Translations under genes and position numbers: made by a program
Notes under the pieces: model-generated
Database searches by the model: none
What the model was told of the DNA's origin: nothing
The model's input: the letters and a program-made list of their open reading frames with translations, nothing else
DNA from: Deltaproteobacteria bacterium
GTDB lineage: Bacteria > Myxococcota_A > Bradymonadia > REDH01
DNA length: 47,396 bases
Assembly: GCA_013205435.1 (NCBI GenBank)
Contig: JABMMX010000211.1
Coordinates: 1 to 47,396, forward strand
Direction: 5' to 3'
Part shown: positions 1-47,396 of the stretch, piece by piece
How the letters are laid out: every line of letters begins with the position of its first letter
Position numbering within the stretch: the first letter of the stretch is position 1

Positions 1-1
1 C

Positions 2-1984
2 CTCGGCGCGCTCTACTTCCTCCTCCAGCGCTCTCCCCTCGGCGCGGCCGTCGCGCTCCTGCTCTCTATCTGCGCCGTCGCCTTCGCACAGCGCGACACC
101 TCGAGCCGCGAGAGGACGCTACCAGCCCGCTCCGCTGCCTTGGGTATCCTCTCAGGGCTTGGCGTCGCCGGCCTTCTGGGCGCTGAGCTGGTCCAGCCAG
201 CCATCGCTCCTTGGCTGGCGGTGGGCCCGCTCTGCCTCGCCGGCGCACTGCTCTCCGGGCCGCTGCTCCCGTGCTTTGCCCTCACTTCCATTGCCGCCAT
301 CCTCCTCTGCACACCCGATACAGACTGGACGAGCCGGATCAGCGCGCTGCTTGCGGCCTCCGGCGGACTGCTGCTCGCCTCGCGATACAGGGCCGTGCAG
401 GGCACGGGGGCTGTGCCGCGCGCCGCATCGAGCCGAGACCGGAGCTGGGTGAAGGCCTCTCGATCCACCGCTTCGGTCATGGAAGATGACGACGGTCGCC
501 TCATGCGGGACGCGAGCCGGATGGTCCGCGAGTCGGTCGACCGGAGCCTCTCGGTGCTGCGTGCAGCGATGCGCGGTCGCACCGTCGTCGTTATCTGGCT
601 CGACTCCCGTGATCGCTCTGCCTCGGTCCGCGCAGCGGAGACCTCTGAGAAGGGGCTGACGCACGGCCCCTTCGGCGACCGCGAGGGCATCCTGGCTGTG
701 CTGCACCAGCAACCAGCCGGCCTTCTGCTGAGCGACCGGAGCGGCGAGGAGCTTGAACTCCCCTGGTACACCTCCACCCCGGACCGCGCCCACATTGCTG
801 GCTGCGGCATCTACGAAGAGGGGATGCTCGTAGGCTTCCTGGTGGCCGACCGCGCCGCAACCCTAGCACCCTTTGACGACATCGACCTGCACGCGCTCAA
901 GGCGGCCGCGACCAATCTCGTGACCACGATGCACACCGAGCGGCTGCTCGTGGACGCGGCCCGCTCGCGGCGCGAGGCAACGTTGCTCTACGAGGCCGCA
1001 GACGCCCTTAACAGTGCTCTCACCACCGACGAGGTCTGCACCATCGCCGAGCGCCTCATCAAGCGGATCGCACCGGTCGAGACCTTTGTCATCACCCGGT
1101 TCGACGAAGACGCAGAGCGCCATGTTGTGCTCCGCGCGACCGGCCCCGATGCCGTCGGATTGGTAGACCACGAGTTCGCCGACGACGGCAGCCTCGCACC
1201 GCTCGCGCTTCGCCGCCGCCATATCCTGCCCTATAGCGGCCGGCTCGAGAACAGCGACACGCCCGTCTTCGGCCGCGACTACATGATGCCTCGCGCAGAG
1301 AGCATCCTCATTTTTCCCCTAGAGATCGGCCACCGTCCCATCGGCACCTGCACCGTCGCGAGCGGCACGGCGGAGGCCTTCGATGTAGCCACCCGCGACA
1401 GGCTCCGAGCCGTCATCACCTACGTCTCCGCGGCGCTCTCCAACGCCCTCGCCTATGCGCAGATGGTGCACCGCGCGACCACCGACGGCATGACCGGTCT
1501 GCTCAACCACCGGACCTTCAAGGAGCGCGGCGCCGAGGCCTTTGAGCGGGCCCGCCGCACCGACCGCCCCATGTCACTTATCATGTGCGACATCGACCAC
1601 TTCAAGCGCATCAACGACACCTACGGTCATGCTGTAGGCGATGACGTCATCCGCTCCGCTGCGGTCACCCTCCGCGCCTGCCTCCGCCGCATCGATCTAG
1701 GCGCTCGCTACGGCGGAGAAGAGTTTGCGATCCTCCTCGAAGAGACCGACCACACTCAGGCGCTCGCAACCGCTGAGCGCCTCCGTCAAGCCGTCGCGGC
1801 GCTCGAGTTCACCGCCGATCAGACGCAGTTCCGCGCCACCATCTCGCTCGGTGTCGCAACCATCCAGCCTGGAACCGACACGCTGCTCGCCTTCATCGAG
1901 GCCGCAGACGCCGCCCTCTACGACGCCAAGCGGGCCGGCCGGAACCGGGTCGCCTCCGCCGCTCGGGTCAAGGCTGCCGCCTAG
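2..1984 (+). CDS. Membrane-anchored GAF-GGDEF diguanylate cyclase (5' end probably outside the window)
   Basis: The frame is open from base 2, with no stop before the TTG at 140 used by the ORF track. The N-terminal ~110 residues form several hydrophobic helices and the centre is GAF-like. The C-terminal GGDEF domain carries DIDHFKRINDTYGH and RYGGEEFAILL (GGEEF active site). Stop at 1982-1984. Confidence 0.85.
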   Translation, partial: LGALYFLLQRSPLGAAVALLLSICAVAFAQRDTSSRERTLPARSAALGILSGLGVAGLLGAELVQPAIAPWLAVGPLCLAGALLSGPLLPCFALTSIAAILLCTPDTDWTSRISALLAASGGLLLASRYRAVQGTGAVPRAASSRDRSWVKASRSTASVMEDDDGRLMRDASRMVRESVDRSLSVLRAAMRGRTVVVIWLDSRDRSASVRAAETSEKGLTHGPFGDREGILAVLHQQPAGLLLSDRSGEELELPWYTSTPDRAHIAGCGIYEEGMLVGFLVADRAATLAPFDDIDLHALKAAATNLVTTMHTERLLVDAARSRREATLLYEAADALNSALTTDEVCTIAERLIKRIAPVETFVITRFDEDAERHVVLRATGPDAVGLVDHEFADDGSLAPLALRRRHILPYSGRLENSDTPVFGRDYMMPRAESILIFPLEIGHRPIGTCTVASGTAEAFDVATRDRLRAVITYVSAALSNALAYAQMVHRATTDGMTGLLNHRTFKERGAEAFERARRTDRPMSLIMCDIDHFKRINDTYGHAVGDDVIRSAAVTLRACLRRIDLGARYGGEEFAILLEETDHTQALATAERLRQAVAALEFTADQTQFRATISLGVATIQPGTDTLLAFIEAADAALYDAKRAGRNRVASAARVKAAA

Positions 1985-1991
1985 CTCCGGC

Positions 1992-3062
1992 TCAGTCACC
2001 GAGGCAGATGCCGATCGCCCGCGCTGCGCTGCAGATCTGGCCGTGCGGATCGACCTGCTTGTTCTGCCCCATCGCATCGAGGAGGTCGACGTCGCCGATC
2101 TCCGTCCCACGGAGGCAGACCATACGGCCGAATTTCTGGGCCGCCGCCAGCTCCACCGCGTGGTATCCGAAGCGGGTGCCGAGCAGCCGGTCGAAGTGAG
2201 ATGGCGACCCTCCGCGCTGGATGTGACCCAGCACCGTCGCGCGGGCCTCAAAATCGGTCTCCCGCTCGATCCGTTCCACCAGCTGTTCGGCAGCGCCGCC
2301 CAGACGTGCGTTCGTGCTCTTGCCCGGGTGCGAGCGAAACGAGGGCGCATCACCAGCGGGGTAGGCACCTTCGGAGACCACGACGACCGAGAAGGAGAGC
2401 CCGTTGCTCTGCCGCTCGCGGATCTTCGCGAGCACGGACTCGAACGAATAGGGAATCTCCGGCAGCAGGATCACATGCGCGCCGCCGGAGATGCCGGCGT
2501 GCAGCGCAATCCAGCCGGCGTGGCGTCCCATCACCTCGAGCACCATGACCCGGTCGTGGCTCTCGGCGGTGGTGTGCAGGCGGTCGACGGCCTCCATGGC
2601 GATGCCCACGGCTGTGTCGAACCCGAAGGTGTAGTCGGTGGCATCAAGATCGTTGTCGATGGTCTTTGGGACGCCAATGACCTTGAGCCCCCGCTCGCGG
2701 AAGCGCTGCGCGATGGTCTGCGTGCCGTCGCCACCGACGAAGATGACAGCATCGATGCCCTCCGCCTCGAGGCGAGCGATCATCTTTCCGGGAATGTCTT
2801 CCTGTCCGAGTTCACCGCCGGCGACACCGAAGGGATTGCCCCGATTGGTGGTCCCCAAGATGGTGCCTCCGCGAGGGAGAATTCCGCGCACGGAGGCTGG
2901 GGTGAGCGGCCGGAGCGGCTCAGGACGGAGGAGCCCTTGGAGGCCGTCCTCGATGCCAAAGACCGACCAGCCATACTTGGCGACGGCGGTGCGGACGGCA
3001 CCACGGATAACGGCGTTGAGTCCCGGGCAGTCTCCGCCGCCGGTTGAGATCGCGATTCGCAT
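1992..3062 (-). CDS. pfkA: ATP-dependent 6-phosphofructokinase
   Basis: ORF 1992..3164 trimmed to the internal ATG at 3062 (MRIAISTGGGDCPGLNAVIRG), which has AGGAG 6 nt upstream. PFK motifs present: FVGGDGT, PKTIDNDL, MGRHAGWIAL. Confidence 0.9.
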   Translation of the reverse strand: MRIAISTGGGDCPGLNAVIRGAVRTAVAKYGWSVFGIEDGLQGLLRPEPLRPLTPASVRGILPRGGTILGTTNRGNPFGVAGGELGQEDIPGKMIARLEAEGIDAVIFVGGDGTQTIAQRFRERGLKVIGVPKTIDNDLDATDYTFGFDTAVGIAMEAVDRLHTTAESHDRVMVLEVMGRHAGWIALHAGISGGAHVILLPEIPYSFESVLAKIRERQSNGLSFSVVVVSEGAYPAGDAPSFRSHPGKSTNARLGGAAEQLVERIERETDFEARATVLGHIQRGGSPSHFDRLLGTRFGYHAVELAAAQKFGRMVCLRGTEIGDVDLLDAMGQNKQVDPHGQICSAARAIGICLGD

Positions 3063-3218
3063 TGCAGGCTCCTGCTTACTTGAACACTGAGGCAAAGGCG
3101 GGTAGATATCTCCGTTCTGCGCAATTGCACACTCTGCTGAATAACGGCTCCGGAGGGTCGTCACCAGCGCCGTGCAAGGCCGCTTGCATTCCTACTCCCT
3201 CGACTCACGAGTGCGTTC

Positions 3219-4142
3219 ATGAACCGTTCCCTAGTCTCCCGTCTTCTCGTGGTACTTCTTCTCTGCATGGGCGCAGCACCTGCCTGGGCTGGCAACGGCG
3301 AGGCGCTGCTGAAGTATGTGCCGAGCAGCACCCGCCTCATCGTGAACGTGAACACCGCGACGCTCCGGACCACCCGCGGCTACGCCATCGCGCTCAACGC
3401 CTTCAAGGGCACGCCCAAGTACAATGCCACCATCAAGAAGCTCGGCTTCCCCGACCTCAACGCCTTCGACACGGTGATGCTCACCAACATTGATGCGAAC
3501 GAGAACGACCCGCAGCTCTTCGTTGCGATGGAGGGCCGCTTCGACCGCAAGAAGATGGAGAGCGAGTTCGCCCTCCAGAAGGAGATCAAGAAGGAGGTCA
3601 TCGATGGCGTGACCTGCTGGGTTGTGGGTGACCGTGAGGCCGCGACCTTCGCCAACGACACCACCCTTCTGGTCGGCGCCAAGGCGACGCTGGTTGCCTC
3701 GGTGAAGGGCGCAGCCGCCGCGACCGGAGCACCCGGTTCGCGCATCACTGCCCTTGCGAGCTCCATCAGCCGCGTCGACCGCACCCAGGAGATCTGGTTC
3801 GTCGCCTCGGTTTCGACCCGCCTTCAAAACCGCCGCGCCGAACTCAAGACCTTCCGCAGCATGCGCGGCACCTTCGACATCGGCTCGGGCCTTGCCCTGA
3901 GCGCTGTCGCCACGCTCGACAGCGCCGCCTCCGCAACGGCGAAGGCCGCTGACCTCACCAAGCAGTTCTCAGACGGTGCAGCCTCCAAGGAGATGGCAGC
4001 GATGGGGCTCAGCAGCATCTACCAGAGCATGAAGGCGACTGCCGCCGGTAGCGACGTCACCCTGACCGCCTCCTACCCGCAGGCCCAGTGGGAGAACCTC
4101 CTCCGCACCGCGACCGCAGTGATGGCTGAGGAGCTCCGCTAG
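3219..4142 (+). CDS. Secreted hypothetical protein (Sec signal peptide, no recognised domain)
   Basis: N-terminus MNRSLVSRLLVVLLLCMGAAPAWA|GNG looks like a signal peptide. GC3 bias is strong. A hairpin plus T-tract follows the stop. I recognise no family motif. Confidence 0.6.
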   Translation: MNRSLVSRLLVVLLLCMGAAPAWAGNGEALLKYVPSSTRLIVNVNTATLRTTRGYAIALNAFKGTPKYNATIKKLGFPDLNAFDTVMLTNIDANENDPQLFVAMEGRFDRKKMESEFALQKEIKKEVIDGVTCWVVGDREAATFANDTTLLVGAKATLVASVKGAAAATGAPGSRITALASSISRVDRTQEIWFVASVSTRLQNRRAELKTFRSMRGTFDIGSGLALSAVATLDSAASATAKAADLTKQFSDGAASKEMAAMGLSSIYQSMKATAAGSDVTLTASYPQAQWENLLRTATAVMAEELR

Positions 4143-4184
4143 GCAGAGAGGGCTCCGCGTGGCGCCCTTCCCCGCTTGAATTGC

Positions 4185-4215
4185 GCGGCGGCCTCGGTCG
4201 CCGCGTTTCGTTTTT
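4185..4215 (+). terminator. Rho-independent terminator candidate
   Basis: Stem gcggcggc / gtcgccgc (8 bp, one G-U pair) with loop ctcg, followed by gtttcgttttt. It lies 43 nt after the stop of the 3219..4142 CDS and just before the GGAG-N5-GTG start of sppA. Confidence 0.55.
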
Positions 4216-4224
4216 GGAGTCCCC

Positions 4225-6669
4225 GTGTTCTCAATCTCCTCGCTCCGACTCGTCTCCGCGGCCCTGACCACCGCCCTGCTCGCAAGCCCGCTCGCGACCG
4301 CCGCTGAACCCGCCTCCAGCAGGCTTCGGATGCTCGACAGCGACAGCTCCACGCTCACGCTCCAGCCCGGTGCGCTGGGCTTCTACCGCGGCGGAGAGCT
4401 CTCCCTTGGCCTCGCAACACAGCTCGACGCGCAGCGACCCGCCCAGTCCTGGGATCTGCGCCTGGCAGGCGGCAGCGATGGCTTCGCCGGCGGCCTTCTG
4501 CTGCGACAGGATCTCGAAGAGCTCTGGTGGTCCGGCTACGGTGTGGGCCTCGCCATGGACTGGTTCTCGATTGGCCTCACAGCCCAGCGCAGCGGCCTGC
4601 CCCTGTGGGCGACAGAGGCGGAGCAGCGGTCGACACGCCTCGATGCAGGCCTAGGCCTCCGGCCAGCCTCGTGGCTTTCGCTCGGCTACAACGTGGGGCG
4701 CAGCGAAACGGATGGGGCGGGCCCGAGTGCAGACCAACGGGTGGGGCTCGCAATCCGCGACCCGGGCGGAGTCTGGGGCGCCGAGACCGCGCTCCGGCTC
4801 AATGGTAGCGGCGGCTTTGCAGCGACCGAGCTGGGCCTGCAGCGGCGGTTCGGGGCCTTGGCCCTGCGGCTGACCGCGAGCGTCGACGATCAAGGTTCAG
4901 CCGGCGGTGGGCTCTTCGCCGAGTATGCACTCGACGGCGCAGAGATTGGGCTTGGGGCGGCAGGAGACGCCGATGGATTCGGGCTGGTCGAGCGGCTCGC
5001 GCTGTCGTCGGAGAGCGCAACGGGGGCCGACTTCGGTGCAGCGAAATTGGTCGTTATCCGCCTCAGCGGCCCGCTCGACGAGCGGCCCGCCGCCGGGCTC
5101 TTTTCGACAGGAGGCCGCGAGTTTGCAGACCTCCTTGAGGATGTCCGAATAGCGGCCTTCGACCCTCGTGTGACTGGCCTCTACCTCGAGTTGAACGGCT
5201 GCTCGGGAGGCATCGCACAGGCCTACGAGCTCCGGCTCGCGCTCGAGGAGTTGCGAACCGCCGGCAAGCAGGTCGTCGCCTACCTCGAGACAGCGAATCT
5301 CATCGATCTCTATCTGGCCGGCGCCGCAGATTGGGTTGTCGCCTCCCCCACCGTCCAGCTCCTGAAGACCGGCGTCGGTGGTACCTCTTACTACCTCGCA
5401 GACCTGCTGGAGAAGGCAGGCATCGAGGCGCAGTTCGTCCGTACAGGGCCCCATAAGGCTGGCCCGGAGACCTACCTGCAAAACGGCCCATCCGACGAGG
5501 CCCGCGCGCAGTATGAGGCCTACTTGGACAGCGTCTCGGAGGAGCTCGTGCGTGGCATTGGCCGTGGCGACGCCACCCTCATGGAGCGTTGGCGCGCGCT
5601 GGCTGCTGCGGCGCCCGTCACGGCCGACGACCTCAAGACAGCCGAGATTATCAATGCGGTCGGCTACAATGACGAGGTCGCTGCGGCCTACGAGAAGACC
5701 TTCTCGCGCCCGATCCTCTGGGCCGCGGAGGCACCATGGCGGCAAGAACGCCAGCATAGGTGGATGCAGGACCCGGCGATCGGCGTCCTCCACATCGAGG
5801 GCGAGATTGTCGATGCAGCCTCACCTTTCGACCTCCTCGGGGGCGATGGGGTGGTCGATACTGCGACGATCGTTGCGGCGGCCGATACGCTCCGCGAGGA
5901 CGATGCTGTGGCCGGTGTGATCATCCGCATCGACAGCCCTGGTGGATCTGCATGGGCGAGCGACGAGATGGCGCATGCCCTGAAGGCGCTTGTGGCGAAG
6001 AAGCCTACTGTCGTCAGCATGGGCTCGGTCGCTGCCTCTGGTGGCTACTACGTGGCCAGCCTCGGCGTGCCCATTTATGCCCTTCCCACGACCCTGACGG
6101 GAAGCATCGGCGTCTACGCGGGGACCTTCTCGGCCGACGGGCTTTTTGGGCGGCTGGGCGTCCATCCCGTTCGGACCGAGCGTGGCGGTACGACCGACCT
6201 GCTCGGGCCGCACACCTGGACTGACGCGGAGCGGGCTGCGGTGCAACGGAGTGTCGATGTGACCTACGACCGCTTCCTCGGCCTTGTCGCGACGTCGCGC
6301 GGGCTCACGGTGGAGGCTGCAGAAGAGCTCGCCGGCGGACGCATCTATGGGGGTAGCCGAGCAAAGGAGTTGGGACTTGTGGATGCGCTCACCGGCTTCG
6401 AGGGGGCGCGTCAGGCGCTCATCGCGCAGCTGGGGCTGGACGGCGCGACGACGCCACTCCGCCACCTCCCGGATGGCTCGCAGTCGCTCACGCTCTCGGC
6501 CGGTCTGGGGCTCCGAGCTGCCTCAGCAGTGCCTCAGCCTATCCCGCTTGCCGACGCTGTCATCGACGCGCTGGGGCTGGGGCGACTGGTCCGTCTTGCG
6601 CGGCCGCTGCTCACTGCGCGGACGGCGGCGCCGATGCTGCACTTCGATGGGCAGCTGCCAGAACTCTAG
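4225..6669 (+). CDS. sppA: Signal peptide peptidase SppA (67K-type, two S49 domains) with an extra ~280-aa N-terminal region
   Basis: GTG start with GGAG 5 nt upstream. The C-terminal S49 domain has IRIDSPGGSAWASDEM and GSVAASGGYYVA. An earlier degenerate S49 repeat is present (LELNGCSGGIAQ). An N-terminal signal-like segment is followed by a Gly/Leu/Ala-rich region. Confidence 0.8.
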   Translation: MFSISSLRLVSAALTTALLASPLATAAEPASSRLRMLDSDSSTLTLQPGALGFYRGGELSLGLATQLDAQRPAQSWDLRLAGGSDGFAGGLLLRQDLEELWWSGYGVGLAMDWFSIGLTAQRSGLPLWATEAEQRSTRLDAGLGLRPASWLSLGYNVGRSETDGAGPSADQRVGLAIRDPGGVWGAETALRLNGSGGFAATELGLQRRFGALALRLTASVDDQGSAGGGLFAEYALDGAEIGLGAAGDADGFGLVERLALSSESATGADFGAAKLVVIRLSGPLDERPAAGLFSTGGREFADLLEDVRIAAFDPRVTGLYLELNGCSGGIAQAYELRLALEELRTAGKQVVAYLETANLIDLYLAGAADWVVASPTVQLLKTGVGGTSYYLADLLEKAGIEAQFVRTGPHKAGPETYLQNGPSDEARAQYEAYLDSVSEELVRGIGRGDATLMERWRALAAAAPVTADDLKTAEIINAVGYNDEVAAAYEKTFSRPILWAAEAPWRQERQHRWMQDPAIGVLHIEGEIVDAASPFDLLGGDGVVDTATIVAAADTLREDDAVAGVIIRIDSPGGSAWASDEMAHALKALVAKKPTVVSMGSVAASGGYYVASLGVPIYALPTTLTGSIGVYAGTFSADGLFGRLGVHPVRTERGGTTDLLGPHTWTDAERAAVQRSVDVTYDRFLGLVATSRGLTVEAAEELAGGRIYGGSRAKELGLVDALTGFEGARQALIAQLGLDGATTPLRHLPDGSQSLTLSAGLGLRAASAVPQPIPLADAVIDALGLGRLVRLARPLLTARTAAPMLHFDGQLPEL

Positions 6670-8483
6670 GGCTTGTACCTGAAGTTTGCGGTGGCCGACT
6701 GACCGGGCTCGATGCGGACAACGCGCTCCTCGGAGTAGGCGCGGGGTTCGACGAAGTAGACCTTCACCCGGTGGTCTCCGGGCGGGAGCGGCAGAGCGCT
6801 GAGCGGCGTCTCGGAGGCGACCATCCGGCCGTCGACCCAGACCTGGCCGTAGGGGATGGCACGTACGGTGAGGCTGCCGCTGACGGACACAGGCGCCGCC
6901 GTGGGAGCAGCAGAGGGACGTTCGCGGAGTGGAGCGGCGGGCGCGGAAGGCCGCTCGCGCTGCGGCACGGCCGGGGCAGCAACAGGCGCAGCGGGACGTT
7001 TGACGGGCGCGGGAGGCGCTACCGCGCGCGGGGCTGCGGGAGGAGCGGCTGTGGGCTTCTTGGAGACCGCGGCCGGCATGACCGGCGAGCCGAAGACGGC
7101 GGCGTTTGCAGGCTTCGGAGCTTCGGTCACCTTGGGCGCGACTGCCTTGGAGAGGGGAGCGAGCGGCAAGGAGATGGTCTTCATCTTGGCCTCGCCCTGC
7201 CCCCACGCAGCAGCAACGGTTGCAGACTGGTAGCCGCTGAGGGTCGCTGTCACGGAGTGGGACCGCGAGCTGTCGATGCCGTCGACCGTCACGGGAGCGA
7301 GGCCGCGCATGACGCCGTCGATCGAGATTGCGGCGCCGGGCGGGGTGGACAGAACAGTGAGGCTCCCCACCGCTTGGACGAGGGTGAGCATGCGCTGGAT
7401 GGGTTGCCCGTCTTTGACAACGATGGTGTCGTTCAGCGTCTGGTGGCCTGGGAGCGAGATCGCGAGCTTGTAGGCCTGCCCGACCTGGAGGTTAGGAATC
7501 GTCAGGGGCGTGACGCTGGGGACGGGCTGGCCGTCGAGTGTCACGGTGGCGCCGGCGGGCTGGGTGAAGATGGCAGCCGCGATGCCACCAGTGGGGGTGA
7601 CCGCCACTGCCGCCGCGGGCGGCTCAGACGGGAGTTGAGGCGCCTTTGGCGCTGCCGACTTGATGCCCAAGAAGATAAGCAGGAGCAGCGCGGCGGAGAG
7701 GGCGAGCGCCAGCCCTAGGACGAGCCCGCGCTGGCTCGGCTCGGCCTGCTGCGCGCCAACGATCACAGCGCGCGGCGCATCGGTGAGGGTCTTGGCGGGC
7801 TGCAGGGTCGCGACACCGGCGCCATGGCTGGGTGCACCCTGCTTGGCAGCAGCGCCGCCCTGCCAGACGTTGGTCTTGGCGTCGTTGTCGCCAAAGAGCG
7901 AAGCGGGCGGCGGCGGCAGCACGGGGGCTGCGGGCGCAGACGAAGGAACAATCACCGGCACGGTCGGCGCCGACTTCGGCGACGGTGTGAAGGGTGCGCC
8001 GACAATCCGGGTCGGAGCATCGTCGAAGTCGGCGACCGGCGCAGCGGGCCTGCCCTCCGCCTGGAGTCCGGAGGCAGCGACAGGCGGTGGCGCAATCTCC
8101 AGCGAGGCGCCCGTGTAGATCGCTGTCGCTGTCACAGGGGCCGGTGCAGCAGGCGCCGAAACGGCCGAGGCACGGGAAGAGGAAGGAGGCTCAGGAAAGG
8201 CGAATCCCTGGACCGTCATCACGCCCGGCTGCGGCGGACGGGGTGCCGCAAACGCCGAAAGGCCCGGGCTCGACATGCCGGGCAGCGGCGCAGCAATCGC
8301 GGCCGTGTTGGCAGACGCTGGAGGCGCTGGAGGAACGCCGAGCGCGGCGGCAATTGCCGGTGCAGCGGGACGCTCGCCCGGGTCGGGGAGCTGCGCGGAG
8401 ACCGCGGAGGGGCGCTGAAAGAAGGCATCTGCAAGCAGAGGATCGTTCTCTGCGGGGGGCTGGTTGAGGTTGCGCGTAGCCAT
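6666..8483 (-). CDS. PEGA-domain membrane protein with Pro/Ala-rich cytoplasmic N-terminus
   Basis: Long P/A-rich low-complexity N-terminal half, then one TM helix (LVLGLALALSAALLLLIFLGI). Three PEGA-like modules follow: TVTLDGQPV...LAISLPGHQTL, AISIDGVMRGLAP...ATLSGYQSAT and VWVDGRMVASETP...PGDHRVKVYF. Confidence 0.7.
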   Translation of the reverse strand: MATRNLNQPPAENDPLLADAFFQRPSAVSAQLPDPGERPAAPAIAAALGVPPAPPASANTAAIAAPLPGMSSPGLSAFAAPRPPQPGVMTVQGFAFPEPPSSSRASAVSAPAAPAPVTATAIYTGASLEIAPPPVAASGLQAEGRPAAPVADFDDAPTRIVGAPFTPSPKSAPTVPVIVPSSAPAAPVLPPPPASLFGDNDAKTNVWQGGAAAKQGAPSHGAGVATLQPAKTLTDAPRAVIVGAQQAEPSQRGLVLGLALALSAALLLLIFLGIKSAAPKAPQLPSEPPAAAVAVTPTGGIAAAIFTQPAGATVTLDGQPVPSVTPLTIPNLQVGQAYKLAISLPGHQTLNDTIVVKDGQPIQRMLTLVQAVGSLTVLSTPPGAAISIDGVMRGLAPVTVDGIDSSRSHSVTATLSGYQSATVAAAWGQGEAKMKTISLPLAPLSKAVAPKVTEAPKPANAAVFGSPVMPAAVSKKPTAAPPAAPRAVAPPAPVKRPAAPVAAPAVPQRERPSAPAAPLRERPSAAPTAAPVSVSGSLTVRAIPYGQVWVDGRMVASETPLSALPLPPGDHRVKVYFVEPRAYSEERVVRIEPGQSATANFRYKP

Positions 8484-8603
8484 GTAGGTTCAAAGCCTCC
8501 GAGTAGGTGCAAAGGCCGATTCCTAGCACCTTGCAGGCCAGTGGTGTAGCAGGAAGATGTCCCGCGATGGCGGGGTTCTTCGGGCAGACGCCACAGGTGA
8601 AGC

Positions 8604-9017
8604 ATGTATACCAAGGTGGACCACATCGGCATTGCGGTCCGGTCGCTGGAGGCGGCCATTCCCTTCTACCGCGACCAGCTCGGTCTGCACCTCGAGGCGA
8701 TTGACGAGGTCGCGAGCCAAGGCGTCCGCGTGGCCTTCTTCGTCTGTGGCGAGACACTGCTCGAGCTGCTCGAGCCGACCCGCCCTGACTCTCCCATCGC
8801 CATCTTCATCGAGAAGCGGGGCGAAGGGCTCCACCACATGGCGCTGGCCACCGACGACATCCTGCAGGAGCGGAGCAAGGCCATCGAGAACCGGATCCGG
8901 CTCCTCAGCGAGGCGCCGCTCGACGGAGCGCATGGCAAGCTCATCACCTTCATGCACCCCAAAGACACCATGGGAGTGCTGCTCGAGATGTGCCAGCGAA
9001 AGGCCGACCAGCACTGA
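8604..9017 (+). CDS. mce: Methylmalonyl-CoA epimerase (VOC/glyoxalase fold)
   Basis: 137 aa. Sequence reads MYTKVDHIGIAVRSLEAAIPFYRDQLGL ... GEGLHHMAL ... HGKLITFMHPKDTMGVLLEMCQ, the typical epimerase length and motif pattern. Confidence 0.85.
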   Translation: MYTKVDHIGIAVRSLEAAIPFYRDQLGLHLEAIDEVASQGVRVAFFVCGETLLELLEPTRPDSPIAIFIEKRGEGLHHMALATDDILQERSKAIENRIRLLSEAPLDGAHGKLITFMHPKDTMGVLLEMCQRKADQH

Positions 9018-9032
9018 GCAGGTGCGCCCGCG

Positions 9033-9061
9033 TTGACATCCCACTTTTTGAAGTGTTACCT
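9033..9061 (+). promoter_or_regulatory. Possible sigma70-like promoter for the downstream outer-membrane protein gene
   Basis: TTGACA (9033-9038), a 17-nt spacer, then TTACCT (9056-9061). The -10 element is weak, so this is a low-confidence call. Confidence 0.25.
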
Positions 9062-9117
9062 GCGGCGACCTGCTTGTGTCGCATCTGCGGGCGACTGCCA
9101 ATCTGGAGCAAAGAAAC

Positions 9118-11151
9118 ATGCGTAGCGTTGCCTGGCTCTCCCTTCTCGCCATCCTCCCCATCACCAGCGTCGCCCACGCCGACGAGGGCGCCGTAGCCGA
9201 AGAATTGGTCACGCCCGAGATTCCGACGGCTCCGCCGACAACGCCTTCGATTGAGACGCTCAAGCCGGTGATGCGGACCAAGGCCTTCGAGAGCTACGCC
9301 GCCCAGAACCCCGCCGGCACGGGCACCGGCGCGCCGGCTCCGGCCTTCAACCTCATCACCGAGGACCAGCTCGCTGCTCCGTCGACCAGCTTCCCCTACG
9401 TGGAATGGCACGGCTACTTCCGCTTTCGGGCCGACGCCTTCTCCAACCTCGACCTGAACACCGAGGGCACCAGCCCCATCCTGCCGCCCGTCGAAGCGCT
9501 CCTTGGCAACTCGAACGTGCAGAATGATCCCGTCGAGGTGAACGACGAGAACGGCAACAAGGTCGACCTTACAAAGTATGCCGACAAGGATGCCGAGCTG
9601 CTCGGCGGCGCCAATGTGCGCCTCCGGCTCCGGCCTATCTTCCACCTCACCGAGGATGCCCGGATTCATCTCGAGATGAACATTCTCGACAATGTGGTAA
9701 TGGGCTCGACCCCCGACGGCTACGACTCCAACAACCTCGACTTGGTCCGTACCGACCTTCCGCTCGTCGGCTTCTCGGGCACGCAGGAGCCCCCGACCGA
9801 GTCGAACTCGGGCAAGACCTCGGTTGCGGTTACGCAGGCCTACGGCGAGGTGAAGACCTTCATCGGTTCGCTCCGTCTGGGTCGCATGGCCTCTCAGTGG
9901 GGCCTCGGCATGCTTGCCAACGGCGGCGGAAACTACTCCTCCATGACCGAGCAGCGGCTCTCCTACCGCGGCAGCGCCCTTGCGGGCCACTCCTGCCTCG
10001 ATTGCGACTACGGCGACTACGTTGACCGGGCGATGTTTGTAACCCGCGTGCCCGGCTTCTACCTGGCGCTCGGCTGGGACTACAACTCCTCGGGCGCGAC
10101 GACGCAGAAGTCGATCGACTACTTTGGTCAAGCCGCAGACCTGTCGCAGGATGACGATGTGACGAGCTATGTCGTCTCGCTCTTCAGCCGCCCGCTGCAG
10201 CCTGCCGACGTGGCAGAGCGCAACCGGCTCCTCAAGGAGCTCCGGGCGCCGGCCTTCGACTACGGCCTCTACTACGTCTACCGCGAGCAGGCGCTGAGCT
10301 CCGAAGCCGGTGCCATCGAAGGTGCAAACGGCGTCGATAACGCTCTTCTCGACGACACCTGGATCGCGCGTGGTGCGCAGGCCAACATCTTGGACTTCTG
10401 GTTCCGCTACACCTCGGAGCCGCGCGCCATGGAGCGCATCCGCTTTGAGCTCGAGGCCGCGGCCATCAAGGGAAGCCTCGGGAATGCGGGCCCCGAGAGC
10501 AACACGCCAGCCAAGCCCCGCGACATCGACCAGCTCGGCGTCGCGATGGAGTTCGACTACAGCAAGGGTGCGATGGCCACCGGTTTCAACGCGGGCTACG
10601 CCTCGCCGCGGACCATCGAGAAGTGCGACCCGGCGAACCCGGCCGGTTGCAGCCAGATCTCCGCCTTCGCCGTCAAGGACGAGTGGCAGATCAGCGACCG
10701 CGAGCCCAACCTGACCAACTTCCGCTTCGACCGGAACTACTTCATCGACATGATCATGTTCCGTGAAGTCATCGGCGCCATCACCAACGCCTATTACATC
10801 AACCCCTACTTCTCGTTCGACTTCCTCGCGAAGCAGAACGATATCCTTGGCGCCCGATTTGACCTCATCGCAGCCACGGCGGTCGACTCGGAGCTGACGC
10901 CGTCTGGCGAGGGCTTCTACGGCGTCGAGGCCGATGCTGCGCTCTACTACCGCGAGCCCCGCTACAGCGCCGACCTCTCGTTCGGCTACTACGTGCCTGG
11001 CGCCGCCTTCAACGGCAAGACAGGTCGCGAGCGGCTGGACTCCGTTGTGGCTATCTACGAGGGTCGCGACGGCTTCGCCTCGACCTACGGCTCCGATGTG
11101 ACCGCCGGCAATGCTTGGACCGTCCAGTCCAAGTTCAACTGGGCCTTCTAA
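9118..11151 (+). CDS. Putative outer-membrane beta-barrel protein
   Basis: ORF 9076.. trimmed to the ATG at 9118 (MRSVAWLSLLAILPITSVAHA|DEG signal peptide), with GGAG 9 nt upstream. Alternating beta-strand-like segments are rich in Y/F/G/N. The C-terminal ...SKFNWAF ends in Phe, as expected for BAM substrates. It may belong to a Myxococcota-restricted OMP family (TIGR04551-like), but I cannot verify that. Confidence 0.7.
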   Translation: MRSVAWLSLLAILPITSVAHADEGAVAEELVTPEIPTAPPTTPSIETLKPVMRTKAFESYAAQNPAGTGTGAPAPAFNLITEDQLAAPSTSFPYVEWHGYFRFRADAFSNLDLNTEGTSPILPPVEALLGNSNVQNDPVEVNDENGNKVDLTKYADKDAELLGGANVRLRLRPIFHLTEDARIHLEMNILDNVVMGSTPDGYDSNNLDLVRTDLPLVGFSGTQEPPTESNSGKTSVAVTQAYGEVKTFIGSLRLGRMASQWGLGMLANGGGNYSSMTEQRLSYRGSALAGHSCLDCDYGDYVDRAMFVTRVPGFYLALGWDYNSSGATTQKSIDYFGQAADLSQDDDVTSYVVSLFSRPLQPADVAERNRLLKELRAPAFDYGLYYVYREQALSSEAGAIEGANGVDNALLDDTWIARGAQANILDFWFRYTSEPRAMERIRFELEAAAIKGSLGNAGPESNTPAKPRDIDQLGVAMEFDYSKGAMATGFNAGYASPRTIEKCDPANPAGCSQISAFAVKDEWQISDREPNLTNFRFDRNYFIDMIMFREVIGAITNAYYINPYFSFDFLAKQNDILGARFDLIAATAVDSELTPSGEGFYGVEADAALYYREPRYSADLSFGYYVPGAAFNGKTGRERLDSVVAIYEGRDGFASTYGSDVTAGNAWTVQSKFNWAF

Positions 11152-12697
11152 GACACGAGCGTCTGCTCCTTCAAGGATCCCCTCCATTCCGCTCCGCAAC
11201 AGCACCCTAGGTGCCATTCTCGCAGCCTCCCTCACCGCCACAACCGTGGGGTGCGCAGGCGCCGCGAGCGAGTCGGGTGCTGGAGCCGCCTTCATGAACG
11301 GGGCCGACGAGGCCGAGTTTCAGGAAGGGCTGACCGCGCAAGAGGCCGGCAACCAGGCCGAGGCGGAGCGTCGCTTCAAGCGGGCCCTCGCGGCCAACCC
11401 CAACTACCTCTCGGCGCGGATTTCACTGGGCAACCTGCAACTCGCACAGGGGCGCAATGAGGATGCCTCCGCCACCTTCGACACCGCGCTCGCCTCGCGG
11501 GCCAGCTCCGTCGATGCCCAACTGGGGGCTGCCGAGGCGCGGCTACGCTTGAACCGTTGCGACGAGGCGACAGCCCTGAGCAAGCAGGTCGTTGCGCAGG
11601 GACCGCGCGGCGCAACGCCCGCCCAGCTCTCAACGGTCCTGACCTTCATCGGCCGCTGCATGGTGACGCAGGGGCAAGGCGATGCTGCCTCCAGTTTTCA
11701 AGAGGCCATTGTCGCCAACGGCTCGAACACCGAGGCGCGCCTCGCGCTGGCTGAACTGCTCATGGCCACCGGCACCTCGACCGATGTCGTGAACGCGCTC
11801 GCCCGCGCCGCCGATTATGAGCGCAAGCCGCTCTACCTGCTTCGCATCGGACGGATGATGACGTCAGTGCATCAGGCGCGACGGGCCGTGACCGTGCTCA
11901 CCCGGGCCCAACAGTATGCGCCGGGCGACGCGGAGGTCGCTGTGGCCCTGGCGCAGGCACAGCTCGATGTCGGCGATGCCAACCTCGCGCTGCAGACACT
12001 CTCCGATGTCTCGACGCGCTCGGGCGAGCTCCTGCCGGCGCAGGTGCTCATGGGGCGCGCGGAGCTCCTTGCGGGGCGCGTGGAGGCCGCGCAGCGGCTT
12101 GCCGATGCAACCTTGGCTACAGACCCTGCGCAGCCCGACGCCCTCTACCTCATGGCCCTGCTGCAGCTCGGACATGACGACAAGGTCTCTGCGGAGAGAA
12201 CGCTTCGTAAGGCCCTCGCCACCGCCCCCAAAACGGTGGATGCACGGACCAAGTTGGCCGAACTCTGTGCGGCGCGGTCGGCTTGGGGCGAGGTTGCAGA
12301 CCTCCTCGAGGCCGATGCCGAGCGGGCCTGGGCGCCCAGCGCGTGGACCGAACTGCTGTTGCAAGCATACCAGGAGGGTGGTCGCTTCGACCTGGCCCTT
12401 CCCATGCTCTCGCGTCGCGCCAACGAGAGAGGGAGCGACCCCGACGCGCACGCTGCGGTTGTGGAGCTTGCTTTGGCGCGTGAAGGCATCCTTGAACCCG
12501 CCTCGGTCGTGGCTCACGCGCAGGCAGCATTCGACAAGAGCGGAGGCAGTCTGCCCCGCTACCGTCTGGCCCTCGTCGATGCGCTGGCTGCCGCAGACCG
12601 GGTTCGCGAGGCGCTCGCCATCGTTGAGGCGGGACTCAAGGCCCTGCCCGGCAACCGCGACCTGCTCGCCCGCAAGCAGGCGCTGCAGAAGCGCTAA
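11111..12697 (+). CDS. TPR-repeat lipoprotein
   Basis: Lipobox-like LTATTVGC|AG sits after a basic N-region, followed by multiple TPR-like A/L-rich repeats. The only in-frame ATG/GTG/TTG that keeps the signal peptide is the ATG at 11111, which overlaps the upstream gene by 41 nt. Confidence 0.65.
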   Translation: MLGPSSPSSTGPSKTRASAPSRIPSIPLRNSTLGAILAASLTATTVGCAGAASESGAGAAFMNGADEAEFQEGLTAQEAGNQAEAERRFKRALAANPNYLSARISLGNLQLAQGRNEDASATFDTALASRASSVDAQLGAAEARLRLNRCDEATALSKQVVAQGPRGATPAQLSTVLTFIGRCMVTQGQGDAASSFQEAIVANGSNTEARLALAELLMATGTSTDVVNALARAADYERKPLYLLRIGRMMTSVHQARRAVTVLTRAQQYAPGDAEVAVALAQAQLDVGDANLALQTLSDVSTRSGELLPAQVLMGRAELLAGRVEAAQRLADATLATDPAQPDALYLMALLQLGHDDKVSAERTLRKALATAPKTVDARTKLAELCAARSAWGEVADLLEADAERAWAPSAWTELLLQAYQEGGRFDLALPMLSRRANERGSDPDAHAAVVELALAREGILEPASVVAHAQAAFDKSGGSLPRYRLALVDALAAADRVREALAIVEAGLKALPGNRDLLARKQALQKR

Positions 12698-12720
12698 CCG
12701 CGCCGCGGAAAGCCGTTAGA

Positions 12721-13584
12721 CTACTTCGGCGAGGGGCCGGACCAGCCGCGGAGCGCAGCCACGCGGGACGCCCTCTGTTCGGAGGGAGGAGTCGTCATCT
12801 TGTGGCCGAAGGCGGCGGCATCCCACGAGCCATACTGCGGGTTCGGGAGCGGAATCCAACGGCTCCCCCACCAGCCAAGATAGGGCTGAGCGAGTGCGTC
12901 ACGCTCGGCAATCGCCAGCGAAATGCCATCGAGGAAATCGCCGAAGTTATCGCCGACAAGCATCACGATGCGGAACCGCTTTGCGACCTCGAGACGACGC
13001 GACCCCTTGTCAGAACCCCAACCCGGCTGCTCCTTCTTGAGCAGTACCGCGTCGACGCCATCGGCCTCCACAATCGGCACGCCGACCGCTTCGAGATTGC
13101 GCCGTGTTGCGGCCTCGCAGGATGCATCACGATTCGAGATGTAGACTGGCGTGATCCCCTGGGCCACGGCGCCGAGCAGGAACTCACGGGCGCCGGGGAT
13201 GAGGATGGCCTCACCCGCATCACACCAGGCAGCCCAGGTCTCGGGGGCATAGCTCTGCCCCGTCTTGATGAGCCAGACCTGGTAGGCGCTGTTGTCGAGG
13301 ACGGTCTCGTCGAGATCGAGCACCACGGCGGGAGGGAGAGAGGCCGCAGTCGTCTGCTCCACCGCCGCAAAGACGGTGGGGTCAGCGGCGAGGCTCGGAA
13401 GCGCAGCAGCAGCCTGAACAAAGGCAGCCCTGGTAACCGCTGCGAACTCCACAGAGGTCTGGGTCCAGAGGAGCGAAAGCGTGCCGTCAGCCTGGGAGGG
13501 CGCGGGCGGCACAACAGCCTGCTGCGGTGCGGCACAGGCCGAGAGCGAAGCGGTCGTGAGCAGCAGGACGAGCAGGTTGCGCAT
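12721..13584 (-). CDS. Class C acid phosphatase / 5'-nucleotidase, lipoprotein e(P4) family (HAD superfamily)
   Basis: Lipoprotein signal MRNLLVLLLTTASLSAC. HAD motif I VVLDLDETVLDN. ISNRD and the C-terminal GDNFGDF are characteristic of e(P4)/class C phosphatases. The start lies 2 nt after the stop of the upstream PLD gene. Confidence 0.85.
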   Translation of the reverse strand: MRNLLVLLLTTASLSACAAPQQAVVPPAPSQADGTLSLLWTQTSVEFAAVTRAAFVQAAAALPSLAADPTVFAAVEQTTAASLPPAVVLDLDETVLDNSAYQVWLIKTGQSYAPETWAAWCDAGEAILIPGAREFLLGAVAQGITPVYISNRDASCEAATRRNLEAVGVPIVEADGVDAVLLKKEQPGWGSDKGSRRLEVAKRFRIVMLVGDNFGDFLDGISLAIAERDALAQPYLGWWGSRWIPLPNPQYGSWDAAAFGHKMTTPPSEQRASRVAALRGWSGPSPK

Positions 13585-13586
13585 GG

Positions 13587-15551
13587 CTAGGGGGCTCCGA
13601 CGCCGGAGGAACGGAAATCGGCCGTTTCGGGCGCGATGAACTCCCCGCCGCTGTTGGGCTCGCCGGGTGTTGCGATGATGTAGGACTGGAAGGCGGCGTT
13701 AACGTTGGCGCCGCCCGTCGGGGCGCTGCAGGCGCGCCAGGCTGAGGACGAGTCGCCGGCGGTGAAGCGGTCACACGGTCCCGTTGCCGACGAGCAGTCA
13801 TTGTGGATGCGCTCCATCGAGATGTTCCGCGCCGGGGTGCCGGAGGCTTCGCGACCGCCATAGAAGGCGGGGCCGCCGTCGCCGGCCCGGTCGAACTCAG
13901 TGCCGCGGGGGTCGAGCAGCCGGAGCCGGAAGTCGAGGTTGTGGAGCGACAGCCGCAAGAAGCGCGGGTCGTTGGCCACGTTCATGATGAAGTCGGCGTT
14001 GCGATAGGCCGAGACCTCTGTCTGCGGGACGCCGTCCTGAAAGGGCGCCATGTTGTGGTCAACCACAAGGAAGCGCTCGCGCGGTCCGATGATGGTTCCC
14101 GGGTAGAAGCCCAGCACAAAGTCCTCGTCCGTGGCGACGGTCCAGAGCGAGATATCGATGGCCTCGTCGGTCGTGTTCAAGAGCTCGATGAACTCGTCAT
14201 TATAGACATCGTCGCCACCGGCGTCGGTGGGGTCAATGGTGCCGTTGTAGCCATCCCACTGGATCTCGTTGAAGATGATGTCGCCGGCCGCGAGCGAGGT
14301 GCCATCGCCAGCATATCGGTTGCCCGCCAGGTCACCCTCCGCGTAGAGTTGCTCGAACTGCTCCACATAGAGCGCAGTCAGTCGCTCGCCGTGAAGCACG
14401 AGAAGGGTCTCGTCGTTCGAGCCGGTCGCGCTTGACGACCAGTTGAAGGAGCCCGTGCAGACCTTCGCCGTCGGCAGGCCTCCATCTACAACAACCGTCT
14501 TGTCGTGCTGTCGAGCGCCACCGGCCTGATAGTCGCCAGGCTGGCCGGCGTTCTCGTTGCCGTCGAGGACGACATCGACGCCCGCGGTCAGCAGCCGGTA
14601 GAACTCGTGGTAGGGCCCGTTGGAGTGCAGCTGCGACCGATCGACAACGCCCTGGACCACCCTCCGCGCGAAGGGCGCAGTGCCGCAGGCGTGAAGCACG
14701 CGGTGTGCCTCGGCCGCGCCGGCCTGCCCTGCCCCATCGACCAGCACGGGGTTGAGCGCAGGATCGCAGAACTGGTTGTAGGCCGAGAACTCACGGTGCT
14801 TGGCGATGAGCGCCGAACCCACCGAGTCTTTCGTGAAGGCGAAGATGAAGAAGCGGACCGAGCCCTGCGCGTCGTTGATGGTCTGTAGCAGGCCACCAAG
14901 CGCATCTTCCTGCGGCGCGAAGCGGACCTCCACCCGGGTGTCACCGACGTTGTAGCTCTCGCCATTTTCGAGCCTGACCTTGGCCGCCCCGAAGCGGCCT
15001 GCGAACATCTGGTCGAACTCGGCCGTGAAATCACGCGCGACGGCCGGCGAGTCGATGATGACCCAGGCGTTGTTGTCGCGGTCGAAGCTGTTGCTGGTGA
15101 TGTTGCCGGTCCCCACAAACACACGCTGTCCATCGACGATGAAGAACTTGTTGTGCATGATGTGGTTCTGGTTTCCGGCCTGCATCGGGATGTTGAGCCG
15201 GTCCATGTCGAGGTAACCGCCAGTGTAACCGGTGTTGCTCTTGGCATCGCCGACGACACGCACGCGGACGCCTCGATTGTGGGCGCGGATGGCGGCATCG
15301 ATCACGGTTCGGCGGCTGAAGCCGTAGACGGCCATGTCGATCGAAACGCGGGCGCGGTCGAGGGTCTGCACCAACACGTCGTCGGTGTTGGCATCGGAGC
15401 CGGTCTCGGTACGGGTGGCCGGGCTGTTGAAGTAGACATCGATCTGCGAATTGGCCGCCTGCGCGACATCGGCCTCATCAGGCGCGATGGCACAGGCTGC
15501 GAACAGCGCGAAGAGGGGCGCAATCAGCGCGAGGATTCGTCGATGATCCAT
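13587..15551 (-). CDS. Secreted phospholipase-D-superfamily enzyme (two intact HKD motifs, nuclease-like) fused to a C-terminal lamin-tail domain
   Basis: Signal peptide MDHRRILALIAPLFALFAACA. HKD-1 is H133-N-K135-FFIV-D140 ...GTGN. HKD-2 is H349-D-K351-TVVV-D356 ...GSFNWS. The C-terminal ~230 aa match the LTD pattern (IIFNEIQW...DEFIELLNTTDEAIDISLWTV...ISMERI). Confidence 0.8.
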   Translation of the reverse strand: MDHRRILALIAPLFALFAACAIAPDEADVAQAANSQIDVYFNSPATRTETGSDANTDDVLVQTLDRARVSIDMAVYGFSRRTVIDAAIRAHNRGVRVRVVGDAKSNTGYTGGYLDMDRLNIPMQAGNQNHIMHNKFFIVDGQRVFVGTGNITSNSFDRDNNAWVIIDSPAVARDFTAEFDQMFAGRFGAAKVRLENGESYNVGDTRVEVRFAPQEDALGGLLQTINDAQGSVRFFIFAFTKDSVGSALIAKHREFSAYNQFCDPALNPVLVDGAGQAGAAEAHRVLHACGTAPFARRVVQGVVDRSQLHSNGPYHEFYRLLTAGVDVVLDGNENAGQPGDYQAGGARQHDKTVVVDGGLPTAKVCTGSFNWSSSATGSNDETLLVLHGERLTALYVEQFEQLYAEGDLAGNRYAGDGTSLAAGDIIFNEIQWDGYNGTIDPTDAGGDDVYNDEFIELLNTTDEAIDISLWTVATDEDFVLGFYPGTIIGPRERFLVVDHNMAPFQDGVPQTEVSAYRNADFIMNVANDPRFLRLSLHNLDFRLRLLDPRGTEFDRAGDGGPAFYGGREASGTPARNISMERIHNDCSSATGPCDRFTAGDSSSAWRACSAPTGGANVNAAFQSYIIATPGEPNSGGEFIAPETADFRSSGVGAP

Positions 15552-16723
15552 TGCGCGACCTGCCGGAGGAGGGGGTGATTGGAGGTGCTCTGTTCCGCGA
15601 TGGCCCAGGCGTTGCTGTCGAAGAAGGTGTCGCAGGGGCGCGGCTCAAGGCCGGCTGCGCCCGTAACGTAGGGGATGGTCTCGATGAAGGGCTGGCTCGG
15701 CACGAACATGGTCGCCGGCCCCTGGGTGCCGTCGAGCGCCGAGGGCTCCGCATCGATGATAAGAGCGTTGAAGCCCACATTGGGGCGCCGGACCACCTTG
15801 GCGTTGGGGCTCGGCGTATTGGGGTCTGCGATGCCGCCCTCGAGCCGGCTCACGCGGCTGCCCACGGCATCTGCGCCGCCTGCATCAACGACTACCTTCA
15901 CCGTGAAACCTGCCGCAGCCTTGTAGCGGAGGGCGTCTACGAGCTCTTTGTTGTAGAGGCCGCTCGTCGCCAGATAGACCGAGGAGCGAGCCGCGTAGAT
16001 GCGGTCGATGGCCTCCTTGATGATCGGCTCCTGCGGCCCGAACCAGGTGGAGAGCACCGAGCCGTCCTGCATCGGCATGCGGGTCCGGTTGTTGGTATTG
16101 GAGGGCATCGGCTCACCGTAGGAGGTGACCGTGGTGGCGAAGACGCCGCCAAACATCTGCTGGAAGGCGCCCGTGAAGTCCTTCGCGAGATCTTCGGAGG
16201 TCATCAGGTTGTAGAGCTGCGCTCGGACGCCGCTGGCGATGACCGGGCCGCTTGAGGCGACGAAGACGGTCGCGCCGTCAACCACCATGAAGTTGTGCGA
16301 CATGCGGTTGTCGTCGCTGCCACGCAACATGGAGATGCTCGGCGAGGGAGTCCAAGCCAGCTGGCCATCGCCGAAGGCCATCGGTATCCTAGCGGCCCGG
16401 AGTTTGGTGAAGCCTGCCTCTCCGCGGCGATCTTCGTCGCCCACAACGCGAACCGCTACACCGCGCGCTGCGGCAGCGATGATGGCCTCCGCGGATTTCT
16501 CATCGTCGAAGCCTTCCACGGCCAAGTCGATGGAGCGCTTGGCAGCGTTGACCTGCGCGATGAAGACCGTCTGCACGGTAAGCGCCGCCTCCGCAGAGGT
16601 TGCGGGCGGAACGAAGGTGACCGCGTAGCGATCAAAGAGCTCCGCTTCGGCCGGCGGGGCATCCTGCGCGCAGCCCCAGAGCGCGACGCTGAACAACAGC
16701 GAGGTAACAAGGTTTGGTCTCAT
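15524..16723 (-). CDS. PLD-like lipoprotein with both HKD motifs degenerate (probably non-catalytic)
   Basis: Lipobox FSVALWGC. The two-lobe PLD-like layout resembles the downstream gene. Motif 1 reads SHNFMVVDG...ASSG (Lys missing, one residue shorter). Motif 2 reads GFNALIID (His to Gly, Lys to Asn). The 3' end overlaps the next gene by 28 nt. Confidence 0.65.
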   Translation of the reverse strand: MRPNLVTSLLFSVALWGCAQDAPPAEAELFDRYAVTFVPPATSAEAALTVQTVFIAQVNAAKRSIDLAVEGFDDEKSAEAIIAAAARGVAVRVVGDEDRRGEAGFTKLRAARIPMAFGDGQLAWTPSPSISMLRGSDDNRMSHNFMVVDGATVFVASSGPVIASGVRAQLYNLMTSEDLAKDFTGAFQQMFGGVFATTVTSYGEPMPSNTNNRTRMPMQDGSVLSTWFGPQEPIIKEAIDRIYAARSSVYLATSGLYNKELVDALRYKAAAGFTVKVVVDAGGADAVGSRVSRLEGGIADPNTPSPNAKVVRRPNVGFNALIIDAEPSALDGTQGPATMFVPSQPFIETIPYVTGAAGLEPRPCDTFFDSNAWAIAEQSTSNHPLLRQVAQWIIDESSR

Positions 16724-16724
16724 C

Positions 16725-17567
16725 TCAATCCTCCGCGCCAGAAGAGATGATGCCTGCGTAGTCCGGGCTGTTCGGCAGTCCGGGCGTGGCGAAGGTGAGA
16801 GGCCGGTAGGCCTCGGCGATGTTCACACGGAGCGCATCGTGAAGCCGCGGACCGGTCGCCGGTGCGAGGTCGAAGTCGTTGCCCGAGTAGGAGTGCCAAC
16901 TGCCGTCGACGCTGCCGGAGTTTCCAAAGAGGCTCTGCGAACGCTCCATGGAGCGAGCCGTGACAAGGTCCCAGGAGCCGGCAAAGCGCTCCTTATGCAG
17001 GTCGCCCATGCCTTCGATGATCCGCTCGTCGATATCGTAAAGGTCGATGGAGAAAGCCCCGTCGGGGAACTCCAGGTCGGGCACGAGGTAATCGGCCGTG
17101 GGGAAGGCGCCGTCGGCCCGCACAGCGATGACTGCATACTCATTGGGCTGTAGCGGGCGACCGCTCCGCGGGGCGGGCAACACGTAGGTAACCGTCGCAT
17201 CGGTGCGGAACAGGTAGTCATCCGGGAGCCGGTCGCGGTTGGGCGACGAACGGACCGTGATGCGCCAGCCCGTGAGCCAGATGGGACGCGGGTGCTTGTT
17301 CTGCACCTCGATGAAGATGTCGTCGGCGTAGTGAACGCTCGCCGAGAGCGGCCCCTCTACAGAGCCGGCCCAGTTCACCTCGGAGATCATCATGTTACCG
17401 CGCTCGCCACTCGACGTGTAGGAGGCGCTGCCTTCGCTGTCGGTGACGCGCACGCCTGACCGATAACCGACCGAGAAGCCGCTCGTCTCCTGGCGGTTAT
17501 CGAGCGAGCAGCCGGAGCTCAGAAGACCGAGGCTGAGCAGCGTGAGAGGTAGGGACTTGGTGAACAC
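16725..17567 (-). CDS. Lamin-tail-domain (LTD) lipoprotein
   Basis: ORF 16725..17606 trimmed to the in-frame GTG at 17567 (VFTKSLPLTLLSLGLLSSGC lipobox), leaving 7 nt after the upstream stop. LTD pattern: MMISEVNWAG...DDIFIEVQNKHPRPIWLTGWRITV...SIDLYDIDERIIEGM...SMERS. Confidence 0.7.
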   Translation of the reverse strand: MFTKSLPLTLLSLGLLSSGCSLDNRQETSGFSVGYRSGVRVTDSEGSASYTSSGERGNMMISEVNWAGSVEGPLSASVHYADDIFIEVQNKHPRPIWLTGWRITVRSSPNRDRLPDDYLFRTDATVTYVLPAPRSGRPLQPNEYAVIAVRADGAFPTADYLVPDLEFPDGAFSIDLYDIDERIIEGMGDLHKERFAGSWDLVTARSMERSQSLFGNSGSVDGSWHSYSGNDFDLAPATGPRLHDALRVNIAEAYRPLTFATPGLPNSPDYAGIISSGAED

Positions 17568-17574
17568 AGGCGCC

Positions 17575-19245
17575 TCAGAAGCTGAGTTCGGCGCTGACGC
17601 CCACAACGGTCATTGGCTCCGAGCCGCCCAGCGCGGTGTCGTCGCCGTCGACGATGCGGTCGACCTCCACCTCGTAGAAATTGTCGGGCAGGAAGATACC
17701 ACCGACGGCCGAGAGCTTGAGCTCATCGATCCGGTGCGACAAGACCGCCTCCCACTCCGTTCCGAGCGCCTTACCGAGCCGCTTCTGAGCAGCGATTTCG
17801 GCGCGCGAGTAACCGTAGGGCGGCTCAGGGATGAGTTCAAACGCGCCGAAGTTCACAAAGGTGTGGCTCGTGTCCCGGTAGTTCCATCCGCTCACCTTGA
17901 TCGAGGTCTCGCCGATGGTGGCGATGATGGTGCCCGAGACAAACTCGGTACCTGCCGTGCGCGACTGCTGCTGCGGGCTGCGGTCGAGACCGTCGGGCGC
18001 GAGCGAGGCAGAGGGGCGCCAGCCGGCCAGCCGGCCAATCGCAACGCCGCCGACCTTTGAGCCGCGGAATCCTGTGAACCCGCCGTTGAATTCCATGCCG
18101 TTCGAGTCGTGGTCGGCACCATCGAAGTGGTAGAAGGAGCCGCCCATCTCGAGCAGCACCGACGAGAGAGGGAGCGAGAGGTCGATACCGGCACCGAAGG
18201 CGTTGCCGTCGGTCTTCACCTCATCGTAGGCGGCAACGAGCGCCTGCCGGTCAGCGCCCTGCGACATCGCGCCCTCCAGATAGGCGCCTAGAACCGCAGC
18301 GCCGGCCGTTTCGAGGTCTCCGTCTCCGCCGATCTCCAACTCCCACGCCGCGCGAGCGCCGTAGAGGTTCTGGTAGTCGCCGTCGGAGAAGTTCCCGAGC
18401 TGACCGCCGTAGCTGATGTCTGCGCCGGTACCCGTGTAGTCCGAGCCGCCGATGCCGGCGAAGAAGTAGTAGGCGCCGAGGTCGAGACGCTGAGCAGCCG
18501 TCTTGATTGTGCCATCGTAGGCCAGGCCGGACCGGTAGGTGTAGTTGTCGCCGTCGAAGCCAAAGGTGGTCTCGCGACCCGTCGTATACCGCGTGTATCC
18601 GGCTTCGGGCAGCTCCTGACCTGAGAAGAAGTCGAAGGGTACAAGCCGCAGCCGGCCCGCCGAGCCGAGCCCAATGGTGGCGACAAGGCCGTCGACGCTG
18701 CCGGACATGATGTAGTCCTTGGGCACGCCGCCGATCGAGAAGGGCTGGCGACCCATGGAGAGGTCGGCGCTGACGCCGTCCTGCTCGAACAGGCTGACGC
18801 CAAGCGACAGGCCGTAGAGGCTGACGATGGCAGTGGGCGAGCTGTTAAGAACAAAGGCGGGCCACTGGGTCTCAATCTCGCCGTCGAGCGTCAGAGAGAG
18901 CCGGTCCGATGGCCGTGCGACGATGTGCGCGCCGGCGTCCGAGTAGCCGAACATCGACTTGTCGTCGGTGTCTCGCACGGTCGCATCGCTCGAACCGTCG
19001 AAGGGGCGGAGGTCGAGGTTGTTGTAACCCTGGACCAGGCTCGAGGCGCGGAAGGTTACCTCGTAGTTGAGTGCCGTCGAGGCGACTGCTGCCGGCTCGC
19101 TAGGCAGCTCGGCAAGCGGCTCCGCCGCCGCCTCTTCAGCAGAGGCGGGCGCAGGAGCTTGGCCCTCATCCTGCGCCGAGGCGAAGGCGGGCGCGGTGGT
19201 GCAGAGGAGCAGAAGCGAGAAGGTGATGGACGATTGATGCGCCAC
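17575..19245 (-). CDS. Putative outer-membrane beta-barrel channel
   Basis: The ORF track starts at a TTG at 19260. The in-frame GTG at 19245 is preceded by GGAGG at 5 nt. A signal peptide ends ...APAFASA|QDE. The body is Gly/Tyr/Phe-rich with alternating strands. The C-terminal ...VGVSAELSF ends in Phe. Confidence 0.65.
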   Translation of the reverse strand: MAHQSSITFSLLLLCTTAPAFASAQDEGQAPAPASAEEAAAEPLAELPSEPAAVASTALNYEVTFRASSLVQGYNNLDLRPFDGSSDATVRDTDDKSMFGYSDAGAHIVARPSDRLSLTLDGEIETQWPAFVLNSSPTAIVSLYGLSLGVSLFEQDGVSADLSMGRQPFSIGGVPKDYIMSGSVDGLVATIGLGSAGRLRLVPFDFFSGQELPEAGYTRYTTGRETTFGFDGDNYTYRSGLAYDGTIKTAAQRLDLGAYYFFAGIGGSDYTGTGADISYGGQLGNFSDGDYQNLYGARAAWELEIGGDGDLETAGAAVLGAYLEGAMSQGADRQALVAAYDEVKTDGNAFGAGIDLSLPLSSVLLEMGGSFYHFDGADHDSNGMEFNGGFTGFRGSKVGGVAIGRLAGWRPSASLAPDGLDRSPQQQSRTAGTEFVSGTIIATIGETSIKVSGWNYRDTSHTFVNFGAFELIPEPPYGYSRAEIAAQKRLGKALGTEWEAVLSHRIDELKLSAVGGIFLPDNFYEVEVDRIVDGDDTALGGSEPMTVVGVSAELSF

Positions 19246-19262
19246 GAGGGCCTCCAGCAAAA

Positions 19263-20294
19263 TCAGAAGATTGACTCAATTTGACCGGTACGGACCACCC
19301 ACTGCTGCAGGCCGCCAAACCCGGAGACAACCGGCGCGGTTACGGAGATTTGCGAACCGAGCCGCACCTTCACGCCGCGGCGACCGAGCTCCTGCTCGAG
19401 GCTCACATTCCAGCAGGCGGTGGGCAGAAGGTCGACGTTGAAGGAGGCGCCACCGGCACAGGCCGCCGGGCAGATGCGATCCACGCAGAGCGTGTTTGCC
19501 GTGTCGGAAGGGCACTTGGCTCGGCAGGTGCCTGCGCAGTTCTCACGGCAGACAGCGGTTGAGGCGCCCTCGCCGACCTCAGGAAGGGGCCGGTTCGACA
19601 CCACCATCGCGTTGAAGTTCGAGCTCGTCGGCTCCTGAAGCACGTAGCCGCTGACCCGCAACGTCCGGCCGAGGTCGGCGTCCGAAAAGGCGGCATCAGA
19701 GGCCGTGTAACGCACCTCGGAGGTGCCCTCGAGCTTCTCTGTGTCGGAGATGACCACATACTTCTGGCCCGGGTAGGGCTCGATCAGGCCGCGCACTGTG
19801 AGTCGCACATGGTCGCCGAATTTGAACTCCGAAACGCGACCGTCGCGCAGAACAACGATGCCTCCCGTGTCATCCTCAACCACGAACGAGGCGTAGAAGC
19901 GCTCGTCCTGGCCGCAGACCGGAACCTTCAGATACTTTTGAGACGCCAGCGAAACGACGCCCGTGATGGTCATCGGCAGGCGAGGCGAAGTGGAGATCGA
20001 ACTACAGACATCGCCGGCCGGCTCATCGCCCGCACCGACGAGGAAGTCGGAAGCGGAGGAGCCAATCAGGTCGAGCAGGTCTGCAACCCCCGAACCATCG
20101 CCGACAGGCAGACCGTACCGCTGCTCCACGCGACCAGAGCCCTCGCCCGTGAAGCGGGGCGCAAAGGCCACCGGCTCCTCGATGAGATCGGCCGAGCCCG
20201 CAGCCTCCCGGTTGTCGAGCGTCGGCTCATCCCACTCCGCCGCGCAGGCCGAGAGGGATGCCGCCGCGACGAGCGCGCTCGCCAGCCACCTCAT
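19263..20294 (-). CDS. Lipoprotein with OB-fold-like module(s) and a C-terminal Cys-rich segment
   Basis: ORF trimmed to the ATG at 20294 (MRWLASALVAAASLSAC). This start overlaps the upstream stop as TAATG. The module ITGVVSLASQ...FYASFVVEDDTGGIVVL...GDHVRLTVRGLIEPYPGQKYVV resembles the OB-like barrels of ExeM/NucH-type nucleases. Eight Cys lie in residues 249-294. Confidence 0.6.
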   Translation of the reverse strand: MRWLASALVAAASLSACAAEWDEPTLDNREAAGSADLIEEPVAFAPRFTGEGSGRVEQRYGLPVGDGSGVADLLDLIGSSASDFLVGAGDEPAGDVCSSISTSPRLPMTITGVVSLASQKYLKVPVCGQDERFYASFVVEDDTGGIVVLRDGRVSEFKFGDHVRLTVRGLIEPYPGQKYVVISDTEKLEGTSEVRYTASDAAFSDADLGRTLRVSGYVLQEPTSSNFNAMVVSNRPLPEVGEGASTAVCRENCAGTCRAKCPSDTANTLCVDRICPAACAGGASFNVDLLPTACWNVSLEQELGRRGVKVRLGSQISVTAPVVSGFGGLQQWVVRTGQIESIF

Positions 20295-21304
20295 TACTGA
20301 GCCGTCCAAGACCAGTCGAAGTTGGCAACGTTGATCTGCGGCGCGCCGTCGAACTGGCTGAGCGGACCGACGAAGGTCACACACTGACCGATCGTGAGGA
20401 AGCTGCTGGCGCTGCGGTAGAGCGCCACCTGGCCATTGGCGTAGGTGAGGTCGTAGCACTTGGAGGAGCCGCCGCAGGCTGCGCCGCCACCCGTCAGCGT
20501 GCCCTCGACCCGGACGACTTCGCCGATGTCGGCTGAGGTCAGCGCTGTCGCGGTCCGCTCGAGGACGTGCACGCCGGTGTCGGCCTCCACGAGCTCCCAG
20601 CTGTTGGCGGCCTGAACTTGGCCCGAACCGAAGTAGCTATCGACCGCGGTCACAACGAAGTTCAGCTTGTGGCCGACGCGAATCTGCGTGACCGGAACAT
20701 TTGCGGCATTGGTGAAGTCGAGGCGAACCTCAACCGTCCCGTTGGAGTCCGCAACCCAGAAGTTCGACTGCGACGGAGGCACCGCAGCCGTGTTCATGTA
20801 GGAGGTTGCCACGACGATCGCGCCCGTGATGACGACCGGCGTCGGCAGGATGGTGGGGTCGCCGTCCACGGTGGGGAACTGCGAGATGACCTCGTCGATG
20901 TTGGCGTCGCCGTAGGTGAACTCGCTGCGGTTGTTCACAAAGAGCGGAACGCCGCCGCTCGGCGCATCGGTGCCAAAAATCTGGCCTGAGTAGGCAGGGG
21001 CGCTGCCGCACACATAGCCGTCCGCGGTATCACCGGCGGTGTCTGCGGTGGTGTCGGGGTTGACCGTCGTGTCTGCGGTGGTGTCGGGGTCGACCGTCGT
21101 GTCTGCGGTGGTGTCGGGGTCAATGGAGGTGTCGTCGGTCGTATCCGTCGTCGCGCCCGTGTCAGAGCCAGCCGTGTCGGGCCGGCCCGTATCGGTCACG
21201 GTGCCACCACCATTGGAGCGCGCCGGGTCTTCGGAGCCGCTGGAGCAGGCGACAAGCGCGAGGAGCGAGAGAGCGAAAAGGGGACGAAGAGAAGCGGTAT
21301 GCAT
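20294..21304 (-). CDS. Lipoprotein with a long Asp/Thr-rich repeat linker and two OB-fold-like modules
   Basis: ORF trimmed to the ATG at 21304 (MHTASLRPLFALSLLALVAC). The linker contains DPDTTADTTV repeats. Modules: VVITGAIVVATSY...NFWVADSNGTVEV...VGHKLNFVVTAVDSYFGSGQV and IGEVVRVEGTL...IGQCVTFVGPLSQFDGAPQI. Confidence 0.6.
   Translation of the reverse strand: MHTASLRPLFALSLLALVACSSGSEDPARSNGGGTVTDTGRPDTAGSDTGATTDTTDDTSIDPDTTADTTVDPDTTADTTVNPDTTADTAGDTADGYVCGSAPAYSGQIFGTDAPSGGVPLFVNNRSEFTYGDANIDEVISQFPTVDGDPTILPTPVVITGAIVVATSYMNTAAVPPSQSNFWVADSNGTVEVRLDFTNAANVPVTQIRVGHKLNFVVTAVDSYFGSGQVQAANSWELVEADTGVHVLERTATALTSADIGEVVRVEGTLTGGGAACGGSSKCYDLTYANGQVALYRSASSFLTIGQCVTFVGPLSQFDGAPQINVANFDWSWTAQ
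21041..21121. repeat. 30-bp tandem repeat, ~2.7 copies, inside the CDS
   Basis: gtctgcggtggtgtcggggtYgaccgtcgt at 21041-21070 and 21071-21100, plus a partial copy at 21101-21121. It encodes (D/N)PDTTADTTV on the minus strand. Confidence 0.9.
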
Positions 21305-21498
21305 GGTCGGCCTGAGTGGGCGGTGATTGCTGGGTAGGTTGCGCTGCGGGGGCGCTGCAGAGCGGCGATTTCGAGGCACGCACGCGCGTGCTGCTCCGCT
21401 AGGCCACGGCCCTTCGTTCGTCAACCGCCCGCGCCGTTTGAGGCATCTGTCGCACCCTGCTAGGTGGCGCGTTCCCCGCGGCCACTCAGACAGGTCCT

Positions 21499-22521
21499 AT
21501 GCAGACACCCATACGTTACACGCTCCCCCTGCTCGCGCTGCTCGCGCTGCTCGCCGGCTGCGCAGCGCAGGCCGATCCCGCACGCGACAGAACAGGCGGT
21601 GGCAGCGACACGGGAACGCCACAAACCGATGGCGGAGACCTCGACACCGGCGCCGCAGATACCGCAGCAGACACCAGCGCAGACACCACGCCAGCCGGTC
21701 CGACCATCGAGATCGCCACCTGGAACGCAGCCCGCTTCTTCGACCGCGTCTGCGATTCAGGCCGGTGCGATGCGGGGCAAAACGACTACGAGGAGCTGCC
21801 CTCCGCCGCGCAGTTTCAGTACAAGGCATCCCAGCTCGCCACCGGCATCACCCGTCAGGATGCCGACATCATGCTCCTGCAAGAGGTGGAGTCGCAGGAC
21901 TGCATCGATGCCCTCATCGCCGCCCTCCCCGCCGGCCGCTGGCCCGTCGCCGTGCTCGGTGAAATGGGGCAGGATGCCTCTGTCGATGTCGCCGTCCTAG
22001 CCAACGGAGAGCTCGTCGATGTCATCCGCCACCGGAGCGTCTCGCTGCCGCTTCCCGGTGGCGGTTCGACCACCTTCACGCGCGAATTCCTCGAGGTAGA
22101 ACTCCTCATTCAAGGCCGGCCCGTCACGGTCTTCACTGCCCATTTCCGCTCCAAGAACAACGACGACCCGGCCCGCCGGCTCGCAGAGGCCCGGGGCGCA
22201 GCAGCGATCGTCGCAGCCTCCGCCGCCGCCTCTCCGGACTCCCTCGTCGTGCTCGGCGGGGACCTCAACGACACCCCGGACTCGGAGCCGATGCTTGCCC
22301 TCACCTCGCCGGGCATCCTCGTCCGCGTTGCGGCAGACATCGTCCCCAACGACTGGACCTACGCCTTCAACTCACAGCGGGATGCCATCGACCACCTGCT
22401 CATCGCAAACACCGCTTCGGGCGGCTACGTGGCATGCTCTGCGACTGTGCTCCGCGACGCGACAGGCGGCCTCAATACCTCCGACCACGCATCGCTGCGG
22501 GCCAGTTTCTACCTGCCCTGA
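21499..22521 (+). CDS. Endonuclease/exonuclease/phosphatase (EEP) family lipoprotein, probable secreted nuclease
   Basis: Lipobox LLALLAGC plus an acidic D/T/G linker. EEP motifs: IEIATWNAARFF, LLQEVES, GGDLNDTPDSEP, DHLLI, SDHASLRASF. Confidence 0.8.
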   Translation: MQTPIRYTLPLLALLALLAGCAAQADPARDRTGGGSDTGTPQTDGGDLDTGAADTAADTSADTTPAGPTIEIATWNAARFFDRVCDSGRCDAGQNDYEELPSAAQFQYKASQLATGITRQDADIMLLQEVESQDCIDALIAALPAGRWPVAVLGEMGQDASVDVAVLANGELVDVIRHRSVSLPLPGGGSTTFTREFLEVELLIQGRPVTVFTAHFRSKNNDDPARRLAEARGAAAIVAASAAASPDSLVVLGGDLNDTPDSEPMLALTSPGILVRVAADIVPNDWTYAFNSQRDAIDHLLIANTASGGYVACSATVLRDATGGLNTSDHASLRASFYLP

Positions 22522-25316
22522 GGGGGCGCCACGCGCAACGATGGCACCTTCTCCACGGGGATTTCTCCGCGCATAACGGCCTCAATCTGCGCGGGGGAGA
22601 TGGGGTAACCGCCGCGAATCGCAACGGGCTCGCCCTTCTCCTTCGCATATTGCAGGTAGGCCTTCCAGTTCGCCTCAAAGGCGGTGAACTCCTCCTCCGC
22701 CTCCTCTTCACGCTCCTCGGCAAGCGCCTCGATGCGACCGGTCGCAGCAGCGCGGACCACGCCCGCGGGAAGCGGCCGCTCGCCGCGCTCGATGCGGGCC
22801 TGAGCCTCCGCGCGCGAGATGCGTCCCATCTTCCAGAGGCGATAGTTCTGCACCACGGTGCCTAGCTCCTTGTTCCGGTCGGGTCCGGAGAAGTCCATTG
22901 CCATCGACTCTCTGACGCCCGGCGTCTTGAGGTCGCGGATCTTGTCTTCGGGGATGATGCGGGGCTTGACCACGTAGGGGGAGTAATCGGGCACGCCCGT
23001 GAACATGTCCCACATGGGCGACGCCATCGCGTCGGGGCGACCCATCGGCGGTACGCCAAGGATGCGGGTCATGGTCGCGAAGACCGACTGGAAGGAGTAG
23101 TTCACGAAGCTGATGTAGCCGCGCTTGGCCCAGGGGCTGATGACGAAGGCGAAGACGCGGTGCGAGTCGACATGGTCCTCGCAGCCCTGCGGGTCATCCT
23201 CGACGACGAAGATGGCGGTCTTCTTCCAGTACTCGCTCTGTGAGAGGCCCTCGGTCAGCCGGCCGATGGCGAAGTCGTTGTCGGCCACCTGCGCCTCGGG
23301 CGTGGGGTTACCGGGGGTGGTGCCGCCCGTGTGGTCGTTCGGCATCAGCATGTAGGTGAACTTTGCCAGTTTACCCTGGCTGATCTTGCGGAGCACATAC
23401 TCGGCCCGATCGGTGTCGCGCACGCCCATCGAATAGAAGAAGCCGCCGGGGTAGGCCCGGTCCGAGAAGGCGAAGGGCTGGCGACCGTCTGCAGCGCGGC
23501 TGAACATGCCGGTGATCTCGCCGTAGACCTGAATGCTGATGTCCCGATCCATGAGGTGGGTAAAGAAGCTGCCGTTGGTCGGGGTGGTTGTCGCCGCCAC
23601 CTGATAGGCATCGAACATTCCGCTGCGATCCGACTCGACCCAGGACCGCTCCACGAAGTCATTCAGGAAGCCGGCGGTGAGCATGATGTGGCCCATGTCG
23701 GAGTCTTCGACCTCGTCGTAGAAGTTTGCGGAGAAGGCGAACTCATCGACGAAGGCATGCTGGTTCGGCGTGATGTCGCGGCCCCAGACAACCAGGCTCG
23801 GGTCGACGTTAAGCCCACGGTCCGAGATGTCGCCGAAGACACAGTCCAAGGTCTTGTTCTCCTTCACGACGAGGATGACATGCTCAATCGGGGTGTAGTC
23901 GCCCGGGTTGACCGGGACGGGGAAGAAGTCGTCGCACTCGACCGGGAAGGTGGTCAGGGAGCGGAGGTCGTTGGAGACGACCTGCGCTGTGGTGGCAGCG
24001 ATGTCGAGACCCTCGAGCGTCACGAAGCTGACGCTGCCGTCCATGGCCTCCTTGGAGGAGCGGCCTAGGCTGGGGCCACTTCCAAAGCCCTTGCCCTCTG
24101 CGACGATGAGCTTCTGACCATCGGGGGTGACAGCGCTTCCCGCAGGGTACCAGGCCGTGGGCATCGAGCCGATGAAGGAGAGGTCGGAGGTGGCGAGCAC
24201 CGAGACGGCGTTGTCGACGCCACGGGTTACGTAGAGGCGGCTGCCATCGGGCGAGACTTCCACGTCGTTCACGTTGCTGCGAAGCAACGGGGTGCCATCG
24301 TTGGTGAGAACATCCGACTCCACCACGCGGACCCGCTTGCTCACAGACCAGTCAGAGACCCGAACCTCGACAAGTTCATCAGCGCCGGAGACCGCAATCC
24401 AGAGCTTGCTACCGTCGGGGGAGGCCTGCATGCCCATGGGGCCGCGACCCACATCCACTGGCTCGCCGACTTGGCCCGTCACGGTATCTACGACCTGAAT
24501 GTCGGAGGTGACATGCGACGAGACGACGATGGTCTCGGTGCCGGGGATTCGTTCCACATCCCATACACCAGCGGAGATCGTGTAGGTGTTGGCGACGGCC
24601 TCCGGGGTGCCGAGGCGGGTGGTGTCGAGCGCGAGCAGGCGGCTGCCCTCTGCCTCACCGACATAAAGGCGGCTGCCATCCGCCGAGAGGGTCATACCCG
24701 AGGTAACGATGGGGAGCTCAGTGCTCACAGCAAGCGCAATCTCGCCGGTGGTGGCGTTTACGTCGAAGGCATCGACCCGCTTGGTGGACCCCGACGCGAC
24801 GAAGAGACGAGAGCCGTCCGCCGTCAGCGCGAGGCCGTAGTAGGCCTCATCAAGAGAGACGTCCTGAACCACCAAACCGTCGACGGTGCTCATCACGAGG
24901 ATGCGCCGGTCGTCGATGCTGGTGCTCAGCACGAAGACCACCGGGAGTGTGGGGTGGACCACCAGGTTGGAGGGGAAGCCGGGAACAGGGGTGGTGATAC
25001 CGGGCGAGCTCAGGCGGCGGCCGCCGAGGCCAACAATGCCGGAGCCATCGTTGGCGCCTGCTTCCAGTTTCGCAGCCTCGGTAGGCTCGGGGGTGCAGAC
25101 TACATCGGGGACAACCCATACATCTTCGGTGCCGCTTCCGTCGGCGCTGCCATCCGAAGTATCGAGGGTGCCCGAACCGTCGGCGCTGCCTTCCGAGGTA
25201 TCGCTGGCATCTCCACTACCGGTACCGGCGTCGGTGATCTCGGCGGTCTCCTTGTCGTCGCCACAGGCAAGGAGCGACCCAGAGAGGAGCAAGCAGAGGA
25301 GGGGCAGGTGTCTCAT
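22509..25316 (-). CDS. Lipoprotein fusion: YVTN/YncE-type beta-propeller plus phosphoesterase (PlcN/AcpA-like) domain
   Basis: Lipobox LLSGSLLAC plus an acidic linker. Repeated blades: DGSRLFVAS, DGSRLYVGE, DGSKLWIAV, DGSRLYVTR, DGQKLIVAE. The C-terminal half has IEHVILVVKENKTLDCVFG, MLMPNDHTGG and VVEDDPQGCEDHVDSHRVFAFVISPWAKRG, typical of the phosphoesterase family. Confidence 0.8.
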   Translation of the reverse strand: MRHLPLLCLLLSGSLLACGDDKETAEITDAGTGSGDASDTSEGSADGSGTLDTSDGSADGSGTEDVWVVPDVVCTPEPTEAAKLEAGANDGSGIVGLGGRRLSSPGITTPVPGFPSNLVVHPTLPVVFVLSTSIDDRRILVMSTVDGLVVQDVSLDEAYYGLALTADGSRLFVASGSTKRVDAFDVNATTGEIALAVSTELPIVTSGMTLSADGSRLYVGEAEGSRLLALDTTRLGTPEAVANTYTISAGVWDVERIPGTETIVVSSHVTSDIQVVDTVTGQVGEPVDVGRGPMGMQASPDGSKLWIAVSGADELVEVRVSDWSVSKRVRVVESDVLTNDGTPLLRSNVNDVEVSPDGSRLYVTRGVDNAVSVLATSDLSFIGSMPTAWYPAGSAVTPDGQKLIVAEGKGFGSGPSLGRSSKEAMDGSVSFVTLEGLDIAATTAQVVSNDLRSLTTFPVECDDFFPVPVNPGDYTPIEHVILVVKENKTLDCVFGDISDRGLNVDPSLVVWGRDITPNQHAFVDEFAFSANFYDEVEDSDMGHIMLTAGFLNDFVERSWVESDRSGMFDAYQVAATTTPTNGSFFTHLMDRDISIQVYGEITGMFSRAADGRQPFAFSDRAYPGGFFYSMGVRDTDRAEYVLRKISQGKLAKFTYMLMPNDHTGGTTPGNPTPEAQVADNDFAIGRLTEGLSQSEYWKKTAIFVVEDDPQGCEDHVDSHRVFAFVISPWAKRGYISFVNYSFQSVFATMTRILGVPPMGRPDAMASPMWDMFTGVPDYSPYVVKPRIIPEDKIRDLKTPGVRESMAMDFSGPDRNKELGTVVQNYRLWKMGRISRAEAQARIERGERPLPAGVVRAAATGRIEALAEEREEEAEEEFTAFEANWKAYLQYAKEKGEPVAIRGGYPISPAQIEAVMRGEIPVEKVPSLRVAPPQGR
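25138..25202. repeat. 39-bp period direct repeat (2 copies) in the linker-coding region
   Basis: ccgtcggcgctgccWtccgaRgtatc at 25138-25163 and 25177-25202. It encodes TS(E/D)GSADGSGT(L/E)D twice. Confidence 0.8.
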
Positions 25317-25441
25317 GGCAAACCCGGTATGGGAGGTGGGGGTGCGCAGCGCGCCAGACGGAGATGGCTGGCGGATACCTGCCCTTTCCTACGCGAAGGT
25401 GTCAACCCTGTGACGGTTCTACCGGCGCCAGGTCGGCAGCC

Positions 25442-26542
25442 CTAGGGCCAGTCCTGATCGGAGTTGTCGAGGCGCGAGAGCAGGTCGGGCGGGCTGAGCA
25501 CGCGGACCGCTTTGCCGTAGCCGCGGACCCAGCGAACGAAGTCGATGGTGATCTGAAGCTGGAAGGTAACGGTGAACCCCTCTCCGTTGGGCAAATCCTT
25601 GGGTTCGCCCTGCGATGGGTGAAGCCGCGTGGTGTTGAACCAGGTGCGCCAGAAGGGGCGGAAGGCCAACTCGATGGTCTCGACCGGCGCGCCTTCGCGC
25701 GGGAGCCACGAGCCGAAGGCATGCTCCCAGAGTTTCCGGGGATCGTACTCGTTGATCGAGGGGTAGAGGAACTGCTTGTTCAGCTTCCGGATGGAGCGAA
25801 TGCGGGCGGTCTGATAGATGCGCTGCACGCGGATTCGATCGGTGTCGGGCGAATCGATGATGTTGCCGTAGAGCTGCACACCCTCGTCGGTGAAGAGAAG
25901 GGTCCAGGGCTGGACCTCCTCGCGGAGAAGCCCACCGTCGAACTTCTCATACTCAATCTCGATTTCATGCAGGCCGACCAGCGCATCGACAAGTTCGTCG
26001 AGCAGGTCGGAGGCGATGGTCGGGCTCAGGATCCGGGTCTTGGAGACCAGCATGCTGTCGAAGGAGCGCTGTGCCTTTGCCTTCTCGGGAGAGTCGGGAT
26101 CGAGCGACGCGAAGGCGTGGTCGCAGGCCTTCTGGAGTTCGTCAGCCAGCGCGGTCTCGCGCAGGTGGGGGAAGGCGTTGATGGCAAGGCGCAGTGCTGC
26201 GACGCGGAGCGCCGTGATGTCGGAGCCGTCGGCGAGTGCTGCCTTGGAGCGGATCTCGAGCACCTCGTTGTTGTGCTGCCGCGTCTCTTCGAAATCGTCC
26301 GGCATCTTGAGAACCAGCGCCTTGAGCCAGTTGCGCGCCGTCTTTTCATCCTTGCCGACCGCATCGACCACCTGTTTGACGGTGGCCCGCCCGTTCCGCA
26401 GCAGGAACAGGGTAAACTTTACGTGACTGACCAGGCCTTCGGCCTTGCTGTCGGCTTTGCCAGCAGCGTCGGCCGTTGAGACCTTTGCAACCTTCTTGGT
26501 TGGTTGCTTGTTGCCGCCTGCGCGCCTGTTTCCATCCTTCAT
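25442..26542 (-). CDS. WYL-domain transcriptional regulator (wHTH-WYL-WCX architecture) with a Lys-rich N-terminal tail
   Basis: N-terminal tail is basic (KQPTKKVAKV...GKADSK). HTH-like segment: RATVKQVVDAVGKDEKTARNWLKAL. WYL-like beta segment: EIEIEYEKFDGG...VQPWTLLFTDEGVQLYGNII...RIYQTARIRSI. The C-terminal extension ends ...VRWVRGYGKAVRVLSPPDLLSRL, as in YafY/PafBC/BrxR-type regulators. Confidence 0.65.
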   Translation of the reverse strand: MKDGNRRAGGNKQPTKKVAKVSTADAAGKADSKAEGLVSHVKFTLFLLRNGRATVKQVVDAVGKDEKTARNWLKALVLKMPDDFEETRQHNNEVLEIRSKAALADGSDITALRVAALRLAINAFPHLRETALADELQKACDHAFASLDPDSPEKAKAQRSFDSMLVSKTRILSPTIASDLLDELVDALVGLHEIEIEYEKFDGGLLREEVQPWTLLFTDEGVQLYGNIIDSPDTDRIRVQRIYQTARIRSIRKLNKQFLYPSINEYDPRKLWEHAFGSWLPREGAPVETIELAFRPFWRTWFNTTRLHPSQGEPKDLPNGEGFTVTFQLQITIDFVRWVRGYGKAVRVLSPPDLLSRLDNSDQDWP

Positions 26543-26645
26543 TGCCCACCCGGTGGAGAATCGGTTCCAGTGGAGGCTCCATTAGGCGATTTCGGTGCGC
26601 TTTCGCAAATGGCCGAATTCAGGGATGGACAAATCTGCACACTCC

Positions 26646-26665
26646 GGTGGAACGATCTTTCCACC
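26646..26665. promoter_or_regulatory. Perfect inverted repeat GGTGGAA-N6-TTCCACC (operator or hairpin candidate)
   Basis: ggtggaa cgatct ttccacc, followed 9 nt later by a T6 run. Related GTGGA(G/A) half-sites occur at 26552-26557 and 26570-26575. It lies in the 368-bp divergent region between the WYL regulator and the kinase-like gene. Confidence 0.3.
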
Positions 26666-26909
26666 CCCTCCCTCTTTTTTGAATTCCAGCCGTCGAGGTT
26701 TCACGCGCTACCGCCCCGATCCCGAGCCTGCCAAACGATCCAGCCGTTGGCCCGCGACCTCCCCAGATTTCACCTTGTGGTGCAGGTGACGCCCTGTCCT
26801 TCCCCGCTGGCGGACGGCACCGAGGAGGCCTCACATTTTTTGCCTCGCGACGGCCGCTGTGCGACACGCCGAGTCCCCCGCTGCCTCCACCAAGCACCCA
26901 AGGTCGGCC

Positions 26910-28280
26910 ATGGCCGATATGCCCACATCCCGCCTCCCCGGCCCGGACGCCAACCGCGAAGGCACCCAGGTCGAACTGCACCATACCTATCGGCTGGGCA
27001 GGCGTCTCCACGCAACGCCCATCTACGAGTTCGTAGAGGCTCAGTGGCTTCCCTTCGGCAGGAGCGTGCAGATTCGCTCCTACGCAGGGCTCAAGTCCTC
27101 GACGCTCCGGATGATGGACCGGACCCGCATTGCGACCACCATCCAGCGGACGACGCCGAACATCGTTGGCCCGGGCGTTCCCGACATCATCGACACGGGC
27201 CTTTGGGAGGAGATGAGCCACTTCCTCGTGATGCGGCTGCCTCCGGGCGACCTCATGAGCAGCATGCTCTCCCGGGGCCACCGCTTCAGCCCCGACGAGG
27301 TTGCTGAACTCATCTCAGACCTCGCCGGCGCGCTCGATACCTACCGCTCCACCGCAGGCGAGCCTCACCGAGGCCCGACCGCGGAGCGCGTCTGGGTGAC
27401 CCAGGAGGGGCGTGCGATCCTGCTCGGTTACGGCGAGGTACTCTACCGTGAGGACTCGCTGAATGCGGGCGGTACGCCTGTGGCTGAGTTCATCTCCCAC
27501 CTTCCGCCGGAGGTCTTCGCCTTCTCGGCCTCGAGCAGCACAACGGGCGACGACGAGGAGGGTGCGCCTACTTCTGGCCGCTTCCGGACCGCACAGCTGC
27601 CCCCCGACGCGGTGAACTGCGAGCGGGCGCCGGCAGCCGAGGTCTACGCCTTGGGCTGCCTAGCCTATCAGGCCTTTTCGGGGCACCACCCCTACTTCGT
27701 GAAGACGAACGACGCGACCGACGGGATCCGCGCGACGCTGGCCGCGATGCCCGCGCCGCTGAAGCGGCTTCCTGCTGGCTCGGTGTTTGAGACGACCATC
27801 CTGCAGGCGATGTCGCGCCAGCCTGCCGATCGCCACGCCACGACGGCAGACTTTGCCTCTGCGCTGCAAGCGGCCTTCGACGACGGAAGCAGTGACGCCA
27901 TTCCCCAGCTCCGCTCCACGGCCGTCACACAGGCCTCCTCGGATGACCTGCGCTCGCTCTCGCTCTGGCGCATGACCGGCCTCGTCTCCCTGGCGATGCT
28001 CATCATCCTCTTCGCCTACCTGCAGTTCCGGCCCTACAGCATCGTGGTAACCTCCGACCCTCCGTCGCTCGACCTGTCAGAGGTTGTGGGCCACACTTCA
28101 GAGCCGCTCGGCAGGACGCCGCTGGTGATAGAGCGCCGCTCGCTAACCGCGCCAATCCAGCTCCGCGTGATGGGCAAAGATGGCAAGGCGGGCCCGGTGA
28201 CCACGCACGACCCGAAAGACTTTCAAGATCTCGGTAACTGTCGGCGGCTGGCGATTCAGCTCAAGTTCGACGAGCGTTGA
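26910..28280 (+). CDS. Ser/Thr-kinase-fold pseudokinase with C-terminal TM helix and PEGA-like domain
   Basis: ORF 26859.. trimmed to the ATG at 26910; the start is uncertain. Kinase subdomains are recognisable: FLVMRLPPGDL, ISHLPPEVF, EVYALGCLAYQAFSG, MSRQPADRHAT. The catalytic positions are replaced: VAIK to VQIR, HRDLKPxN to HRGPTAER, DFG to GYG, and there is no Gly-rich loop. A TM helix (GLVSLAMLIILFAYL) is followed by a PEGA-like module (SIVVTSDPPSLDL...). Confidence 0.7.
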   Translation: MADMPTSRLPGPDANREGTQVELHHTYRLGRRLHATPIYEFVEAQWLPFGRSVQIRSYAGLKSSTLRMMDRTRIATTIQRTTPNIVGPGVPDIIDTGLWEEMSHFLVMRLPPGDLMSSMLSRGHRFSPDEVAELISDLAGALDTYRSTAGEPHRGPTAERVWVTQEGRAILLGYGEVLYREDSLNAGGTPVAEFISHLPPEVFAFSASSSTTGDDEEGAPTSGRFRTAQLPPDAVNCERAPAAEVYALGCLAYQAFSGHHPYFVKTNDATDGIRATLAAMPAPLKRLPAGSVFETTILQAMSRQPADRHATTADFASALQAAFDDGSSDAIPQLRSTAVTQASSDDLRSLSLWRMTGLVSLAMLIILFAYLQFRPYSIVVTSDPPSLDLSEVVGHTSEPLGRTPLVIERRSLTAPIQLRVMGKDGKAGPVTTHDPKDFQDLGNCRRLAIQLKFDER

Positions 28281-28338
28281 ACCTTGGGCGCGGCGCGCCT
28301 AGCGACAATCGAACCCTCTCCCAACCCAGGATGGTCCG

Positions 28339-31047
28339 ATGTCTCGCCGCTTGATGCTCCCCCTGCTCCTGCTCATCGCCTGTGGCGATGATGCTTCCGA
28401 AACCTCGGCCGACACGACCACCGATACCGCGGACGGTTCCGGTGCTGACACGGGGCTGGCGGACAGTTCGGGCGAGGGGTCAGATACGGCACCGGACGGC
28501 AGCGACGATGGGTCGGGGAGCGCGGCAGAGCGCTGCGCGGCAGCACCGGTGGAGCAGCTCGCGCGCATCGAGGGCGGGGGCCTGAGCGTCGCCTTCGCAG
28601 GGGATGGCAGCTGGACGCTGGCGCGCGGCGCGACGGTTGTAGCGACAGGTGTCGCGACCTGTGATGATGACCGCCCCGGCGCGCGGGTTGCTGCGGGGAC
28701 GCCAGCCTTTCGGAGTGGCTTCGGCAACACGATCGTGACGATGACGGGGCCTGCGTCGCGCCTCACCTGGCTGCAGCCGGCAGGCAGCGCGAGCGTGGAG
28801 GCCGCGACTGCAGATGCGGTGACACTCCGCTGGCCGCTGGCAGGCGCACCCGGTGCATCGGTGGCGTTGCGGTACGCGCTGGACGCGGACGGGACGCTGC
28901 GGGTCGCCATGAGCAGCACGCTCGAGGGTGCGGCCACAGGCGAGTGGAGCTGGGGCTCGCCGTCTGAGGAGCGCTTCATCGGCCTCGGAACGCAGGTGAC
29001 GGGCATGGACCTTCGCGGCCGCACCTACCGGCTCTGGACGCAGGAGCAGGGAATCGGAAAGCAGGAGGGCGACGCGGGCTTTCCGCTCGCAAACGCGCTT
29101 GAGGCGGCCTACGCGCCCATGGGCGTGATGCATGCTTCGGGCGGCTACACGATGCTTCTCGATGAGGACGCCGTGTCGGAGTTGGACCTTGACCGGGGCG
29201 GCGCGGAGCGGCTGACGCTGCGAACGGCAGGTTCACTGCCTGCGCTCTCTCTGCACCCGTGGGCAGGCCCCGCGGAGGGTATCGCCTGGGCGACGGGCCT
29301 GATGGGACGGCCGCCGCAGGTCCCCGACTGGGCCTTCGCGCCGTGGAACCACGCCGTGGGTGGCCCCGAGGAGCTGCGCCGCGTGGCCACGTTGCTGCGG
29401 GATGCAGATGTGCCCTCGTCTGCTATCTGGAGCGAAGACTGGATTGGTGGAGAGCAGGGGGGCTCGGGCTTCCGGCTCAGCTACGCTTGGGAGTGGGACC
29501 CGGCGCGCTACCCCGACCTCCCGACCGACATTGACCGGCTTCATACGCAGGGATTTGCCTTCCTCGGCTACCTGAACCCCTTTGTTCCTTCGACGACGCG
29601 GATGTTCAGCGAGGGCGAGGCGGGCGGCTTTCTGGTGCGCAACGAACGGGGCCAGACCTACACCACGACCGACCCCGCCTTCCGTGCGACAGGCATGGTC
29701 GACCTAACAAACAGCGAGGGCGCAGCCTGGTATGAGTCCTACGTGACAAAGGCGGTCAACGAGGTAGGCCTCGACGGGTGGATGGCCGACTTCGCGGAGT
29801 GGTTGCCGCTCGCAGGGCAGCTTTCGAATGGTGAGAGCCTGTGGCTCGAACACAATCGCTACCCGCTCGCCTATCAGGCCTCGAATGTGCGCGGCATCAC
29901 GGCAGCAAACGGTGGCACTGCCGATCCGGACCGGCTCTTCTTTGTGCGCTCCGGCTGGGCTTCGCGGCGCGGCGGTACCTCAGGCATCGCGCCGGTGCTC
30001 TGGTCCGGCGACCAGAACACCGACTGGGGTACCGACGACGGCCTGCCGAGCGTGGTTCCCATCTCGCTCCATGTGGGGGCCTCGGGCGTCTCGATGTTCG
30101 CGACCGACATCGCAGGCTACACCTCTGTGACCGTGCCCAACACGAACAAGGAGCTCTTCTACCGTTGGACCGTGCTGGGCGCGTTTGAGCCGGTGATGCG
30201 GACGCACCACGGGTCGGACAAGTGCGGGAACTGGTCGTTCGATCGCGATGAAGAGACGCTCGCCCACTTCCGGCGTTATGCGAAGATTCACAGCCTGCTC
30301 TACCCGGTCTGGCGTGGGCTGCTGGACGAGGCGCAGGCGACCGGTATGCCGATCCTGCGTCACCCCTTCTTGACCGATCCGACGGGCGGATGGGAGCGCG
30401 CAGGCTATGCCTGGTTCATCGGCGAGAACATCTTCGTGACGCCGGTGCTCGAAGAGGGAGCGACCAGCAAGGCGACCGCGCTACCGCCCGGATCCTGGTG
30501 GCCACTCTTTGGCGACGCAGCGCTGGCGGATGCCGGTGACTGGTCGGCGCAGGAGCTCTCCGTGCCGCTCACAGAGGCGGGCGCCTTCGTGCGTGCAGGC
30601 TCTGCGCTACCGCTGCTGACCCGGTCGCCTGCGACGATGCGAAGGGATGCTGATGCATCGGTCTCGTCGCTCGCTGCGCTCGGAGACAGCGTCCGCTTTG
30701 TGCTCTACCCCGATGCCTCCGGAGCTGCGGCAGGAACCGGTCGGGGCGCATCGGTATCGGCAGCCGGCGTAGGCGCGGGCTGGGTCGCGGAGGGCGCGAC
30801 GTGGAAGGACGCGGTGCTCGCAGCCTGCCTCGACAGCGAGGCGCCGGACTGCATCGACACGGGTACGAAGGTGTTCCGCCTGGTGGGAGCCGGCAGCCTT
30901 GTGACAGCTGGCGCCAGCACCACGGTGGAGGCCGCAGCGGGCCAGCTGGTGGAACTCGCCGTGGGTCGCGATGGCTGGGGTTCGCTGGGGGAGCCGACGG
31001 CGCTCACCGAGCTGAACCCGGACATCCCGCCGCCCTGCGAGCAGTAA
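28339..31047 (+). CDS. Glycoside hydrolase family 31 lipoprotein (alpha-glucosidase/alpha-xylosidase-like)
   Basis: Lipobox LLLLIAC plus an acidic linker. GH31-type motifs: SAIWSEDWIGG, GLDGWMADFAEWLP, WSGDQNTDW, FEPVMRTHHGS. Confidence 0.8.
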   Translation: MSRRLMLPLLLLIACGDDASETSADTTTDTADGSGADTGLADSSGEGSDTAPDGSDDGSGSAAERCAAAPVEQLARIEGGGLSVAFAGDGSWTLARGATVVATGVATCDDDRPGARVAAGTPAFRSGFGNTIVTMTGPASRLTWLQPAGSASVEAATADAVTLRWPLAGAPGASVALRYALDADGTLRVAMSSTLEGAATGEWSWGSPSEERFIGLGTQVTGMDLRGRTYRLWTQEQGIGKQEGDAGFPLANALEAAYAPMGVMHASGGYTMLLDEDAVSELDLDRGGAERLTLRTAGSLPALSLHPWAGPAEGIAWATGLMGRPPQVPDWAFAPWNHAVGGPEELRRVATLLRDADVPSSAIWSEDWIGGEQGGSGFRLSYAWEWDPARYPDLPTDIDRLHTQGFAFLGYLNPFVPSTTRMFSEGEAGGFLVRNERGQTYTTTDPAFRATGMVDLTNSEGAAWYESYVTKAVNEVGLDGWMADFAEWLPLAGQLSNGESLWLEHNRYPLAYQASNVRGITAANGGTADPDRLFFVRSGWASRRGGTSGIAPVLWSGDQNTDWGTDDGLPSVVPISLHVGASGVSMFATDIAGYTSVTVPNTNKELFYRWTVLGAFEPVMRTHHGSDKCGNWSFDRDEETLAHFRRYAKIHSLLYPVWRGLLDEAQATGMPILRHPFLTDPTGGWERAGYAWFIGENIFVTPVLEEGATSKATALPPGSWWPLFGDAALADAGDWSAQELSVPLTEAGAFVRAGSALPLLTRSPATMRRDADASVSSLAALGDSVRFVLYPDASGAAAGTGRGASVSAAGVGAGWVAEGATWKDAVLAACLDSEAPDCIDTGTKVFRLVGAGSLVTAGASTTVEAAAGQLVELAVGRDGWGSLGEPTALTELNPDIPPPCEQ

Positions 31048-31054
31048 CGCTCCG

Positions 31055-32272
31055 TTAGCCGTCGCTCTCGAGGAAGCGACGGTGCAGGCGCCGCTGGAGC
31101 TCTTTGCCGGAAGCAGCTGGTAGCACCGCGACGACGGCATCGCGGGATGAGAACCAGAAGCGCGGCGCATCGGGCAATCCTGCAGCCTGCTCGATGGCGG
31201 CATGCAGTGCGTTGGCGCTGTCGCCGACGCCGAGCCCGACGGCAGCGGCCGATGCCAGCCCTGAGGCGAAGTGCAGTTCGGCGGCAGCGGCGGCCCTTAG
31301 GCGCGCTTCAAAGGCGGCGAGGTCGTGCACATTCTCCGCCGTGCCCACGAGGCGAGCCGCGCTCCGCTCCGCGTCGACTTGGGCCGAGAGGAGGTCAATC
31401 GATCCAACCGCGGCGAGCAGCGCGGAGAGAGCCTCGGGCGTCGCGGGGGGAAGCTCAGCGACCCAGACATCGTCGCGGCCGGTGACACCACGGACGCCGA
31501 AGGCACGGAGGGAGCGGAGGAGGTGGTCCGGGAAGCCGTCGGGGCGGTGGATCGTGGTTCCCTCACCGGCACCGAAGGTGGACTTGGCGTGGAGCGCGAT
31601 GCCCTTCTGACGGGCGAATTCGACGGCCTGCGCGTTGAGCACCCGGGCGCCCTGTCGCGCGAGCTCCTGCATCTCTTCGTAGCCGACCTCAGCAAGCTTG
31701 GTTGCAGAGGGGACGATGCGCGGGTCTGCAGAATAGATGCCGTCGACATCGGAGTAGATGTCGCAGGACTCGGCGCCGAGGGCGGCGGCGAGCGCGACGG
31801 CGGTGGTGTCGCTACCGCCACGCCCGAGGGTGGTCACCTCGCTGCGATAGCTGGTGCCCTGGTAGCCTGCGACGATGACGATGCGGCCGCGGGCCAGTTC
31901 GTCCTGCACGCGGTAGGGCCGGACATCGATGATGCGAGCGCCCGCGTGAGAGTCGCTCGTCATGATGCCGCACTGGCTTCCCGTGAAGGAGATGGCCTGC
32001 TCGCCGAGGTCTTGGATGGCGATAGACATGAGCGCCATGGAGATGCGCTCGCCCGTCGAGAGGAGCATGTCTAGTTCGCGCTTCGAAGGGTCTTCGGCGA
32101 CCCGGCGTGCGAGCGAGAGGAGCTCGTCGGTGGTGTCGCCCATGGCGGAGACGACGGCGACCACGCCGAAGCCGGCGCGGCGCGTTGCCACAATCTTGGC
32201 GGCAACGGCCTTGATCTTCTCGATGGTGGAGACCGAGGAGCCTCCGAACTTCTGGACGATGATGCGCATCAT
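31055..32272 (-). CDS. lysC: Aspartate kinase
   Basis: [15 protein letters not shown]-terminus, [14 protein letters not shown], and C-terminal ACT-like repeats. The start overlaps the murC stop (TGATG). Confidence 0.9.
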
Positions 32273-33657
32273 CAGCCCCGCGCGACCGCTGCGGCACGGC
32301 GCTCGGCGACCCAGTCGTCGGCCATGCGGAAGAAGTCGTCGCCGCCGAAGAAGAGGACCTTGTCGCCGGGCTGCGCGGAGGCGCGGAGATGGGCGACGAT
32401 CTGGTTCTGGTCGGGGATGTGGGTCACGAGGTGGCCGCGCTCCCGTAGCTTGCGGACTACGAGGTCGGTATCGACGCCGGGGATGGGGTCCTCGTTGGCG
32501 GCATACATGGTGGTGATGATGACCTCGCTGGAGCCCTCGAAGGCGGTCGCATACTCGTCCTGCAGGTAGCTGGTGAGGGTGTAGCGGTAGGGCTTGAAGA
32601 TGCTGACGACGCGGCCCTTGGCGAGGTCCTTGGCGGAGTCGAGCACCTTGCGGATCGCGGTGGGGTGGCTGTTGTAGTCTTTGACCACGAAGAGGCCGTC
32701 GGCGTCGACGATGGTGAAGCGGTTGTCGAGCCCTTTGAAGTCGGCGAGGCCGCGCTGCATGGCCTCGAAGGGGACGCCGAGGTGGTCGCAGACGGCGATA
32801 GCGCCGATGGCGTTTCCGACGTTGTAGCGGCCGGGAAGCGGCAGGCTCACCTCGCCGAGCTTCTCACCGCGGCGGAAGACCTCGAAACGGAGCGGCATCT
32901 GTCCTTGGTCCAAGAGGACAGCACGGTACTCGGCGTCGCGCTCGACAGCGTAGGTGGTGACAGGCTTGGTGACACGCTCGAGCATCTGCCGGTTGCCATC
33001 GCAGTCGATGTTCACGAAGGCGCGCCGAAGCCGGCCGTTGGCCTCGATGATGCGGGCCATGGAGACGATGATGTCGAGGTGGTCTTTGTAGTAGTTGAGG
33101 TGGTCTGCCTCGATGTAGTTGCAGAGGAGCAGGTCGGTCGGGATGTTGGCATGAGAGCCATCGGACTCGTCCACCTCGGCGACAATGACATCGCCCTTCC
33201 CGGCCCTTGCGTTGAGGTTGTAGTCGAGCAGCAGGCCACCGATGATGAAGCCTGGCTCGCGCCCTGCGGCATCGAGCATCTTGGTGATCATCGCGCTGAC
33301 GGTGCCCTTTCCATGGGTGCCGGTGACGCCCACGCTGAGCCGCTCCGAGAGGAGCGCTGCGAGGAGTTCGGAGCGATGCAGGATGGGAAGCCCGCGCTCT
33401 CTGGCTGCAAGGAGTTCCGGGTTGTGGGCGGGGATGGCGGTGGAGAGGACGATGACCTCGGCGCCTTCGATGTTTTCTGCGCGCTGGCCGATGGTGACGC
33501 GGGCGCCGAGCGCAGCCATGGCGTCGGTGAGTGCGGACTGCCGGACGTCGGAGCCGGAGACGGGATAGCCGCGCTCGATCGCGACCCGTGCGACGGCCGA
33601 TACGCCGATTCCGCCGATGCCGAGGAAGTGAAGTTTGGTACCGGGCTTGAGCATCAT
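32272..33657 (-). CDS. murC: UDP-N-acetylmuramate--L-alanine ligase (Mur ligase, MurC-type)
   Basis: The 657-aa ORF is trimmed to the ATGATG at 33657 ([23 protein letters not shown]). P-loop reads [17 protein letters not shown]...IEADHLNYY matches MurC. The result is 461 aa, a typical MurC length. The 196-aa upstream extension overlaps the divergent neighbour's promoter and coding region and looks non-coding. Confidence 0.8.
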
Positions 33658-33789
33658 CGGGGCGGCCTCGACAGGTGAATTCGGGTGGCCCTTCCTGCAA
33701 CAGTTCGGCCCCTCTGCGCAAGCCTCGTGAAGGTTGAACAGCGTGCATCGCGGTGTTACGCGCCTCGGCAACTTCTCCCGAGGATAACC

Positions 33790-35145
33790 ATGCGCCGCAG
33801 CCTCCTTCTCGCAGCTCCCATCTGCCTCCTCGCCCTCGCCGCCTGCCAGCGCCGCGGTGAACCTGTCCCGACGCTCACGCAGGAGCAGTGGGCCAGGGTG
33901 CAGGAGAGTTTCCTCAAGACGGCGCCGGTGCCTCAGCACCCCGTGGGCGCGATCTTCGGCGACAAATTCCGGCTCATCGGCTGGGAGATGTCGCCGGCTG
34001 CTCCGCAGATCGACGAAGCGGTCACGATCACGCTGATTTGGGAGTGTCTCGCGGAGGTCGAAACGAATTGGCGCATCTTCACGCATCTCGATGGCACCAC
34101 CCGCCAGAACCTCGACCACGACGCGATGGCCAACGCCTTCCCGACCCTGCACTGGAAGAAGGGGACCATCCTCAAGGACACCATCGAGACCAAGCTTGAG
34201 ACCGGTGGGAAGGGCGAAGTGAAACTCTTCGTCGGTTTCTATCATGACAACGACAGGCTCGAGGTTTCGTCTCCCGGCAGCGGCAAGGTCGACAAGGATG
34301 GCCGCCTCGGTATCGGTGCCTTCACGGCCAAGTGGGAGCCGCCTGCCTACGAGATCAAGCGGGCCTCATCGCCCATCACGATTGATGGCAAGCTGACAGA
34401 CCGCGCCTGGCTCACGGCTGCGCAGACGGTCCTCTGGCGCCACCCGACGACAGGCAAGCCGCAGGACGGGCTCGATACCTGGGCCAAGATGCTCTGGGAC
34501 GACGAGAACCTCTATGTGGCCTTCTCGGCCGAAGACAGCGACGTCTGGTCGACCATCACGGCCCGCGATGGCAACCTCTGGGACGAAGAGGTGCTGGAAC
34601 TCTACATCGACGCCAAGAAGAACGGCACCGACTACCTCGAGTTCCAGATCAACCCGAACAACGCGGTCTTCGACGCCTTCTTCCCCAAGCCGACCAACCG
34701 AAACCTCGAGCAGGCGCGGGCGCGGAACTTGGAGAAGATGGAGTCGGCTGTCACGGTCTCCGGAACGCTCAACAAGCGTGATGATGAGGACCGTTCCTGG
34801 TTCGCCGAGCTTCGCATCCCGCTCGCGAGCATCCCGTCGATGGGCAATGTTCCGCCGCGAGATGGCGACACCGTCCGCGTGAACTTCTACCGCTACGACC
34901 GGCCTTCGGGCGGCGCTGTCAACACGCTGGCATGGAGCCCGATCGGTGGAGGCTCCTTCCACAAGCCGGAGCGGTTCGGCGTTGCCACCTTCACGGGCGC
35001 TGGGACGCCGCTGATGCCCGGCATGGTTGAGGGTTCAGGCATTGCCGTTCCCATGAAACTGCTGCCGACCACGGGGCAGGTGAAGCCGCTGCCGAGCGGG
35101 AACCCGGGGCTGCGGCCCGTGGCCCTTCCGAAGCTAGCGAAGTAG
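33790..35145 (+). CDS. Lipoprotein with C-terminal carbohydrate-binding family 9 (CBM9/DOMON-like) domain
   Basis: Trimmed to the ATG at 33790 (MRRSLLLAAPICLLALAAC), with GAGG 7 nt upstream. CBM9-like motifs: ITIDGKLTDRAW, WDDENLYVAFSAEDSDVW, WDEEVLELYID, DYLEFQINPNN, VRVNFYRYD. Confidence 0.7.
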   Translation: MRRSLLLAAPICLLALAACQRRGEPVPTLTQEQWARVQESFLKTAPVPQHPVGAIFGDKFRLIGWEMSPAAPQIDEAVTITLIWECLAEVETNWRIFTHLDGTTRQNLDHDAMANAFPTLHWKKGTILKDTIETKLETGGKGEVKLFVGFYHDNDRLEVSSPGSGKVDKDGRLGIGAFTAKWEPPAYEIKRASSPITIDGKLTDRAWLTAAQTVLWRHPTTGKPQDGLDTWAKMLWDDENLYVAFSAEDSDVWSTITARDGNLWDEEVLELYIDAKKNGTDYLEFQINPNNAVFDAFFPKPTNRNLEQARARNLEKMESAVTVSGTLNKRDDEDRSWFAELRIPLASIPSMGNVPPRDGDTVRVNFYRYDRPSGGAVNTLAWSPIGGGSFHKPERFGVATFTGAGTPLMPGMVEGSGIAVPMKLLPTTGQVKPLPSGNPGLRPVALPKLAK

Positions 35146-35164
35146 CTCCCGGCCCGCGCGGGAG
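35146..35164. terminator. Possible bidirectional hairpin between convergent genes
   Basis: ctcccg gcccgcg cgggag (6-bp stem) immediately after the stop at 35143-35145. There is no T-tract, so confidence is low. Confidence 0.25.
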
Positions 35165-35193
35165 GCTCCTTCGGCACCGCACTCGCCGCCTCG

Positions 35194-36723
35194 TTAGGGG
35201 CGGCTGTGGAGCGTGATAGAGAGGACGCTGAAAGAGGAGTCGTCTGTCATCAGCTCACGCTTGCGCTGGCCGTAGGCATCGACGCGCCAGAGCATGTCGA
35301 TGGAGCGGGCGCTGGGCTTGGTACCGGCGAAGGCGACGGTGCGGCCCGTGGGCGAGACGGCCATGTTCTGGATCTGAACGAAGCAGTTCTCGGGCACGAT
35401 CTCCTGTCGGATCTCGTCGTAGCAGTCGGGGCCCGGGTGCGCTTGGCCCGGGTTCTCGATGAGGCGGGTGACGGGGCTTGCGCCGTCGAGGCTGATGGCA
35501 AGCAGGTCGGTGACGAGAATGTTGCTTGCGGCACCGATGCACTCCTGGCGTCCCGTGACGAGCAAGGAGCGGTCGTCTCGCCAGGCCATCTTCGACACGG
35601 CCGCCTCATACTCGCCGAGCGTGAGGGTGGAGCAGGAGGAGGGGCCGGAGGGGCCGAGTAGGATCTGGCGGGGAATGCAGATGCCGGTGCCATCTTCGGC
35701 GGGGGCGGTGAGGTCGCAGCTGTGTTCTGCACCGCAATCCACAGCATCGAAACAGGGGGCGTCGAGCTGCGCTGCGGCCTCACGGTTGATGATGTTGACG
35801 ACGAGCTGCTGCGCGACGCAACGCTTGGGTGAGGCAGAGAGCAGACAGGCAAAACCGTTGGCTGCGTCGCAGTCGGTATTGGACTCGCAAGGCGTGGTGG
35901 AGGTGAGCCCCTCGGTGACCACGGCGAGGAGGTTGCCGTTGGGCGAGAGCGCCATCTGCTCGCGGCCCGAGTAGTAGGAGCCCGTGCCGCGCTCCTGGCC
36001 AGAGACGAAGTGCTGAAGCAGCCGCTCGGTGCCGCCCGCGGTGGAGACCTCGAAGACGTCCATCGTCGTCAGGGTGACCCGGTTGAGGAAGACGAAGGCG
36101 CCGTTGGACGAGAGGGTGAAGCCGCCGGACTGGTCGCCAACGGTTCCGAGCGCGACGGTGGCCTGGCTCGCGATATCCCAGGCCTTCACATCCTGACCGA
36201 CGCGGAAGGCGACCTTGCCGCCGCCGACCTGATACTCGCTCACGCCGGTTGCGATGACGGTGCTCTGTGCGGTGAAGGCAAAGTCGGGACCGAGGGGCGC
36301 GTAGCGAAGCGTGTCGCGGACCGTGGGATCGGAGAAGACGATGCCGGAGAGGTCGGGGAGCGGGATGCAGCCGTTGGTGCAGGCGAACGAAGGCTCGATG
36401 GTACCGCCCGTGATCGGGGTAGGCTCACAGCCATCGGGCTCGCAGTCTTCGTCAACGACCGCGATGTCTGAGGCAGGCGTGCCGGGCGCGGGCGTCGTGA
36501 AGCGACGGCGGAAGGCAGTGAACAGACGCTCCGCGGAGCGGGGAATGGGCGTGGTGTCGACGGCCACATCAGCGCCGCTTCCAGAGTCGGTGCCGCCCGT
36601 ACCGGTGTCTGTGCCGCTGTCGGTCGTCGAGGTCTCCGTGCTGCTCCCGCTCGAGCAGGCAACCAACTGAGCACTGGCGACGAGCGCCAACAAACAACGA
36701 TGCGAAGTTCCCATCACACTCAT
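35194..36723 (-). CDS. Cys-rich lipoprotein with TolB/PD40-like beta-propeller repeats
   Basis: Trimmed to the ATG at 36723 (MSVMGTSHRCLLALVASAQLVAC) plus an acidic T/D/G/S linker. Repeats include LSPNGNLLAVV and VSPTGRTVAFAG. Cysteines occur in pairs. No catalytic motif recognised. Confidence 0.6.
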   Translation of the reverse strand: MSVMGTSHRCLLALVASAQLVACSSGSSTETSTTDSGTDTGTGGTDSGSGADVAVDTTPIPRSAERLFTAFRRRFTTPAPGTPASDIAVVDEDCEPDGCEPTPITGGTIEPSFACTNGCIPLPDLSGIVFSDPTVRDTLRYAPLGPDFAFTAQSTVIATGVSEYQVGGGKVAFRVGQDVKAWDIASQATVALGTVGDQSGGFTLSSNGAFVFLNRVTLTTMDVFEVSTAGGTERLLQHFVSGQERGTGSYYSGREQMALSPNGNLLAVVTEGLTSTTPCESNTDCDAANGFACLLSASPKRCVAQQLVVNIINREAAAQLDAPCFDAVDCGAEHSCDLTAPAEDGTGICIPRQILLGPSGPSSCSTLTLGEYEAAVSKMAWRDDRSLLVTGRQECIGAASNILVTDLLAISLDGASPVTRLIENPGQAHPGPDCYDEIRQEIVPENCFVQIQNMAVSPTGRTVAFAGTKPSARSIDMLWRVDAYGQRKRELMTDDSSFSVLSITLHSRP

Positions 36724-36733
36724 TTCGCAACTC

Positions 36734-37666
36734 CTACTTCTTCCGATTGGCTCGGCTTGGCTTGGCGGCGGCCCACCCACAGAGGGGTCGGAGGGCGCAC
36801 CCTTCACAGATCGATTCAGCGTACCGATGCAGACAGTCCCGCGCAATCCCGAGGTGGCAGAGCGGCATGTCGAGCGCGACGGGGTCGTGGGGAGCTACCG
36901 TTGCGAGCTGCGCGGTCACCTCGCGGGCCATCTGCAGGTCGACCGTCGCACGGCTGGTGAGACCCAGTGCGCGGGAGAGACGGCTGGTGTGCGTGTCGAG
37001 CGGGATGAGCAGGTCGGCGCAGTCTACCGCGCGCCAGAGGCCAAGGTCTGCGCCGTCATCGGGTCGAACGAGCCAGCGCATGAGCAGCAGCCACCGCTTG
37101 ATTGCTGAGCCTGATGCGGGGTGTGGCGTGAGGTAGGCAAAGCCTCGGGAGGGCGCCTCGGGCGACGCAGCACGGATGGCCTCTACGTAGCCGCCGAGGC
37201 GACCGACCAGGTCGCCCTCCCCGCCCGTCGCGACAAAGGCGGCCTCGAGCGAGCCGTGCGCGAGGTGAAAGCGGCCGAGAGAAAAGGCGAGGCGGTCGAG
37301 GTCATCGGCCGACGTCATGCGGTAGCGAAAATCGCCGAGCCGGTCGCGGAGATCGCCACGCCGCATCGTGCGGACGAAGTGTGTCGGCGCGCCGTCCATC
37401 GCATCAAAGAGGAGGCGGGCGGTCTTTCGGATCTGGGGCACCGCGCCGTAGCAGAAGGCGCCAACAAGATGGGCGGCGACCTCCCACTCAGCGTGCGGCA
37501 GGCAGCGTACCTCTGCGATGGGATCACGGGCGGCGAGAGCGGCTCGGTCGGTGGCAAGGAGCGCATCGCGGAGCTGCGCCAGCGCTGCCTGCCGCCGGAG
37601 TTCGGCGCTTCGGCTACGGGTAGCCAATGAGCTCCAGGCGGACGATGGGCCGATGCAGCACGACAT
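36734..37666 (-). CDS. TIGR02757/DUF2400-like protein (HhH-GPD-related fold)
   Basis: The C-terminal part has DLLIPLDTHTSRLSRALGL, PLCHLGIARDCL and CEGCALRPLC, as I recall for this family. The start is uncertain: ATG at 37666 or TTG at 37627. The ORF-track start at 37777 would overlap the upstream gene heavily. Confidence 0.55.
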   Translation of the reverse strand: MSCCIGPSSAWSSLATRSRSAELRRQAALAQLRDALLATDRAALAARDPIAEVRCLPHAEWEVAAHLVGAFCYGAVPQIRKTARLLFDAMDGAPTHFVRTMRRGDLRDRLGDFRYRMTSADDLDRLAFSLGRFHLAHGSLEAAFVATGGEGDLVGRLGGYVEAIRAASPEAPSRGFAYLTPHPASGSAIKRWLLLMRWLVRPDDGADLGLWRAVDCADLLIPLDTHTSRLSRALGLTSRATVDLQMAREVTAQLATVAPHDPVALDMPLCHLGIARDCLHRYAESICEGCALRPLCGWAAAKPSRANRKK

Positions 37667-37871
37667 GAAAGAACAGCAGCACCAGCAGCCCGATGACCGC
37701 CGCCCAGAAGGCGAAGAGCGTGACCCACTCGAGCGGCTTCCGCCCCTTCGCCGTAGCGGCCACGATGGCGAGCGCAAAGAGCAGCACGGTCGGTACCAGG
37801 TAGACGAGCACTGCCCTGTCGGTCGTCACGACCAGCGCCATCACGGCGGAGTAGGCGTCTGCGAGCGTCAT
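37614..37871 (-). CDS. Small two-TM membrane protein
   Basis: 85 aa with two hydrophobic helices and very high GC3. The ATG lies 4 nt after the CPBP gene stop. Confidence 0.5.
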   Translation of the reverse strand: MTLADAYSAVMALVVTTDRAVLVYLVPTVLLFALAIVAATAKGRKPLEWVTLFAFWAAVIGLLVLLFFHVVLHRPIVRLELIGYP

Positions 37872-37875
37872 GGTC

Positions 37876-38424
37876 TCAGCCCTCTTCGAGCGCGAGCAGG
37901 TTGAAGTAGTTCACCGTGAAGTGAGCGACCATCGCTGCGGTGAGGTCACCTGTTACCAGCGTACCCTTGGCGAAGGCTAGCCCGAGCAGGCCGGCAAAGA
38001 GGGTCCAGTGCCAGGTCACGCGGCCGGGAGCGACATGGGCTGCAGCAAAGAGGAGCGAAGACCACCAGGGCCCGAGCAGGCTCATCAGCAGGCCACGGAA
38101 GGCCAGTTCCTCTGCCACGGCGCTCGCGCCAGCGAGGACGGTCGCCTGGCGCATGGTGGGGATGCCGAGAATCTCTCGAAACTGCCCGTTCATGGTCTTG
38201 GCCCAGGCGAACCGAGCCGTGAGCTGACGGGAGAGCAGCACGACGGCGAGACCTGCTGCGGCACCGGCACCGGCAGACTGCCAGACGGGCCAGCGGTCTT
38301 CGGAGCGGAGCACAAAAAGAGGAATATCGAGCCAGCGCGCGATGCCGACGGAAACGAGTACCATGAAGCCGTAGAAGAGCACCGCTCCGGTGAGGACGGC
38401 GGCGTCGGCGGCCGGGCGCTTCAC
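37876..38424 (-). CDS. CPBP-family intramembrane glutamic endopeptidase (CAAX protease-like)
   Basis: Motifs AVAEELAFRGLL (EExxxR), FAAAHV (FxxxH) and MVAHFTVNYF (HxxxN). Multiple TM helices. The GTG start overlaps the upstream stop (GTGA). Confidence 0.8.
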   Translation of the reverse strand: MKRPAADAAVLTGAVLFYGFMVLVSVGIARWLDIPLFVLRSEDRWPVWQSAGAGAAAGLAVVLLSRQLTARFAWAKTMNGQFREILGIPTMRQATVLAGASAVAEELAFRGLLMSLLGPWWSSLLFAAAHVAPGRVTWHWTLFAGLLGLAFAKGTLVTGDLTAAMVAHFTVNYFNLLALEEG

Positions 38425-38870
38425 GCTTCCCGTTCAGCCGCGGCGAGGATTGCGTCTGCTTGGGACTCGAGCGCGGCGTTGGACCACTCGCCGCGAAACA
38501 GGACGGTCTCACCGTCGAGGTCGTACTCGCGGAAGTCGTGGTGCGGACCGGGGATGCGTTCACCGGCAAAGTAGTCTTCGAGCCAGCCGCCCAGGAAGTC
38601 GATGCTGCGAGCGCGGGCGACCGCGAGGCTCTCTGCCTTGCCATCTGCCATCTTGCTTGCCGCGACCAAGGCGACCACCTCGGACTGGTCGGCACGGGCG
38701 AGCACAAGCGTGACCTCTACATGCCCCTCAGCGATAACCGCCGATAACCCGAAGGCCTCCGTCGGACGAAGCGAGGCGCGGAAGGTCGAGGTGAGGGTCG
38801 CCAGGACCTCCTTCGTCTCGGCAGGCTCGAACACAGAGACGGAGGATCGGGGCTTGGGAGAAACAATCAC
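38421..38870 (-). CDS. Hypothetical cytoplasmic protein
   Basis: ORF 38421..38945 trimmed to the GTG at 38870, 2 nt after the upstream stop. Good GC3. No recognisable motifs. Confidence 0.5.
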   Translation of the reverse strand: MIVSPKPRSSVSVFEPAETKEVLATLTSTFRASLRPTEAFGLSAVIAEGHVEVTLVLARADQSEVVALVAASKMADGKAESLAVARARSIDFLGGWLEDYFAGERIPGPHHDFREYDLDGETVLFRGEWSNAALESQADAILAAAEREA

Positions 38871-38872
38871 GG

Positions 38873-40087
38873 TCAGTCCTCGGGCATGTCGGATGGGTAG
38901 ACGACGGTTTCTGAGTCGGGGCCAACCTTGATGGTCTGGACCCAAGTCATGTGACCCGGACGACGCAGTTCAAGCTTGTGAGGCCCAGGCGGCAGATCGA
39001 CAACGGTCTCTGCTGGCGCGCTGCCCACCTTGGCTCCATCCACAAAGAGATCTCCGCGCAATCCGTCCATCACAACGCGCAGATGACCAACGCGGACTGG
39101 GGCGCCGCGGGCCGCCTCGGTGGCGTTGAGCGACAGGCGGATTGGGGTCTCAGAGCCGTCGGCCACCGGTGCAATGACGAAGGGAATGCGACGGTCGCGA
39201 CCGCCCTGCTGGAGGAGGAAGGTACAGTTTCCCGCAGGCAGTTCGCCCTTGAACTGGCCCATGCCGAGCTTCCGACGGGCGCCGTCTGCCGCGAAGTACC
39301 AGACCGTAGCCGAGGCCGGCTCGCTGGTTACTGCAACAGTGACCATCAGCGGCTCGAGGTCGAAGGAGATGCGAGGGATCTCCTCGCCGGCTTGCGGGAC
39401 AGTGATCTGCACCACGCGACGCGCCGGCTTCTTGTTGGGGAGCTCGATCGCGATGAGGTGAGGCCCCACAAAGAGGCGGGTATCGAGCGGCGTGTTCCCA
39501 ATCGAGCCCAATTCGACATCGTCGATAAAGACAGCCGCCCCGGGCGGGTTCGAGGCAATCTGAACGGGAACATCGCGCACATTGGTACCAAGTGCGTAAC
39601 GCTGCGCAGAGCGTGGGGGGGGCGTGGAGCCATTGGCCTTCACGATGGCGTCCTCGACCCGCTCGCGGGCAAGCCGCACCGCATCGGCGGCGATCGCCAA
39701 TTCGAGCTCGGCGGCCAAGGGCGCAGCCTGCGCAGCGGCCTCTTCGGAGGTCGCAGCAAACTTCCGAAGGCTCTCGCGTGCCTCCACCCACTGCTGAAGC
39801 CCGGCCTGAGCCTGGGCGATGTAGAAGTGGAGGAGCGGCTTGGGCAGGATGGAATCGGCCCGCATGTATTGACGCACCGCCTCTTCGAACTGGCGCGCGC
39901 TGAAGGCCTGGCGGCCGGCAGCATAGGCTGCCCGGGCCAGCTCTTTCTGGTCGTCCGGTGCAGCAGGTGCCGCAGTCGCCGCGGCAGGCGCCTCGGCCTG
40001 TGCCGGAGGAGCTACAATGAGCATCAGCGCACCGCACAGCACCGCACCCGTGACAACAGACCAAAATCGCGAAACGGAGCCCATCAT
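38873..40087 (-). CDS. Secreted PEGA-domain protein with N-terminal TPR-like helical region
   Basis: Trimmed to the ATGATG at 40087 (MMGSVSRFWSVVTGAVLCGALMLIVAPPAQA signal). PEGA modules: AVFIDDVELGSIGNTPL...IAIELPNKKP and LFVDGAKVGSAP...PGPHKLELRRPGHMT. Confidence 0.7.
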   Translation of the reverse strand: MMGSVSRFWSVVTGAVLCGALMLIVAPPAQAEAPAAATAAPAAPDDQKELARAAYAAGRQAFSARQFEEAVRQYMRADSILPKPLLHFYIAQAQAGLQQWVEARESLRKFAATSEEAAAQAAPLAAELELAIAADAVRLARERVEDAIVKANGSTPPPRSAQRYALGTNVRDVPVQIASNPPGAAVFIDDVELGSIGNTPLDTRLFVGPHLIAIELPNKKPARRVVQITVPQAGEEIPRISFDLEPLMVTVAVTSEPASATVWYFAADGARRKLGMGQFKGELPAGNCTFLLQQGGRDRRIPFVIAPVADGSETPIRLSLNATEAARGAPVRVGHLRVVMDGLRGDLFVDGAKVGSAPAETVVDLPPGPHKLELRRPGHMTWVQTIKVGPDSETVVYPSDMPED

Positions 40088-40149
40088 ACTCTCCAGGAGA
40101 CAGCGGCCAGACAGCAGCAAGCCGAGGCTACCCGCGGCCCCGCTGCCAG

Positions 40150-41001
40150 TCAACGCGGGGCGCGCTCCTCCCGCTTGACCTCGTCCCACAGCGCATCCAT
40201 CTCGGCGAGGTCGGACTGCTCCGGCAGCAGGCCGCGATCGGCCAGTTTGGAGAGTACACCGCCAAACCTCCGCTCGAACTTGGCGTTGGTCCGGCGGAGC
40301 GCCGCCTCGGCATCGAGCCCGAGTTTACGCCCCAGATTCACGACGGCGAACATGAGGTCGCCGAGTTCATCTTCCATCGCATCCTGCGAGCCAGAGGCCA
40401 TCGCCTCTTCAACCTCCGCCGTCTCCTCTTTGATCTTAGCAATGACCTCGTTGGCAGAGGGCCAATCGAAGCCGACACTGCCCGCGCGGGTCGCAATCTG
40501 CTGCGCCCGCTGCACTGCCGGCGCTGAGCGGGGAACCCCCTCGAGCAGGCCCCGTCCCTCTACCCGCTTGAGCTCCTTCCAAGCCTTGAGGACAGACTCT
40601 GCATCTTCCGCGGTTTCGCCTGCAAAGACGTGCGGGTGACGCCTCACCATCTTGTCGGAGACCAACTCGATGACATGAGCGAGGTCGAAGGCGCCTCGAT
40701 CATGCGCGATCTGCGCGTGGAGAACGACCTGCAGCAACACATCCCCGAGCTCCTCGGCGATGGCCTCATCCTTTCCAGAGTCGATGGCATCGACGAGTTC
40801 GTAGCTCTCCTCGAGGAGGTAGGGCCGGAGCGAAGCGTGGGTCTGCTTGAGGTCCCACGGACAGCCTTGCGGCCCGCGCAGGGTGGCGATGATGTCGGCG
40901 AAGCGCTGGAGCGGCGCAGGCGGCCCCTGCACGAGGCTCAGCGGGGCAGCCCCATCAAGGGTACCAGCGGGCATCGGAGGATGGGTTTCGTTCGGGCACA
41001 T
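40150..41001 (-). CDS. mazG: Nucleoside triphosphate pyrophosphohydrolase MazG
   Basis: LRGPQGCPWDLKQTHASLRPYLLEESYELVDAI and EELGDVLLQVVLHAQIA, plus a second MazG repeat (EELGDLMFAVVNL). The ATG at 41001 has GGAG 5 nt upstream. Alternatives are 41040 and 40974. Confidence 0.85.
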   Translation of the reverse strand: MCPNETHPPMPAGTLDGAAPLSLVQGPPAPLQRFADIIATLRGPQGCPWDLKQTHASLRPYLLEESYELVDAIDSGKDEAIAEELGDVLLQVVLHAQIAHDRGAFDLAHVIELVSDKMVRRHPHVFAGETAEDAESVLKAWKELKRVEGRGLLEGVPRSAPAVQRAQQIATRAGSVGFDWPSANEVIAKIKEETAEVEEAMASGSQDAMEDELGDLMFAVVNLGRKLGLDAEAALRRTNAKFERRFGGVLSKLADRGLLPEQSDLAEMDALWDEVKREERAPR

Positions 41002-41061
41002 TTTGTCTCCGCAGCCGAAGGTGTTGTAGGGGGGCGGCACACCTTGTGAGGTCTGCTCGAA

Positions 41062-42651
41062 GTGTCAACGCATCACCATGCACCGGAGGGGCGAGCACGG
41101 GTCGGGCTTGTCTCGGCACTGATCTTCGCGGCGCTCTGCGGGGCGTCCGGCGAGGCACAGGCGTCGGATGCGGATCGGCCGCTGCCGATCACGCTTGAGG
41201 CCCTTCGCGAGGGCAGCGGTGCAATCGACGGCCGGGCCCTTGCGATGCGGGCGGTGGAGCATCTGAGAGCAGGCGACCCCGCACGAGCCGAGAAGGAGCT
41301 CGTGCTTGCCGGAGCGCGGGCCCCGGGCGCTGCGGAGACCTGGGCGGCGCGGGAGCTACTGCTCGCCAAACAGACGCCATGGGACCTTCCGGAACGGCTC
41401 GAGACCTATCGCGCGGTCTGGGGCTCGCTGGCCGCCGACCCTGCCGCGGCGCTCTCACTGCAGAGCTTCGGCTACCGGCTCGGCGGCGCCCTGCTCACGC
41501 TGCTTGGGGCAGCGCTCTCTTTGGGCCTCGCGGTCGCGGCAGCGGGGTGCTTCCACGTAGACCTTCGCCGCGCAGCTGCCCAACTGCTCCGTGCGGTGGT
41601 CCCGCGGCCGCTGCCGTGGCTGACGGTGGCCTGCGCAGCACTGGTGACGGGCAGTATCTCCGTCGGTATCGCCGGCGCGGCATCCATTGGGGTGCTCTAC
41701 CTCCAAGGATGGAGGAGGCTACTCATCCCGGCGACAGCGCTCTGCATCGCCTTCGCACCGCTACTCACCGAGCGAGCCGACCGCCTCGACGACCTCGTGT
41801 CGGCCGATGAACTTTATGCGCTCCGAACCATCTCTCAGCGCTGCAGTTCGTCGGCCTGCCGTGAGGCGCTCCGGCTGGCTTCCCCGACCGACCCAACGGG
41901 GGCGAGCGGCGTGGCACTCGCGCGGGCTCTGCGCTCAAGCAGCGACCCTGAAGATCAGGCGGAGGCCGCACGGCTGCTTGCCAATCCTGCGCGGTTGGCA
42001 TCGCTGCAGAGGTTTGCGTCGGGCGAAGCGCTCGGTTCAACGCCTGCGGGTCTTACAGCCTCGTGGCTCAGCGAGGCCGGCGCGCGGGCCTCCTTGGCGC
42101 CGCGGGCAGTTCCTTCAGCGCGTTTGGGGTTCGGGGGCTCTCTCTCGAAACTCGGTGGCTGGCTGCTTGCGGCACTTATTCTTCAAGCGGGCCTGTTGGC
42201 CATCTTCTTGCGACGCGACGGACTGCTCTCCTGCCGCTGCACAACCTGTGGGGCGGTCTGCAACGCAGCAGAGCAGCGAGCGGGCGGAGGCTGCAACCTC
42301 TGCGGTGACGACGGCGCCGAGCTACGGGATGCAGAGCAGCAGGCGGCGGCGCGATATCGCCCGAACGCGTTGAGTGCCCGCGCGACCTGGTCAAAGGCCC
42401 TAGGCAATCTCCTTCTTCCCGGCCTTGGTGCTTTTGCCTCTTCGCTCTCTGCCGCGTCACTCGCGCTGCTCCTGCCCTCATGCATCGCGGCGGCCCTGCT
42501 GTCGGCCCCCGATCCATGGTGGCCGACGGCAGCAGCGGCGGTCGGGCCGCTACGCGGTTGCGCCGCGCTTGTCCTAGGTCTGTTGTGGTGCGCGATGCTG
42601 CTTCGCTTGGTGCGGCTCCTTCGTAACCCGATTGCCGCGGAGGAGAGATGA
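41062..42651 (+). CDS. Multi-pass membrane protein with an internal zinc-ribbon motif
   Basis: Signal/TM segment at the N-terminus and several hydrophobic helices. Cys motif: CRCTTCGAVC-x11-CNLC. The GTG start is uncertain. The stop overlaps the next gene start (ATGA). Confidence 0.55.
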   Translation: MSTHHHAPEGRARVGLVSALIFAALCGASGEAQASDADRPLPITLEALREGSGAIDGRALAMRAVEHLRAGDPARAEKELVLAGARAPGAAETWAARELLLAKQTPWDLPERLETYRAVWGSLAADPAAALSLQSFGYRLGGALLTLLGAALSLGLAVAAAGCFHVDLRRAAAQLLRAVVPRPLPWLTVACAALVTGSISVGIAGAASIGVLYLQGWRRLLIPATALCIAFAPLLTERADRLDDLVSADELYALRTISQRCSSSACREALRLASPTDPTGASGVALARALRSSSDPEDQAEAARLLANPARLASLQRFASGEALGSTPAGLTASWLSEAGARASLAPRAVPSARLGFGGSLSKLGGWLLAALILQAGLLAIFLRRDGLLSCRCTTCGAVCNAAEQRAGGGCNLCGDDGAELRDAEQQAAARYRPNALSARATWSKALGNLLLPGLGAFASSLSAASLALLLPSCIAAALLSAPDPWWPTAAAAVGPLRGCAALVLGLLWCAMLLRLVRLLRNPIAAEER

Positions 42652-43019
42652 GCGAGCCGGAGTCTTCGCGCAGCACCGGTTCGCTGGTGCTTCTCTCAGC
42701 AGCCTGGGCGATGGGCGGGTTTGTCGTTGCGTCGACGCTGATCGAACCGCTTCTGGCCCTCCGCGAAAGCGCGACGGAAACGACCCTACGGCAGAAGCCC
42801 GTAGGTCGCGACCACGCATCGGAAGAGGCCCAGATGGTCATCATCCGTGAGGCTATCGCCGCCTTCTACGAGAACGGCGGGCGCTACCCCAAGAACCTCG
42901 ACGAGCTGGTGACAGGCCGCTGGCTGGGCGCGTCGCAGCTCCGCGCTCCGGGTCGGACCGGACAGCCTTACTTTGCAGCTACCAGAGACAGTTACACGCT
43001 GCTTCCATGGCGTCAGTGA
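42648..43019 (+). CDS. Small GspG/pseudopilin-like protein (atypical N-terminus)
   Basis: IIREAIAAFYENGGRYPKNLDELVTGRWL resembles the conserved GspG helix/loop. The N-terminal hydrophobic segment contains GF-VVAS-TLIE, a prepilin-like G-F-T-L-I-E motif interrupted by four residues. Confidence 0.4.
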   Translation: MSEPESSRSTGSLVLLSAAWAMGGFVVASTLIEPLLALRESATETTLRQKPVGRDHASEEAQMVIIREAIAAFYENGGRYPKNLDELVTGRWLGASQLRAPGRTGQPYFAATRDSYTLLPWRQ

Positions 43020-43093
43020 GCGGTTTCGTGGCTGCTTGCGCCGGTGCTTCAATCCTGTAGCGTCTGTCCTCCCCTTTGTGAGGCCGCGGACGC

Positions 43094-44272
43094 ATGAGCT
43101 CTCAGTCCTTCGAGTTCGACGACACCAATATTGCCCGCTCCGTCTTCGGCCACCGCGATGAGTTTCTTCGCCTCATCGAGCACGAACTGACGGTCGACAT
43201 CCTCTGGAAGGGGAACAAGTTGAGCATCAGCGGTGACCCCTCCGATGCGGTCATCGCGCGCAACGTGTTGGTTCAGCTCTACGGCATTGTTGCAGATGGC
43301 TATGCACTCGCGACAACCGATGTGACGCGCGCCATCAGCCTGCTCAAGGAGGCGCCCGACACCGACCTCCGGCGCATCTTCCTCGATGCCGTCATCACCG
43401 GCTCGTCTGGCCGGAACATCTCGCCCAAGACGGTCACGCAGAAACACTATGTAGATGCCATCCGTAACCATCCGCTCGTCTTCGGCATTGGGCCGGCGGG
43501 AACGGGCAAGACCTATCTGGCGATGGCGATGGCGGTGTCGGCGTTGCTCAAGCGGAAGGTGAAGCGGATTGTGCTTGTGCGACCTGCTGTCGAAGCCGGC
43601 GAGAAGCTGGGGTTCCTTCCCGGCGACCTTCAGGAGAAGGTCAACCCCTATCTCCGACCTCTGTATGATGCTCTGAACGAGATGCTCGACTTCGAGAAGG
43701 CGAGCCAGTGGATGCAGCGGGGCATCATCGAGGTGGCCCCGCTCGCCTTCATGCGTGGCCGGACGCTCAACGACTCGTTTATCATTCTCGACGAGGCGCA
43801 GAACGCCACGCGCGAGCAGATGAAGATGTTCCTCACCCGCATCGGCTACGGTTCGAGCGCGGTGGTGACGGGCGACGCGAGCCAGATCGACCTGATTGAG
43901 AAGCAGACCTCCGGGTTGACCCACGCGGCGCGCATCCTCGAAGGGCTCGAGGGCGTTTCGGTGGTGCGGTTCGAAGAGGTTGATGTCGTGCGTCATCCGC
44001 TCGTTCGACGGGTAGTCGCGGCCTACGACCGGCAGGAGGCGCTGGAGCGGGAGCAGGAGCTGCAAGAGGACCCCTACCAACGCGATCGCGGGTACCGGTT
44101 CAGGCCCGACCGCGGCCCGCGATTTGAGAACCGAGGCTGGAACGAGCCGCGTGACTGGCGGCCGGAAGCGGCGGCCCCTCCAGCGGCGCCGACCGTATCA
44201 CACGCAGCCACGCAGTCAGGCGAAGAGCCGACCCCGACAGACCCTGCGAAGACCGAGGGAGAGTCCGAATGA
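43094..44272 (+). CDS. phoH: PhoH-family ATPase (YbeZ-like) with an Arg/Glu/Pro-rich C-terminal tail
   Basis: Walker A GPAGTGKTYLAMAMA, RPAVEAGEKLGFLPGDLQEKVNPYLRPLYDAL, and Walker B FIILDEAQN. Confidence 0.9.
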   Translation: MSSQSFEFDDTNIARSVFGHRDEFLRLIEHELTVDILWKGNKLSISGDPSDAVIARNVLVQLYGIVADGYALATTDVTRAISLLKEAPDTDLRRIFLDAVITGSSGRNISPKTVTQKHYVDAIRNHPLVFGIGPAGTGKTYLAMAMAVSALLKRKVKRIVLVRPAVEAGEKLGFLPGDLQEKVNPYLRPLYDALNEMLDFEKASQWMQRGIIEVAPLAFMRGRTLNDSFIILDEAQNATREQMKMFLTRIGYGSSAVVTGDASQIDLIEKQTSGLTHAARILEGLEGVSVVRFEEVDVVRHPLVRRVVAAYDRQEALEREQELQEDPYQRDRGYRFRPDRGPRFENRGWNEPRDWRPEAAAPPAAPTVSHAATQSGEEPTPTDPAKTEGESE

Positions 44273-44763
44273 TCACGCTGATGACGCGACGGGGGAAGAC
44301 AGGGTTGGCTGCAGCGGATCTGGCCTGGTTTCGTCGCAAAATGGAGGCGCTGCCTGCCTGCAGTTCGCAGCCGGAAAACATTGAAGCGACGATTCTTCTG
44401 ACGGACGACGAAGAGATTCGGCAGCTCAACCGCGACTTCCGCGGCTACGACAAGCCGACGGATGTGCTCTCCTTCGCGATGCAGGAGTCGGAAGATGCAG
44501 CGGTCACGCCCGACCTGCTCGGCGACGTGGCGGTCTCTGTGGAGACGGCGCGCCGCATGGTGGGCAGCGGCGAACATCGGGCACGGGTCTGCGAGGAGTT
44601 GGGGCTTGAGACGCCATGGGGCGAGCGAGAAGAGGTGCTCTTCCTGATCGTGCACGGATATCTCCATCTGCTGGGTTACGACCATGCGACGAAGCGCGAG
44701 GAGCGGGAGATGAAGGCGGCCGAGCGCAAGGTGTTTTTTCGGCTGATGGGGTGGAAGTCGTAG
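44269..44763 (+). CDS. ybeY: rRNA maturation endoribonuclease YbeY
   Basis: DKPTDVLSFAM, GDVAVSV, and the zinc motif HGYLHLLGYDH. The start overlaps the phoH stop (ATGA). Confidence 0.9.
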   Translation: MITLMTRRGKTGLAAADLAWFRRKMEALPACSSQPENIEATILLTDDEEIRQLNRDFRGYDKPTDVLSFAMQESEDAAVTPDLLGDVAVSVETARRMVGSGEHRARVCEELGLETPWGEREEVLFLIVHGYLHLLGYDHATKREEREMKAAERKVFFRLMGWKS

Positions 44764-45061
44764 GGCTCCGATCTGCCGATCTTTTCTTGGCGACGAGGGC
44801 TCAGTGGCGGGCAGAGGTAGGCGGGGGGCGGCGAGTTGTCGAAGGTGGCGAATGGACGGGAGATTCACCGATTTTCAACCTTCGATAAAACCCGAAGCGA
44901 GGTGGCACGGCATCTGCAAACGCACCTTGAATCGGCGTGTAAGTCCCTGAAAATTGGTGCGCCGAGAATCGTACCGGCGGCGGTGACGGGGAGATGCGTT
45001 TGCGTTGACAACCCAACTCCGCGGGTGGCAAGAACGGGGTCCCTCCCTCGACAACGAATGT

Positions 45062-45103
45062 CCACATCTTGTGGTCACGAGCACGGCACCCCACATGATG
45101 TTG
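45062..45103 (+). promoter_or_regulatory. Tandem NrdR-box-like palindromes upstream of nrdJ
   Basis: CCACA-TCT-TGTGG (45062-45074, perfect 5+5 palindrome) and CCACA-TGA-TGTTG (45091-45103, one arm mismatch) start 29 bp apart. They lie ~230-270 nt upstream of the nrdJ ATG. They resemble the ACAC..GTGT core of NrdR boxes, which normally occur in pairs. Confidence 0.4.
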
Positions 45104-45331
45104 CGTCAGCCCCGCCAAAAATTTGCTCCCCGATCGACGGCACTCCAAAGTGCAATGCGTCGCGAGCTTGGTGGCCGTCTGAACCGACCGCCGCTGCCTT
45201 CGAGGGCTGCCTAACCGCACACCGGGTCGACCGTTGCGCGCAACGCAGGCCCCGACCTGCGCGAAAACCTGTCTCTTCTGCATTCATCTCTTCGATTCAA
45301 ACCGCCCGCATCATCTCCTCGAAGGTCATTC

Positions 45332-47396
45332 ATGAAGTTCACGCGCCTCTTCACCACCGCCGGCACCGACCCCTACGCAAAGCTCTCGTTTACGGAGCGC
45401 ACGAGCGAGATCCGCAACCCCGACGGCACGGTCGTCTTCAAAGCCGAGAAAGTGGGTGTCCCGGAGGGCTGGACGCAGACTGCAACCGACATCCTAGCGC
45501 AGAAGTACTTCCGCAAGGCGGGCGTTCCTAGGCAGCTGAAGCGGGTTGCTGAGGCGGGTGTTCCGGAGTGGCTGCAGCCAATGGAAGCAGACGAGGAGGC
45601 TCTGGCAGGTCTGGATCTCAAGTCGCGGACGACCGGCGAGACCGATGCCCGCCAGGTCTTCGATCGCATGGCTGGCTGCTGGGTCTACTGGGGCTTCAAG
45701 CACAACTACTTCTCGAGCGAGGAGGACGCGCGGACCTTCTTTGACGAGATGCGCTACATGCTCGCAGCGCAGATCGCGGCGCCCAACTCGCCGCAGTGGT
45801 TCAACACGGGCCTTCACTGGGCCTACGGCGTCAACGGACCGTCGCAGGGTCACTACTATGTAGACCCTGTTTCCGGTGTGCTGACTGCCTCCGTCGACGC
45901 CTACACCCACCCGCAGCCGCACGCCTGCTTCATCCAGAGCGTCAATGACGACCTGGTGAACGAGAACGGCATCATGGACCTGTGGACCCGCGAGGCACGC
46001 CTCTTCAAGTATGGTAGCGGTACAGGCACCAACTTCTCGATGATCCGCGGCGAAGACGAGCGCCTGTCGGGCGGTGGCCGTTCGAGCGGCCTGATGAGCT
46101 TCCTGGCCATCGGCGACCGTGCTGCCGGAGCCATCAAGTCGGGCGGCACGACCCGCCGGGCAGCCAAGATGGTCTGCCTCGATCTCGACCACCCCGACGT
46201 CGAGGCCTTCGTCGACTGGAAGGTGACGGAGGAGCAGAAGGTTGCCGCGCTCATGGCCGGCTCCAAGTCGATCAAGAAGGCGCTGCTTCGGGTGTTCGAC
46301 GCCTGCGCTGCCGTGCCCGACGCCGCGATCAAGTTCGACCCGAAGAAGAACGGCCAGCTCGCCACCGCACTCCGCGCAGCCATCGAGGGTGGCACGCCGT
46401 CGAACCTCATTGCCCGCGTGCTCCAGCTCGCGAAGCAGGGCTTCACGAAGATGGACTTCGAGACCTACGACACCGATTGGAACGGTGAAGGCTACCGCAC
46501 CGTTGGCGGTCAGAACTCGAACAACTCGGTGCGGGTGCCCAACCGGTTCTTCAAGGCCATCGACGAGCCCGGCTCCAGCTGGCCGCTCATTCGCCGCACC
46601 GACGGCAAGGTCCAGCGCGAGCTCGACCCCCGCGAGCTCTGGGACCGCATCGCCTACTCCGCTTGGGCCTGCGCCGACCCCGGCCTGCAGTACGACACGA
46701 CCATCAACGAGTGGCACACCTGCCCCACCGATGGCCCGATTCGTGCGAGCAACCCCTGCTCAGAATACATGTTCCTCGACGATACGGCCTGCAACCTTGC
46801 GAGCATCAACCTCGCCAAGCTGCACACGCCCACCGGCTTCGACATCGACGCCTACCGCCACGCCATCCGCCTCTGGACGGTCGTGCTCGAAGTGAGCGTT
46901 CTCATGGCGCAGTACCCGAGCCGGCGCATCGCAGAAAACTCCTACGAGTTCCGTACGCTCGGACTGGGCTACGCCAACATTGGCACCCTGCTGATGATCA
47001 ACGGCATCCCCTACGACAGCGAGCGGGCCTGCGCCTGGACCGGCGCCCTTACCGCCATCCTCACCGGCGAATCCTACGCGGCCTCCGCCGAGATGGCCTC
47101 CGAGCTGGGCCCCTTCGCAGGCTACGTGCGGAACGCCGAGCCCATGCTCCGCGTCATCCGCAACCACCGCCGCGCTGCCTACTCCGCAGCTCCGAGCGAG
47201 TATGAGGGGCTCACCATCAAGCCCATGGGCATCGATGCCCGCCTCTGCCCCGCCCCCCTGCTCGAGGCGGCCCGCACCGCCTGGGACCGCGCCCTCGAGG
47301 CCGGTCAGGCACATGGCTACCGCAACGCCCAAGTCTCAGTCATTGCCCCGACCGGCACCATCGGTCTCGTCATGGACTGCGACACCACCGGCATCG
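45332..47396 (+). CDS. nrdJ: Vitamin B12-dependent (class II) ribonucleotide reductase, 3'-truncated by the window edge
   Basis: This ORF is absent from the ORF track because it has no stop in the window; I translated it by hand from the ATG at 45332. Sequence: MKFTRLFTTAGTDPYAKLSFTERTSEIRNPDGTVVFKAEKVGVPEGWTQTATDILAQKYFRKAGVP..., APNSPQWFNTGLHWAYG, FIQSVNDDL, KYGSGTGTNFSMIRG, SGGGRSSGLMSFL and GGTTRRAAKMVCLDLDHPD. All are typical NrdJ motifs. Confidence 0.9.
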   Translation, partial: MKFTRLFTTAGTDPYAKLSFTERTSEIRNPDGTVVFKAEKVGVPEGWTQTATDILAQKYFRKAGVPRQLKRVAEAGVPEWLQPMEADEEALAGLDLKSRTTGETDARQVFDRMAGCWVYWGFKHNYFSSEEDARTFFDEMRYMLAAQIAAPNSPQWFNTGLHWAYGVNGPSQGHYYVDPVSGVLTASVDAYTHPQPHACFIQSVNDDLVNENGIMDLWTREARLFKYGSGTGTNFSMIRGEDERLSGGGRSSGLMSFLAIGDRAAGAIKSGGTTRRAAKMVCLDLDHPDVEAFVDWKVTEEQKVAALMAGSKSIKKALLRVFDACAAVPDAAIKFDPKKNGQLATALRAAIEGGTPSNLIARVLQLAKQGFTKMDFETYDTDWNGEGYRTVGGQNSNNSVRVPNRFFKAIDEPGSSWPLIRRTDGKVQRELDPRELWDRIAYSAWACADPGLQYDTTINEWHTCPTDGPIRASNPCSEYMFLDDTACNLASINLAKLHTPTGFDIDAYRHAIRLWTVVLEVSVLMAQYPSRRIAENSYEFRTLGLGYANIGTLLMINGIPYDSERACAWTGALTAILTGESYAASAEMASELGPFAGYVRNAEPMLRVIRNHRRAAYSAAPSEYEGLTIKPMGIDARLCPAPLLEAARTAWDRALEAGQAHGYRNAQVSVIAPTGTIGLVMDCDTTGI

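Follow-up and report, generated by a model that had tools for sequence, protein, structure and literature searches.

A conserved six-gene cassette of uncultured myxobacteria with a probable role in the use of extracellular nucleic acid

The window examined here, a stretch of DNA 47,396 nucleotides in length, contains a real, conserved and previously unstudied gene cluster of uncultured myxobacteria. Its conserved unit comprises six genes, encoding two tandem-OB lipoproteins, a barrel, an LTD lipoprotein, an apparently dead PLD and a double-HKD PLD-LTD protein, and it is most likely that this cassette captures, cuts and takes up extracellular nucleic acid. As a whole explanation, we consider it probable that the cassette is a chromosomal PUL-like nucleic-acid utilization module of Bradymonadia/Myxococcota. 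In the window, seven tightly packed genes (G1 to G7) fill positions 12721-21304 of the minus strand, and a gene for an EEP-family protein diverges from G1. A sequence-only reading of the same DNA had given these coordinates and junctions correctly.

21305-21498, no strand: intergenic region of 194 bp that separates the divergently oriented G1 and EEP genes, presumed promoter region (from coordinates)
20294-21304, minus strand: G1, lipoprotein, 336 aa (lipobox LVAC; G2-family profile match)
19263-20294, minus strand: G2, predicted tandem-OB lipoprotein, 343 aa (lipobox LSAC; AF2 and Foldseek)
17575-19245, minus strand: G3, predicted outer-membrane 18-strand beta-barrel, 556 aa (AF2 and Foldseek; SPI-type signal)
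16725-17567, minus strand: G4, stand-alone LTD lipoprotein (hhalign against the G6 C-terminus; Pfam LTD below cut-off)
15524-16723, minus strand: G5, PLD-fold lipoprotein, predicted catalytically dead (PLDc_2; HKD lysine missing)
13587-15551, minus strand: G6, double-HKD PLD with C-terminal LTD (PLDc_2 twice, LTD)
12721-13584, minus strand: G7, class C acid phosphatase/e(P4)-like 5'-nucleotidase lipoprotein (PF03767, TIGR01533)
21499-22521, plus strand: EEP-family lipoprotein, predicted accessory nuclease (PF03372, PF19580, NF033681)
22509-25316, minus strand: lipoprotein with beta-propeller and PF04185 phosphoesterase of PLC/AcpA type (PF04185, propeller repeats)

The packing is operon-like, as had been proposed, with junctions that run from a 28-nt overlap to a 17-nt gap, and the cassette genes may be co-transcribed. 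G1 and G2 overlap by 1 nt (TAATG at 20294), and the junctions G4/G5, G5/G6 and G6/G7 are +1, -28 and +2 nt. Between G2 and G3 the distance depends on the start codon of G3, +17 nt with GTG 19245 and +2 with TTG 19260; the former start has GGAGG 5 nt upstream and yields a protein with the length of close homologues. Likewise, G3/G4 is +7 nt with a G4 start at GTG 17567 and -32 with TTG 17606. The 194-bp intergenic region has no match to the sigma-70 consensus, and its sequence is kept only in close relatives. The upstream regions of 13 species hold no common motif, and no promoter, terminator or common regulatory motif was found for the cassette.

All products of the seven genes and of the divergent EEP gene carry a signal peptide or lipobox, another feature that the earlier reading had recognized. 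Six of the seven, plus the EEP protein, are lipoproteins. The lipoboxes of G1, G2, G7 (LSAC) and the EEP protein (LAGC) are canonical, and G4 (LSSGC), G5 (LWGC) and G6 (FAAC) have lipobox-like cysteines behind a hydrophobic stretch. The remaining protein, G3, starts with a cleavable-type signal that ends in AFA-SAQ, and its C-terminal residue is an invariant Phe. The lipoproteins would be held at the envelope, on either its surface or its periplasmic face.

Conservation was assessed among 37 species-level MAGs, all Myxococcota/Bradymonadia-like and of 57-73% GC; all cassette carriers are uncultured MAGs. Every sufficiently long locus in these genomes has the fixed order G1-G2-G3-G4-G5-G6, down to 27% barrel identity, and this recurrence means that the grouping is more than chance. 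Cassette contexts looked at independently gave the same picture. G4 is kept in all loci. G1 is present in 28, this window included, and gave no match at E 1e-5 in about a dozen, mostly of the most distant clade and including some truncated loci. A distant barrel relative in a MAG of 38% GC again adjoins a double-HKD PLD lipoprotein, and this pairing is a sign of an older association.

The genes around this core are far less constant. Of the seven-gene operon described earlier, the order of G1 to G6 is conserved and G7 is not: its orthologue adjoins the cassette in L008 alone, a near-identical relative. The cassette is accompanied by the EEP gene in L001/L002, L007, L008 and L017 only, and the PF04185 propeller-phosphoesterase is kept only in the close relatives L007 and L008. 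These three genes are add-ons specific to this lineage. In L001, the cassette adjoins genes for adenosine deaminase, UPRTase, a phosphoribosyltransferase and an ExbBD/TonB-dependent receptor set, and the flanks in other species are heterogeneous, with no enrichment for nucleotide or phosphate metabolism genes.

The component that appears to be the invariant catalytic element of the cassette is G6. It matches PLDc_2 twice (133 bits) and LTD above cut-off (40.5 bits), and the window protein and 29 of 29 aligned orthologues retain both HxKx4D...G[ST]xN motifs. Its PLD domain seems closest to the nuclease clade Nuc/Zucchini/NucT: the best NCBIfam model is NucT (65 bits), and the closest solved structures are Zucchini/MitoPLD (4h4a, 1.9e-13), Nuc (1byr, 1.8e-11) and NucT (6ehi, 4.8e-9). 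G5 matches PLDc_2 at 53 bits and lacks the HKD lysine in the window and in all 31 aligned orthologues, which suggests a catalytically dead protein. The cassette is built from internal duplications. G5 shares 30% identity with the PLD half of G6 across 218 aa (E 3e-17). The G4 family profile aligns with the C-terminal LTD of G6 over 176 columns (hhalign probability 99.6%, E 7.5e-25), and Pfam LTD itself scores G4 at only 20.9 bits. Similarly, alignment of the G1 and G2 family profiles covers approximately 94 columns of the OB region (probability 96%, E 5.5e-9).

G2 is putatively a nucleic-acid-binding partner of the barrel. Its AF2 model (pLDDT 88, pTM 0.83) retrieves tandem nucleic-acid-binding OB proteins in Foldseek, among them an RPA-DNA filament (8oej, 2.3e-5), POT1, SSB and the HIN domains of p204/p202/AIM2/IFI16, including 4jbm. 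Weak and recurrent matches to Pfam DUF5689 reach 17.4 bits in the window protein, which is under the Pfam threshold, and are found in 6 of 47 family members at E<=0.01 and 8 of 17 at E<=0.1; DUF5818 also matches. The second OB domain holds a Cys-rich insert with eight invariant Cys that is missing from distant orthologues. G1 has an acidic low-complexity linker followed by one or more OB-like domains, and has no match in Pfam.

For G3, the AF2 model has 18 long strands and is of moderate confidence (pLDDT 69, pTM 0.71). The best Foldseek matches are AlgE (3rbh, 3.7e-13), MOMP, chitoporin and OccD/OprD, and neither Pfam nor NCBIfam gave a match, distant members included. The model thus suggests an outer-membrane AlgE/OprD-like barrel of a family without annotation, which has only 182 representatives in 1.84 billion proteins. 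Its likeness to the polymer and oligomer channels AlgE, chitoporin and OprD would support a nucleic-acid function. However, a crude estimate of the lumen-facing residues is net acidic (20 D/E versus 11 K/R, with 66 acidic and 33 basic residues in the whole barrel), whereas the pore of AlgE is electropositive, and this is awkward for a polyanion channel. Structure models and Foldseek therefore uphold the OB and barrel assignments of the sequence-only reading for G2 and G3, and homology to G2 does so for G1; HMM scans support its LTD, PLD, EEP and e(P4) assignments, with hhalign supplying the LTD of G4.

The proteins encoded in or next to the cluster point the same way as a nucleic-acid substrate. 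G7 matches PF03767 (Acid_phosphat_B, 128 bits) and TIGR01533 (176 bits, under the equivalog cut-off of 216), and carries the motifs DLDETVLDN and GDNFGDF. The EEP protein matches PF03372 (Exo_endo_phos, 50 bits) and PF19580 (34 bits), has an SDH motif at its C-terminal end, and scores 53.5 bits with NF033681 (ExeM_NucH), in an alignment limited to model positions 227-495; its catalytic domain seems most like that of ExeM/NucH. The PF04185 protein (51 bits), whose gene overlaps the EEP gene by 13 nt at their 3' ends, is a possible further local accessory.

Given these components, G1 and G2 would sit beside G3 at the outer membrane and bind DNA or RNA there, and G6 would cut the polymer. G4 and G5, as split non-catalytic paralogues of G6, might be extra substrate-binding or scaffolding subunits, and the products may form a physical complex. 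G3 would pass oligonucleotides or nucleotides to the periplasm, or hold the complex at the membrane. In this lineage, the EEP protein, the e(P4)-type 5'-nucleotidase and the phosphoesterase could take digestion down to nucleosides and phosphate, and the purpose is perhaps nutritional, namely phosphorus or nucleoside scavenging, possibly from prey. The earlier proposal of a pathway that handles extracellular nucleic acid at the envelope remains the best-supported reading; tethering of the proteins to the surface, import by way of the barrel and co-transcription are parts of it that we infer. The acidic lumen estimate, the moderate confidence of the G3 model, the heterogeneous flanks elsewhere and the lack of an inner-membrane transporter or TonB system in the cassette all count against this explanation.

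PLD-superfamily sequence alone would give no basis for choosing nucleic acid over phospholipid. An alternative that we judge unlikely is that the cassette scavenges or attacks phospholipid, or some other phosphodiester polymer, from prey or the environment. G6 would then act as a phospholipase D or as a phosphodiesterase of teichoic-acid or polyphosphate type, a non-nucleic polyanion would be the ligand of the OB and LTD modules, and head-group or oligomer products would be imported through the barrel. Bradymonadia are known predators, which we count in favor of this alternative. The PLD superfamily includes true phospholipases, one of which (7e0m) matches the HKD region of G6 at E 3.3e-9, about as well as NucT. 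The PF04185 neighbor is a member of the PLC/acid phosphatase family, genes for a PF01663 phosphodiesterase and a glycerophosphotransferase lie near the cassette in L004, and the estimated lumen is acidic, not basic. However, over its full domain G6 matches the nuclease clade, with cardiolipin synthase at only 17.7 bits, the structural neighbors of G2 are all nucleic-acid binders, and an ExeM-like EEP protein and a 5'-nucleotidase-type phosphatase are the accessories encoded locally. The DdbD-like placement of a lipoprotein beside a transporter also matches a DNA system (PMC12478041).

It is also quite unlikely that the barrel is a translocon or anchor that takes the cassette lipoproteins to the surface by a Slam-like logic, with digestion outside the cell and entry of products by unrelated porins. 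The many lipoproteins would need surface exposure to meet an extracellular polymer, the cassette holds neither an energy source nor an inner-membrane transporter, and the lumen estimate argues against nucleic-acid passage. Against this, the closest folds are 18-strand substrate channels (AlgE, ChiP, OprD) rather than the 14-strand Slam/DUF560 barrel, domain search and model revealed no periplasmic TPR or POTRA-type domain in G3, and a minimal trio with PLD and barrel in L042 suggests that enzyme and channel are coupled. Such a role is in any case compatible with a nucleic-acid substrate. Finally, a DNA-uptake device for natural transformation, whose nucleases process incoming DNA instead of feeding the cell, is suggested by the predicted DNA-binding fold of G2, by a likeness to the DdbC/DdbD homologues of Riemerella anatipestifer, where such proteins are essential for transformation (PMC12478041), and by NucT, a PLD nuclease implicated in both transformation and purine salvage in H. 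pylori (PMC5714352), but it is very unlikely given that the cassette and the flanks scanned have no competence genes (ComEA, ComEC, DprA, pilus), that a monomeric 18-strand barrel would be narrow for duplex DNA, and that the 5'-nucleotidase and phosphoesterases added in this lineage point to complete degradation.

The nucleic-acid utilization module that we favor had been described as a disassembled ExeM/NucH nuclease. ExeM does combine an LTD, an OB-like stretch and an EEP domain, as was stated, and LTDs occur in both DNases ExeM and Xds (PMC6085458). However, the EEP protein, the sole part with sequence similarity (53 bits against a 300-bit cut-off), lies outside the conserved core, G1 and G2 have no detected similarity to the ExeM/NucH model, and the core enzyme is an invariant PLD, so this framing is not supported. 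The closest described system is the ddbABCDEF DNA-utilization locus of gut Bacteroides, which combines nucleases with an outer-membrane transporter and a DNA-binding DUF5689 lipoprotein, DdbD, and which is required for DNA depletion (PMC12478041; PNAS 2025). The model of DdbD resembles the p202 HIN domain (PDB 4JBM) (PMC12478041), and G2 has both the weak DUF5689 matches and the 4jbm match. Both systems would place a putative DNA-binding lipoprotein beside an outer-membrane barrel or transporter, together with nucleases. They differ in that the putative transporter of the cassette is an AlgE/OprD-like barrel rather than a TonB-dependent one, and in that its predicted core nuclease is a Nuc/Zucchini-like PLD. 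The sequence-only reading knew of no system with this composition; that holds for the composition itself, which is without described precedent, whereas a functional analogue has been published in the ddb locus (PMC12478041).

The gene array that runs down the minus strand from 21304 to 12721 probably holds, in its conserved part, a nucleic-acid utilization module of Myxococcota that is known from uncultured MAG genes alone. We favor this reading because several lines of evidence regarding the substrate converge and because the genes are laid out in the manner of the ddb locus and of polysaccharide-utilization loci. The array comprises seven tightly packed genes, the first six of which are called the cassette here, and a divergent gene lies beyond its upstream end:

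G1, 20294-21304, minus strand: OB lipoprotein, with an OB assignment made only through hhalign to G2
G2, 19263-20294, minus strand: OB lipoprotein
G3, 17575-19245, minus strand: barrel
G4, minus strand, most likely starting at GTG 17567: LTD lipoprotein
G5, minus strand: dead PLD protein
G6, minus strand: double-HKD PLD-LTD protein
G7, minus strand: e(P4)-like phosphatase
EEP gene, 21499-22521, plus strand: lipoprotein gene, separated from G1 by a divergent intergenic region of 194 bp

An ORF listing of the window and an examination of the N-termini bear out what the sequence-only reading had observed regarding the seven genes and the EEP gene, namely their coordinates, junctions, and export signals. 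G1 and G2 overlap by 1 nt (TAATG at 20294), G4 and G5 are separated by +1, G5 and G6 overlap by 28 nt, and G6 and G7 are separated by +2. The gap of +17 between G2 and G3 is likewise recovered when G3 begins at GTG 19245, which is its most likely start as judged from a GGAGG 5 nt upstream and a resulting length of 556 aa that equals that of close homologues. With G4 beginning at GTG 17567, the gap between G3 and G4 is +7. A hydrophobic N-terminal signal is present on all seven products and on the EEP protein. Four proteins (G1, G2, G7, and EEP) carry a canonical lipobox, whereas G4, G5, and G6 each have a lipobox-like Cys. In G3, the signal is of the signal-peptidase-I type, and the last residue is an invariant Phe.

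A scan for sigma-70 promoters returned 0 sites and terminator-like sites occur at chance level (5 seen, 5.2 expected). The tight junctions are therefore the sole sequence evidence bearing on co-transcription of the cassette genes, which they suggest. The divergent intergenic region is alignable among close relatives only, and 7-mer enrichment upstream of G1 in 13 species was not above that of shuffles; thus, no Pho-box-like element was found there. In several distant-clade members, genes for ECF-type sigma factors directly adjoin the cassette (8724-9293 in locus L031 and 18237-18833 in locus L025), and these factors may provide dedicated regulation. The sigma factor gene of L031 lies between G2 and G3, with G2 displaced ~3.4 kb upstream.

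The flanking genes have housekeeping functions (PFK, Mur ligase, amino-acid kinase, PhoH, and MazG) and the GC content of the window is uniform at ~0.64-0.68. The cassette is therefore chromosomal, and a mobile element or island was rejected on these grounds. Anti-phage defense was also rejected because PADLOC gave only generic DrmC-type PLD similarity and because all products are exported. Scans for tRNAs and Rfam families across the window revealed no RNA genes. The genes for the MazG-family nucleotide pyrophosphohydrolase and the PhoH-like ATPase (40150-41040, minus strand, and 43094-44272, plus strand) are ~20 kb from the cassette and are probably housekeeping genes. Tail-to-tail with G7 is a pair of plus-strand genes (9076-12697) that encode a TIGR04551-family outer-membrane protein (321 bits) and then a TPR lipoprotein whose match to PF24575, the model for the N-terminal TPR of Slam, is weak (29 bits) and under the cut-off. 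This pair, which is kept in L008, a locus of the window's own lineage, could handle lipoproteins or could be an outer-membrane pair that has nothing to do with the cassette.

Scanning a single genome from each GTDB species with a pattern yielded 37 cassette loci, all of them in MAGs (37/37) with 57-73% GC. These genomes are labeled Bradymonadia, Myxococcales, Myxococcota, or 'delta proteobacterium', apart from a few obviously mislabeled bins. By tblastn with the window proteins, the order G2-G3-G4-G5-G6 is identical wherever a locus is long enough to judge, even where barrel identity has fallen to 27%, and independent gene calls in relatives agree. G1 precedes these five genes in 28 loci, including the window. 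G7, in contrast, adjoins the cassette in L008 alone, a locus with ~86-97% identity over its whole length; the EEP gene is confined to L001/L002, L007, L008, and L017; and the PF04185 protein encoded next to the EEP gene is confined to the closest relatives, L007 and L008. Gene order is thus conserved for six genes but not for G7 or the EEP gene. The seven-gene operon that had been proposed must accordingly be reduced to a six-gene core, with the phosphoesterases as additions of the window's lineage. Furthermore, among 80 ORFs in the flanks of 26 loci, a Pfam census revealed no recurrent phosphatase, nuclease, transporter, or other accessory family, and therefore a 'terminal nucleotidase' step is not a general feature of the system.

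Among the additions, G7 matches PF03767 above its cut-off (128 bits) and has both a lipobox (LSAC) and DDDD motifs. It shares this fold family, these motifs, and the lipobox with lipoprotein e(P4) of Haemophilus influenzae, but its score against TIGR01533 (176 bits) is below the 216-bit equivalog cut-off. The EEP protein belongs to the endonuclease/exonuclease/phosphatase superfamily, as judged from its match to PF03372 (50 bits, with a cut-off of 24.5 bits) and its C-terminus, '...NTSDHASLRASF', with the catalytic SDH motif. A PDB sequence search with this protein gave nothing useful. The PF04185 gene (22509-25316, minus strand) encodes a 935-aa lipoprotein with a beta-propeller and a phosphoesterase (PLC/AcpA-type) domain, and its 3' end overlaps that of the EEP gene by 13 nt. 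In a more distant locus, L001 (16477-21306, 48% barrel identity), genes for adenosine deaminase, UPRTase, and a phosphoribosyltransferase precede the cassette, which is followed directly by genes for ExbB, ExbD, a TonB-like ORF, and a CarboxypepD_reg+Plug TonB-dependent receptor.

The enzymatic center of the cassette is G6, which matches PLDc_2 twice (133 bits) and also has an LTD (PF00932) at 40.5 bits, above the 34.3-bit gathering score. Its HKD motifs are HNKFFIVD at residue 133 and HDKTVVVD at residue 349. Both HxKx4D...G[ST]xN motifs are kept in the window protein and in all 29 of the 29 aligned orthologues, as expected of a catalytically competent member of the PLD superfamily. The best NCBIfam model is NucT at 65 bits, for which the cut-offs are 211-351. 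The nearest solved structures to the PLD domain are Zucchini (1.9e-13), Nuc (1.8e-11), and NucT (4.8e-9), all aligned over the full domain length. We also considered that the cassette serves phospholipids or other phosphodiesters, and a true PLD (7e0m) likewise matches the HKD region of G6. However, G6 scores only 17.7 bits against cardiolipin synthase. Action of G6 on DNA or RNA rather than phospholipid is thus putative, given that PLD chemistry is not assignable from sequence.

G5 retains the PLD fold (PLDc_2, 53 bits) but the HKD lysine is missing in the window protein and in 31/31 aligned orthologues, which marks it as a predicted pseudo-enzyme that is consistently inactive. That this dead protein has been kept over wide divergence implies that it serves in binding, scaffolding, or regulation rather than in catalysis. 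G5 and the N-terminal PLD half of G6 show 30% identity (E 3e-17), and the G4 family profile matches the C-terminal LTD of G6 with a probability of 99.6% (E 7.5e-25). G4 plus G5 are therefore a split copy of G6 in reversed order. The families of G1 and G2, in turn, align in an OB region (hhalign probability 96%, E 5.5e-9), and three duplications in all (G1/G2, G5/G6 PLD half, and G4/G6 LTD) underlie the cassette. Regarding the domain assignments made in the sequence-only reading, PLD, EEP, class C phosphatase, and the LTD of G6 exceed their Pfam or TIGRFAM cut-offs, whereas the LTD of G4 (20.9 bits) falls below. Predicted structures agree with it for the tandem OB protein G2 and the 18-strand barrel G3.

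The model of G2, built from a 47-sequence alignment (pLDDT 88), is a tandem OB protein, and its Foldseek neighbors are all nucleic-acid binders: an RPA-DNA filament, POT1, the HIN-200 domains of p204/p202/IFI16/AIM2, and SSB. Foldseek probabilities against RPA, POT1, and HIN-200 are 0.97-0.99, and single OB domains align with TM values of 0.5-0.6. The matches include 4jbm (p202 HIN). The modeled protein thus has five-strand OB barrels like those of DNA/RNA binders, and nucleic-acid binding is its putative function. G2 of the window also matches DUF5689 (PF18942) at 17.4 bits (E 0.004), below the 28.6-bit gathering score. Such sub-threshold matches recur in the family (6/47 members at E<=0.01 and 8/17 at E<=0.1). 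When a set of 5.8 billion proteins was searched with a profile of the G2 family, matches were confined to Myxococcota and included no annotated DUF5689 proteins. No family was found for G1 in Pfam or NCBIfam, and PDB sequence searches with the G1 and G2 profiles gave nothing useful.

Within the second OB domain of G2 (residues ~240-290) is a Cys-rich insert (CxxxCxxxCxxxC...C...C...C) with 8 invariant Cys. Members of the Bradymonadia-like clade have it, whereas the orthologues of the distant clade, which are shorter (~280 aa), lack it. Perhaps this insert is a disulfide-stapled or metal-binding helical hairpin. In G1, the linker that follows the lipobox (residues ~25-95) is a hypervariable acidic low-complexity repeat, of DTTADTTV type in the window and (GE)n, (PEGQ)n, (NND)n, or (GGA)n in orthologues of other species (loci L011, L012, L014, L015, and L016). 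It looks like a long flexible tether that keeps the OB domain off the membrane.

The G3 model has 18 long strands (pLDDT 69, pTM 0.71), and its closest folds in Foldseek are AlgE (E 3.7e-13, target-normalized TM 0.63), Campylobacter MOMP, chitoporin, and OccD/OprD. Channels of the AlgE, OprD (Occ), and chitoporin kinds are monomeric and move linear polymers or oligomers. G3 resembles them in predicted strand number and overall fold, but there is no detectable sequence relationship, and the alginate, amino-acid, and chitin genes of those systems are not found near G3. Pfam and NCBIfam yielded no family for G3, and Pfam scans of ten distant relatives were equally negative. Clustered at 90% identity, the barrel family comprises 26 clusters among 5.8 billion proteins, and it has 182 representatives in a set of 1.84 billion. 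Unlike AlgE, which is electropositive, G3 has lumen-facing residues that are net acidic by a crude estimate, which would be at odds with a simple electropositive pore for polyanions. We also considered that G3 translocates or anchors lipoproteins. Over the whole barrel, acidic residues strongly predominate (66 D/E, 33 K/R). After its first strand is an invariant Asp-rich segment (residues 81-100, NxDxRxxDxxxDxxxxDxDD) that a DNA-channel model leaves unexplained; it is speculation that the invariant Asp of these first loops (D83-D100) may bind cations.

A distant barrel relative (24% identity over 469 aa) is encoded in a MAG of 38% GC (GCA_014238275.1; L042, 4363-8660, and L043, 5182-9479). There, a minimal set of three genes encodes a double-HKD PLD lipoprotein (446 aa, lacking an LTD), a 492-aa lipoprotein of no recognized kind, and then the barrel; in L042, the 492-aa protein showed no relation to G1 or G2. 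Pairing of PLD and barrel thus exists outside Myxococcota without OB or LTD proteins, and so it arose before the Myxococcota cassette did.

Nucleic acid as the substrate is suggested by the DNA-binding fold neighbors of G2, by the alignment of G6 with a nuclease clade, and by the occurrence of LTD modules in the DNases ExeM and Xds (PMC6085458). It is also consistent with the add-ons in the window's lineage (an ExeM-like EEP protein, an e(P4)-type nucleotidase, and a phosphoesterase) and with the L001 neighbors for nucleobase and nucleoside metabolism and for ExbBD with a TonB-dependent receptor. The sequence-only reading had envisioned capture, cleavage, import, and dephosphorylation of extracellular DNA/RNA, an idea that is still reasonable once three points are changed: the size of the operon, the relation to ExeM/NucH, and the supposed lack of a counterpart. 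We infer lipoprotein topology, complex formation, and transport for these products. A far bolder proposal, which we regard as doubtful, is that G1 and G2 cap G3 and that the three together are a TonB-independent translocon of the outer membrane, through which strands of nucleic acid or oligonucleotides are threaded into the periplasm as the PLD-LTD complex cuts them. If true, this would be a third, convergent route for DNA across the outer membrane, beside PilQ/ComEA and the TonB-dependent DdbCD. The barrel family would then be a new class of nucleic-acid channel whose pairing with PLD proteins predates the Myxococcota cassette.

Lakes and sediments contain a major pool of phosphorus, nitrogen, and carbon in the form of extracellular DNA, and Myxococcota, including Bradymonadia, are predators that liberate the nucleic acid of their prey. 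Near-identical MAGs are present in Lakes Mendota, Zurich, and Erken. A dedicated, conserved envelope module for capture and breakdown of nucleic acid would explain part of the niche of uncultured freshwater and marine lineages, and the cassette could reveal a new outer-membrane route for such polymers. The barrel and G1/G2 families are currently unannotated, and a role for them would bring annotation to a couple of hundred protein clusters.

Among known enzymes, the N-terminal PLD domain of G6 aligns in full with Nuc (pKM101), NucT (Helicobacter pylori), and Zucchini, and the HxKx4D...G[ST]xN signature is common to all. Those enzymes are homodimers in which each chain contributes a single HKD, whereas G6 has two HKD domains and an LTD in a single chain and, unlike them, is paired with a conserved inactive paralogue. 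NucT is an envelope nuclease used for purine salvage (PMC5714352).

The cassette region also has LTD, OB-like, and EEP modules in common with ExeM, NucH, and Xds, which act on extracellular DNA. In ExeM, these modules form a single polypeptide with a GlyGly-CTERM anchor (PMC6085458), whereas in the window they are separate lipoproteins, and the EEP gene is absent from most cassettes. The best NCBIfam match of the EEP protein is the catalytic part of the ExeM_NucH model NF033681 (model positions 227-495 only), at 53.5 bits with a cut-off of 300, and G1, G2, and G4 do not match this model. Membership in the ExeM/NucH family was thus rejected, given also that no one chain combines LTD, OB-like, and EEP domains. 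A disassembled ExeM/NucH nuclease is likewise not the best description of the array, as its ExeM-like part is dispensable and the OB proteins have no sequence link to ExeM.

The closest functional analogue is the ddbABCDEF locus of Bacteroides thetaiotaomicron, which encodes three nucleases, the transporter DdbC, and the DUF5689 protein DdbD, which is reported to cap the extracellular mouth of DdbC and whose model resembles the dsDNA-binding HIN domain of p202 (4JBM). DNA depletion depends on this locus, and the natural-transformation genes of Riemerella anatipestifer are its relatives (PMC12478041); that the cassette is a transformation device was among the alternatives considered. Both loci are compact and combine secreted or lipoprotein nucleases with an outer-membrane transporter, localization and transport being predictions for the cassette. 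DdbD adjoins its transporter just as G2, with its matches to the same HIN structures and to DUF5689, adjoins the barrel, but homology of G2 and DdbD is not established by scores below threshold. Each locus also has additional non-catalytic SPII proteins that might bind substrate (DdbE in ddb; G1, G4, and G5 in the cassette). The differences are equally clear. DdbC is TonB-dependent, whereas G3 is modeled as an AlgE/OprD-like barrel of an unannotated family with no Plug or TonB_dep_Rec match in Pfam and no link to TonB, and so the cassette was rejected as a Ddb-type locus anchored by such a transporter. Moreover, the conserved nuclease of the cassette is from the PLD superfamily, LTD modules and a dead PLD paralogue are present, and the hosts are Myxococcota.

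The earlier statement that no such system had been described therefore holds for composition but not for function, for which ddb has been an analogue since 2025. A non-TonB 18-strand barrel, two tandem-OB lipoproteins, an LTD protein, a dead PLD, and a PLD-LTD protein make up a composition for which we found no description in the literature. Its layout, with binding lipoproteins beside a barrel and then hydrolases and non-catalytic paralogues, follows the logic of polysaccharide-utilization loci and ddbABCDEF. Thus, the concept of 'DNA-utilization loci' would reach beyond Bacteroidota to include a PLD nuclease, LTD modules, a pseudo-enzyme, and a non-TonB barrel, and on balance we think it likely that the cassette is an envelope nucleic-acid utilization locus of a known kind, assembled from parts that differ from those of ddb.
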